Below, piece after piece: positions 1 to 37,550 of a DNA stretch of 37,550 nt. Under the pieces are notes generated by a model. It saw only the letters and a program-made list of their open reading frames with translations, was not told where the DNA came from and made no database searches. The stretch comes from an uncultured Gammaproteobacteria bacterium (lineage in GTDB: Bacteria; Patescibacteriota; Microgenomatia; Levybacterales; UBA12049). Location: positions 1 through 37,550 of the forward strand of contig CAYYJP010000002.1 in NCBI GenBank assembly GCA_964472285.1, in the 5' to 3' direction. The translations under genes were made by a program, and so were the position numbers. Numbering within the stretch: the first letter of the stretch is position 1; each line of letters starts with the position of its first letter.

Positions 1-423
1 AAGAAAGTTCCACTTCATGGAGATGGAAAAAATATCAGAGACTGGTTGTATGTAGAAGATCATGTAAGAGCAATTGAACTTATTTTAGAAAAAGGAAAAA
101 TTGGAGAAACATATTTGGTTGGTGGAATGAATAAAGGTATTTCAAATCTAGAGGTAGTTAAAAGGATATTAAAGATAATGGGAAAGTCACAGGATTATAT
201 TCATTTTGTAAAAGATAGGGCTGGAAATGACAGGAAATATGATGTTGACTGGACAAAAATAAATAAAGAGCTTGGATGGAAACCATTGCACGATTTTGAT
301 CAGTGGCTTAAAGAAACAATTGATTGGTATATTGAAAATAGAAGTTGGTGGGCAAAGATAAAAGCAGAAGATTATAAAGAAATTCTTCATAATAATTTGG
401 GAGGAAATATTGACCAATTGTGA
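1..423 (+). CDS. rfbB: dTDP-glucose 4,6-dehydratase, C-terminal part (5' end outside the window)
   Basis: Frame 1 is open from base 1 (KKVPLHGDGKNIRDWLYVEDH...), so the listed 46..423 ORF starts at an internal Met. The HGDG-x-RDWLYVEDH block and the YIENRSWW tail are typical of RmlB/RfbB SDR dehydratases. The TGA stop overlaps the GTG start of the next gene (GTGA). Confidence 0.85.
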   Translation, partial: KKVPLHGDGKNIRDWLYVEDHVRAIELILEKGKIGETYLVGGMNKGISNLEVVKRILKIMGKSQDYIHFVKDRAGNDRKYDVDWTKINKELGWKPLHDFDQWLKETIDWYIENRSWWAKIKAEDYKEILHNNLGGNIDQL

Positions 424-1289
424 AAATTTTAGGAACTGGATTAAATGGTTTAATTGGCTCAAGGATTACAGAGCTTCTAGATAATAAGTATGAGTTTGAA
501 AATATAAGTAGATCTACAGGTGTCGATATCGTAAACTACGAATCTGTTTTAAATGCAATTTCTTCTTCAGACTCAAAGATTGTACTTCATACAGCAGCCC
601 ATACCGATGTAAAAGTGGCGGAAAAAGAAAAAGATCTTAGAGAGGAAAGCCAGTGTTGGAAAATAAATGTAGTTGGTACTCAAAACGTTGCAAAAGCTTG
701 TAGTGAAACTGGAAAAAAATTAATTCATGTTTCAACTGACATGGTAATTGGTGGAGATAATATGCCAGAGAACGGATTTGGGGAAGACGCCCAATATAAC
801 CCCCTAAGCTTTTATGCTATTACAAAAGCCCAGGCAGAAAAAGTAGTACAAAACCTTTCAACGCCTTGGTTAATTATGAGAACAGCCTATCCCTATAGAG
901 CTTCATTTGTAAAACCAGATTTTGTAAGATTTTTTAAAGAATGGCTTTTTAGCGGTAAGAAAATTTCAGTATTAGAAGATAGAATTATTTCTCCAACCTT
1001 TATTGATGATTTAGCAAAAGCCCTAGATGCTTTAATTGAAAAAGATGCATCAGGAATTTACAATACAGTTGGTAGTCAAATACTTAGTGTTTACGATGCA
1101 GTAATATTAGTTGCAAAGGCATTCAATCTTGATACTAATTTAGTAAGCAAAACAACAAGAAAACAGTTTTTAGTAGGTCGTCCACCTGAGCCCTTTTCAT
1201 CAGCTTTAAACAATGATAAAATTAGGGAGCTTGGTGTAGAGATGAATACATTAACGCAAGGTTTAGAAATTATTAAAACACAAATATGA
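420..1289 (+). CDS. rfbD: RmlD-type SDR, probable dTDP-4-dehydrorhamnose reductase
   Basis: The GTG start overlaps the rfbB stop. It has an N-terminal Rossmann glycine motif (GTGLNGLIGS), an STD...YAITK (YxxxK) catalytic pattern, about 290 aa, and sits directly after rfbB. Placement within the SDR superfamily is by resemblance only. Confidence 0.6.
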   Translation: MKILGTGLNGLIGSRITELLDNKYEFENISRSTGVDIVNYESVLNAISSSDSKIVLHTAAHTDVKVAEKEKDLREESQCWKINVVGTQNVAKACSETGKKLIHVSTDMVIGGDNMPENGFGEDAQYNPLSFYAITKAQAEKVVQNLSTPWLIMRTAYPYRASFVKPDFVRFFKEWLFSGKKISVLEDRIISPTFIDDLAKALDALIEKDASGIYNTVGSQILSVYDAVILVAKAFNLDTNLVSKTTRKQFLVGRPPEPFSSALNNDKIRELGVEMNTLTQGLEIIKTQI

Positions 1290-2578
1290 CAATAACTTTT
1301 ATTGGACACGGATACGTAGGATTAGTTACTGCAGCAGTTTTTGCAGATTTAGGAAATACAGTTTGGGTTATTGGACATACTGAGGAAAAAATTAAAAATC
1401 TCCAAAAGGGAATAATCCCTATCTATGAACCAGGTCTTGCTGAGGTGGTAAAAAGAAATGTAGCCGCAGGAAGACTGTTGTTTACTCTAGATTATGACAA
1501 AGCAATTCCAGATTCAAAAGTAATATTTATTGCAGTTGGAACTCCACCTAAAGAAAATGGAGAAGCAGATCTTTCTGTTGTTTTCCAAGTAGCACAAAAT
1601 ATTGGAAAACATCTAGATGGTTATAGTGTAGTGGTAACTAAAAGTACGGTTCCTGTAGGAACTAATAAGAAAACAAGAGAGATTATTGAAAAAGTAAAGA
1701 AAGAAAGAGCCGAATTTGATCTTGCATCTGTTCCTGAATTCTTAAGAGAAGGACAAGCAATTTCAGATACCCTACATCCAGATAGAATAGTAATAGGAAC
1801 AGATAGCCAAAAAGCTCAAGATCTTCTTATAGAACTTCATGAGCCAATTGATGGAAACTATGTTTTATCAAATATTGAAACTGCTGAAATGATTAAGTAC
1901 GCTGCTAATGCATTCCTTGCTACAAAAATTTCTTTTTCAAACGCAATTGCTAAGCTTAGTGAATTATCAAATGCAGACGGGTTAAAGGTGTTAGAGGGAA
2001 TTGGTCTTGATAAGAGAATTGGAAATCAGTTTCTTGCTCCTGGGGCAGGTTATGGTGGAAGTTGTTTTCCAAAAGATGTTAAAGCATTAATAGCAATAGC
2101 AAGCTCTTATGGGTATGATTTTTCTCTTCTTAAAGATGTAGATAAGGTAAATAAAGATGCAATAGATGATGTTGTAAAAAAAGCAAAGAAACTTTTAGGA
2201 GAAAAAATAAATGGGGCAACAATTGCAATACTTGGTTTATCTTTTAAGCCAAATACGGATGATATGAGAGATGCTCCTTCAATATCTATTATTAATGATT
2301 TGAAAAAAATGGGTGCAAAAATCAAAGCGTATGATCCAGTTTCAATGGAAAATGCTAAGAGGATTTTTTCAGGAGTTGAACTTTGTGAAGATTCATATTC
2401 AGCTGCAAAAGATGCAGATTTACTAATAGTTGTAACAGAATGGAATGAATTTAAGCAATTGGATTTATCAAAAATAAAAAATGTCATGAAAAATCCAGTA
2501 ATTTTAGATGCAAGAAATATCTACAACCCCTTGGAAGTTAAAAGGTTAGATTTTACCTATCAAGGTGTAGGAAGATAA
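1286..2578 (+). CDS. ugd: UDP-glucose 6-dehydrogenase
   Basis: ATGA start/stop overlap with the upstream gene. It has the GHGYVGL Rossmann motif, the GGSCFPKD catalytic-Cys motif and an LGLSFKPNTDDMRD C-terminal UDP-binding domain, at 430 aa. Confidence 0.9.
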   Translation: MTITFIGHGYVGLVTAAVFADLGNTVWVIGHTEEKIKNLQKGIIPIYEPGLAEVVKRNVAAGRLLFTLDYDKAIPDSKVIFIAVGTPPKENGEADLSVVFQVAQNIGKHLDGYSVVVTKSTVPVGTNKKTREIIEKVKKERAEFDLASVPEFLREGQAISDTLHPDRIVIGTDSQKAQDLLIELHEPIDGNYVLSNIETAEMIKYAANAFLATKISFSNAIAKLSELSNADGLKVLEGIGLDKRIGNQFLAPGAGYGGSCFPKDVKALIAIASSYGYDFSLLKDVDKVNKDAIDDVVKKAKKLLGEKINGATIAILGLSFKPNTDDMRDAPSISIINDLKKMGAKIKAYDPVSMENAKRIFSGVELCEDSYSAAKDADLLIVVTEWNEFKQLDLSKIKNVMKNPVILDARNIYNPLEVKRLDFTYQGVGR

Positions 2579-3534
2579 TGAATAAAAAAATTCTTATTAC
2601 AGGTATTTCAGGATTTGCAGGAAATTATCTTGCTCGCTTACTTCTTGAGCAAGAAGGCGTTATATTAGCTGGCACATATCATAATCAAATAGGTGCAGCA
2701 CTTTCAGATATTGCCCCCAATCTAGAACTTTATCAGCTTGATTTAATGGACTATGAAAAAGTAGTAGAGGTAATAGAAAAGTCTAAGCCTGACGAAATTT
2801 ATCATCTTGCAGCTCTTGCTTCTGCTGCCAAAAGCTTTGAAAACCCCTCATTAGTAGTAACAAATAATATAACTTCTCAATTAAATCTTTTTGAAGCAGT
2901 AAGAAAAACTAAATTAAATCCTAAGATAATGATTATTTCATCTGCAGAGGTTTATGGAATTGTTAGTCCAAGTGATCTTCCAGTAGACGAAGAAACACCG
3001 CTTAGACCAGCAAGTCCTTATGCTATATCCAAAATAGCACAGGATTACATGGGTCTTCAATATAATATTTCATACAATCTAAATATTATTAGAGTAAGAC
3101 CTTTTAATCATATTGGTCCTGGACAAACAGACCAATTTGCAACTAGCTCTTTTGCTAAAAAAATAGCTGAAATTGAAAGCGGGAAAAGAGAACCTATACT
3201 TACTGTTGGAAATCTAGACGCTAAAAGAGACTTTACAGATGTTAAAGATATGGTTAAAGCATATGTATTACTAATGGAAAAGGGAACAGCAGGTGAGGTT
3301 TACAATATTGGCTCAGGTAAATCTTATAAAATGTCTGAAGTTTTAGATATTCTTCTTTCTTTTAGTAATGCAAAAATTAAGGTTGAAGTTGATCCTAATC
3401 TTCTTCGTCCAAGTGATAATCCAGAGCTTTTATGTGATAGCACTAAAGTTAAAAACTTAACAAATTGGGCACCTGAAATAAAATTAGAAAAAACTTTAGA
3501 AGAAATACTTGAATTTTGGAGAAAAAACGTTTAG
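2578..3534 (+). CDS. rmd: GDP-4-dehydro-6-deoxy-D-mannose reductase (GDP-D-rhamnose forming)
   Basis: TAATG overlap with ugd. It has ITGISGFAGNYL, PYAISK and FNHIGPGQ...FAKKIAEIE...VGNLDAKRDFTDVKD...LRPSD blocks, which match the pattern I recall for characterised Rmd proteins. It lies tail-to-tail with gmd. Confidence 0.8.
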   Translation: MNKKILITGISGFAGNYLARLLLEQEGVILAGTYHNQIGAALSDIAPNLELYQLDLMDYEKVVEVIEKSKPDEIYHLAALASAAKSFENPSLVVTNNITSQLNLFEAVRKTKLNPKIMIISSAEVYGIVSPSDLPVDEETPLRPASPYAISKIAQDYMGLQYNISYNLNIIRVRPFNHIGPGQTDQFATSSFAKKIAEIESGKREPILTVGNLDAKRDFTDVKDMVKAYVLLMEKGTAGEVYNIGSGKSYKMSEVLDILLSFSNAKIKVEVDPNLLRPSDNPELLCDSTKVKNLTNWAPEIKLEKTLEEILEFWRKNV

Positions 3535-4541
3535 TGAATTTTAAAACGTTCTAAATCTGCGTCTACCATTATTTTCATAAGCTCCTCAAATGATGTTTTT
3601 GGTTCCCATCCTAGATCTTTTTTAGCAAGAGAATAATCGCCTTTTAATTCTTTAATTTCAGTTGGTCTAAGTAGTTTTTCATTTGAAATAACATGATCTT
3701 CCCAATTTAATCCAACATGTGCAAATGCAATTTTACATGCGTCTTTTACAGAATAGGTTGTGTTAGTTCCTATAACGTAGTCTTTAGGTTTTTCATTTTG
3801 TAGCATAAGCCACATTGCTTCTACATAATCTTTTGCATATCCCCAGTCTCTTTTTGCGTCTAAGTTTCCAAGATGTAGTTTTCCAGCTTCATCAACCAAT
3901 GGCTCACCAAGTTCATTTAATGGAGGATTTTTAACACCATTTTTAATGCAAGCTGCTGCTGCTGTAATTTTTCTTGTTACAAAATGTAGACTTCTTCTTG
4001 GGCTTTCATGGTTAAATAGAATACCTCCGCAAGCAAACATGCCGTAAGATTCCCTGTAGCATCTTGTCATCATATAGGCATAAGCTTTTGCTATTCCGTA
4101 GGGATTATTTGCATCGCAAAGAGTTTCCTCTGTTGCACTATCAGCTGCAATATTCCCATAAATTTCCCTACTTGTTGCTTGATAGAATCTAGCATCTGGA
4201 GCAAAATGTCTTACTGCTTCCATAGCCCTAACTGGTCCAAGAGCAGTTACCTCACCTGTGTAGAAAGGATGGGTCCAGCTGTCTGCAGGAATACTTTGAG
4301 CGGCAATGTTATAGACTTCATCAGGTTTACTTTTTCTAACTACACTTGCAATACTTTCCATATCAATAAGGTCTGCAGCTTCAATTTTTATCTTTCCATA
4401 TAAGTGGGTAATATTTTCTTGATAAAAGTTTGTAGTATGTCTAATAGTTCCTGTAACCTCGTAGCCCTTATCTAATAAAAGCTCAGCAAGGTATGAACCA
4501 TCTTGAGAAGAAACCCCGATAATAAGTGCCTTTTTAGCCAT
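3531..4541 (-). CDS. gmd: GDP-mannose 4,6-dehydratase
   Basis: MAKKALIIGVSSQDGSYLAELLLDKGYEV..., YGIAK, FNHESPRR, and LGNLDAKRDWGYAKDYV are canonical Gmd motifs. Confidence 0.95.
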   Translation of the reverse strand: MAKKALIIGVSSQDGSYLAELLLDKGYEVTGTIRHTTNFYQENITHLYGKIKIEAADLIDMESIASVVRKSKPDEVYNIAAQSIPADSWTHPFYTGEVTALGPVRAMEAVRHFAPDARFYQATSREIYGNIAADSATEETLCDANNPYGIAKAYAYMMTRCYRESYGMFACGGILFNHESPRRSLHFVTRKITAAAACIKNGVKNPPLNELGEPLVDEAGKLHLGNLDAKRDWGYAKDYVEAMWLMLQNEKPKDYVIGTNTTYSVKDACKIAFAHVGLNWEDHVISNEKLLRPTEIKELKGDYSLAKKDLGWEPKTSFEELMKIMVDADLERFKIH

Positions 4542-4611
4542 AGATAATCTAGATATAACTTTATCAAAAACTCATACTTTTCACAATAGCAATTTTAAGC
4601 TACAATTAAAT

Positions 4612-5574
4612 ATGGTTAATATGGATACATGTTTGGTTGCCGGAGGCGCTGGATTTATAGGAACACATCTTTGCAAAAGACTTCTTGAAAAAAATTTAAA
4701 AGTCATCTGTGTGGATAATTTTATCAGTAGCTCAAGAGAGAATATTGATAAGTTAAGTAAAAACCCAAATTTTTCGTTTATAGAGCATGATGTAATAAAG
4801 CCATTACCAGAAGATTTAAAGGTAGACTACGTATTTCATCTTGCTTCACCTGCTTCTCCAAATCACCACAGTAAAATTAGTTATCATGCACTTCCTTTAG
4901 AAACAATGCTTGTTAATACAACAGGAACATTTGAACTACTTAAATTTACCCAAAAAAATAATGCTAAGTTTTTGTTTACTTCAACATCTGAAATATATGG
5001 AGATCCTCTGGAGCATCCTCAAAATGAAGAATATAGAGGAAACGTATCAACACTAGGCCCACGCTCTGTATATGATGAGTCAAAAAGATTTGGGGAAACA
5101 ATTACGGCTTATTTTGTAAGAAGTCATGATGTTGACGCAAGGATTGCAAGAATTTTTAATACATACGGTCCTTTGATGATGAAAGAAGATAGAAGAATGA
5201 TAGTTGATTTTATAAATCAGGCAATAGAGGGTAAGCCAATAACTGTTTTTGGTGATGGAAATCAAACTAGATCTCTTTGCTTTGTAGAAGATTTAGTTGA
5301 AGGTTTAATTTTATTAATGTTTCATCCTGATACAAAAGGAGAGGTAGTAAATTTAGGATCTGAAGATGAACACAGTGTTTTAGAATATGCAAATCTTATT
5401 AAAAAATTAACAAATTCAGATTCAGAAATAACTCTTTCTGAAAGCTTACCAGTTGATGATCCGCATAAAAGAAAACCTGATATTGCAAAAGCAAAGAGGT
5501 TATTAGATTGGTCGCCAAAAGTAAATTTGGAAGACGGAGTTTTGCAAACAATAGAATATTTCAAGAGTTTATGA
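4612..5574 (+). CDS. uxs: UDP-glucuronate decarboxylase (UDP-xylose synthase)-like SDR
   Basis: GGAGFIGTHLC, HLASPASP, YDESKR, ARIFNTYGP, R-SLCFVEDLV and DPHKRKPDI-KAK are typical of the UXS/ArnA-decarboxylase family. A TACAAT box at 4601-4606 lies just upstream of the ATG. Confidence 0.8.
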   Translation: MVNMDTCLVAGGAGFIGTHLCKRLLEKNLKVICVDNFISSSRENIDKLSKNPNFSFIEHDVIKPLPEDLKVDYVFHLASPASPNHHSKISYHALPLETMLVNTTGTFELLKFTQKNNAKFLFTSTSEIYGDPLEHPQNEEYRGNVSTLGPRSVYDESKRFGETITAYFVRSHDVDARIARIFNTYGPLMMKEDRRMIVDFINQAIEGKPITVFGDGNQTRSLCFVEDLVEGLILLMFHPDTKGEVVNLGSEDEHSVLEYANLIKKLTNSDSEITLSESLPVDDPHKRKPDIAKAKRLLDWSPKVNLEDGVLQTIEYFKSL

Positions 5575-5590
5575 TTTAATTAAGTATACG

Positions 5591-6715
5591 ATGAATGTAG
5601 TTATAGTTATTCCCACATATAATGAAGAAGGTAATATTGAGCGGTTAATTGATATTCTAGAAAAAGAAGTTTTCCCCACGATTCAAAACCACAAGATGTC
5701 TATTTTGGTTGCTGATGATAGTTCTCCTGATAAAACAGAGAAAATAGTAAGGGAATACATGCAAAAATATGACAATATTGATATTTCTATTGGAAAAAAA
5801 GAGGGTCTTGGCGCAGCCTATCTTAGGGGAATGAATGTAGCAGTTGAAAAAATGAACGCAGAGATCATGTTTGAAATGGATGCGGATTTATTCCATGACC
5901 CATTTAAAATTCCAGAATTTTTAAAAAAGGTTGAGCAGGGTTTTGATTTTGTAGTGGGTACGAGATATAGTCAGGGGGGCTCAATTCCAAAAGACTGGGG
6001 AATGCACAGAAAAATAATGTCTGTATACGGAAACATGTTTATCCGTTTACTATTTGGTAGAAAAGAAATTCATGATTGGACTGGCGGATATAGAGCAGTA
6101 AAAAAAGAAGTTTTCCTAAGAGAAAAGTCTAAGCTCGATAAGTTTACTGGATATACATTTCAGGTTGGATTTTTATATAACGCAGTTATGGATGGCTATA
6201 AAGTTGCAGAAGTTCCATTTGCTGCAAAAGATAGAACTAAAGGAAAGTCAAAAATACCAGGTATTGAAACAATCATAAAAACTCTTGTTTTTGTTATTAC
6301 TGTAAGACTTGTTCACGGTTCATTTGGCAAGTTTTTAATTGTAGGGGGTATTGGTTTTTTCTTACAACTTATTGTTTATAGACTATTAATTAATTCTACT
6401 CTTCCTCTTGGAGTATCCAATCAATTGTCGGCTCAGCTTGCAATTTTTTCAAACTATAATTTAAACAATCTCTGGACTTTTAAGAAAGAAAAATCAGGAA
6501 ATTCCTCATCTTATCTTAAAAAAATGGCAGCTTTTTTTGTAACTTCAAATACAGGAGTATTTTTCATTCAGTCTGGTCTTATTCAGCTTGGAGAAATATT
6601 GTTTGGCAGAGAATTCCCGTTGCCATATGTCTATTTTGTTTTAGCAACAGGAGTACTGCTTATTTATAATTTTACAATGTATAGATTTGTAATCTGGCGC
6701 AAAAAACCTCATTAA
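5591..6715 (+). CDS. GT2 polyprenol-phosphate glycosyltransferase (DPM1/GtrB/ArnC-like) fused to a C-terminal GtrA-like 4-TM domain
   Basis: N-terminus is VVIVIPTYNEEGNI...DDSSPD...MDADL (GT2 DxD). The C-terminal ~130 aa (FGKFLIVGGIGFFLQLIVY...NNLWTF...) is GtrA-family-like. Confidence 0.8.
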   Translation: MNVVIVIPTYNEEGNIERLIDILEKEVFPTIQNHKMSILVADDSSPDKTEKIVREYMQKYDNIDISIGKKEGLGAAYLRGMNVAVEKMNAEIMFEMDADLFHDPFKIPEFLKKVEQGFDFVVGTRYSQGGSIPKDWGMHRKIMSVYGNMFIRLLFGRKEIHDWTGGYRAVKKEVFLREKSKLDKFTGYTFQVGFLYNAVMDGYKVAEVPFAAKDRTKGKSKIPGIETIIKTLVFVITVRLVHGSFGKFLIVGGIGFFLQLIVYRLLINSTLPLGVSNQLSAQLAIFSNYNLNNLWTFKKEKSGNSSSYLKKMAAFFVTSNTGVFFIQSGLIQLGEILFGREFPLPYVYFVLATGVLLIYNFTMYRFVIWRKKPH

Positions 6716-8304
6716 TGAATAGACTTAAATCATTTTTCAAATCTTTAAAAACTTTAGACGGTCTTAGTCTAATTGGTATTCTATTGCTTGCTGCTTTTTT
6801 TAGGTTATATAAAATTGCTGATTACATGACTTTTTTAGGAGATGAAGGAAGAGATGTTTTAAAAGTTTATGAAATTTTACACGGGCAATTTACACTTTTA
6901 GGTCCAACATCATCAGTAGGAGGTTTTTTTCTTGGTTCCATATACTACTATCTTATGGCCCCTTTTTTATTCTTGTTTAACTACGATCCAGTTGGTCCTG
7001 CAGTTATGGTAGCGCTTTTTGGAATTGCTACGGTTTTTTTACTTTATAAAGTATCAGATAGGTTTTTTGGAAAAAGAGTTGCACTATTTGCAAGCTTAAT
7101 CTATGCAATTTCTCCCTTGATAGTTTCTTATTCAAGATCTTCTTGGAATCCAAATCCTCTTCCTTTTTTCTCGCTTCTTACTCTCGTTATAGTCTTAGAA
7201 GCTCTTAGAAAAAACAATCTTAAACTCTTTTTTGCATCAGGAATATTATTTGGAATTTCAATGCAACTGCATTACTTAGCACTTTTCTTAGGAGTAGTAA
7301 TATTTTTCTACATTTTATTCACAACTCTATTTAAATCATTTAATAAAGAAACAATTATTAATTTAGTAAAAAGGTATCTCACGTTTTTCGTAGGATTTTT
7401 AATTGGTTGGTCTCCATTTCTTGTCTTTGAGTTAAGGCATAATTTCTTAAATTTTAGAAACATTTTTGAATTCGTTTTACATTCAGGGAATACAGGAACC
7501 AATGAAAGTTTTCTTAAAGTAATTGGAGATGTGTTTTTCAGATTATTCGGAAGGGGAATGTTTGCCTATCCTGCTCCAGAACAACTTAATTGGTTTAGTC
7601 CTTTGATAATAAATACTTGGACAATCTTAATATTAGTAGTGGCAGTTTTGTCTACAGTATTACTTATTTTTAATTTTTATAAATCATTAAAAGAAAAAGA
7701 CACAAAATTTTATATTTATTCACTTCTAATTTTCTGGCTTTTTGTTTCAATTTTACTTTTTGGATTTTATAAAAAACAAATTTATGATTATTACTTTGCT
7801 TTCATGTTTCCCCTTCCATTTATTTTGGTTTCCTTACTGTTTAATTTTATTTGGGAGAATAAAAAATATTTAAAAAACTTTTCCAAATGGGTCGCATTAA
7901 TAATTTTCGTAGTTATCTTTCTAATTAATTTACAAGGGTTTCCTTTTAGATATCCTCCAAATAGACAGTTAAATCAAATGAGAACAATAGCTGATTTTAT
8001 AATGACAAAAACAAATGCAAAACCTTTCAATTTTGCCATAATTACGGGAGGAAATAGCGACCATGCTTATAGATATTTCTTTACTGTTTGGAATAATCCT
8101 TCTGTAACAATTCAATATGAGGGGGTTGATCCGGAAAGAGAATCTGTTACAGATCAGCTTTTTGTTGTTTGTGAAAGTATTCCATGCGAGCCAGTTGGTA
8201 ATTCACTCTGGGAAATAGCAGGTTTTGGAAGAGCAGAGATTGAAGACAGTTGGGATGTATCTGTATCTAAGGTGTATAAGTTAGTACACTATGAAGAAAA
8301 ATAA
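6715..8304 (+). CDS. GT-C fold glycosyltransferase (ArnT/PMT, GT39/GT83-like), polytopic membrane protein
   Basis: ATGA-type overlap with the upstream GT2 gene. It has more than 10 predicted hydrophobic helices, an acidic GDEGRD motif in the first loop as in ArnT/PMT enzymes, and a C-terminal soluble domain. Confidence 0.7.
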   Translation: MNRLKSFFKSLKTLDGLSLIGILLLAAFFRLYKIADYMTFLGDEGRDVLKVYEILHGQFTLLGPTSSVGGFFLGSIYYYLMAPFLFLFNYDPVGPAVMVALFGIATVFLLYKVSDRFFGKRVALFASLIYAISPLIVSYSRSSWNPNPLPFFSLLTLVIVLEALRKNNLKLFFASGILFGISMQLHYLALFLGVVIFFYILFTTLFKSFNKETIINLVKRYLTFFVGFLIGWSPFLVFELRHNFLNFRNIFEFVLHSGNTGTNESFLKVIGDVFFRLFGRGMFAYPAPEQLNWFSPLIINTWTILILVVAVLSTVLLIFNFYKSLKEKDTKFYIYSLLIFWLFVSILLFGFYKKQIYDYYFAFMFPLPFILVSLLFNFIWENKKYLKNFSKWVALIIFVVIFLINLQGFPFRYPPNRQLNQMRTIADFIMTKTNAKPFNFAIITGGNSDHAYRYFFTVWNNPSVTIQYEGVDPERESVTDQLFVVCESIPCEPVGNSLWEIAGFGRAEIEDSWDVSVSKVYKLVHYEEK

Positions 8305-8428
8305 AAAGATAAGAGATGGTTTAAGAACAAAGTCTTGTCCTTTATGTCAAGCGCAAATGGGGGATATGCCAGGTAGTAGAGATGCATATTGCCCATATTG
8401 CGGATATAAAGATCCTTGTTGTGAATAG
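8291..8428 (+). CDS. 45-aa zinc-ribbon protein (CxxC...CxxC), not on the ORF track
   Basis: Hand translation gives MKKNKKIRDGLRTKSCPLCQAQMGDMPGSRDAYCPYCGYKDPCCE*. It has two CxxC pairs and overlaps the GT-C gene end by 14 nt. No clear SD. Confidence 0.35.
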   Translation: MKKNKKIRDGLRTKSCPLCQAQMGDMPGSRDAYCPYCGYKDPCCE

Positions 8429-8445
8429 CTTATTTTAATTATTCA

Positions 8446-8730
8446 ATGAAAAAAGGTTTTTACGAAAACTTTACTAAACAAGAATTGATTCTTCGTGATC
8501 ATTTAGCGATTGATAGAACTGTTTTGGCTAATGAATCTACATTTCTTGCATACATTCGTACCTCTCTTGCAGTAACCGCAGCTGGTGCTACTTTAATTCA
8601 TTTCTTCACAGAATTTTATATTCAATTTATAGGTTTAGCTCTGATAGTTTTGGGAGTATTTATTCTTTCTTGGGGATATAGAAGATTTAAAAAAATGGAA
8701 CAAGAGATTAAAAGAATAAAAAGACAATAA
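8446..8730 (+). CDS. DUF202 (YidH-like) small membrane protein
   Basis: The LANESTFLAYIRTSLAV motif plus two to three TM helices is the typical DUF202 signature. Confidence 0.75.
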   Translation: MKKGFYENFTKQELILRDHLAIDRTVLANESTFLAYIRTSLAVTAAGATLIHFFTEFYIQFIGLALIVLGVFILSWGYRRFKKMEQEIKRIKRQ

Positions 8731-8744
8731 ATCTTTTTCTTTAC

Positions 8745-8778
8745 AAAAAACCCCTTCCAAATTGGCGAGGGGTTTTTT
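8745..8778. terminator. Bidirectional intrinsic terminator
   Basis: AAAAAACCCCT (8745-8755), a 12-nt loop, then AGGGGTTTTTT (8768-8778). The A-run/T-run symmetry sits between convergent genes. Confidence 0.75.
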
Positions 8779-8801
8779 ATTATCTCTTTAAGACGAGAAA
8801 T

Positions 8802-8945
8802 CTATGCAGCTCCGATCTTGTACATTCCTGTACCACAGACTGGACACTTTCCTTTAAGAGCTGGTTTACCATTTTTCATAGTTACCTTCTCTGCGTTAGG
8901 ATCGTCTCTTTTTTCTCTACATTTAACACAATACATTGTTGCCAT
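8802..8945 (-). CDS. 47-aa zinc-ribbon protein, DUF5679-like, not on the ORF track
   Basis: Hand translation gives MATMYCVKCREKRDDPNAEKVTMKNGKPALKGKCPVCGTGMYKIGAA*. A strong SD, GGAGGTGA (minus strand, 8953-8960), lies 7 nt upstream of the ATG. Confidence 0.75.
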   Translation of the reverse strand: MATMYCVKCREKRDDPNAEKVTMKNGKPALKGKCPVCGTGMYKIGAA

Positions 8946-8967
8946 AGGTTAGTCACCTCCTTTCAAA

Positions 8968-9243
8968 TTAATAAGATATTCCTGGAATCTTAATCAAGTG
9001 TATTTTTAATGAGATGAATAATAAAATTTGGATTGCAATAATTGATGCGCTAAGAACAAAGGTTTTCGTTAAGTCTTTAGCAAGATAAGGATAGCTCGAA
9101 TAGGTTGTCACAACAGGCTTTTTTGTTTCAATTTTGGTAAAGGCGGGTTTTGTCTCAAGGGTATTGAGTATTTCTTGATGTGTAAAATTATGGCGTAAAT
9201 CTGCAAGTTTCTTCTGTTCTCTTGTTTTTCTCTTTTTAGCCAT
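8968..9243 (-). CDS. Hypothetical small protein with a basic N-terminus and one C-terminal TM helix
   Basis: ORF with a Lys/Arg-rich N-terminus and a hydrophobic C-terminus. No family recognised. Confidence 0.5.
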   Translation of the reverse strand: MAKKRKTREQKKLADLRHNFTHQEILNTLETKPAFTKIETKKPVVTTYSSYPYLAKDLTKTFVLSASIIAIQILLFISLKIHLIKIPGISY

Positions 9244-9265
9244 GTATAGAGGCTAGATTACACTA

Positions 9266-9295
9266 TTGACATCATGGCTGTCAAGAGGCTAATAT
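9266..9295 (+). promoter_or_regulatory. Sigma70-like promoter (TTGACA-18-TAATAT)
   Basis: TTGACA at 9266-9271 and TAATAT at 9290-9295, with the ATG 11 nt downstream at 9307. Confidence 0.45.
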
Positions 9296-9306
9296 AAGTA
9301 AATATT

Positions 9307-9771
9307 ATGCCAACAAATTTCCTCTTTTTGTCTATCGCTGTTATTTTCGTTTGGCTTGTTACTTTATCCTTTTTCTTTGCAAGAATTTTATCCCACTATA
9401 ATAGGATTACTAAAGGAGTAAGTAATAAAAGTCTTAAGACAGTCTTGGAAGAACTGTTACAAGAAACAGAGATAAATAAAAAGGATATTGACTATTTAAA
9501 GCAGTATTCATTAAAATTGGAAAAGGATGGTTTTTTACACATCCAAAAAATTGGTCTTTTAAGGTTTAATCCTTTTAAAGATACAGGAGGAGATCAGAGC
9601 TTTATTCTTTCTTTAGTAGATAATCATAACACTGGAGTAATAATCTCAGCCCTCTATTCAAGATCCGGCACAAGATGGTATGCTAAAAGAGTCAAAGATG
9701 GAAAAGGAGTAGAAGTCGATTTATCCGAGGAAGAGAAAAAGGCTTTAAGTGAGTCACAAACTGCCAAATGA
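9307..9771 (+). CDS. DUF4446-like protein (N-terminal TM)
   Basis: The RFNPFKDTGGDQSFILSLVDNHNTGVIISALYSRSGTRWYAK block resembles DUF4446. Confidence 0.65.
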   Translation: MPTNFLFLSIAVIFVWLVTLSFFFARILSHYNRITKGVSNKSLKTVLEELLQETEINKKDIDYLKQYSLKLEKDGFLHIQKIGLLRFNPFKDTGGDQSFILSLVDNHNTGVIISALYSRSGTRWYAKRVKDGKGVEVDLSEEEKKALSESQTAK

Positions 9772-10943
9772 AAATAAAAAAGAATACATTACTATTTATA
9801 CTTAGCGCATTAGCCTTATATTTTCTTTCCGCTGGAGGTTCATATTTAATATTCTCGCAAACAATTGCAAAAAATCTTATGACCACACCTGTTCCTGCTC
9901 CAGTTGTTGGATCAAATGGACAAGTTGCATTTGATCAAACACTTCCAAAAACACAAGAATGTCCTCTAAATGGAGTTAAGTATTCAAAACAACAAGAGGC
10001 ATGGTGGCAAAAACATAGGCCACTTGGGGTTATGATAGAAAATCATGAAGAATCAAGGCCTCAATCAGGATTATCTGGTGCAGATGTTATTTATGAAGCA
10101 GTAGCAGAGGGTGGTATTACTAGATTTTTGTCCATTTTCTATTGTCAGGATGCAGGACAACTTGGTCCAGTAAGGTCTGCAAGAACTTATTATGTTGATT
10201 TTGCATCTGAGTATGGAGATTCACCTTTATATGCTCACGTTGGAGGGGCAAACCAACCAGGACCAGCAGATGCGCTGTCTCAACTAGATGACTACGGCTG
10301 GACGGGTTACAATGACTTAAATCAGTTCTCTATAGGGTTTCCTACCTTTTGGAGAGATTATGATAGATTAGGTAAAACTGTTGCCACAGAACATACAATG
10401 TATTCTTCAGTAAGTAAGCTTTTAACTTATGCTGCAAACAGTAGAAAGTTAACAGACGTAAACGAGGAAGGAGATGCTTGGGATGAAAAATTTGTTCAAT
10501 ATAAATTTAGGGATGATGCTCCAGCTTCTGAAAGAGGATCAAGTCAATCTATCCACTTAGCGTTCTGGGATAACCCACAATATGCAGTAGATTGGGCTTA
10601 TGATACAAAGACAAATGAATACAAAAGAAGTAACGGTGGAAAACCTCACACAGATTTAAATAATAAAAAACAACTTAGTGCAAAAAATGTAGTCATTTTG
10701 CTTATGAAAGAATCAAATGCAAATGATGGATATGAAAATAATGTTCATCTTTTGTACCAGACTAAAGGAAGCGGAAAAGCAGTTGTCTTAATGAATGGTA
10801 AAAGAGTTGATGCTAATTGGAAAAAAGCAAATAGGACTGCAAGAACAATTATTACAGATAGTAAAGGAAAAGAGATTGAATTTAATAGAGGGCTTATTTG
10901 GTTTGAAATTTTTGCAACAGATGGTGAGTTTAGTGTAAAGTAA
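9768..10943 (+). CDS. DUF3048 (YerB-like) secreted or lipoprotein
   Basis: ATGA overlap with the upstream gene. It has an N-terminal TM/signal segment, and RPQSGLSGADVIYEAVAEGGITRFLSIF is the characteristic DUF3048 core. Confidence 0.75.
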   Translation: MKIKKNTLLFILSALALYFLSAGGSYLIFSQTIAKNLMTTPVPAPVVGSNGQVAFDQTLPKTQECPLNGVKYSKQQEAWWQKHRPLGVMIENHEESRPQSGLSGADVIYEAVAEGGITRFLSIFYCQDAGQLGPVRSARTYYVDFASEYGDSPLYAHVGGANQPGPADALSQLDDYGWTGYNDLNQFSIGFPTFWRDYDRLGKTVATEHTMYSSVSKLLTYAANSRKLTDVNEEGDAWDEKFVQYKFRDDAPASERGSSQSIHLAFWDNPQYAVDWAYDTKTNEYKRSNGGKPHTDLNNKKQLSAKNVVILLMKESNANDGYENNVHLLYQTKGSGKAVVLMNGKRVDANWKKANRTARTIITDSKGKEIEFNRGLIWFEIFATDGEFSVK

Positions 10944-10956
10944 AGAACAAAATATA

Positions 10957-10985
10957 TTTACAATCCCCACTCTTTGTTGTATAGT
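10957..10985 (+). promoter_or_regulatory. Sigma70-like promoter (TTTACA-17-TATAGT)
   Basis: TTTACA at 10957-10962, a 17-nt spacer, then TATAGT at 10980-10985, upstream of the 11020 gene. Confidence 0.5.
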
Positions 10986-11019
10986 ATCCTCAAGGCTGCC
11001 TAACTAAAAAGAACAAGTT

Positions 11020-11592
11020 ATGTTTTCAGATTTAATTACATCAAAATCTCGGGTAAAACTTTTGAACGTTTTCTTAGCAAACTCTAGCGATATGTTCCAC
11101 GTAAGAGAATTAGTCAGAAGAACACATGATGAAATAAATGCAGTCAGAAGAGAACTATCCTTTTTAGAAAAAAAAGGAATTCTAAATAGAGAGCCAAGAG
11201 CAAACAGAGTTTATTATTCCCTTTCTAAAAGTTATCCATTCTACTATGATCTTCTTAAAATAGGTTCTAAAAATATTGGTCTTGGTGAACAAATCTTAAA
11301 AAATAAAGTAAAACTTGGTAAGATAAAGTATGCTATGTTTTCGGGAAGGTTTTTAAGAAAGATAAAAGACCAACCCGATGAAGTTGATTTATTAATAGTT
11401 GGAACTGTAGTTTTACCAGAACTTGCTTTGCTAGTTAGGGAAGAGGAAAAAAGACTTATTACAGAAATTAATTATACAGTTATGACAGACGAAGAATTTG
11501 ATTTTAGAAAGAAAAAAAGAGATCCATTTATACTATCAATCCTTTCAGGTTCAAGAGTGATGCTTATCGGTGACGAAGAGAGCATGTTGTAA
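11020..11592 (+). CDS. Winged-helix (ArsR-like) putative transcriptional regulator with an uncharacterised C-terminal domain
   Basis: The N-terminus SRVKLLNVFLANSSDMFHVRELVRRTHDEINAVRRELSFLEKKGIL resembles a wHTH. It lies directly upstream of secD. Confidence 0.5.
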   Translation: MFSDLITSKSRVKLLNVFLANSSDMFHVRELVRRTHDEINAVRRELSFLEKKGILNREPRANRVYYSLSKSYPFYYDLLKIGSKNIGLGEQILKNKVKLGKIKYAMFSGRFLRKIKDQPDEVDLLIVGTVVLPELALLVREEEKRLITEINYTVMTDEEFDFRKKKRDPFILSILSGSRVMLIGDEESML

Positions 11593-12888
11593 ATGAGAAA
11601 CAATCCTCGCTACTTAGTGTGGCTAATTATTGGTTTTACAATTTTGGCGGTTTTTATTAACTTGCCTAAAATTGGTAATTTTGATCCCAATATTATTTTT
11701 CAAAAACTAAACATTCCTCAGGAATTAACTTTTAGAAAAGGCTTGGATTTGGAAGGTGGAACAAGCCTTATTTTACAAGCTGATATGTCTGACTTATCAG
11801 AAACACAAAAAACTTCGGCTTTAGAAAGTGCAAAAGTTGTTATTGATAGAAGAGTAAACTTATTTGGAGTATCAGAACCAATTGTTCAAACATCTGTTAC
11901 AGGAAATGACTACAGAATTATCGTTGAGCTTCCTGGGCTTACGGATACAAACAAGGTTAAAGAGTTGATTGGTACAACAGCTCAGCTTACATTTTGGGAA
12001 CAAGATGCAAGTTCATCTGCAAAGACAGCAAGTTCATCTGCAGAGCTAGGATTTAAACAAACAGATTTAACAGGAGCAGATATTAAGCAAACTACTGTTT
12101 CTTTTGATTCAAATACAGGAAAACCTCAGGTTCAACTTCAATTTACATCAGAAGGAACTAAGAAGTTTGCTGATATTACAAAAAGAAACGTTGGTAAGCC
12201 AGTCGCAATTGTTTTAGATAATCAACTAATAGAACAACCAACAGTCCAGCAGGCAATATTAACAGGAGATGCAGTAATAACTGGAAATTTCACTATTGAA
12301 ACAGCAAATCAACTAAGTACTCAGTTAAACGCAGGAGCACTTCCGGTTCCACTTAAAATCTTATCAAGTAGCGTTATTGAGCCAACTTTGGGAACAGCAT
12401 CTTTGGAAAAGAGTCTTTTTGCTGGAATTATAGGTTTTATCATAATTGTAGTTTTTATGTGTGTTTTGTATGGAAAGCTTGGTCTTATTGCAAGTCTTGC
12501 CCTTATCTTATATACGCTTTTTAACCTTGCTATTTTTAAGTTAAGTTCTATTACTCCATATGGAATAACTTTAACCCTTTCAGGAATAGCAGGGTTTATT
12601 CTTTCAATTGGAATGGCTGTTGATGCAAACATTTTAATTTTTGAAAGAATGAAAGAGGAATTAAGAGATGGTAAATCAATTCATACTGCAATTGAACTTG
12701 GTTTTTCCAGAGCTTGGACATCAATCAGGGATTCAAATATCTCAACTCTTATAACCAGTTTTGTTTTATACTCTTTTGGTACAGGCATAGTTAAAGGTTT
12801 TGCCCTAGTTTTGGCAATTGGAGTTTTAGTCTCAATGTTTTCAGCAATTGTTGTTACAAGAACATTTTTAAGATTAGTTTATAAATAA
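11593..12888 (+). CDS. secD: Protein translocase subunit SecD
   Basis: GLDLEGG, RVNLFGVSEP, a periplasmic domain, and a C-terminal 5-TM block with AGFILSIGMAVDANILIFERMKEE. Confidence 0.9.
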   Translation: MRNNPRYLVWLIIGFTILAVFINLPKIGNFDPNIIFQKLNIPQELTFRKGLDLEGGTSLILQADMSDLSETQKTSALESAKVVIDRRVNLFGVSEPIVQTSVTGNDYRIIVELPGLTDTNKVKELIGTTAQLTFWEQDASSSAKTASSSAELGFKQTDLTGADIKQTTVSFDSNTGKPQVQLQFTSEGTKKFADITKRNVGKPVAIVLDNQLIEQPTVQQAILTGDAVITGNFTIETANQLSTQLNAGALPVPLKILSSSVIEPTLGTASLEKSLFAGIIGFIIIVVFMCVLYGKLGLIASLALILYTLFNLAIFKLSSITPYGITLTLSGIAGFILSIGMAVDANILIFERMKEELRDGKSIHTAIELGFSRAWTSIRDSNISTLITSFVLYSFGTGIVKGFALVLAIGVLVSMFSAIVVTRTFLRLVYK

Positions 12889-12890
12889 GT

Positions 12891-13793
12891 ATGAATATAA
12901 TCGGTAAAAAATATTGGTATTTTATAATTTCAACAATAGTTATAATTCCTGGAATTATTTCCTTATTCCTATTTGGATTAAATATGTCAATCGAGTTTAC
13001 TGGAGGAAGTAGACTTACTTTAACATTTGAAAAAAATGTTACCGATCAACAAATTAAAGGAATAAAAGATGTCTTTAATGAAAAGAAAATAAAAATATCA
13101 ACCGTAGAAAGATCTCAAAAGGATGTTTTTATAAGAACGAGTCCAATAACAGAAGAGGAAGATACGTTTCTTATTGAAGATCTTAAGATAAGAGTAGGAG
13201 AGTTTAAGCAATCACAATATGAAACAGTTGGTCCAACAATAGGAGGAGAGACTACTTTAAATGCACTAAAAGCCTTAGGTATTTCATCTCTATTAATTGT
13301 TTTATATATTACTTGGTCATTTAGAAAAGTACCAAAACCAACGAGTAGTTTTAGGTTTGGAATTGCAGCAATCATTGCCTTAATTCATGATGCCCTACTT
13401 TTACTTGGTGTATTTTCACTTTTAGGACACTTTTTAGGAGTTGAGATAGATAGCTTATTTGTAACAGCAGTTCTTACCGTAATTGGTTTTTCAGTTCATG
13501 ACACAATTGTTGTATTTGATAGGATTAGAGAAAATCTTAAAAGAGTTGGAGGCGCTGATTTTGAGCAAACAGTCAATGACTCAATACTACAAACACTAGA
13601 TAGATCTTTTAATACATCCTTAACTGTAGTTTTGGTTTTAGTATCGCTTCTTTTATTTGGAGGAGAAAGTATTAGATGGTTTGTTGTAGCACTTCTTATT
13701 GGAGTAATTTCAGGAACATATTCTTCAATATTTAACGCAGCTCCAATATTAGTTGTTTGGCAAGAGTTAGTAGATAGAGGAACTAAGAAGTAA
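12891..13793 (+). CDS. secF: Protein translocase subunit SecF
   Basis: IEFTGGS, IALIHDALLLLG, and GFSVHDTIVVFDRIREN, located immediately after secD. Confidence 0.9.
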   Translation: MNIIGKKYWYFIISTIVIIPGIISLFLFGLNMSIEFTGGSRLTLTFEKNVTDQQIKGIKDVFNEKKIKISTVERSQKDVFIRTSPITEEEDTFLIEDLKIRVGEFKQSQYETVGPTIGGETTLNALKALGISSLLIVLYITWSFRKVPKPTSSFRFGIAAIIALIHDALLLLGVFSLLGHFLGVEIDSLFVTAVLTVIGFSVHDTIVVFDRIRENLKRVGGADFEQTVNDSILQTLDRSFNTSLTVVLVLVSLLLFGGESIRWFVVALLIGVISGTYSSIFNAAPILVVWQELVDRGTKK

Positions 13794-14235
13794 GTGCTTG
13801 TTTTACTAAGTTACTAACTAAGCTTGCGTCTGCTTTTCCTTTTACTTTTGGCATTAATGTTCCCATAACTTTTCCCATATCTTGGATTGTTGTAGCACCT
13901 GTTTGGGAAACAGCTTCTTCTACTAGTTTTTTCACTTCTTCTTCACCCATTTGTTCAGGCATATAGGTTAGTAATATATCGAGTTCTTGTTGTTCTTTTT
14001 GGGAAAGTTCTGGGCGATTTGCCTTGTTATATTCTTGTATTGAATCTCTTCTTTGTTTTACCTGTGATCCAATTGCTGAGAGAACATCTTCTTCTGTAGC
14101 GCTATATCCAGCTCCTCCCTTTTGGATTTCATAATAATTGATTGCTGAGATAAGCATTCTTAAAACAGAAGTTTTAAGTTCATTCTTAGCTAACATTGAT
14201 TGTTTTAGTTCTTCTTGTAAATTAGCTTTAGTCAT
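13783..14235 (-). CDS. yqeY: GatB/YqeY domain protein
   Basis: MTKANLQEELKQSMLAKNELKTSVLRMLISAINYYEI...KQRRDSIQEY...ELDIL..YMP is the YqeY pattern. I use the internal ATG at 14235, because the longer track ORF would overlap the upstream ABC gene. Confidence 0.8.
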   Translation of the reverse strand: MTKANLQEELKQSMLAKNELKTSVLRMLISAINYYEIQKGGAGYSATEEDVLSAIGSQVKQRRDSIQEYNKANRPELSQKEQQELDILLTYMPEQMGEEEVKKLVEEAVSQTGATTIQDMGKVMGTLMPKVKGKADASLVSNLVKQALTS

Positions 14236-14254
14236 ATTTGGATTATAGCATATG

Positions 14255-16033
14255 TTAATTATCAATAATAAATCCTTTAACTTGATGGTCCCACATGTTT
14301 CTAAAGATTCCATTTGGAATTTTTAATAAATCTTCAGGAACGCCATCTTCAACAATTTTTCCATCTTTAATTATTACAATTCTATCCATCTTTTTAAGCG
14401 TTGATAATCTGTGGGCTATGGCAATAACTGTTTTATCTTTCATTAAGCTTTCTAATGAATCCTGAATTGCGCTTTCACTTTCACTGTCTAAACTACTAGT
14501 TGCTTCATCAAGAATTAAAATAGGTGAGTTTTTAACAAAAGCTCTTGCGATTGCAATTCTTTGACGTTGTCCTCCAGATAATTTTACCCCTCTTTCCCCA
14601 ACTGTTGTTTCGTATCCTTCAGGAAGATTTTTTATAAAACTATCCGCCTGAGCTAATTTTGCCGCATGATATACATCCTCATTTGTCGCGTCTGGATTAC
14701 TATATTTTATATTTTCAAGAATAGTTCTATGGAATAGGCTGGTATCTTGTGGAACAAAGGCGATTGCACGACGTAAGCTTTCTAGTTTTACATCTGTAAT
14801 ACTAGTTCCATCAATTCTTATTTCGCCTTTTTGGACATCAAAGTGTCTAAGCAAAAGTGATACTAATGTTGTTTTTCCAGCCCCACTTCTTCCAATAAAA
14901 CCAATTTTTTGTCCAGCTGGAATAGTAACGGAAAAATTATTAAATACTTTTGTATTTTCATAATTAAAATCAATAGAGTCGATTGTTATAGCTCCTTTAG
15001 GAAAAACAAAATCTATTGCTTTAGGATTATCGACAATTAAATGTTCGCTTAATATTTCTTCTAAGCCTTCCCTTGCTTCTCCAAAATATTTTGTTGTTGT
15101 TTTTATCTCCATTCCTATGAAAAGCAGTTGTGCGGTAAGTTCGCCCACAATTGCTACAACCATGACAACAGCGCCAATAGTGATTAATTTATTTTGGAAT
15201 AAATATATAGCTGTTCCAATCATGAGTGAAGTAAAAATAAAGATTAAAATATTGTTGGTCAAAAGCATCCACTCGCTTAATTGCCATTCCGAAAGACCTT
15301 TGTTTTTTTGTTTTAAAATAAATTTATTTATATATTCTCTTTCTCTATTTAGAAAAGCATTTTCATGAACCAAAGAGATATTAGATAGAGAATCGACAAT
15401 TCTACCTTTTAGAGTAGAAAGAGATTTAGCAAATTCGTATGACTTAGGCTGAATCTTTCTTGCAAATAGAAAATTTGTACTTAAAAAAACAGTTGACCAG
15501 ATTAGGATGATTATTCCTAAGATCGGACTACTTGTCCAAGCAAAAATTACGTACCAAAAGAGACCAACTACTAAGGGAATAAAATGCCAGAGTATATTTT
15601 CAAATACGCTTTCTGTTCCATCAACAGCATTACTAATTTTATTTGCTAAAGCACCTGCAAAGCGATTATTAAAGTAATCTTTACTATGAAGACTAATGTA
15701 TCCATATAAAGCTTGGTATGCGGTTAATCTAAAGTTCATAAACCATCTCATTCCAGTAAATCCACTCATTCTCCATGACATGCCTGAACAAAGATCAAGT
15801 AATGGATAGGCAATAGTCCAAAACCAAATTAATTGAAAATTTAAATCTTGGCTGGCAATAGAATCTGTAAGATTTCTAAGCAAAACAACACTAAATCTAT
15901 TTAATGCGGTTGCTACTAACACAAAAAACAATGCGACAATAACCCATTTTAAATGGGGTAATGATGCAAAAATACCAAACGAAAATGGTTTTTTAGGAAT
16001 CTTCTTAAACATATTTTTTAACAGATTAGGCAA
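14255..16033 (-). CDS. ABC exporter, fused permease and ATPase (MsbA/ABCB-like)
   Basis: Six-TM N-terminal half, Walker A GRSGAGKTT, signature LSGGQRQR, Walker B ILILDEATS, and an H-loop AHRL. Confidence 0.9.
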   Translation of the reverse strand: MPNLLKNMFKKIPKKPFSFGIFASLPHLKWVIVALFFVLVATALNRFSVVLLRNLTDSIASQDLNFQLIWFWTIAYPLLDLCSGMSWRMSGFTGMRWFMNFRLTAYQALYGYISLHSKDYFNNRFAGALANKISNAVDGTESVFENILWHFIPLVVGLFWYVIFAWTSSPILGIIILIWSTVFLSTNFLFARKIQPKSYEFAKSLSTLKGRIVDSLSNISLVHENAFLNREREYINKFILKQKNKGLSEWQLSEWMLLTNNILIFIFTSLMIGTAIYLFQNKLITIGAVVMVVAIVGELTAQLLFIGMEIKTTTKYFGEAREGLEEILSEHLIVDNPKAIDFVFPKGAITIDSIDFNYENTKVFNNFSVTIPAGQKIGFIGRSGAGKTTLVSLLLRHFDVQKGEIRIDGTSITDVKLESLRRAIAFVPQDTSLFHRTILENIKYSNPDATNEDVYHAAKLAQADSFIKNLPEGYETTVGERGVKLSGGQRQRIAIARAFVKNSPILILDEATSSLDSESESAIQDSLESLMKDKTVIAIAHRLSTLKKMDRIVIIKDGKIVEDGVPEDLLKIPNGIFRNMWDHQVKGFIIDN

Positions 16034-17381
16034 GATCCTTTATGCGGTCGAGGAGATATTCTTTTTTATTTTTTGATAAATCTTCATCTACCTCTTCAAA
16101 TAATTTCTGTAATATGTCCCCGATTTTGGGACCTGGTTTTATCTGTAGTAATTTCATTATATCATTTCCGTTTATTTTTAAATCATTTATTGAAAAAGGA
16201 GCAGGTTTAAGCTGGCCTTCAACTTTTTCTTTAAATAGTTTTAGTCTCCAGCTTTCTGCAGTTTGAGTTCCTCCGCCAAGTCTATCTCCAACTCTTAAGT
16301 CCATCATATCTTTTACATTTTCTACTCCAATTCTTCTAATAAATCTCCTAACTCCAGCATCTGTTAAGTTTTCATTAACGCTAAACATATGCCAGCGGAT
16401 TAGTGTTACGACTTTTTCTTTATCTTTTTTAGAAAACTTGAGTCTTTCGCAAATCTCATATGCAATTTGCGCACCGACAACTTCGTGATTGTGGAAAATT
16501 ACTAAACCTTCTTTATCTTTAGACAATGATTTTGGTTTTCCAATATCATGGATTAGTGTTGCAAATTTAACAATTTTGTCTTTAGAAGGACAGTATTTCA
16601 AAGAAAGAACGTTATGGGTAAAAACATCTTCTGTGTGATGCCTGCCAGGTCTTTTTTGAGAAACATCAACTCCATCTAAAAGTTCAGGGAGTATATATTT
16701 CAAAAGCCCACTTTTATACAAAAGCATAATGCCATCATATGCATTTTCATTTTTTAGAATTCTGAGTAGTTCTGCCTGTACTCTTTCTTTTGAAATGTGT
16801 TCTAAAAGCAAAGCATCTTCTATAATCTTTTCCCAAGTATTTTTTTCTATTTTAAATTCAAGTTCAGTTGCTATTCTTATTGCTCTAAGAAGTCTTAGAG
16901 CATCTTCTTTAAATCTTTGATTTGGATCTCCTACTGCTTTTAATACTTTTTTCTTTAAATCTTTTTCTCCAAAGTAAGGATCAATCATCTCAAAAGAGTT
17001 TGATTTACCAACTAATCTTAAGGCAATAGCATTAATTGTAAAATCTCTTCTGGCTAGATCTTCTTCAATTGTTTTACCCCATGCAACACGATCTGGTTTA
17101 TGAGTTGGATTGGTGCTTTTTTCAGTTCTAAAGGTTGTTACTTCTGCGACCTTTTTCTCCTCACCAATTTTGTAGGGAATACCAACTGTTCCAAAGTCAT
17201 TATCATAAAATCCATTTGGGAAAATTTTTAATATTTCCTCTGGTGTAGCATTTGTAGTTAAATCCCAGTCTTTAACATCTCTTTTTAAAAGTAAGTTTCT
17301 AACACTTCCCCCTACAAAAAAAACTTCAAAGCTAGAAGCTTCTATTTTTTTGTATATAACTAAAACTTCTTCTGGAATCAT
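16026..17381 (-). CDS. cca: CCA-adding tRNA nucleotidyltransferase with an HD domain
   Basis: GGSVRNLLL..DWDLTT, RTE..., DF TINA, and an HD domain (HDIGK). The ATG at 17381 has a GAAGG SD-like element upstream. The track start at 17408 is a TTG. Confidence 0.85.
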   Translation of the reverse strand: MIPEEVLVIYKKIEASSFEVFFVGGSVRNLLLKRDVKDWDLTTNATPEEILKIFPNGFYDNDFGTVGIPYKIGEEKKVAEVTTFRTEKSTNPTHKPDRVAWGKTIEEDLARRDFTINAIALRLVGKSNSFEMIDPYFGEKDLKKKVLKAVGDPNQRFKEDALRLLRAIRIATELEFKIEKNTWEKIIEDALLLEHISKERVQAELLRILKNENAYDGIMLLYKSGLLKYILPELLDGVDVSQKRPGRHHTEDVFTHNVLSLKYCPSKDKIVKFATLIHDIGKPKSLSKDKEGLVIFHNHEVVGAQIAYEICERLKFSKKDKEKVVTLIRWHMFSVNENLTDAGVRRFIRRIGVENVKDMMDLRVGDRLGGGTQTAESWRLKLFKEKVEGQLKPAPFSINDLKINGNDIMKLLQIKPGPKIGDILQKLFEEVDEDLSKNKKEYLLDRIKDLA

Positions 17382-17430
17382 TTTTGCCTTCTTGGTATAG
17401 TATAGCAAAGTAGAAAGATAAAAAGAATTT

Positions 17431-19068
17431 ATGAAAAGATGGAATATATTAAAAAGAACAGATAAATTAACGCAGGAAAAACTATTAACAATTCTTTTAG
17501 AAAATAGGTCAGTTACTACAAAACTTCAGAAAGAAAAGTTTTTAACTCCAAAGCTTTCAGATGTAACAGTAGAAAGCGTAAAAATTGATAAGCTAGAGCT
17601 TAAAAAAACAGTTGAAAGAATAAAAAAAGCAATTTCAAATAAAAAACAAATTATCGTTTTTGGAGATTATGATGTAGATGGAATTTGTGGGTCTGCAATA
17701 CTTTGGGAAACATTAAACGATTTGGGAGCAAATGTTTTGCCATATATACCAAGTAGATTTGAAGAAGGCTACGGCCTTTCTATTAAAGGAATAGATAATT
17801 TATTAAAGGAAAATAAAGAAGTTGATTTAATAATAACCGTTGATAACGGTATTGTCGCAAACGAAGCTGTAGATTATGCAACTTCAAAGGGAATAGATGT
17901 AATTATTACTGATCATCATGCTCCATCAGATAATAAACCAAAAGCTTTTTCTATAGTTCATACAACACTTCTTTGTGGAACAGGCGTTGCATACCTACTT
18001 TCTAAAAGCTTTAAGAAAAAAGATGAAGATAATCATCTTGAGCTCGTAGTTTTAGCAACGATTGCAGATTTGGTTCCTTTAACTAATGCTAATAGAGTAT
18101 TGGTTCACTTTGGCTTAGAAGTATTAAAGAAAACAGAAAGGGTAGGACTTCTTGCCCTTTTTAATAGTGCTGGAATAGATAGAAAAGAAGTTGATGTTTA
18201 TGAGATAGGACATGTTATTGCCCCAAGGCTAAATGCAATGGGAAGACTAGAAAGCGCAATGGATTCACTAAGACTAATTTGTACAAACAATAGTAAAAGG
18301 GCAGCTATCTTAGCCAAAGCTCTTTCTGATACAAATCTTCAAAGGCAGCAATTTACAACAAAAGCACTAATGCATGCAAAAGCCAAAGCTAAAGAAAAGC
18401 TTGTTAACAACCTCTTATTTATTGCAGATGAATCATATCAACAAGGAGTAATTGGTCTTGTTGCAGGTAGGTTAGTTGAAGAGTTTTATCTTCCTTCCAT
18501 AGTTATTTCTAAAGGTAAGACTTTTAGTAAGGCATCTGTGAGGTCGGTTAAGGGATTTAATATTATTGAATTTTTAAGACAAGCTTCAGATTTACTCGTT
18601 GATGTTGGTGGTCACCCTATGGCTGCAGGATTTACAGTTGAAACTCAAAAATTAGACCAATTAGAAGAAAAACTCTATGAGCTTTCTGCAAAACTTCTAA
18701 AGAAAGATCACTTAGAAAGAGTATTAAATATCGATTTAGAAATACCAAGTGATTTTATTAGTTTTAAAACTTATGACTTAATATCTAAACTTAAGCCTTT
18801 TGGAATGGCAAATCCTGAACCAACCTTTATTACAAAAAATTTAAGAGTTGAAGCTTTAAAAATTATTGGAAAAGACGGAAAACATCTTAAGTTAAGTTTA
18901 AAACCAAAAGATTCTAGTTTTTGGATTGACGCAATTGCTTTTGGAATGGGTGAATTAAATGCAATTGAAATAGGCGATGAGATTGAAGTAGCTTATACAC
19001 TTGATTTAAATGAGTGGAATGGAAATAAAAAATTGCAGCTTAAAGTTAAAGATATTAAAAAGAACTAA
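17431..19068 (+). CDS. recJ: Single-stranded-DNA-specific exonuclease RecJ
   Basis: DHH motifs (VFGDYDVDGI, ITVDNG, ITDHH) and a DHHA1 domain (GGHPMAAG). Confidence 0.9.
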   Translation: MKRWNILKRTDKLTQEKLLTILLENRSVTTKLQKEKFLTPKLSDVTVESVKIDKLELKKTVERIKKAISNKKQIIVFGDYDVDGICGSAILWETLNDLGANVLPYIPSRFEEGYGLSIKGIDNLLKENKEVDLIITVDNGIVANEAVDYATSKGIDVIITDHHAPSDNKPKAFSIVHTTLLCGTGVAYLLSKSFKKKDEDNHLELVVLATIADLVPLTNANRVLVHFGLEVLKKTERVGLLALFNSAGIDRKEVDVYEIGHVIAPRLNAMGRLESAMDSLRLICTNNSKRAAILAKALSDTNLQRQQFTTKALMHAKAKAKEKLVNNLLFIADESYQQGVIGLVAGRLVEEFYLPSIVISKGKTFSKASVRSVKGFNIIEFLRQASDLLVDVGGHPMAAGFTVETQKLDQLEEKLYELSAKLLKKDHLERVLNIDLEIPSDFISFKTYDLISKLKPFGMANPEPTFITKNLRVEALKIIGKDGKHLKLSLKPKDSSFWIDAIAFGMGELNAIEIGDEIEVAYTLDLNEWNGNKKLQLKVKDIKKN

Positions 19069-19070
19069 TC

Positions 19071-19445
19071 TTATCTTCCTATATTTCTACTACTATGTCT
19101 TCCTGGGCCCATTGGTCTTCCAGCACTAAGTGATCTTCTTGCCCATGGTTGTCCTTCTGTAGTACTAACTCTTATTGCAGTATGCATTATTGGTCCAATT
19201 TCATGCTGAATTACTCCTGTTGTTTGCTTTGGTGTTCCATTACCTAGGCCATTTGGCTTTGGTGTTTGTCTTGTTTCTCCTAATGCTCTTCTATATACAA
19301 ATAAAACACCATCTTTTAAGACAGTTAAGCATGCAGGGATTTTGCCTACTTCTTCAGGCTTTACTCTTCTTAAGGATTTAAAATCTCGTTGTGTAAGATC
19401 TATGCTTGTAATATCTGGTTTTTTGCCTGTTTCAAGTGGTTTCAT
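19071..19445 (-). CDS. Hypothetical 124-aa protein with a Pro/Gly/Arg-rich C-terminal half
   Basis: ORF starting at ATG 19445 (MKPLETGKK...). The longer track version starts at a TTG. No family recognised. It is locally more GC-rich than its neighbours. Confidence 0.45.
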   Translation of the reverse strand: MKPLETGKKPDITSIDLTQRDFKSLRRVKPEEVGKIPACLTVLKDGVLFVYRRALGETRQTPKPNGLGNGTPKQTTGVIQHEIGPIMHTAIRVSTTEGQPWARRSLSAGRPMGPGRHSSRNIGR

Positions 19446-19582
19446 AATTTTGCAATAAAAAACTTCCTTTTTGGAGCGCACTAAATTGGCCTCCAATACG
19501 GAAGTTACTTAATATTAAATCTGGAATAAAATAATTCAAAAATCATACTCACAATGTCAAATCGTATCATTGTTACTATAAC

Positions 19583-19612
19583 TTGTCAAGGACACTGGTC
19601 AAGTGGTATCAT
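19583..19612 (+). promoter_or_regulatory. Promoter TTGTCA-18-(TGg)TATCAT for aspS
   Basis: TTGTCA at 19583-19588 and an extended -10 TGGTATCAT at 19604-19612, with the ATG 9 nt downstream at 19622. The track ORF's TTG start is the -35 box itself. Confidence 0.5.
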
Positions 19613-19621
19613 TTAGAAGTT

Positions 19622-20971
19622 ATGGAACAAAGAGTTTTAGCCTCAAATGCAAAGGAATATATAGGTAAAAACATCCTAATTCAAGGCTGGGTTAGAATCA
19701 GAAGAGATCATGGGAAGCTAATTTTCCTCGATATTAGGGATAGAAGCGGTATTATTCAAGTTGTAGTTAACCCAAAAGTATCAGAAGAAGCTTACAAAAG
19801 CGCTCAAGAATTAAAACCTGAGTATGTAGTTGGAATTGAAGGTAAGGTTAATGAGAGGCCAGGCGGAGCAGCTAATAAAGATCTTGAGAGCGGTAGCGTT
19901 GAACTTGAAGCAATAAGTATTAAGGTTATAGCTAAAGCTGAAACATTACCTTTTGATATGGGTGGGGAAGACTTAAATCTTGAATTACCAACTTTACTTG
20001 ATCATAGAGCCTTAACCTTGAGACACCCTAAAATCCAGGCTATATTTAAAGTTCAGGCTGTAATTATTGATTCATTTAGAGAATATCTAAAAGGTGAGGA
20101 TTTTATGGAATTTCAGGCTCCTTCAATAGCCCCAGCAGTTGCTGAAGGTGGAGCAGAAGTATTTGAAGTTAGCTACTTTGATCATAAAGCATATCTTTCC
20201 CAAAGCCCCCAGTTATATAAACAGATCGTAATGTCTTCATTTGAGCGTGTTTTTAGTGTAAATAAGATTTTTAGAGCAGAACCAAGCGTAACAACAAGAC
20301 ATTTAGCAGAAGTTGTGTCTTTAGACGCTGAAATGGGTTTTATCAACTCCTGGGAAGATGTTAAAGATATGGCTCAAAATGTTGTTAAATACATCTTAAA
20401 AGAGGTTGAGAAAAAATGTCAAAGAGAATTAAAACTATTTAACTCAAGTTTGCCCGTCATGATTGATAAAACTCCAACCTTTAGTCTTAGAGAAGTTCAA
20501 GAAATGATTTTTAAAAACTCTGGAAGAGATGTCAGAGGATCAAAGGACTTAAATCCTGAGGATGAAAGAGAAATCTGTGCAATTGTAAAGAAAGAAACAG
20601 ACTCAGATTTTGTATTTGTTTATGGATATCCAACAAAAAATAAACCATTTTATGTTTACCCAAACCCTAAAGAGCCTGAGTTTAACGAGGGCATGGATTT
20701 ACTCTGCAGAGGCCTTGAATGGTTATCTGGTGGAAGAAGAGTTAATGATTTTGAGCAACTTATGGATCATGTTAAAGAATGGAAAATGGATCCAAAGAAA
20801 ATCACCATGTTTTTAGAAGCTTTCCGTTATGGAGTCCCACCTGAAGGAGGTTTTGCTTTTGGTGCAGAAAGAATGACAATGCAAATTTTAGAGCTTTCCA
20901 ATATTCGTGAAGCAAGCATGTTCCCACGAGATATGGAAAGAGTTGATGAAAAGTTTTCTTCTTCAAAATAA
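19622..20971 (+). CDS. aspS: Aspartyl-tRNA synthetase, archaeal/eukaryal type (no GAD insertion)
   Basis: An OB-fold N-terminus (ILIQGWVRIRRDHGKLIFLDIRDRSG), class II motifs (FRAE, GGRR), about 449 aa, and no bacterial insertion domain. Confidence 0.9.
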   Translation: MEQRVLASNAKEYIGKNILIQGWVRIRRDHGKLIFLDIRDRSGIIQVVVNPKVSEEAYKSAQELKPEYVVGIEGKVNERPGGAANKDLESGSVELEAISIKVIAKAETLPFDMGGEDLNLELPTLLDHRALTLRHPKIQAIFKVQAVIIDSFREYLKGEDFMEFQAPSIAPAVAEGGAEVFEVSYFDHKAYLSQSPQLYKQIVMSSFERVFSVNKIFRAEPSVTTRHLAEVVSLDAEMGFINSWEDVKDMAQNVVKYILKEVEKKCQRELKLFNSSLPVMIDKTPTFSLREVQEMIFKNSGRDVRGSKDLNPEDEREICAIVKKETDSDFVFVYGYPTKNKPFYVYPNPKEPEFNEGMDLLCRGLEWLSGGRRVNDFEQLMDHVKEWKMDPKKITMFLEAFRYGVPPEGGFAFGAERMTMQILELSNIREASMFPRDMERVDEKFSSSK

Positions 20972-21881
20972 AAGCTTAAAAAAAGTTTATTTTCTGTTGC
21001 CTGTTTTATTATTCACAGGGTTTCTAATTATTTTTATCATAAATATTCTTCTAAAGATTTGGGTACAGGAAAATAGAATATCGTCTTCACCTATTAATAC
21101 ATCAAAAAGTTTTGAATATCCGGTTATAAAAACTCAGTTTGTGCCTAAAATAAGCGCAACGGGTGCAATTATTATGGATGCAGATTCAAAAGTAGTTTTA
21201 TACTCAAAAAACCCTGATATAAGATTTTCTCCTGCTTCCACAACTAAGCTTATGACTGCTTTAACAGCATTAGATATTTTTAACCCTACAGACATCCTAA
21301 CTGTAAAAATTGCAAGTAGAGAAGGATCAATAATTGGTTTGGTTTCAGGGGAAACTCTTTCTTTAGAAAGTTTAATTTATGCAATGCTTCTTCCATCGGC
21401 AAATGACGCTGCTTATACTATTGCTCAAAATTACCCAGCAGGTTATGAAAAGTTTATTGATTTAATGAATTCAAAAGCAAAAGATTTAGAACTATCAAGT
21501 ACTCACTACGGTGATCCTGCGGGACTTATGGATAGTCAAAATTATACTACTCCATTTGATCTTGCAAGACTTGCGTCTTTTGCAGTTTCCAATCCTTTAA
21601 TAAAAGATGTTGTGGCAACCAAACAAAAAGTTATTACAGACACAACCGGAACTTATGTTTATAGAGTAGAAAACTTAAATGAGTTATTAGGAGTAGATGG
21701 GGTAAACGGAGTAAAAACAGGTTATACACAAGAAGCAGGTCAGGTATTAGTTACATCAAAAGTTGAAAAAGGAAAGACTATTATAATAGTAATTATGGGA
21801 AGTGAGAATAGATTTTTAGATACCCAAAAGCTATTAGATTTAGTTCACGACAATCTTAGTTTCCTATCAATTCATCCGTAA
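20946..21881 (+). CDS. D-alanyl-D-alanine carboxypeptidase (S11, DacB-like low-MW PBP)
   Basis: An N-terminal TM helix, then SxxK (ASTTK), SxN (SAND) and KTG (KTGYT). The start is taken at ATG 20946. Confidence 0.85.
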   Translation: MKSFLLQNKSLKKVYFLLPVLLFTGFLIIFIINILLKIWVQENRISSSPINTSKSFEYPVIKTQFVPKISATGAIIMDADSKVVLYSKNPDIRFSPASTTKLMTALTALDIFNPTDILTVKIASREGSIIGLVSGETLSLESLIYAMLLPSANDAAYTIAQNYPAGYEKFIDLMNSKAKDLELSSTHYGDPAGLMDSQNYTTPFDLARLASFAVSNPLIKDVVATKQKVITDTTGTYVYRVENLNELLGVDGVNGVKTGYTQEAGQVLVTSKVEKGKTIIIVIMGSENRFLDTQKLLDLVHDNLSFLSIHP

Positions 21882-22896
21882 TTGCACTTACATAGGCATA
21901 GAAACCGTCGTCTCCTGTAAAGATAATGATTGGATAAACAAATCCTTTCTCTTCTTTACTAATATAATAGGCAAGGTAGGCATCAGTAATTGAGATTTCT
22001 TTATTAGCTCCAAAATATGATGCTATATATGCTTTTTTATCCTTTAACTCTTTAAAAGCTTGCTCAACTGTTTTTAAAGGATATGTTGAAGATATAGTTG
22101 AGACTTCTTGATTCATATATGTTGCTCCAACAACTTCACCATCTGCAGCAATTAAGACGTTTACATTTGCCTGAGTTGGTATCTCGTTAAAAACAGGTAA
22201 ATCATTAATATATTTTTTGAAAAAATTAACCTCAATAATCTTTGTATTAGAAAGACTTGTTGCTTGTTCAAAAGTTCCATCGTTTTTAATAGTAAAAAAA
22301 TTAACTAATGGAGTCTCGAAATCTAGATCAGTTGATTTTGCATCTAAGTTTGATAAATAGTCAGTAGCAAGTTTTACTGCATTTTTCTCATCAGCTATAT
22401 TTCTGCCTGATAGTGCACTTTGATCTTGCAAGAAATTACTTGTAACTTCAAAATCAAAAGTTTCTATATTTAATCTTATTGTTTTAGAAATTTCTCCACC
22501 CGTATTCCAGTCATAGATAGTATCAGAAACTTTAAATGGCCCATTATCAAATCTACCTCCCTTTACTTTTTCCTTTGCTTTATCTAGGGCAAGAAGATCA
22601 GGCGTTGGAGAGACAATTGGGTAAACATTAGTTTGAGTAGCGATTGCAGGTAAAGACCCGGTTAAAGTTTTAATTTTATATGTAAACTCATCTGACACCT
22701 TATTTGGAGGTAAAATTGGTCCAGGTAGTTTTCCAAATAATACTGTTGGAGAAGGAAGTGGGGTTGGATAAAACATTTCCTTAATGATTAGTCCGATTCT
22801 AAAAAGAGCAAAGAAAAGAGTAATTACGATAAGTATAATTACTCCCCATTTTATTATTGCCTTAGTCTCATTACTCGCATTCGTTAAGGTGAACAT
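21856..22896 (-). CDS. Hypothetical membrane-anchored extracytoplasmic protein
   Basis: Taken from internal ATG 22896 (MFTLTNASNETKAIIKWGVIILIVITLFF...). It has one N-terminal TM helix. The longer track ORF would overlap the gltX promoter and start. Confidence 0.55.
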   Translation of the reverse strand: MFTLTNASNETKAIIKWGVIILIVITLFFALFRIGLIIKEMFYPTPLPSPTVLFGKLPGPILPPNKVSDEFTYKIKTLTGSLPAIATQTNVYPIVSPTPDLLALDKAKEKVKGGRFDNGPFKVSDTIYDWNTGGEISKTIRLNIETFDFEVTSNFLQDQSALSGRNIADEKNAVKLATDYLSNLDAKSTDLDFETPLVNFFTIKNDGTFEQATSLSNTKIIEVNFFKKYINDLPVFNEIPTQANVNVLIAADGEVVGATYMNQEVSTISSTYPLKTVEQAFKELKDKKAYIASYFGANKEISITDAYLAYYISKEEKGFVYPIIIFTGDDGFYAYVSAITDELIGN

Positions 22897-22899
22897 ATA

Positions 22900-22928
22900 T
22901 TGAGTATAAGGAAACTTTGAGATACAAT
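22900..22928 (+). promoter_or_regulatory. Promoter TTGAGT-17-TACAAT for gltX
   Basis: TTGAGT at 22900-22905, a 17-nt spacer, then TACAAT at 22923-22928. The ATG is only 7 nt downstream (22936) with no SD. Confidence 0.55.
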
Positions 22929-22935
22929 CAAGCAT

Positions 22936-24165
22936 ATGGTAAAAGTAAGATTTGCGCCTAGTCCTACAGGTATTCAGCATATTGGCGGAATAAGAACTGC
23001 GCTTTTTAATTTTCTGTTTGCTAAGAAAAGCGGTGGTGAGTTTATTTTAAGAATTGAAGATACGGATCAAAAAAGATTGGTTGAGGGTGCAGTGGATGCA
23101 ATACTTGAAATGCTTAAATGGCTTGAGATAGAGCCAACAGGAGAAATAATTTATCAATCAAAAAGACTTGAGTTATATAAAAAATACACCAAAGAACTTC
23201 TTGATAAAAATATTGCCTATGAAAAAGATGGCGCAGTCTATGTAAATGTTCCTGATGAAAAAGCATTTGAATGGATTGATTTAGTTGGAAATAAAAAAAT
23301 AAGTTTTGCTGGAAAAGATATTGAGGATTTTGTAATTTTAAAATCAGACGGATTTCCAACATATCATTTGGCAAATGTAGTAGACGATCATTTAATGGAA
23401 ATAACTCATGTATTTAGAGGAGAAGAATGGGTTTCTTCTACACCAAAACATTTATATCTATATGAAAGCTTTGGGTGGAAAGTTCCAGAGTTTGTACATC
23501 TTCCAGTAATCTTAGGAACTGATAAAACAAAGCTTTCAAAAAGGCATGGTGCAAAATCAGTCTTAGATTACAAAGAAGAGGGTTATCTTAAAGAAACAAT
23601 TTTAAACTATATGGCACTTTTGGGTTGGAATCCTGGGGGAGACAAGGAAAAAATTGATATTTCTGAAATGGTAAGACTTTTTAAGCTTAGCGATATCAAT
23701 AGTGCAAACCCAGTCTTTGATATGACAAAGTTTGAATGGTTAAATGGAGTTTGGATTAGAAGTATTCTAGACTTAGATAAAAGATTAGAAGATTTCTATA
23801 TTCAGGATAAAGAGGTTTTGGATGTTCTTAAGGAAGGTAAGGCAAAAGAAATAGTTAAGGCAGCATCTTCCAGGATGAGGACTCTCTTAGATTTTAAAGC
23901 CTTAGTAAGTAAAAATCCTTCAAGAGAAAAGACAAGTGATGAAGTTGCAATTTCTCAAAAACTTCTTAGCGTCTTAAATGAAAAATTAGGGAATGATTGG
24001 AGTGATGAAAAACTTCTTTTAACAATGAGGCAGTTTAGTAAAGAAAATGATATTTCTTTTAAAGTAATATTTTTCTTAATGACTGGTAAGGAGTCGGGGA
24101 TTGGAATTTTAGAGTTAAATCAAATCTACGGTAAAGAATTTTTTGTTAAAAATCTTCAAACTTAG
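22936..24165 (+). CDS. gltX: Glutamyl-tRNA synthetase (short form, 409 aa)
   Basis: VRFAPSPTG-HIGG (HIGH) and KLSKR (KMSKS), with a class I GluRS core. Confidence 0.85.
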   Translation: MVKVRFAPSPTGIQHIGGIRTALFNFLFAKKSGGEFILRIEDTDQKRLVEGAVDAILEMLKWLEIEPTGEIIYQSKRLELYKKYTKELLDKNIAYEKDGAVYVNVPDEKAFEWIDLVGNKKISFAGKDIEDFVILKSDGFPTYHLANVVDDHLMEITHVFRGEEWVSSTPKHLYLYESFGWKVPEFVHLPVILGTDKTKLSKRHGAKSVLDYKEEGYLKETILNYMALLGWNPGGDKEKIDISEMVRLFKLSDINSANPVFDMTKFEWLNGVWIRSILDLDKRLEDFYIQDKEVLDVLKEGKAKEIVKAASSRMRTLLDFKALVSKNPSREKTSDEVAISQKLLSVLNEKLGNDWSDEKLLLTMRQFSKENDISFKVIFFLMTGKESGIGILELNQIYGKEFFVKNLQT

Positions 24166-25340
24166 AATGCGGATTCTTTCTTAATACCTTTTCTCAAAAT
24201 TTGTGTGGTAAGTAAAAGACATACTAGTGTTGCTATTGCTCCTGCAAGAAAAGGATATCCTATGCCAATTGTGGCAACTAAGCCTCCAACAATAGGACCT
24301 ATGATTGTTCCAATACTCATATATGACGCACTTATTCCCATAATTGATCCTTGTGATTTTTCATCAGTTTCTTTGGATAGTATTGTTTGAATAAGTGGGT
24401 TTATAAAAGAATTAGCAAAACCAAAAAGAACAGAAAGAAGTATGAATACAAATACATTTCTGGTTAAAAACATTCCAAGGTAAGAAATAGCCATTAAGAC
24501 TAAGGAAAATTTAAATGTATTTTTATCTCCTAATATTTTTGTAACTTTGGGTAAGAAAAGTATCTGAGTAATTAATCCTACAACTCCAAATAGAGTAAAT
24601 AATCCAGATATTTCATTTGCTGAAAGATCTAAGGCTTTAATTGAGAAAGGTTGAAAGGCGTATATTAGCATTCCAAATGAGAATGAGTAGATTAACGTGA
24701 TGATTAAGGTTGCTCCAATATTTGGATCTATTGCTGCATGAACTAATTTTGGAAAATCAAATAGTTTGCCTTTTTTAACTTCCCCTAAATGTTTATTTGT
24801 TTCTGGTAGGAAAAGATAGGTTAAGATAACTGCAACTGTTGAAATTACACCTGCAATAATAAATGGAATTGCTGCGTCAATACCAACAGTTAGAGCAGAA
24901 ATTGCAGGTCCAAATATAAATCCAAATCCAAATGATGCACCTATTACTCCAAATCCCTTTGCTCTGTCTTTTGGTTTCGTTGTATCTGAGATTACAGCAG
25001 AAGCAACTGGAATATTTCCAGCTGTTATTCCGTCTAATGCTCTTGCTAAGAATAAGATAATTGCATTTGGAGCAAAAGCTGTCATAAAAAATGATACAGC
25101 TGTTCCTGCAATAGAGATCATTAAAAGAGGTCTTCTTCCATATTTATCTGATAATCTTCCAATTATTGGCGTAGCAAGGAACTGGCAAATAGAAAAAAGA
25201 GAAAATAATAGACCATTTTGAAAATCAGAAAGTCCGAATCTTACTGAATAGGAGTATAGAATAGGAATAATAATTCCATATCCAAGTGCGTTTACAACAG
25301 CAATAAGAGCGATAATAAGTAGGTTTTTATTCTTTAGCAT
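24162..25340 (-). CDS. MFS transporter (TCR/Tet-like drug:H+ antiporter family)
   Basis: About 12 TM helices and motif A GRLSDKYGRRPLL. Confidence 0.85.
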   Translation of the reverse strand: MLKNKNLLIIALIAVVNALGYGIIIPILYSYSVRFGLSDFQNGLLFSLFSICQFLATPIIGRLSDKYGRRPLLMISIAGTAVSFFMTAFAPNAIILFLARALDGITAGNIPVASAVISDTTKPKDRAKGFGVIGASFGFGFIFGPAISALTVGIDAAIPFIIAGVISTVAVILTYLFLPETNKHLGEVKKGKLFDFPKLVHAAIDPNIGATLIITLIYSFSFGMLIYAFQPFSIKALDLSANEISGLFTLFGVVGLITQILFLPKVTKILGDKNTFKFSLVLMAISYLGMFLTRNVFVFILLSVLFGFANSFINPLIQTILSKETDEKSQGSIMGISASYMSIGTIIGPIVGGLVATIGIGYPFLAGAIATLVCLLLTTQILRKGIKKESAF

Positions 25341-25447
25341 GAATTATTATTTTACATTATGTATTCTCCTTTTGAAAAGTATTAATACTATTTGTAAAGT
25401 AAACTAATTAGCTTTTTAGGTTTAGTTTTAGTAAAATTAGCTTACAT

Positions 25448-25518
25448 TGCCGAGTCGTCTAATGGTAGGACTGCAGATTCTGGATCTGCCTATTGGGGTT
25501 CGAATCCCTGCTCGGCAG
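25448..25518 (+). tRNA. tRNA-Gln (anticodon CUG)
   Basis: Hand-folded cloverleaf. Acceptor stem TGCCGAG/CTCGGCA, D arm GTCT-AATGGTA-GGAC, anticodon arm GCAGA-TTCTGGA-TCTGC (U33, CTG, G37), T loop TTCGAAT, discriminator G. The 3' CCA is not encoded (the following bases are CAC). Confidence 0.9.
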
Positions 25519-25615
25519 CACTTTTTCAATATCAGCCTCTTTTGCTACTTTTTGGTGCAATGGCTTTTTAGGCGTTTATAGTATATTTTAAGGGTTGGGA
25601 GTATAATAATTAATA

Positions 25616-26914
25616 ATGGCAGATGAGTACAATTCTCAATTAATCGCAAGGCTTTATTCGGCTACGAAAGCAGAAGATATAGAGCACGTACTTGATGAAA
25701 TGGCCGAAATTGGAAACGCGGTTTTCATATATCCACTATATGAAGCTTGGAAAAAAAATAATAGACCCGGTATATTTTTTTCTCATTATTTTATTAGTAC
25801 CTTAATAAGAATAAATTCAGAGGAGGTATTAAAGGTTAGTTTAAAAATTTGGGCAGACGCAATCAGCACTAAAGATAAGATTTGGTGTTATCCTATTTTT
25901 GAAAAATATAATTATGAGGGCCCAGAAATAATTGAATACGCTCAGAATTTAGTAGTACAGCATTTAAATCAAGAAGAAAGTCTAACTTCGTACAATATAG
26001 TTGATTTATTAGAATATCTAAAAAAATATAAGAAGATAGATGACATAGCCATAGCTTTAAGAAGTATTTTAATTAACAAAGCATTTGAATTCGATCTACG
26101 TAGGAATATAATCAAATATTTGTGGGAAAATAATCCAAAAGTGGAAATAAAGTTTTTTGTTGATAATTATATTAGTTATGAAGATGATGATGATTTAAGT
26201 TTAATTTTAGCTAAAACCATAATTAGATGGAAAGGTCCACTGATAGACGTTTTAAAAGAAATAATGAAAGTACACGGTAGTACAAGAGCGAAAGAAATAC
26301 TTAAAGATGAAGAGGCCAAGAAGGTAAAAGAAGATAAGGGAGATAAAGAGAAAGATATTTTGAAATATCCAAATATAAGTTTAGTAATGGAAATTTCAAA
26401 GCTTAGAAATGATATTAATACAATTTCATTGTCAAATAAATCCTTGGAAATAAAATTATTTGATGAAAATGAATCACTTATTAGCCAACAAGAAATTGCA
26501 CTTTCTGAAGATAGTTTTGTAAATAAGTGTACTAGCTTTCGCACGCAATTTACTTCCATAAATTCTTTGACAAAAAACCACGGACTTAATGAAATAGAGA
26601 TGAAAAAACTATTACCCAATATTGATAATGCAAGTTATACAAAACCCATAAATAATCTTTATTTTTTCCTTAAAACAAAAGGGGTTCAAATTGAATCTGA
26701 TGTATTTGGATTGAGAGAAATGAATCAAATTGTTAATCTGTTCACGCATCCAGATCAGAAAAAAGCACTAGTTAAAGCTTTAAACGAAAATAAATTAATA
26801 GATCTTTATATAAAGAAGGAATGGGGAGATCTTCATAAGCGTCTATTGGAGGATTACAAAAAAAGCTTAATAAAGATGTATGAAAGTATCTCTAAAAAAG
26901 CAAGTTCGTCATAA
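25616..26914 (+). CDS. Orphan 432-aa protein, apparently all-helical with a Lys/Glu/Asp-rich central linker
   Basis: Long clean ORF. A TATAAT box at 25602-25607 lies 8 nt before the ATG. No catalytic motif or family recognised. Confidence 0.6.
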   Translation: MADEYNSQLIARLYSATKAEDIEHVLDEMAEIGNAVFIYPLYEAWKKNNRPGIFFSHYFISTLIRINSEEVLKVSLKIWADAISTKDKIWCYPIFEKYNYEGPEIIEYAQNLVVQHLNQEESLTSYNIVDLLEYLKKYKKIDDIAIALRSILINKAFEFDLRRNIIKYLWENNPKVEIKFFVDNYISYEDDDDLSLILAKTIIRWKGPLIDVLKEIMKVHGSTRAKEILKDEEAKKVKEDKGDKEKDILKYPNISLVMEISKLRNDINTISLSNKSLEIKLFDENESLISQQEIALSEDSFVNKCTSFRTQFTSINSLTKNHGLNEIEMKKLLPNIDNASYTKPINNLYFFLKTKGVQIESDVFGLREMNQIVNLFTHPDQKKALVKALNENKLIDLYIKKEWGDLHKRLLEDYKKSLIKMYESISKKASSS

Positions 26915-27071
26915 TCCATTTAATATAAACTTTGAGGCAATGTTGTAAAATTAGAATAATAAGTTCCAACTTCGTACAATAGAGACAGCAGATACGGATT
27001 ATAACCCTAAAGCTATAATTTAGCTACATAACCTTCCAAAATTTTATTAATAGAGCTATAATAGTTTAAAT

Positions 27072-27410
27072 ATGATAATTACAAAATCTGAACCTTTTAC
27101 AAAAGAAGAAATAGAAAAATTAAAAGAATTATTTGATGTTTATATAAAAACGGTTATAGATGTTGAAAGAAAAATATGTTCGGCTGGGGCTGATAGGCAT
27201 TTTGAATCCGAAAAAGTTTTATTAGAAGATGGTTCTATGCAATCGAATCTTTGGGGTGGAGGAATTGACATTGAGGCAAAAATTATAGATTGTAATTCAT
27301 TTATAAATGTTAGGCCTATAGACAAAAATACCAGTAATGAAATTCAAGATCCAAATTTAAGGAAAAAATTCGAAGATGTAACTAAATATTTTTTTGAGAA
27401 AGTCATATGA
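27072..27410 (+). CDS. Hypothetical 112-aa protein (possibly DUF5674-like)
   Basis: A TATAAT box at 27057-27062 lies 9 nt before the ATG. The sequence (..CSAGADRHFESEKVLLEDGS.QSNLWGGGI..) resembles what I remember of DUF5674, but this is not verified. Confidence 0.55.
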   Translation: MIITKSEPFTKEEIEKLKELFDVYIKTVIDVERKICSAGADRHFESEKVLLEDGSMQSNLWGGGIDIEAKIIDCNSFINVRPIDKNTSNEIQDPNLRKKFEDVTKYFFEKVI

Positions 27411-27670
27411 AAAACAAACAGATTTTAGGAGCCCTTGCATTGGATTTAAAAAGAGTAGCTCTTGGATATTATAGGGGATCCAATGTTATGGCAGATAAAT
27501 TTTATCTGGAGGCTTTAAAAAGAAGAAACGAATTAGATAATAAGAATTTAAAACCATATCTTATTATTTATTTAAATAAATTAGATAAGCTTGCCAAGGA
27601 AGAAAAGCATAGAGCTGCTGAAGACGCACTTTTATATAGCACTATTTTTCAAAACGCTGCGATTTCATAA
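27407..27670 (+). CDS. Hypothetical 87-aa helical protein, translationally coupled to the upstream gene
   Basis: ATGA start/stop overlap at 27407-27410. No family recognised. Confidence 0.5.
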   Translation: MKNKQILGALALDLKRVALGYYRGSNVMADKFYLEALKRRNELDNKNLKPYLIIYLNKLDKLAKEEKHRAAEDALLYSTIFQNAAIS

Positions 27671-27694
27671 CCGCTATAAAGACTAAATAGATCT

Positions 27695-27724
27695 TGATCG
27701 ACATGCTCAGCGATCACCTTTTTT
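27695..27724 (+). terminator. Weak intrinsic terminator candidate
   Basis: TGATCG (27695-27700), a 10-nt loop, CGATCA (27711-27716), then CC and a T6 run. Confidence 0.35.
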
Positions 27725-27751
27725 AGCCTCATTTTTATATAATATAAATCA

Positions 27752-27847
27752 ATGAAAAACGTAATTATTATTCATGACTATGGAGGAATACCCGAATCAT
27801 ATTGGTATCCATACCTTAAAAAAGAACAGAAGATTTTTATATTTTAA
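27752..27847 (+). pseudogene. N-terminal remnant (31 codons) of an alpha/beta serine hydrolase (YdeN/RBBP9-like)
   Basis: MKNVIIIHDYGGIPESYWYPYLKKEQKIFIF* matches the conserved N-terminus (IIIHG.GG.PE..W.PWLKKEL) and then stops. A TATAAT box at 27738-27743 lies 8 nt upstream. Confidence 0.45.
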
Positions 27848-27871
27848 CCGTTTCCAAGTTTTTATTATTGA

Positions 27872-28153
27872 TTATATCAACAATCTATAAATATTGTCCC
27901 AGAGAACAATTAAGCTAAATACTCCAAAGAAAATAAAAATAATTCCAATAATAATCTTTCGCATCAACCCAGCTCGGAAAACTATTGGTAGGCTTTTATT
28001 ATTGAGCCAGAAGACTAGTGCAATATGTACAAACATTGCGAAAGCATTAATTACTGCGCCTAAGATTATCAAGGTCTTAGGTTCATAGATGTTAAATAAA
28101 AATAATATTATCCCAAAAGCAATTTGTGCCCAAACAAATGAATAGTATATTTT
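27872..28153 (-). pseudogene. C-terminal remnant of an Nramp/MntH-like metal transporter, fused in frame to the GDH remnant
   Basis: The last ~90 aa of the 152-aa ORF (..PKTLIILGAVINAFAMFVHIALVFWLNNKSLPIVFRAGLMRKIIIGIIFIFFGVFSLIVLW..) resemble the final two TM helices of Nramp-family proteins. The rest of a transporter is absent. Confidence 0.4.
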
Positions 28154-28216
28154 AGAAAGATTAATTTTTCTTCTTTCCTGATTATCTAGTTTCTTGATGG
28201 CAAAATTTTCTGCCAT

Positions 28217-28530
28217 TATACGAGAGGTAGAATTTATTATTCTTTCTAAAGCAAGTATATAAGCATCCTCTCTTAGGTTACATTTATATTTTTCTGATAT
28301 TTTAAATACTTGGCTTGTTGCATTCTTCATTTTTCATTTAATTTACTAAATACTTTTTCTTTGCTCCATTTCTCATTATGTATATTTTGGTACCATTCAA
28401 AGTAGCTTATTGCAATTCCACCAGAGTTTGCCAAAATATCTGGAATAATCAAATACATTTTTTCACTAAGTATTTTGTCAGCCTCTTGGGTTATTGAACC
28501 ATTGGCCATTTCTAATATTATTTTTCCCAT
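28217..28530 (-). pseudogene. C-terminal ~100-codon remnant of glutamate dehydrogenase, split by a frameshift
   Basis: ANGSITQEADKILSEKMYLIIPDILANSGGIAISYFEWYQN... continues in another frame as ...LREDAYILALERI, the end of Glu/Leu/Phe/Val dehydrogenases. The frames switch in an A5 run at about 28327-28335. The N-terminal ~300 codons are missing. Confidence 0.6.
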
Positions 28531-28567
28531 AACTCATATTGTATTACTTAATTTCAAGTACCTATGG

Positions 28568-28597
28568 TTGACTATAAAATGACTTATAGTATATAAT
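28568..28597 (+). promoter_or_regulatory. Promoter TTGACT-18-TATAAT
   Basis: TTGACT at 28568-28573 and TATAAT at 28592-28597. The ATG at 28606 is 8 nt downstream with no SD. Confidence 0.5.
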
Positions 28598-28605
28598 TAT
28601 CACTT

Positions 28606-29283
28606 ATGGCTATTGAAATATCTCGTTATTTACCAACATCTACCACTCTTGATCGTTTTGATGGAAGCAGGTGGAGAATGTTTGACCTTAATGGTGGCAA
28701 TCTTGTTTTAACTCAAAATGGACAAGAATTAGTCTCTAAAAGACCAAGTGTATTAACTGATTTAAAAGGTTACAGGCACGAACTACTTAATCCTGGTATG
28801 CCAGCTTCTATGCGTAGACCATTTAGACATGGAGGAAATAGCGATGTTTATGAAGTTGGAGATACAGATCTTGTCATAAAAGAAGCAGGAAATGAGCAGT
28901 CTGTTTGGTTTTCACTTGAAAGGCTAGATTATTTATATGGTATTTGTGAAGAATCTCTCCCTCCATTTATTAGGGTACCTGAGCATTATGGTGCTTTGTT
29001 TTCAGCAAAACTAGATAGGCAATTTTTATTAATGCAAAAAGTTAATAATGGTTTTACTATTCAGGATTTATTAGATGATAATTCAAATCCTCAAAGAGCA
29101 GGTATGGTAAAGGGTGCTTTTGATAGAGCAAAATCCTTACTTGACCAAGCAATAAAGAGGCATGAGTTAGAAGATGGTTATCCACATAGATTACTTACAG
29201 ATTGGCACGAAGGAAACGTAATAGTTGATTTTGAGAAGCCAACCAATGAATATCCATTTACATTATATGTAATTGATCAATAG
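28606..29283 (+). CDS. Protein-kinase-like (APH/ChoK-type) fold protein ending just after the putative metal-binding Asp
   Basis: A glycine-rich HGGNSDVYEV segment, VIKE (beta3 Lys), an LLMQKV hinge, a TDWHEGNVIV (D-x-H-x-x-N) catalytic loop, and a terminal YVIDQ*. There is a ~70-aa unassigned N-terminal extension and no C-lobe after the ID motif. Confidence 0.5.
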   Translation: MAIEISRYLPTSTTLDRFDGSRWRMFDLNGGNLVLTQNGQELVSKRPSVLTDLKGYRHELLNPGMPASMRRPFRHGGNSDVYEVGDTDLVIKEAGNEQSVWFSLERLDYLYGICEESLPPFIRVPEHYGALFSAKLDRQFLLMQKVNNGFTIQDLLDDNSNPQRAGMVKGAFDRAKSLLDQAIKRHELEDGYPHRLLTDWHEGNVIVDFEKPTNEYPFTLYVIDQ

Positions 29284-29333
29284 TTTATTTGTTTTTTTTG
29301 ATAAGTAAACTATAATGAAAACTGTAAACTAAT

Positions 29334-29978
29334 ATGAATAAAGATATTTCTAACAAGATAGATAAGTTTTTTTCCCAGTTTTACGCAGTTAATTTTGAAA
29401 AAGGAGATATTATTCTTCGACCTGACGGAAAAATACAAAATATATTTTTACTTAAAAAAGGAAAAGTAAGAATGTATTCAATTTCCAACGATGGTCAGGA
29501 AATTACCCTTCATATATTCAGACCAGATTCATATTTCCCAATAATGCTTTCTTTAAGTGATGTTTTTGATAAATATTATTTTGAAGCTTTAGAAAAGGTA
29601 GAGGTAGTAAAAGCCCCAGCCCAAAAAGTAATAGAATTTGTTAAAAGTGATCAAGATATATTATTTGATTTAACTACACGTTTTTCCTATGCAATTTCCG
29701 GTCTTACATCAAGAATTGAAACAATGGCTTTTGAAGATGCATATAATAGAATAGCAAATCTTTTACTTTATCTTTCTCAAAAATTTGGAGAAGCAAGTAA
29801 AGATAAGGTCACAATTACTATTCCTCTGCAGCATGAAGATATAGCTAACTGGGTAGGTATTAGAAGAGAAACCGTAAGCAGGCAGTTTGATAAATTGCAC
29901 AAGGATGGAATTATAGAAAGTAAGAATAAGAAGTTGGTAATAAATCTAGATAAACTAAAAGATACACTTAAAAGTTAA
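29334..29978 (+). CDS. Crp/Fnr-family transcriptional regulator
   Basis: An N-terminal cNMP-binding beta-roll (..GDIILRPDG..IFLLKKGKVRMY..) and a C-terminal HTH (HEDIANWVGIRRETVSRQFDKLHKDGII). A TATAAT box lies at 29311-29316. Confidence 0.85.
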   Translation: MNKDISNKIDKFFSQFYAVNFEKGDIILRPDGKIQNIFLLKKGKVRMYSISNDGQEITLHIFRPDSYFPIMLSLSDVFDKYYFEALEKVEVVKAPAQKVIEFVKSDQDILFDLTTRFSYAISGLTSRIETMAFEDAYNRIANLLLYLSQKFGEASKDKVTITIPLQHEDIANWVGIRRETVSRQFDKLHKDGIIESKNKKLVINLDKLKDTLKS

Positions 29979-29985
29979 TTAAGGA

Positions 29986-30273
29986 TTATTTTTTCTTTTT
30001 CTCTTGGAAATACTTTTTAGTCATTAAAGCATATCCTCCTAAAATTACACCAAAACCAATAATAACGCCTGATTGAATAAAGTCATATTTTAGCTGTGCA
30101 CCTACAGTTACGTAATATGGTTTAGGATCTGCTTTTTGAACATATTTTCCATCTATGGTCAAATTAGTTAGCGTAATAAATGTACTAAATATAAAATAAA
30201 GTGCCCAGAGAATAATCCAAGAAGCTAAAATATAAAAAGGGTACTCATTTAATTTTTTAGGTAAACGTATCAT
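29986..30273 (-). CDS. Hypothetical 95-aa two-TM membrane protein
   Basis: Start taken at ATG 30273, one nt after the upstream gene's TAA, which implies tight coupling. It has two hydrophobic helices and a Lys-rich tail. Confidence 0.5.
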   Translation of the reverse strand: MIRLPKKLNEYPFYILASWIILWALYFIFSTFITLTNLTIDGKYVQKADPKPYYVTVGAQLKYDFIQSGVIIGFGVILGGYALMTKKYFQEKKKK

Positions 30274-30274
30274 T

Positions 30275-30538
30275 TTATTTAGGCAGTGATTCACACACCT
30301 TTCCATCCTTATCTTTATCTAAGTTAAATTTATCAACTTTTGCTCCACCATTTTTTATAAAAAAATCCTGCGCATCTTCTTGTGTAAGAAAATTTTTACA
30401 TGTAACACTAGCAGTTGGGTTAACAGAAGGGTATTTTCTTAATTTTATATATTCTGGGCCAATAGAGTAATTTAGCCAAATAAGAAATGAGAATATAAAG
30501 AAAGTAATAATACTCCAAAAATAACTATTTCTTGTCAT
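30275..30538 (-). CDS. Excalibur calcium-binding domain protein with an N-terminal TM anchor
   Basis: C-terminus CKNFLTQEDAQDFFIKNGGAKVDKFNLDKDKDGKVCESL carries the Excalibur DxDxDGxxCE motif. Confidence 0.65.
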   Translation of the reverse strand: MTRNSYFWSIITFFIFSFLIWLNYSIGPEYIKLRKYPSVNPTASVTCKNFLTQEDAQDFFIKNGGAKVDKFNLDKDKDGKVCESLPK

Positions 30539-30587
30539 TAGTATTATTAAATACCCTTTTAAGCTTTATGTCTAGAAGAATAAATAA

Positions 30588-30860
30588 TTATCTTTGGGGG
30601 ATTATCTTATCGAAATCATTAGGAGGAATATAGTATTCTTGGAAAGATAAATCGACATACCAATCCCATAATGCTTTTCTATTATCAATACTTGGTTTTG
30701 GAACATCAGCTCTATCTATCTCTACTAATACTGGGAATGCAGCTTTTGCAAGTCTTGTAGATAAGTCGTTATCAAGTTTTCTCTCTGGTCTTCTTCCAGT
30801 TTCCAATCTTTCATAAAACCCAGGAATTATTTGTACCACTTCTTCTGCAAACTTTGACAT
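30588..30860 (-). CDS. Hypothetical 90-aa protein (possibly the 3' part of a frameshifted larger gene)
   Basis: ORF only. Its reading frame stays open about 80 nt upstream of the ATG without a start codon. Confidence 0.4.
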   Translation of the reverse strand: MSKFAEEVVQIIPGFYERLETGRRPERKLDNDLSTRLAKAAFPVLVEIDRADVPKPSIDNRKALWDWYVDLSFQEYYIPPNDFDKIIPQR

Positions 30861-31138
30861 ATCATTAAGTAGGCTAATAACAGCCGCATCTTTTATTAAA
30901 CTTTTAATATCTATACCAGTATTGCTGCAATCATTAAAAGTCTTAGATAAGCTTTTTGAGCGTCTTTGCCAACCGTAAGAGTTTGTCCTTCAAGCATAGC
31001 AGTTATAGTTGTGTCCACATTGGTTTGAAGAGTATCAATAAATTTACCCAATAAGGATTTGCAAGAAGAATAAAGGGCAATTGTGTACTTTAAGCAGGTA
31101 GGTTGAGAATGGTTTAGTCTTAATCCAATAACTAGAAG

Positions 31139-31390
31139 TTATGGCATACAGGTTTTTATTTCTTGTAGAGAAAAACCCAGTCTTTTTATTTGACCTAAAT
31201 ATCTTCCCCTTGTGTGCTTATCATAATCTTTTCTTTCAAGTATAACGGTTATAAAAGGTCTAAGGTTGGGGTCTGATGTTGAATGTGGACTTTTATATTT
31301 TAAATGGCTTGAGCCAGTAGAAAGTTGCTTAGCAAAACCTAAACAAAGAAGACAGGCGATAAGTTCTTTATATCCAAATGATAGGCTCAT
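31139..31390 (-). CDS. hicA: HicA-like mRNA interferase toxin
   Basis: YKELIACLLCLGFAKQLSTGSSHLKYKSP...ITVILERKDYDKHTRGRYLGQIKRLGFSLQEI follows the HicA/YcfA pattern (GS-H plus a C-terminal basic helix). A 4-nt overlap links it to the upstream gene. Confidence 0.6.
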   Translation of the reverse strand: MSLSFGYKELIACLLCLGFAKQLSTGSSHLKYKSPHSTSDPNLRPFITVILERKDYDKHTRGRYLGQIKRLGFSLQEIKTCMP

Positions 31391-31740
31391 CTACTAATTG
31401 ATTGATGAAAAACATCAGACGAATAAGAAGCACTTACATTAATTTTCTCATCTATATCAGAACTATTGTCAGATAGGTTAATTAATCTTTTTTGTTCAGA
31501 TAAAGGTGGTACAAAACGAATTTCGTCTTGGAGTTCTTTGGGAATATCAAAATATGTACATATTAGGTCATTTACCTGAAAGTAAAGATGATTCAAGTTA
31601 TCTGCTTCAGTAAAAACATCATACTCAGGTAATTCTGCCAATAAAACACCAGAATTACTTTTAACAACAGAAACTTTAATTTTTTGAGGAAGACTCAATA
31701 AATCACTCTTATTCATGGAAACCGCCTTTCGTTGTTTCAT
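31387..31740 (-). CDS. HicB-like antitoxin candidate (N-terminal HicB/UPF0150 fold, no recognisable DNA-binding domain)
   Basis: VLLAELPEYDVFTEADNLNHLYFQVNDLICTYF resembles the HicB partial RNase H-like fold. It is translationally coupled to hicA. The start could instead be the internal ATG at 31716. Confidence 0.45.
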   Translation of the reverse strand: MKQRKAVSMNKSDLLSLPQKIKVSVVKSNSGVLLAELPEYDVFTEADNLNHLYFQVNDLICTYFDIPKELQDEIRFVPPLSEQKRLINLSDNSSDIDEKINVSASYSSDVFHQSISR

Positions 31741-31775
31741 TATGCTCTTTTAAAAATTATATGTCAAACTGGGTA

Positions 31776-31804
31776 TTGACAGCAGGTACTTAAAGCTGTA
31801 CAAT
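31776..31804 (+). promoter_or_regulatory. Consensus promoter TTGACA-17-TACAAT for the transposase
   Basis: TTGACA at 31776-31781, a 17-nt spacer, then TACAAT at 31799-31804. The ATG is 6 nt downstream, which looks leaderless. Confidence 0.6.
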
Positions 31805-31810
31805 ACTAGT

Positions 31811-32689
31811 ATGAACAAAAAGTTTACATTTAAAGATTTCCTCAAAAGGTATCCTAATGACGAAGCTTGTCTGAAAGAGATATACAACAATCGTTTCCCA
31901 GAGGGCGTTAATTGCGTTAAGTGCAAGAGACTAAGAAAATATTATCCTCTAAAAGGCAGGACTACTTTTTCTTGCGGGTTTTGTGGTACACAGATAAGTC
32001 CTCTAACGGATACAATCTTTGAAAAGTCTGCTGTTTCTTTAAGACTTTGGTTTTATGCAATGTTTCTTATGATTAAGACAAGAAGCGGTATATCAGCTAA
32101 ACAACTTGAAAGGGAGTTAGGCGTTTCGTATAAGACAGCTCATAGAATGTTTAAAATGATAAGACTACTTATGCAGGAACAGCCAACCTTGCTTGAGGGA
32201 AATGTTGAAGTTGACGAGACTTTTGTAGGCGGAAAAGGAAGAAATAGAGCAACAAAACCTCATTTCAATGAAATACCAAAAGAGGTAGTCTGGGGTGCGG
32301 TTCAAAGAGGCGGTAAAGTTTATGCAAAACATGTTGCTAATACTGGCAAATGGACGCTTTTAGAACAGATACAGCAAAACGTAGATAAAAATGCAACTAT
32401 TATGACTGATAACTGGAGAGGATACGACCAACTATCTAAATATGGATATAATCATTTTGCAGTCAATCACGGGGTATCTGAGTACGTTAGAGGCGAGATA
32501 CACACAAATACTATAGAAGGTGTATGGTCTCAGCTAAAGAGAGGAATTACAGGCGTTTATAGACATGTATCAAAAGAATACTTACAGGATTACGTAAATG
32601 AGTTTACCTTCAGATATAACTACAGGCACCTAGAAAATGGAATGTTTGACCTGTTATTTAGTCGTGTTTCGGTTGTGAAGCCCGTTTAA
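31811..32689 (+). CDS. IS1595-family (ISXO2-like) transposase
   Basis: An N-terminal transposase zinc ribbon (FPEGVNCVKCKR...FSCGFCGTQ), then a DDE-type core (VEVDETFVGGK, IMTDNWRGY, HTNTIEGVWSQLKRG). Confidence 0.85.
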   Translation: MNKKFTFKDFLKRYPNDEACLKEIYNNRFPEGVNCVKCKRLRKYYPLKGRTTFSCGFCGTQISPLTDTIFEKSAVSLRLWFYAMFLMIKTRSGISAKQLERELGVSYKTAHRMFKMIRLLMQEQPTLLEGNVEVDETFVGGKGRNRATKPHFNEIPKEVVWGAVQRGGKVYAKHVANTGKWTLLEQIQQNVDKNATIMTDNWRGYDQLSKYGYNHFAVNHGVSEYVRGEIHTNTIEGVWSQLKRGITGVYRHVSKEYLQDYVNEFTFRYNYRHLENGMFDLLFSRVSVVKPV

Positions 32690-32837
32690 GAAGCTCTAAG
32701 AAGTCTTGTTTGCCCACGTGAATATTTTGCTTAATCCGCTTTTGTATTTCTTTTCGTTTGATGTTAAATGGTGTTTTTTTCACAAAATAATTATACCATA
32801 AGTTGAAAACTTGACTTTTAACTTTCAGGATGTTAAA

Positions 32838-32868
32838 CTTGCAATCAAAGCTATTGCAAGTTTTTTTT
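32838..32868 (+). terminator. Intrinsic terminator
   Basis: CTTGCAAT (32838-32845), a 7-nt loop, ATTGCAAG (32853-32860), then a T8 run (32861-32868). Confidence 0.75.
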
Positions 32869-32872
32869 ATTG

Positions 32873-32881
32873 TGCTATAAT
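32873..32881 (+). promoter_or_regulatory. Extended -10 promoter TGcTATAAT
   Basis: TG at 32873-32874 and TATAAT at 32876-32881. The ATG at 32891 is 9 nt downstream with no SD. Confidence 0.5.
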
Positions 32882-32890
32882 AAGTTTACT

Positions 32891-33370
32891 ATGGCAGACT
32901 TTCAAAAAGCAATAAATGAATCAAAAACTTTGCTAGCATCTTTTGGTGTTGATTCTCCCCCAATTCCTTTAACAGATATTGTCGCTTCTAATGGATTAAA
33001 TATTGTATATGCTGATTTCTCAGTCATTCCAGATGGAAATAAAATTGCTGGATTTATAGATTTTAGTAAAAGCAGGATTGTTGTTAATAAAGATGATTCC
33101 CCGAATAGACAACGATTTACTATTGCTCACGAATTAGGACATTATATAATGCATCAAGATTATGTAAAAGATGAAAGTAAATATAATGTTTTACTTAGAG
33201 TTCCCCTAAGGGATAAAGGTTATACTTCAGAAGAACAAGAAGCTAATTGTTTTGCTGCCAATCTTCTTGTTCCTAAAGAATTATTAGAAAAATATAAAAA
33301 TATTCCCAATACGATTAAGGCTTCAATTTTTGCTGTTTCTGAAGATGTAATAAAATACCGCAAAATATAA
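32891..33370 (+). CDS. ImmA/IrrE-family (M78, COG2856) zinc metallopeptidase
   Basis: An HEXXH motif (TIAHELGHYIMH) followed by EEQEANCFAANLLVP, the diagnostic ImmA/IrrE pair. The start is taken at ATG 32891 rather than the TTG at 32870. Confidence 0.8.
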   Translation: MADFQKAINESKTLLASFGVDSPPIPLTDIVASNGLNIVYADFSVIPDGNKIAGFIDFSKSRIVVNKDDSPNRQRFTIAHELGHYIMHQDYVKDESKYNVLLRVPLRDKGYTSEEQEANCFAANLLVPKELLEKYKNIPNTIKASIFAVSEDVIKYRKI

Positions 33371-33380
33371 CCTCAAAAAT

Positions 33381-33806
33381 ATGACTACTGAAACATCACG
33401 TTCAACCTCTATATCCACAAGCCAACCAATACCTTTTAAGGATATTAAATCACAAGCAGAAGGAATTAATCCTTCAACAGAACTAGAATCAGCAGAGATA
33501 AATCAATCTTCGGCAGCCGAATATCAAGCACAAAAACTAGCATTAGAATTATACTCGCAGGAACAATTTTTGGATTTACAAAGATCTTGGGGAAAAGAAA
33601 TAAAACTACAAATATGGGTAGTAATTTTATTTCAAATAGGGTTTGTTCTTCTTGTAGGCTTCAATGTTAACGGATTTACAACAAACCTAAGCACTCTTCC
33701 ATATATGTATGTTTTAGTAATACTTCAAACATTAGCCAACATTGTTGCTTTAGGTTATGTAATAGTAAGATTTCTATTTCCCAGTTTTAATTCACCAAAG
33801 AAGTAA
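33381..33806 (+). CDS. Hypothetical 141-aa protein with a Ser/Thr/Gln-rich N-terminus and two C-terminal TM helices
   Basis: It begins 10 nt after the immA stop. The segments IWVVILFQIGFVLLVGF and YMYVLVILQTLANIVALGYVIV are hydrophobic helices. Confidence 0.55.
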   Translation: MTTETSRSTSISTSQPIPFKDIKSQAEGINPSTELESAEINQSSAAEYQAQKLALELYSQEQFLDLQRSWGKEIKLQIWVVILFQIGFVLLVGFNVNGFTTNLSTLPYMYVLVILQTLANIVALGYVIVRFLFPSFNSPKK

Positions 33807-33815
33807 TTTTTAACC

Positions 33816-34004
33816 TCATTTTTTTCCTATAAATACAGTAATTCCTAAATAATCAAAAATAAACCATATAATTACTCCCGCTAATAATAGCTTAACAAGA
33901 AGAGCATACGTCCATTTTATAATTCCGTATTTTCCTATCAATCTCATATCCTTGACATTTGGTATAGCAATACCTATAATTGCTTTAACAGTATCCATAA
34001 TCAT
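33816..34004 (-). CDS. Candidate 62-aa hydrophobic peptide
   Basis: ORF with one clear TM helix (LLVKLLLAGVIIWFIFDYLGITVFIG). It is convergent on the immA operon and lies entirely upstream of the plus-strand terminator at 34007. Confidence 0.3.
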   Translation of the reverse strand: MIMDTVKAIIGIAIPNVKDMRLIGKYGIIKWTYALLVKLLLAGVIIWFIFDYLGITVFIGKK

Positions 34005-34006
34005 TT

Positions 34007-34031
34007 AAGTCGGTTCGTACCCGACTTTTTT
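34007..34031 (+). terminator. Intrinsic terminator (plus-strand polarity)
   Basis: AAGTCGG (34007-34013), loop TTCGTAC, CCGACTT (34021-34027), running into a T6 tract (34026-34031). Confidence 0.55.
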
Positions 34032-34395
34032 GCTTTTTAAGTGTCATTCATATTCTTATTTTTCATACATCTACTATAACTTACGGATTCAACCCCTATG
34101 GTAAGCATTGAGGTTATACCAAGGCAAGATAGTGTTTTTCCCAAAAAAAATCCCATTCAGTTTGTTGCCAAGAACTTTTAAAGTTTTGGCTCTGAACGGG
34201 TTTTTCCCTTATTACTTAATATACTACGCTTTTATGGGGTATCTGTCAACACTTCGTGTCTACCCTTACCTGCTCAAACTACATAAGAGCCGAATAAAGT
34301 CTTCCATGTTTAATAAATATAAGTATAGTACATACATAGAATATGTTTCAAATAAACTAAAAACAAAATTAACTAAAGACATTTTTGTGTTTTTA

Positions 34396-34404
34396 TGTTA
34401 CAAT
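34396..34404 (+). promoter_or_regulatory. Extended -10 promoter TGtTACAAT
   Basis: TG at 34396-34397 and TACAAT at 34399-34404, 16 nt upstream of ATG 34421. Confidence 0.4.
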
Positions 34405-34420
34405 TTGCCTTGTTAAAAAT

Positions 34421-35284
34421 ATGGGAAGGAAATTATTTGTAGTATTTATACTACTTTTTTGTTTTTTATTGGGATCTAGGCCTTTGGATGAAGGTTATGC
34501 CATTAGTTGTAAAAACTCAAGACCTTTAACTGCTCCTATACTTTTATCAGCACAAGCAAAAGATAGAAGTGTTGTTTTGGTATGGCAGGAGGCAGCAGAT
34601 CCGGTAACTCATTATTTAGTTGCTTATTCAAGAAATGAAACAGACCTTGAATATGGAAATCCAAACGTTGGGTCAAAGGGTACAACTACATATACAGTTA
34701 CAGAACTAACAAATGGAGTAAAGTATTACTTTAAAGTACGTGGTGAGAATGGTTGTAAGCCTGGAAAATTTTCTAATAAGCTTTCAGCAATAGCAGGATA
34801 TCCAAATGGATTTACAGTTTCAAGACAACCTAATTTATCAATTTATAGAACTGTTGAGGGAGCAAGTGAATCAGCAAACGTAGAGGAAGTTGAAGATGAA
34901 AAAGCACCACCACCTGCACCATTAACAACGGTTGAAGGGCAATCATTAAGTTGCACAACTTGTATAGGGTTACAAATGCTTGGAATAGAATTATTGCTTT
35001 TAATTAGCTTTTTCTATTTTGCTAAAAGGTATTTAGTTTTAAAAAGAATTTATTCTTTACTAATACCAATTACATTATATTTAGTTTTTTACAAGATTAA
35101 TGGGGTATGTCCTAATGATAATTTTTGGTGTCAATATTTTCCTCAACTAAATGTAATTTTATTTATGGCTTTTATAATCATTTATAAAAATAAATATTTA
35201 AATTTAAATTTTAAATTTATGGAAAATTTATTAAAAAATAAAAATGTTAAAAAAACAGTAAATAAAAAAAGGAAGAAAAAGTAA
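34421..35284 (+). CDS. Secreted fibronectin type III domain protein with a C-terminal 3-TM anchor
   Basis: Signal peptide MGRKLFVVFILLFCFLLGS, an FN3 pattern (SVVLVWQEA..YLVAY.....YTVTELTNGVKYYFKVRGEN), an acidic/Pro linker, three hydrophobic helices and a Lys-rich tail. The start is taken at ATG 34421 rather than the TTG at 34385. Confidence 0.7.
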   Translation: MGRKLFVVFILLFCFLLGSRPLDEGYAISCKNSRPLTAPILLSAQAKDRSVVLVWQEAADPVTHYLVAYSRNETDLEYGNPNVGSKGTTTYTVTELTNGVKYYFKVRGENGCKPGKFSNKLSAIAGYPNGFTVSRQPNLSIYRTVEGASESANVEEVEDEKAPPPAPLTTVEGQSLSCTTCIGLQMLGIELLLLISFFYFAKRYLVLKRIYSLLIPITLYLVFYKINGVCPNDNFWCQYFPQLNVILFMAFIIIYKNKYLNLNFKFMENLLKNKNVKKTVNKKRKKK

Positions 35285-35286
35285 TT

Positions 35287-37550
35287 ATGGAATCATTTAT
35301 TTCTAACATTCAATTATTTTTAGCAGATATACCATTTTACTCACAACAGTATTTAGATAGGTATTCATATCTAGTACCGCTTGGAGTAATAGGTATTTGG
35401 AGATGGTCTGTTTGGATGATGAAAGAAATCATTGGTCTTCATTATCATCCTAAGACAGGTGCATATAAAGCAAGCGTGTCTATTATTACGCCTGTTTATA
35501 ATGAGAATCCAATAATATTCACTCAAGCTTTGGAATCTTGGGAGAAAAATAAACCTGCAGAAATAATTGCCGTTATTGATTACACAGATAAGGTTTGTAT
35601 TAATATTTTTGAAAAATTTAAGAAAACTTTCCCTGGCGCAGTATTAATTATTACCAAAATCCCTGGGAAAAGACAGGCATTAGTTGATGGAATAAAAGTA
35701 GCAAAAAGTGAAATCGTTGCATTGGTTGATAGTGATACTATTTGGGCAAATGATACTTTAGAAAATGGACTTCCTCCCTTTAATGATAAGAAAATGGCAG
35801 GAGTTGCTACATATCAAAGTGTTTTAAATCCTAAGACTTTTGCACAAAAAATCTTTGATATACAGCTTGATTTAAGATACAAACATGAATACCCATTCTT
35901 AGCTGCTTGTGGTAATGCTCTTGTTTGTCTATCAGGAAGAACAGCGTTCTATAAAAGAGATGTAGTAACACCTATGCTTGATGATCTTGTTAATGAAAAG
36001 TTTTTAGGAAGACCAGTTATTTCTGGAGATGATAAAAGATTAACATACTTAGTTTTAGCAGCAGGATATAAAGTTGCATATCAAAGTAATTCTCATGTCT
36101 ACACACCAGGAATGGAAAGTCTAAGAGCATATCTTAAGCAAAGGTTAAGATGGACAAGGAATGGATTAAGAGCAGATCTTGGAGCAATACTTAGTGGTTG
36201 GCCATTAAGACATCCAGCACTACTATTTTTCCAAGTAGATAAATTTTTACAATCATTTGTAGTTATACTTAGCCCAATTTATTTCTTTGTTTCATTGTAT
36301 CTTCAACTCTGGGTTGCAGCAGCAGTAATTTTCTGCTGGTGGTTTGTTAGTAGGACTATCAAAATTCATCCATATTTATCAAAAAATCCTAAAAATATCT
36401 ATATAGTTCCTGGATATGTTTTATATTCTTTCTTTACTGGTTTAGTTAAAATATATTCTTTCTTTACTCTTAATACGCAAGGTTGGATAACAAGGTGGGA
36501 TAAATCAAGACTTCCACATATTAAATTTATTAACGCGCTCCCTCCTTATATTGCAACTCTTGGAGTAGTATTATTTTTAGCTTATGGAGTTTATTTATAT
36601 AAACAACATACATATTTAATTCCTCAAATACAAAGACAGCAATTATTGTCACAAGCTTTGCCTTCTGATACAAAAACAATTGCAAGCGCAGCAGTATTGG
36701 GTACTTACTCTGTGCAGAAAGATCTTTTAGCAAAACGCTATGAAGTTTTGGGAAATGAAAGCTTAGATCAAATTGCAGATAAATTTAGCGTTAATAGTGA
36801 ACAACTCTATTTTGCAAATATGGCTAAAGCACCAAATAGAGTTATTGAAAAAGGACAAGTAATATCCATTCCAGGAAAAGATATAACATTAGCAGGTGAA
36901 CAAAGTCTTGTAAGACCAGTTAGAGACGCAAGTGTTATTAGTGTTTCTTATGACAGTAAGACAAATACTCTTTTAGTAACTGGAAGAGGAAAGGTTATTA
37001 CTCTTAAAGACATTTTAAATAGAGGTGGAAAAAATTATATTTCCGAGATAGCTCCATATACATGGCTTTCAAAAGCAACTATTTTCCTTGCAGATGGATT
37101 AACACTTAAGTTAGATAAAAACGAAGTAAAGTGGCTTAAGCTTGAGAGCAATAAAGATGGTTTTGCAATGCTTAGAGGAAGAAATAGCGACATTATTATA
37201 AATGGGGTAAAAATTACATCTTGGGATAGTACAAAAAATGATTATGATACAAATCTAAACGATGGTAGAAGTTTTATCATGGTTAAAGACAATTCAAGGA
37301 TGGATTTATATGATTCTGAAATTTCTTATCTTGGATATCCAACATCATCAGATATAACAGTTTCTCCATATGGAATATCATGGAAATTATCAAGCTTAAA
37401 GTTGAAGAAAAATCTTTTAACAGGAGAAGTTATTAACAGTAAATTCCATCATAACTATTTTGGAGCATTTACATATGGTGCAACAGGAATGGTTTGGAGA
37501 GGCAATGAATTCTATAGCAATATTAGATATGGTCTAGATCCTCATGATGA
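35287..37550 (+). CDS. Processive GT2 polysaccharide synthase (HAS/NodC-like) fused to LysM and a right-handed beta-helix (AlgG/AlgE-type); 3' end outside the window
   Basis: Absent from the ORF track. My translation from ATG 35287 stays open for 754 codons to the window end. It has PVYNE (35491-35505), DSD (35728-35736), GDDKRLT (36025-36045), QRLRW (36139-36153) and several TM helices. It also has LysM (YEVLGNESLDQIADKFSVNSEQLYFANMAKAPNRVIEKGQVISIPG, 36739-36876) and a beta-helix-like C-terminal region ending in YGLDPHD (37528-37548). Confidence 0.85.
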   Translation, partial: MESFISNIQLFLADIPFYSQQYLDRYSYLVPLGVIGIWRWSVWMMKEIIGLHYHPKTGAYKASVSIITPVYNENPIIFTQALESWEKNKPAEIIAVIDYTDKVCINIFEKFKKTFPGAVLIITKIPGKRQALVDGIKVAKSEIVALVDSDTIWANDTLENGLPPFNDKKMAGVATYQSVLNPKTFAQKIFDIQLDLRYKHEYPFLAACGNALVCLSGRTAFYKRDVVTPMLDDLVNEKFLGRPVISGDDKRLTYLVLAAGYKVAYQSNSHVYTPGMESLRAYLKQRLRWTRNGLRADLGAILSGWPLRHPALLFFQVDKFLQSFVVILSPIYFFVSLYLQLWVAAAVIFCWWFVSRTIKIHPYLSKNPKNIYIVPGYVLYSFFTGLVKIYSFFTLNTQGWITRWDKSRLPHIKFINALPPYIATLGVVLFLAYGVYLYKQHTYLIPQIQRQQLLSQALPSDTKTIASAAVLGTYSVQKDLLAKRYEVLGNESLDQIADKFSVNSEQLYFANMAKAPNRVIEKGQVISIPGKDITLAGEQSLVRPVRDASVISVSYDSKTNTLLVTGRGKVITLKDILNRGGKNYISEIAPYTWLSKATIFLADGLTLKLDKNEVKWLKLESNKDGFAMLRGRNSDIIINGVKITSWDSTKNDYDTNLNDGRSFIMVKDNSRMDLYDSEISYLGYPTSSDITVSPYGISWKLSSLKLKKNLLTGEVINSKFHHNYFGAFTYGATGMVWRGNEFYSNIRYGLDPHD

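Follow-up and report, generated by a model that had tools for sequence, protein, structure and literature searches.

The window, i.e., the whole stretch of 37,550 nt that was analysed, carries a gene for a zinc metalloprotease of the M78 (ImmA/IrrE) type followed by a gene for a small membrane protein with two transmembrane (TM) helices. Comparison of homologous loci suggests that the two genes probably form one operon-like, mobile toxin–antitoxin (TA)/abortive-infection module, which is Rosmer-like in having an ImmA-type protease as the antitoxin. The original prediction had likened the pair to abortive-infection and defence modules, in agreement with the finding that all TM-protein homologues whose position could be established lie behind the gene of either an M78 protease or a Panacea antitoxin. 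It had also regarded the architecture as unusual, but the pair is no new class, as a phage-borne pair of the same layout, with an M78-only protease gene ahead of that of a TM toxin, has already been validated as RosmerTA in the Gordonia phage Kita (PMC10440598). Every named member of the TM protein family is labelled "hypothetical" and has no database annotation, and the present analysis supplies a likely function.

Organization of the gene pair and its upstream region

The features of the locus are listed below.

30576..34341, no strand: strain-specific insertion of 3.77 kb, containing the pair, a HicAB-like pair and an IS1595 copy (blastn, tblastx)
31811..32689, + strand: IS1595-family transposase gene (Pfam DDE_Tnp_IS1595, 4e-42; one copy in the assembly)
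32811..32839, + strand: distal promoter-like site, TTGACT-17-TGtTAAACT (scan; alignment A5, conserved before L007 and L017)
32835..32863, no strand: perfect 11-bp palindrome/hairpin, AAACTTGCAAT-N7-ATTGCAAGTTT and then T8 (scan and folding)
32854..32881, + strand: proximal promoter-like site with extended -10, TTGCAA-16-TGcTATAAT (consensus scan; ends 10 nt before the ATG)
32891..33370, + strand: M78/ImmA-IrrE-type zinc metalloprotease gene, 159 aa (Pfam PF06114)
33381..33806, + strand: membrane protein gene, 141 aa, 10 nt past the protease stop (hydropathy, AF2, alignments A1 and A3)
33816-34004, - strand: 62-aa hydrophobic ORF, convergent to the pair (ORF list; not conserved in other loci)
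34007..34027, + strand: terminator-like hairpin ~200 nt past the pair, on the far side of the 62-aa ORF (scan)

The Pfam scan assigned the protease to PF06114 (Peptidase_M78; E 2e-17) with a score of 63.5 bits against the curated cut-off of 22, and the HEXXH and the downstream acidic motif were both present. The residues H80-E81-x-x-H84 and E114/E115/E117-A-N (E..EAN motif) showed no variation in the protease alignment A2, and HEXXH was retained in all 17 of the TM-paired M78 proteases. The predicted start is most likely the ATG at 32891, with the TTG at 32870 disfavoured, since homologues share the N-terminus MADF.KA. The protein consists of the peptidase core alone, lacking both an HTH and a C-terminal sensor domain. 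Its best PADLOC model was capP (1.5e-21); the RmrA models also matched (E 1e-12 to 1e-7), over the peptidase part only (~145-256 of 380), and the sequence matches in the PDB, CapP 7t5t and IrrE 3dte, were likewise confined to the peptidase core. The description of the gene as an M78/ImmA protease without an Xre partner was upheld, as a scan of the ORFs flanking the pair revealed no Xre or other HTH gene.

The downstream gene was found to encode, as had been described, a two-TM protein with a Ser/Thr/Gln-rich, predicted disordered N-terminus (26 S+T+Q among residues 1-72). Hydropathy analysis showed two hydrophobic segments, TM1 (~74-98) and TM2 (~106-133), and the AF2 model was a helical hairpin (pLDDT 67) with a long helix at 33-93, a second helix at 106-132 and pLDDT <50 at residues 1-16. 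The protein is made up, in order, of a variable acidic/Ser-Thr-Gln-rich N-terminus, the juxtamembrane helix QEQFLDLQRSW, TM1, a short loop, TM2 and the tail FLFP..KK. The juxtamembrane helix is conserved in the family (alignments A1 and A3), and the family alignment showed conserved polar residues, Q116, N120, T100 and N102, in the TM helices. No match was obtained against Pfam, PADLOC (including its toxin models) or PHROG. The family comprises 192 clusters at E<=1e-3 among 1.84 bn representatives (~190 clusters at 50% identity), and all but one of the members listed are 86-185 aa long.

The proximal promoter-like site agrees with the earlier description of an own extended -10 promoter and a leaderless-looking start; with only 10 nt from its end to the ATG, the mRNA is expected to be leaderless or nearly so. 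L001 and L017 also have a TGnTATAAT-like box, 6-10 nt ahead of the start codon, and a weaker form of it was observed in L002, L007, L047 and L049. The palindrome, which has a fold energy of -10.6 kcal/mol (z -2.75), overlaps the proximal -35 and the distal -10 elements. In the window, the promoter/palindrome region 5' of the protease gene is undamaged and can be aligned with L007 and L017 from ~32803 onwards, and both of these loci have palindromes in the same position with symmetric changes on both arms. RNAalifold did not recover the palindrome in a consensus of the three upstream regions because the loop lengths differ; single-sequence folds recovered it. The hairpin had been interpreted as a terminator insulating the module from the IS. 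It is instead part of the module, since the same palindrome and promoter-like site recur before homologous modules without IS1595. The palindrome may serve as an operator or as a terminator, and its conservation suggests a DNA-binding regulator; neither protein of the pair has a recognisable DNA-binding domain.

Conservation of the pairing across loci

A survey of gene neighbourhoods showed recurrent linkage of the TM protein to M78 peptidases, contrary to the possibility raised earlier that its homologues might never be linked to ImmA genes. An M78 gene is present directly upstream of a TM homologue at ~18 other distinct loci in Patescibacteria and Alphaproteobacteria, with flanks that all differ and Xre in none of them. 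The adjacency is hence conserved at ~19 distinct loci including the window, with gaps of -53 to +28 nt, and the genes downstream of the pair are different in every homologous locus. This set includes all five database homologues of the TM protein, G230 and three metagenome loci, in each of which M78 lies directly upstream amid differing flanks. The reverse test gave the same picture: the TM gene was found downstream in 7/7 M78 homologues at >=42% identity (Patescibacteria, Doudnabacteria, Rhizobium, Tritonibacter, Ahrensia, Epibacterium and Leisingera), and three homologues at 32-35% identity (L025-L027) had a classical Xre gene upstream instead. Pairwise identities of the proteases and of the TM proteins co-varied (r = 0.88 over 120 non-independent pairs). 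The pair of Epibacterium and Leisingera is flanked by tuf and rpsJ, which is an unusual position for a defence gene.

That the window holds a decayed ImmA/ImmR-type switch, with an Xre/cI-type repressor destroyed by IS1595 and the TM gene an unrelated neighbour, is hardly credible: an IS1595 copy does lie 200 nt upstream and the more distant M78 relatives (L025-L027) do have Xre genes upstream, but the reading is refuted because uninterrupted loci (no IS in L001, L017, L049 and L019-L023) hold M78 and the TM gene without Xre, as do the ~18 other loci altogether, and the conserved region 5' of the protease gene is intact; a 41-aa reverse ORF in 32690-32800 had no PHROG match. The original prediction had named loss of Xre through the IS insertion as a possible cause, and L001, L017 and L049 speak against it.

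Partner exchange and remote homology to membrane toxins

Genome scans seeded with the TM protein found remote homologues behind a SocA_Panacea (PanA) antitoxin gene at eight loci and behind M78 at five loci. Seven of the Panacea calls were made with PF13274 (E 1e-13 to 1e-24), and the eighth, L045, by sequence only. By hhalign, the PanA-linked TM set (A4) matched both the narrow family of the window (A1; 96.7%, E 4e-10) and the wide family (A3; 98.8%, E 5e-17), and the control values were E 0.28 for reversed sequences and E 3e-4 for the best of 30 block shuffles. Short TM proteins can resemble each other by composition, and the controls argue against that here. In profile comparisons, A4 also matched the Kita toxin RmrT (96.1%, E 3e-9) and an E. 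coli phage PanT-like protein (94.1%, E 1e-7). Compared directly, Kita RmrT was not significant against A1 (E 0.15) and matched A3 at 66% over TM2 only. The TM family thus appears to be linked to validated membrane toxins by remote homology, transitively, through the PanA-linked set. These results point to one toxin scaffold that is combined either with an M78 protease or with a Panacea domain, neutralisers unrelated to each other, in CPR bacteria, Alphaproteobacteria and phages.

Comparison with known systems

The closest known counterpart is the RosmerTA pair of phage Kita, gp32 and gp33 (RmrA(D25), YP_009301393, and RmrT(D5), YP_009301394), whose toxin depolarises and permeabilises E. coli (Ernits 2023, PMC10440598). 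The gene order is like that of the window, with a short M78-only protease first (178 aa in Kita, 159 aa in the window) and partner genes that overlap, by 4 nt in Kita, or abut. The toxins, of 119 aa and 141 aa, respectively, both carry a charged N-terminus and, towards the C-terminus, two TM helices, and the window protein matches the RmrT(D5)/PanT-type architecture (charged/unstructured N-terminus, C-terminal TM helices, ~100-180 aa) by hydropathy and AF2. Kita RmrA showed the same PADLOC pattern as the window protease (capP best, RmrA over the peptidase core only), and the two proteases shared 32.7% identity over residues 59-157. The identity between Kita RmrT and the window TM protein was ~10% in the multiple alignment, and the window family has strongly conserved motifs of its own, the PYMY loop and LQTLANIVALG. 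The Kita pair is from an actinophage and is experimentally validated, whereas the window pair is from a CPR bacterium and is a predicted one. The Kita toxin alone is toxic in E. coli, its toxicity is lowered by the protease with partial neutralisation, and the pair defends against Bas54/Bas59 (PMC10440598). Since the Kita protease neutralised its toxin only in part, some doubt is left about M78 proteins of this kind as antitoxins.

In canonical RosmerTA, a zinc-peptidase antitoxin is combined with a variable toxin (Millman 2022), like the window pair. The RmrA models of that system have 357-400 positions, and the 159-aa window protease has no match to the model part that precedes the peptidase core, where D25-node proteins frequently carry an HTH. 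The pair has the conserved bicistronic layout of M78 and toxin-like partner of RosmerTA in the broad sense (NetFlax node D25), and the protease is too short for RosmerTA in the strict sense of the PADLOC/DefenseFinder long RmrA.

Depolarisation of cells has been shown for the PanT membrane toxins, in which a charged N-terminus is combined with TMs at the C-terminus (Kurata 2022, PMC8832971). In PanA–PanT systems (E. coli STEC PanT(T3) and Bartonella PanT(T12/D11), PMC8832971), the antitoxin gene lies just upstream, as in the window, but a Panacea-domain protein occupies the slot of the M78 protease. By their published description, PanT(T3) and PanT(T12) resemble the window protein in having a charged/unstructured N-terminus, a short helix and TM helices. 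The TM protein of the E. coli phage PanA/TM pair, with a published spacing of 22 nt, matches the same superfamily as the window TM protein. The Panacea (DUF4065) antitoxin neutralises by binding; the window partner is an M78 protein, which places the pair outside PanAT.

ImmA/ImmR, IrrE/DdrO and CapP/CapH have the protease family and catalytic motif in common with the window protease, but the gene of an HTH repressor substrate is adjacent in these systems and is missing from the window and the ~18 paired loci. IrrE and CapP also carry a GAF-like sensor domain, which the window protease lacks. A role as CapP/CBASS regulator was ruled out, as neither CapH nor CBASS genes were found. A class II holin would fit the two-TM N-in/C-in topology, but this reading was rejected, as no endolysin-like gene was present beside the window pair or at the related loci.

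Proposed mode of action and alternative explanations

The TM protein is proposed to be a membrane-depolarising toxin with a cytoplasmic N-terminus, and the M78 protease its neutralising partner in the antitoxin position. The 141-aa protein would insert as an N-in/C-in helical hairpin and, when free, would oligomerise and depolarise or permeabilise the cell membrane. The HTH-less protease, translated from the leaderless transcript that also encodes the toxin, would hold the toxin harmless via the N-terminal and juxtamembrane region of the latter. It may also cleave this cytoplasmic region, a possibility suggested by its strictly conserved catalytic residues. A trigger, e.g., phage infection, would upset the balance, and with the toxin released the cell would stop.

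A more specific version, in which the M78 protein cuts the N-terminal tail of the toxin as a proteolytic antitoxin or trigger and does not act by stoichiometric binding, is put forward tentatively, at low probability. In addition, expression of the pair may be controlled at the palindrome, a site between two promoters, by a third factor that is neither protein of the pair. Published work leaves the purpose of the protease activity of Rosmer-type antitoxins open, and if this version is true, no simpler system for revealing that purpose would be available than the present compact CPR/alphaproteobacterial family.

It is rather unlikely that the protease gates the effector in the opposite sense, i.e., that the TM protein is held inactive by its own N-terminal region until a signal-activated M78 cuts that region and the pore fires. 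Invariant catalytic residues in 17/17 paired proteases would be expected if cleavage matters beyond binding, and the variable, predicted disordered N-terminus is like a cleavable tail. Activation by infection or DNA damage would be similar to that of IrrE and CapP, also the closest PADLOC/PDB matches, but the PDB matches are confined to the peptidase core, and the 159-aa protease is devoid of the GAF-like sensor of IrrE and CapP. The Kita toxin, although only partly neutralised by its protease, is toxic alone and less so with it (PMC10440598), which makes that protease a (partial) antitoxin and not a gate that fires an effector; Panacea, a validated direct-binding antitoxin, fills the same slot in remote relatives.

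Improbable as well, and somewhat less likely still, is a non-toxic regulatory or housekeeping pair, i.e., a membrane sensor or anchor whose tail is processed by the protease in an envelope-stress or signalling pathway without killing. The tuf-rpsJ position among core genes in Epibacterium and Leisingera would suit such a role, but the pair occurs sporadically and is missing from genomes of the same genus, and the flanks differ at every locus with no conserved adjacent regulator, sigma factor or transporter. The conserved upstream palindrome hints at regulated expression and the conserved polar TM residues Q116, N120, T100 and N102 could make specific protein contacts; the exchange of the partner for a Panacea antitoxin and the profile-level homology to toxins that depolarise membranes argue for the toxin–antitoxin reading instead.

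Genomic context and mobility

The pair is an accessory and probably horizontally mobile module, its accessory status being evident from its sporadic presence and from the 3.77-kb insertion in which it lies. Comparison of the window with G183:C59 and G182:C1 (blastn, tblastx) showed both flanks of the insertion joined, with 33 nt between them, in a same-genus genome. Base composition does not set the insertion apart. Among the 244 other genomes from the order, one was found to encode the TM protein; it was absent from all four same-genus genomes, and a phylum sample of 400 contained it once. The IS1595 is a neighbour of the protease/TM module and no part of it; an inverted-repeat search for its ends gave no convincing terminal repeats. 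CPR organisms cannot yet be grown alone, and hence their defence content must come from sequence; the present pair is a probable TA/defence module added to a CPR genome of ~0.5 Mb. A tblastn search of 50,697 phage records with the TM protein gave no match, and IMG/VR scanned with alignment A1 yielded no relative. Among the relatives, the neighbours include a phage portal gene (L019) and an Eco57I-type RM methylase gene (L002), and one locus (L042) lies in a prophage.

The protease gene and its membrane-protein partner

The two genes lie on contig C2 of a 535-kb genome that is 84% complete:
32891–33370, + strand: M78 protease gene, 159-aa ORF (Pfam Peptidase_M78, E 2e-17, 63.5 bits against a cut-off of 22)
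33381–33806, + strand: TM-protein gene, 141 aa, beginning 10 nt past the protease stop

ATG 32891 is the probable start codon of the protease, as the N-terminus MADF.KA is common to its homologues. The protein consists of the peptidase core only, and the H80-E81-x-x-H84 and E..EAN motifs were invariant in the alignment of protease homologues. The top PADLOC match was the capP model (1.5e-21), the RmrA models (357–400 positions) being covered at about 145–256 only, and the nearest solved structures by sequence, CapP (7t5t) and IrrE (3dte), correspond to the core only.

The 141-aa protein gave no match in Pfam, PADLOC or PHROG. It contains two hydrophobic segments (about 74–98 and 106–133), and Ser, Thr and Gln make up 26 of its 72 N-terminal residues. 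The AF2 model (mean pLDDT 67) showed a disordered start, a long helix (33–93) that enters the membrane and another helix at 106–132. A profile built from seven close homologues and scored against 1.84 billion representatives retrieved 192 clusters at E ≤ 1e-3; the listed clusters are 86–185 aa long, one repeat-protein artefact excepted, and share the motif G..(F/Y)..LR..WS, TM1, a short loop and TM2, with the end ..NF.QIVG(M/L)GYIVVKFLFP. Every named member is labeled “hypothetical protein,” and the TM proteins are classed here as an unannotated, putative toxin family, in this case in a CPR genome.

Conservation of the gene pair

As the original prediction correctly observed, an M78 protease is here paired with a two-TM protein, with no Xre/HTH gene on either side. 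The 141-aa protein had only five homologues (50–66% identity) among the 5.8 billion proteins searched, and scans of 244 further genomes of the order and of metagenomes added one homologue and three loci, respectively. When their linkage to M78 was surveyed, an M78 gene was found directly upstream in each of L001, L002, L003, L007, L016, L017, L047, L048 and L049 (the ORFs of L048 being those of L007), while the neighbors varied from locus to locus (a ChlI-domain gene, an Eco57I-type RM methylase, an HD-domain gene, CTP synthase or an IS). Conversely, all seven M78 homologues of at least 42% identity, from a Patescibacteria MAG, a Doudnabacteria MAG, Rhizobium deserti, Tritonibacter, Ahrensia, Epibacterium and Leisingera, had a downstream gene for a two-TM protein of the same design; the three matches at 32–35% identity had a classical Xre gene upstream instead. 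The gap between the M78 and TM genes ranged from −53 to +28 nt, and the divergence of the two proteins co-varied across loci (r 0.88, over non-independent pairs).

A small protein with the motif GGKARAxxLTPE(K/Q)RxEIAxKAAxARW adjoins the pair in three distinct loci, two from Patescibacteria and one from Ahrensia, in varied orientation:
L001 3493–3765, − strand: GGKARA-motif protein
L007 1947–2186 (= L018 3930–4169, L048 4444–4683), − strand: GGKARA-motif protein
L021 1667–1987, + strand: GGKARA-motif protein
It has no Pfam match and could be a chance neighbor or an occasional third component.

Relationship to Panacea-linked and Rosmer toxins

A scan of sampled genomes with the wide TM family (A3), for which the TM protein rather than the protease served as seed, again placed the closer members behind an M78 gene (L029, L033, L044 and L046). 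In remote members, the upstream gene encodes a protein of about 150–210 aa, which in seven loci (L034–L040) carries the SocA_Panacea domain (PF13274, E 1e-13 to 1e-24); L045 is an eighth Panacea-linked locus, recognized from sequence only. Panacea (PanA) has been described as a “hyperpromiscuous” type II antitoxin, several validated toxins of which are small, combine a charged N-terminus with TM helices at the C-terminus, and depolarize and permeabilize E. coli (Kurata et al., 2022; PMC8832971). Such an exchange of M78 and Panacea partners agrees with the general picture drawn by the NetFlax network. The alignment of the window family (A1) matched that of the PanA-linked TM set (A4), and the similarity appears to exceed shared hydrophobicity, since the controls retain the hydrophobic layout.

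Profile comparisons of the TM-protein alignments (probability; E value; aligned columns)
A1 vs. A4: 96.7%; 4e-10; 80
A3 vs. A4: 98.8%; 5e-17; 84
Control, A1 vs. reversed A4: 0.2%; 0.28; 9
Control, A1 vs. A4 shuffled in 12-column blocks, best of 30: 39%; 3e-4

In the alphaproteobacterial locus L034 (635–1704), the Panacea gene is followed by a 122-aa ORF and then by the TM protein in a form shortened to 81 aa. The 122-aa ORF has no Pfam match, and its C-terminal region resembles RelE/ParE toxins; the locus may be a three-gene or decaying variant.

The architecture is not new, as an ImmA-protease “hub antitoxin” node, D25, has been reported (Ernits et al., 2023; PMC10440598), with a validated pair in Gordonia phage Kita composed of RmrA(D25), annotated as Peptidase_M78 only, and the TM protein RmrT(D5) (PMC10440598). 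In that work the toxin halted transcription, translation and replication at once, depolarized and permeabilized the membrane and was neutralized in part by the protease, and the pair shielded E. coli from phages Bas54 and Bas59. The Kita genes 32 (178-aa M78) and 33 (119 aa, two C-terminal TM helices), which overlap by 4 nt, have the same anatomy as the window pair, and the two proteases share their PADLOC pattern and align at 32.7% identity. The Kita toxin matched A4 (96.1%, E 3e-9) but not the narrow family of the window in direct comparison (E 0.15), and A3 at 66% over TM2 only. In Escherichia phage 1720a-02 (L050 395–1454), a PanA gene and a gene for a 182-aa TM protein are separated by 22 nt, as are those of the validated PanAT pair of E. 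coli (STEC) according to its listing, and the TM protein matched A4 (94.1%, E 1e-7). By sequence comparison, this pair seems to tie the PanT and RmrT membrane toxins together. The link of the window TM protein to tested toxins thus appears real but transitive, because the Kita and 1720a-02 toxins match A4 and that of Kita does not match the narrow window family. The 1720a-02 and Kita TM proteins also show BLAST-level similarity (26% identity, E 4e-4).

Proposed mode of action

The finding is real and the pairing conserved, and the pair is probably a Rosmer-like TA/abortive-infection module, in which the hairpin membrane protein would act as toxin, neutralized by the M78 protein that is synthesized immediately ahead of it. 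The M78 protein would act on the cytoplasmic N-terminal or juxtamembrane part of the toxin, the part of a PanT membrane toxin that Panacea contacts according to structure predictions and mutants (Ernits et al., 2023; PMC10440598). The catalytic site is strictly kept in 17 of 17 TM-paired M78 proteases, which suggests that cleavage matters, with the toxin as a candidate substrate. The original prediction suggested the opposite direction of control, with the protease firing the membrane effector, which is unlikely. A non-toxic signaling pair is less probable again. Loss of an Xre partner through the IS1595 insertion, raised earlier as an alternative, was ruled out because the paired loci all lack an Xre gene and several lack an IS as well; a decayed ImmA/ImmR switch is highly improbable.

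Upstream signals

The scan located two signals ahead of the protease gene, the first being the extended −10 promoter-like site proposed originally:
32854–32881: extended −10 promoter-like site, ending 10 nt before the protease ATG
32835–32863: perfect 11-bp hairpin followed by T8
The hairpin is present as described, whereas its supposed role in insulating the module from the IS was not upheld; the signals belong to the module and not to the IS junction, since a block of about 90 nt ahead of the protease gene can be aligned across three otherwise unrelated loci, those of the window (32803–32890), L007 (925–1011) and L017 (52–138). The alignment of this block revealed a distal promoter-like site (TTGAC.-17-TG.TAAA.T) and a palindrome at the same position in all three loci, with symmetric (compensatory) arm changes (CTTGCAA/TTGCAAG, CTCGCAA/TTGCGAG and ATCGCAAGC/GCTTGCGAT). 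Among the aligned loci, a full T-run follows the palindrome in the window only. As the palindrome overlaps the −10 of one promoter-like site and the −35 of the other, an operator is no less likely than a terminator. No DNA-binding domain was recognizable in the protease or the TM protein. A TGnTATAAT-like box recurs 6–10 nt ahead of the start codon in most Patescibacteria copies, which suggests that leaderless-type mRNAs are typical of the M78/TM family.

Genomic context and probable mobility

Comparison with the same-genus genome G183 revealed a strain-specific insertion:
30576–34341: insertion of 3.77 kb
Its flanks (29989–30575 and 34342–36039) are parted by just 33 nt in G183, and a second same-genus genome, G182, likewise lacks 31075–34318. 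About 5 kb downstream of tRNA-Gln (25448–25519), the insertion forms a miniature TA/defense islet, in which two small ORFs, a HicAB-like pair (HicA match weak) and a single-copy IS1595 accompany the M78/TM pair and a hydrophobic ORF of 62 aa. Two minor ORFs border the module:
32658–32783, − strand: 41-aa ORF between the IS and the module, overlapping the 3′ end of the transposase gene
33816–34004, − strand: 62-aa hydrophobic ORF, convergent with the pair, between the TM stop codon and a hairpin (34007–34027)
The former has no PHROG match and may have arisen by chance or be what remains of a gene at the IS border. The latter is probably not part of the system, as none of the homologous modules has it downstream.

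Within the order, the TM protein turned up in one of 244 further genomes; it was found in none of the four same-genus genomes, and in one of 400 genomes sampled from the phylum. A phage portal gene adjoins the pair in Rhizobium deserti, a Helicobacter prophage carries it, and elsewhere an RM methylase gene is its neighbor. The sporadic distribution, the insertion and the phage and RM neighbors fit a mobile TA/defense cassette. Discordant with such a cassette is the position of the pair between tuf and rpsJ in Epibacterium and Leisingera. It lies upstream of rpsJ in Epibacterium ulvae (L022 320–1250) and Leisingera sp. JC1 (L023 507–1445), with the EF-Tu gene on the far side of the pair from rpsJ in the latter; a TA-like cassette is unusual in such a highly expressed core region.

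Follow-up and report, generated by a model that had tools for sequence, protein, structure and literature searches.

The window (the whole stretch of DNA analyzed, 37,550 nucleotides) ends inside a long forward-strand gene whose product is predicted to join a membrane-bound polysaccharide synthase to an extracellular modifying domain. From ATG 35287, translation in frame +1 is stop-free up to the window end (35287 to 37548, forward strand, 754 codons), and in DNA of ~32% G+C, so long a frame lies well outside what chance would give. The features of the locus, with residues numbered along this protein and domain roles predicted by the evidence named, are as follows.

1286 to 2578, forward strand: ugd, full-length three-domain UDP-glucose 6-dehydrogenase (PF03721, PF00984, and PF03720)
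34421 to 35284, forward strand: upstream membrane protein with a signal peptide, an extracellular fn3 domain (E = 2.7e-10), and C-terminal transmembrane (TM) helices (sequence)
35287 to 37550, forward strand: putative synthase-modifier gene, 5' 78% (residues 1 to 754 of an expected ~967; open frame and full-length relatives)
35287 to 35439, forward strand: N-terminal helical hairpin, residues 1 to 51, corresponding to the membrane helices at the N terminus of hyaluronan synthase (HAS) (model helices 2 to 25 and 27 to 51)
35476 to 36162, forward strand: cytosolic GT-A (GT2) catalytic domain, residues 64 to 292 (PF13641, NodC model, HAS structures, and invariant motifs)
36121 to 36465, forward strand: QxxRW interface helix, TM helices 310 to 338 and 342 to 359, and a third interface-type helix, 368 to 393 (model and XlHAS1 alignment)
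36466 to 36522, forward strand: gating loop, residues 394 to 412 (alignments and conservation)
36523 to 36657, forward strand: single long TM helix after the gating loop, residues 413 to 457 (model helix 413 to 457; hydropathy peak 412 to 440)
36733 to 36873, forward strand: LysM-like module, residues 483 to 529, beta-alpha-alpha-beta (Pfam, family profile, and model)
36940 to 37548, forward strand: first half of an AlgG-like right-handed beta-helix, residues 552 to 754 (AlgG model, AlgG crystal structures, and Foldseek)
37528 to 37548, forward strand: catalytic motif Y748-G-L-D751-P-H753-D754, preceded by R747 (alignment to AlgG and conservation in 68 members)

An earlier note on this DNA had read an uninterrupted translation from ATG 35287 to the window end, and this was borne out: the 754 codons contain zero stops, and neither a frameshift nor a misread stop was found in frame. 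The 67-amino-acid antisense open reading frame (ORF) that it mentioned is present at 36530 to 36733. All of the motifs that it named were located (PVYNE at residues 69 to 73, DSD at 148 to 150, GDD-x-RLT as GDDKRLT at 247 to 253, Q-x-x-RW as QRLRW at 285 to 289, and N-x-RYGLDPHD as N-I-R-Y-G-L-D-P-H-D at 745 to 754), and each is invariant or near-invariant in 68 family members. Its phrase "unlisted giant ORF" held only in its first half. The gene is absent from the ORF list because that list omits ORFs that run past the source end, a matter of the listing rule only, and it is not giant, full-length relatives being ~967 amino acids long. The window end cuts the gene within the catalytic YGLDPHD motif; the gene is therefore incomplete in the window, and its downstream neighbors lie beyond the end. 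The missing C-terminal end is known from ~110 full-length relatives of 960 to 975 (about 967) amino acids with identical architecture, the best of which (P0001) is 86% identical. When the true C terminus and the downstream genes were sought through an identical upstream fn3 protein, only four contigs of ≤2.5 kb were recovered, from groundwater metagenomes (PRJNA268031, ANAN16-1). The source is a groundwater CPR bacterium, and the gene is real and truncated by the window end.

HMM searches were run on the window protein and on P0001. Of the families that the earlier note had expected, Glyco_tranf_2_3 (PF13641) matched the window protein clearly (E = 1.5e-27), and LysM and Beta_helix matched it below their Pfam cut-offs. 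Against PDB sequences, a profile of the family matched AlgG (E = 7e-45), HAS (E = 2e-23), and, at residues 482 to 529, the LysM proteins Ecp6, LytE, and YaaH. In Foldseek, the AlphaFold model (pLDDT 89.3, pTM 0.73) had as its best matches AlgG (4nk6, E = 1.5e-19, TM(target) 0.71) together with the hyaluronan synthases of Chlorella virus and Xenopus (TM(target) ~0.6). The HMM, profile, and AlphaFold/Foldseek results support the architecture proposed earlier (a HAS/NodC-like GT2, LysM, and an AlgG-type beta-helix) and confirm, at the level of homology and modeling, a predicted domain order of class I HAS/NodC-like membrane GT2, single TM helix, LysM, and AlgG-like right-handed beta-helix.

In the synthase half, hydropathy gave one clear hydrophobic segment (27 to 45) at the N terminus, followed by a GT-A domain with D98, DSDT at 148 to 151, GDDK at 247 to 250, and QRLRW at 285 to 289. 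The NodC model was the best NCBIfam match of this half (E = 1e-28), HAS structures matched the GT domain at E = 4e-17, and identity to Bacillus HasA was 26% over residues 1 to 403; the GT2 half of relatives also matched Chitin_synth_2. The NodC equivalog score was 100 bits against a curated cut-off of 550 bits; therefore, the protein is not a NodC orthologue, and that assignment was rejected. The HAS motifs are DxD(T), GDD(R), and QxxRW (PMC11750622); here, DSDT and QRLRW are invariant, and GDDK has an invariant Lys that replaces the Arg. In the model and in the alignment to XlHAS1, the membrane helices map onto the order IFH2-TMH3-TMH4-IFH3 given for HAS, where a cytosolic gating loop, WGTSGRK/R, functions between IFH3 and TMH5 (PMC11750622). 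The corresponding loop has five invariant residues (W400, T402, R403, W404, and R408), and its W400-I-T402-R403-W404 stretch aligns to WGTR of CvHAS and WGTSGRK of XlHAS1, with Ile in place of Gly and with D405 opposite XlHAS1 R496. The pLDDT is <50 at residues 400 to 405, in line with a mobile loop. Alignments and the model together show the N-terminal 440 residues to be a predicted membrane-integrated processive GT2 of the HAS/NodC/chitin synthase type, in which the gating loop and every catalytic motif are present.

The membrane architecture departs from that of HAS beyond this loop. HAS has two TM helices before and four after its catalytic domain, three interface helices, and both termini in the cytosol. 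In HAS, the cytosolic gating loop is followed by TMH5 and TMH6 (PMC11750622), whereas hydropathy and the model gave three TM helices after the GT domain and no counterpart of TMH6. Because TMH6 is missing, the C terminus of the fused protein would be outside. Unfused Chloroflexi synthases terminate just past the TM helix that follows the gating loop, and the unfused beta-helix orthologues of Chloroflexi and Woesearchaeota bear signal peptides. An extracellular location of LysM and the beta-helix is thus supported by homology to HAS topology and by the signal peptides of the unfused orthologues. The LysM match in the window protein (E = 1e-3, 19.4 bits) is just below the 20.9-bit Pfam cut-off; PF01476 is precomputed in many relatives, and P0241 scores 35 bits. 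The modeled elements are strand 483 to 486, helices 493 to 500 and 504 to 511, and strand 525 to 528. The putative LysM assignment therefore holds at the family level and is marginal for the window sequence alone.

The beta-helix extends to residue ~963 in relatives (~410 residues; model strands 552 to 963). The AlgG model matched the window protein at residues 570 to 754 (E = 1.7e-19) and P0001 at E = 4e-39; AlgG crystal structures matched at E = 7e-15, AlgE4 and AlgE6 modules matched at E = 5e-10 to 1e-7, and the Beta_helix Pfam match to the window protein (E = 1.2e-3) is below cut-off. The C-terminal region is accordingly assigned to the AlgG-type beta-helix that had been predicted for it. 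Against the 700-bit cut-off of the AlgG equivalog NF038177, P0001 scored 134.6 bits and the window fragment 69.9 bits, and an AlgG orthologue was rejected (about 135 versus 700 bits). The catalytic motif aligns to Y314-G-I-D317-P-H319-D320 of AlgG. Within the family motif N-x-x-Y-G-x-D-P-H-D, Y748, G749, D751, H753, and D754 are present in 68/68 members and P752 in 66/68, so that the AlgG catalytic residues singled out for checking by the earlier note (Tyr, Asp, and His) are invariant. The residue before the catalytic Tyr is Arg (R747) in 59/68 members and Lys in 4. Chloroflexi and archaeal homologues also keep Tyr, Asp, and His; they have Tyr/Ser/Arg or Glu at the R747 position, and Chloroflexi have Thr in place of the final Asp of DPHD. 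The AlgG Arg that neutralizes the substrate carboxylate, which we take to be Arg345 in P. syringae numbering, aligns to K778, followed by R779, both ≥98% conserved in the 68 members; the position is Lys in Patescibacteria and archaea and Glu or Asp in Chloroflexi. The role of this Arg was described for AlgG (PMC4444821). In AlgG and AlgE enzymes, the DPHD His is the base that takes H5, while the Tyr contributes to proton donation (in AlgG by positioning the donor), and a single site of this type can carry out both epimerization and cleavage (PMC4444821, PMC8824271). The family has signatures of its own in the beta-helix, SKFHHNYFG (718 to 726) and HGIMLHE, that are missing from AlgG. Because of these and of the low equivalog score, substrate and reaction may differ from those of AlgG. 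The invariance or near-invariance of DSDT, GDDK, QxxRW, W-x-T-R, and DPHD indicates that the predicted active sites are intact and under selection.

The earlier note had considered such a fusion unusual in a CPR-like genome. It is instead the normal form in Patescibacteria, found throughout that group with hundreds of database members, and each of the 30 Patescibacteria loci that show both parts has them fused. The continuous architecture recurs in ~110 clusters (90% identity) that are independent of one another and stem from assemblies of NCBI, JGI, ENA, and Logan; Microgenomates-type genomes carry the family widely, some of them in two copies. In four Chloroflexi and two Woesearchaeota loci, the GT2, dehydrogenase, and beta-helix are separate genes of one cluster, in other gene orders. 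Fusion in one group and clustering in the others speak for a functional coupling of these parts. Matches of 1240 to 1370 amino acids shifted to ~640 to 890 were considered as a triple dehydrogenase-GT2-beta-helix fusion and rejected, as they are tandem double beta-helices with Big_6 domains. Among annotated plasmids and phages, no fused relatives were found; the matches were GT2-only (HasA and other GT2 enzymes, with rhizobial GT2-only records that we take to be NodC) and one phage beta-helix. No well-annotated family of this kind was found, database members carrying generic names only, and searches for literature on the family in CPR, Patescibacteria, Microgenomates, or DPANN, including truncated sugar dehydrogenases, found none.

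The stop codon of the fn3 gene is 2 nucleotides ahead of ATG 35287, and the two genes are probably cotranscribed. The fn3 gene keeps this position in L001 and 11 further close loci. Neighbors in relatives comprise the fn3 protein, a short dehydrogenase, p423 (a second, separate membrane-anchored beta-helix protein in the module), and a sortase; alginate operon genes (alg8, alg44, algK, algX, and others) were not found among the scanned neighbors. The dehydrogenase, a nucleotide-sugar enzyme of ~300 amino acids, adjoins the synthase in each of the 20 fused loci for which both flanks are available, always within 1.5 kb and mostly within 125 bp or overlapping. It consists of PF03721 and PF00984 only in all 120 best family members: the chain keeps the Rossmann and catalytic Cys motifs, stops ~25 residues past the central domain, and is without the nucleotide-binding domain PF03720, for which no separate gene was matched in 43 loci. 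The best sequence match is P. aeruginosa AlgD (148 bits versus 124 for the best UDP-glucose dehydrogenase [UGDH]), a small margin over archaeal UGDH. AlgD is also the best structural match (TM query 0.87, rmsd 3.9, 33% identity), UGDHs reaching 0.72 or less, and the NCBIfam names are of UDP-glucose dehydrogenase types (AglM and TuaD). The substrate is uncertain because the nucleotide-binding domain is missing. The earlier note had pointed to the ugd gene of the window as a supply of UDP-GlcA. A role as the dedicated precursor source was rejected: ugd encodes an ordinary three-domain enzyme (532 bits with the TuaD-type model, below its 700-bit cut-off; 32% identical to the short dehydrogenase) and lies 33 kb away in another cluster (420 to 8304), devoted to sugar-nucleotide and lipid-carrier glycosylation (RmlD, dehydratase/epimerase genes, a GT2-GtrA protein, and a PMT_2 protein). 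By analogy with relatives, the relevant sugar link would be the short dehydrogenase, expected beyond the window end.

We consider it somewhat better than an even bet, from homology and modeling, that the protein is a single-chain synthase and modifier of an acidic extracellular polysaccharide. Most likely, a uronate-containing polymer would be made and exported and would then undergo C5 epimerization and/or beta-eliminative cleavage outside the cell. The GT2 half would polymerize nucleotide sugars in the cytoplasm and thread the chain through its own channel, and the chain would emerge by LysM and the beta-helix, held right above the exit. At that point, H5 of a uronate would be abstracted by the DPHD His, with reprotonation from the other face (C5 epimerization) or, alternatively, elimination of the 4-O-glycosidic bond, a lyase cut that would control chain length or free the chain. 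The dedicated AlgD-like dehydrogenase always adjoining the gene would provide the uronate, and LysM may tether the enzyme to the wall or hold the product. The polymer may be of a GlcA/GlcNAc type, a polymannuronate type, or an N-acetylated uronate; the parts point to different sugars, because the nearest relatives of the GT2 (HAS and NodC) use UDP-GlcNAc and that of the dehydrogenase is GDP-mannose dehydrogenase.

Other explanations were weighed against this one. A chimeric assembly or missed frameshift joining two genes might be suspected, since the contig ends inside the gene and the relative L010 (P0098) has a frameshift near residue 224 that breaks it in two; with the same continuous architecture in the independent clusters and 30 genome loci, and a conserved junction region (TM helix and LysM) that folds confidently, an artifact has a negligible chance and was rejected. 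Quite improbable, too, is a neutral chitin-like or chito-oligosaccharide product bound by LysM, with the beta-helix as a noncatalytic guide, a wall-binding element, or an enzyme acting on a foreign (host) polysaccharide. NodC as the best NCBIfam match, the binding of GlcNAc polymers by LysM modules, the profile match to the LysM effector Ecp6, which binds chitin, and the host-attached life of CPR bacteria would all suit it. However, the residues for uronate chemistry are invariant, a sugar 6-dehydrogenase is adjacent in all 20 loci and in the split versions, and the NodC score is far under its cut-off. An alginate-like pathway, in which poly-beta-1,4-mannuronate would be made from GDP-mannuronate provided by the AlgD-like dehydrogenase and the AlgG-like domain would turn M into G, seems unlikely to us. 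AlgD is the top sequence and structure match of the dehydrogenase and AlgG the top beta-helix match at every level, but the AlgD margin over archaeal UGDH is small, the NCBIfam names are of UDP-glucose dehydrogenase types, and the domain that would define GDP versus UDP specificity is absent. Moreover, the GT2 half matches HAS and NodC (in a comparison set without Alg8), LysM suggests a GlcNAc-containing ligand, and counterparts of Alg44, AlgK, AlgX, and AlgE were not seen in the loci. If true, it would amount to a minimal route to alginate in an organism other than Pseudomonas, Azotobacter, and brown algae.

A somewhat less unlikely alternative, though still one that we doubt, is that the beta-helix acts by cleavage only, as a lyase or depolymerase that trims or releases the nascent chain or opens the cell's own capsule, in analogy to AlgL or AlgE7 of alginate producers. 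Other synthase-dependent polysaccharide systems have a dedicated cleaving enzyme. The Arg (or, in 4 members, Lys) ahead of the catalytic Tyr also fits: R148 of AlgE7, next to the Tyr, decides lyase activity, all lyase-active AlgE enzymes have this Arg, and the activity is lost in R148G (PMC8824271). This argument nevertheless extrapolates from AlgE7 to a protein that is just ~15 to 20% identical, and Chloroflexi and archaeal homologues vary at the R747 position. In addition, p423 could be the cleaving enzyme, and AlgG, the closest relative, is an epimerase. Within the synthase-modifier reading that we prefer, we give a dual or lyase-leaning activity the same likelihood as epimerization alone, because R747 resembles AlgE7 R148.

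We offer more speculatively, as an improbable extension, a two- or three-gene polyuronate factory common to ultrasmall bacteria and archaea. One polypeptide would polymerize, export, and C5-epimerize an M/G alginate-like or iduronate-containing, glycosaminoglycan-like chain, fed by a new sugar 6-dehydrogenase that lacks a nucleotide-binding domain and docks onto the synthase or uses a non-nucleotide-sugar substrate. If true, this would be the first case of uronate epimerization at the polymer level other than in alginate producers and animals, and the enzyme would be a compact means of making tailored polyuronates. To our knowledge, Patescibacteria (CPR) and DPANN live attached to other microbes, and their surface polymers are almost entirely uncharacterized. 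Because the active sites are intact in very small genomes, the polymer is probably important to the organisms that make it. One chain would unite polymerization, export, and postpolymerization uronate chemistry, and because alginate producers use a multiprotein envelope complex for the same coupling, the fused protein would be a simple model of it. It might also serve as a single-gene tool for epimerized or size-controlled acidic polysaccharides, and the always-present short dehydrogenase is a separate enzymological puzzle.

Among known systems, NodC and chitin synthases share the GT2 half (NodC being its best NCBIfam model) and the W-G/I-T-R loop, whereas NodC is without an extracellular catalytic domain or a linked dehydrogenase. 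AlgE7, the bifunctional C5-epimerase/lyase of Azotobacter vinelandii, likewise has a beta-helix, Y-G-x-D-P-H-(D/E), and an Arg before the Tyr (R148-Y149 versus R747-Y748), with E117, Y122, and K172 as further lyase determinants (PMC8824271). AlgE enzymes differ in being Ca dependent, carrying R-modules, being secreted free, and being distant in sequence. The alginate system of Pseudomonas and Azotobacter combines, as here, a GT2 polymerase, an extracytoplasmic AlgG-type YG-DPHD beta-helix, and an AlgD-like dehydrogenase, and in Pseudomonas a multiprotein complex physically couples polymerization to modification (PMC4436075). In alginate producers, however, these are separate proteins, and their large operon includes genes for Alg44, AlgK, AlgX, AlgE, AlgL, and AlgI/J/F as well; here, the two parts are one chain, the synthase is HAS-like, and those accessory proteins were not seen.

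Class I HAS (CvHAS, Xenopus HAS1, and HasA) is likewise a membrane-integrated processive GT2 that polymerizes and translocates. Both have DxDT, GDD(R/K), QxxRW, and a W-x-T-R gating loop, in the order IFH2, two TM helices, IFH3, gating loop, TM helix. Synthase and dehydrogenase genes are adjacent in hyaluronan operons as hasA-hasB, and a sugar 6-dehydrogenase gene adjoins the synthase gene in this family as well, in a two-domain short form unlike that of the hyaluronan operons. The fused protein also differs from HAS in having GDDK for GDDR and WITRW for WGTSGRK and in ending, without TMH6, in a C terminus predicted to be outside that carries ~520 extra residues of LysM and beta-helix.

The open frame that starts at ATG 35287 (frame +1) continues without a stop for 754 codons, as far as the final complete codon of the window, as the earlier note had claimed, and all the motifs listed there are present in its translation. 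At a G+C content of ∼32%, stop codons occur so often that such a long open frame cannot be due to chance; the gene is absent from the ORF list solely because the list leaves out any ORF that runs off an end. The 67-amino-acid (67-aa) antisense ORF reported over this gene was found at 36530 to 36733. ATG 35287 lies 2 nt past the stop codon of the gene for an fn3-domain membrane protein (34421 to 35284, plus strand). An identical fn3 gene was found only on short groundwater-metagenome contigs (at most 2.5 kb), and the fn3 protein occurs in the closest relatives only.

A search of 5.8 billion proteins with the window protein (residues 1 to 754) yielded 1,223 matches. Of the best 120, about 110 are full length (940 to 1,035 aa) and agree in their Pfam content (GT2 families, Beta_helix, and NosD, often with LysM). 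The top match, P0001, is 967 aa long and 86% identical to the window protein. Judged by the size of these relatives, the window holds the first 78% of a protein of ∼967 aa, a length for which "giant" was too strong a word. P0001, which has no insertions or deletions relative to the window protein across residues 1 to 754, was used as a stand-in for the full-length protein, and its AlphaFold model, with a 68-sequence alignment, was confident (mean pLDDT, 89.3; pTM, 0.73).

The fused architecture is almost certainly that of a HAS/NodC-like GT2, one TM helix, a LysM module, and an AlgG-like beta-helix. HMM, profile, and AlphaFold/Foldseek matches to GT2, LysM, and AlgG bear out this interpretation, which was that of the earlier note. 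Pfam Glyco_tranf_2_3 matched residues 64 to 292 of the window protein (E = 1.5e-27), and the NodC model matched it at E = 1e-28, with 100 bits against a 550-bit cut-off. By sequence, the solved hyaluronan synthases of Xenopus (XlHAS1; E = 4e-17) and Chlorella virus (CvHAS; E = 8e-16) matched the window protein, and the family profile matched hyaluronan synthases at E = 2e-23. The GT2 residues D98, D148-S-D150-T151, G247-D-D249-K250, and Q285-x-x-R288-W289 are invariant in 68 members, as is W400-I-T402-R403-W404, which aligns to the HAS gating loop (WGTR/WGTSGRK), a cytosolic loop between interface helix 3 and TMH5 that is required for synthesis (PMC11750622). The P0001 model places the following elements in this part of the chain:

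Residues 279 to 303: QxxRW helix
Residues 310 to 338 and 342 to 359: TM helices
Residues 368 to 393: interface-type helix
Residues 394 to 412: gating loop
Residues 413 to 457: single long helix after the gating loop

In HAS, two TM helices follow the gating loop and the C terminus is back in the cytosol (PMC11750622). With one TM helix past the loop in this family, all downstream residues should be extracellular, and on this modeled topology the LysM module and the beta-helix should be located outside the cell. This location has independent support from two observations: unfused beta-helix orthologues start with signal-peptide-like sequences, and unfused Chloroflexi synthases end directly past the counterpart of the helix at residues 413 to 457.

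The LysM module is supported at the family level and is marginal in the window protein alone (Pfam LysM, 19.4 bits against a 20.9-bit cut-off). PF01476 is precomputed for many family members, the family profile matches the LysM proteins Ecp6, LytE, and YaaH, and a beta-alpha-alpha-beta unit is present at residues 483 to 528 of the P0001 model.

The right-handed beta-helix spans residues 552 to 963 of the same model. The AlgG model matched the window fragment at E = 1.7e-19 and P0001 at E = 4e-39, with P0001 residues 570 to 868 aligned to model positions 122 to 419 of 519. AlgG crystal structures were matched by sequence (E = 9e-24), by profile (E = 7e-45), and by Foldseek (E = 1.5e-19; TM[target], 0.71); AlgE4 and AlgE6 matched more weakly than AlgG. 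All 68 members share N745, Y748, G749, D751, H753, and D754, and conservation is at least 98% for K778 and R779. Of the AlgG catalytic residues, which the earlier note had singled out for checking, the Tyr, Asp, and His are conserved, with Y314-G-I-D317-P-H319-D320 aligning exactly to Y748 through D754. In AlgG, the DPHD His abstracts H5, Tyr314 positions the proton donor, and an Arg neutralizes the carboxylate (PMC4444821); the position of this Arg aligns to K778, and R779 is adjacent. An invariant family-specific signature (SKFHHNYFG, 718 to 726; HGIMLHE, 796 to 802) has no AlgG counterpart and, together with a score far under the AlgG equivalog cut-off (135 bits against 700), marks this as a distinct subfamily rather than an AlgG orthologue.

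An exhaustive HMMER scan of 1.84 billion representatives with residues 441 to 754 of the window protein found 772 relatives at E ≤ 1e-3 (64 at E ≤ 1e-30), a mix of fused proteins, tandem beta-helix proteins, and standalone proteins, with P0241 (LysM plus beta-helix) among the last. Related beta-helix domains also occur in other architectures (P0242, 1,285 aa; P0243, P0245, P0257, P0273, and P0275, 1,240 to 1,330 aa), with two beta-helices plus a PMT_2 glycosyltransferase or tandem double beta-helices with Big_6 domains. An unannotated ORF of Pseudomonas phage Y5 (OQ572407.1, 70506 to 71441; H17) is 30% identical to beta-helix residues 568 to 880 and may encode a tail depolymerase that targets alginate and is related to this subfamily.

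The window shares synteny with L001, the P0001 locus: both have Peptidase_S11, a 374-aa ORF, and GluRS, with the fn3 and synthase genes farther along. The window carries extra genes between GluRS and fn3 (28606 to 33806) where L001 holds different ones, and this segment therefore looks locally rearranged or inserted. On the 3' side of the synthase, L001 encodes a 303-aa dehydrogenase, then p423, and then a sortase. The genes concerned are as follows:

Window, 420 to 8304: separate glycosylation cluster with an RmlD-like reductase, full-length Ugd, three dehydratase/epimerase-family genes, a GT2-GtrA polyprenol-phosphate glycosyltransferase, and a PMT_2 (ArnT-like) transferase
Window, 29334 to 29978: Crp-type regulator
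Window, 31811 to 32689: IS1595-family transposase
Window, 32870 to 33370: M78 peptidase
L001, 13028 to 13939: P0121 dehydrogenase; the same gene adjoins the synthase in L002 to L041 and is expected beyond the window end
L001, 13995 to 15266: p423, a 423-aa membrane-anchored weak beta-helix protein (DUF1565/Beta_helix)

The p423 protein follows in 14 loci, lacks the DPHD motif, and could be the cleaving or binding enzyme of the module. A DUF1565 region also occurs in P0076 (1,308 aa), in the same chain as the synthase-modifier domains. The earlier note had pointed to the ugd gene of the window as a UDP-GlcA supply; ugd is unrelated to the synthase-dehydrogenase module and is not the link that matters. 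The cluster at 420 to 8304 looks like a lipid-carrier-based surface glycosylation pathway. A tRNA-Gln (CTG) at 25448 to 25519 is the sole RNA gene detected in the window.

In 20 of 20 fused loci with at least 1.3 kb on both sides, the gene for this short (∼300-aa) nucleotide-sugar 6-dehydrogenase is no more than 1.5 kb from the synthase, either upstream or downstream and usually with an overlap or a gap of 125 bp or less, and it is present in six of six split loci. Its best 120 relatives are 248 to 349 aa long and consist of the NAD-binding and central domains only; the C-terminal nucleotide-sugar-binding domain is absent from all 120. The Rossmann motif and catalytic core (E141, K195, N199, C254 in GSCLPKD, and D258) are at least 97% conserved, and the protein is modeled with confidence as a compact fold of two domains (pLDDT, 87.9; pTM, 0.82). 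AlgD, a GDP-mannose 6-dehydrogenase, is the closest match both by sequence (148 bits; best UGDH, 124 bits) and by structure (TM query, 0.87, at 33% identity; UGDHs, at most 0.72). The names assigned by NCBIfam are UDP-glucose dehydrogenases, with all scores under the cut-offs.

Searching one genome per GTDB species identified 43 loci, in each of which stop-to-stop ORFs were called and compared with domain-specific queries. In Patescibacteria, the gene is fused in all loci with both halves visible, in lineages that include Levy-, Ames-, Woese-, Curtiss-, Davies-, Roizman-, and Moranbacteria. The fusion, which the earlier note called unusual, is common in CPR bacteria; none was found in annotated plasmid or phage collections. 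It also occurs in MAGs titled "Gammaproteobacteria" or "Saccharibacteria." Many of the TPA-assembled MAGs that bear the gene are titled "uncultured Gammaproteobacteria bacterium" (L002, L003, L009, L011, L013, L014, L016, L017, L019, and L031), and these titles look like mislabels, not taxonomic spread. Four Chloroflexi loci encode a 530- to 590-aa secreted beta-helix protein, the dehydrogenase, and a 420- to 430-aa GT2 as separate genes in one cluster; two Woesearchaeota loci have the dehydrogenase, beta-helix, and GT2, one of them with a second beta-helix. In the split forms, the genes do not follow the order of the domains in the fusion. Their association has therefore been maintained whether or not the parts are fused, which is classical evidence that the GT2 and beta-helix halves act in one pathway.

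Contigs are often broken inside or beside the gene (the window end, L003, L007, L017, L024, L028, L029, and L034), and some genomes have a pair of paralogues, at times arranged in tandem with the dehydrogenase between them (L008 and L012). Repeat-induced assembly breaks are likely why the window stops within the motif that is most conserved. In a Levybacteria MAG (L010, 7974 to 10896; P0098), the gene carries a frameshift near residue 224 that breaks it in two, reflecting either a pseudogene or a sequencing error.

Catalytic motifs are intact and conserved in both the GT2 and beta-helix halves, and the function that we somewhat favor is synthesis of the cell's own uronate polymer with C5 chemistry outside the cell. 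The chain would be polymerized in the cytoplasm, exported cosynthetically via the GT2 channel, and emerge beside the LysM module and beta-helix, where H753 would abstract H5 of uronate residues, leading to epimerization and/or beta-elimination. In AlgE7, the bifunctional epimerase/lyase of Azotobacter vinelandii, the residue just ahead of the catalytic Tyr is Arg148; lyase-active enzymes invariably have Arg at this position, pure epimerases have Gly, and cleavage is abolished by R148G (PMC8824271). The corresponding residue is Arg in 59 of the 68 members and Lys in 4; it is Val in AlgG, Tyr, Ser, or Arg in Chloroflexi homologues, and Glu in archaea. This is a lead, not proof, that the Patescibacteria enzymes may have lyase or dual activity. 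As to the sugar, the parts disagree: the synthase and LysM point to UDP-GlcNAc-type chemistry, as for HAS and NodC, and the dehydrogenase and beta-helix point to alginate enzymes.

Members are named "glycosyltransferase family 2," "right-handed parallel beta-helix repeat-containing protein," "hyaluronan synthase," or "hypothetical protein" in databases, and targeted literature searches yielded no description of the fused family or of the truncated dehydrogenase. The TM architecture of the family differs from that of HAS, its NodC score falls well short of the cut-off, and it combines a low AlgG score with the lack of an alginate operon among the neighboring genes scanned; it is therefore none of the three. 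The fused gene is real and widespread, and it probably represents a synthase-dependent polysaccharide system with its modifier in one chain with the synthase. By analogy, it would work like a hyaluronan-type synthase with an adjacent dehydrogenase, joined to an alginate-type extracytoplasmic modifier.
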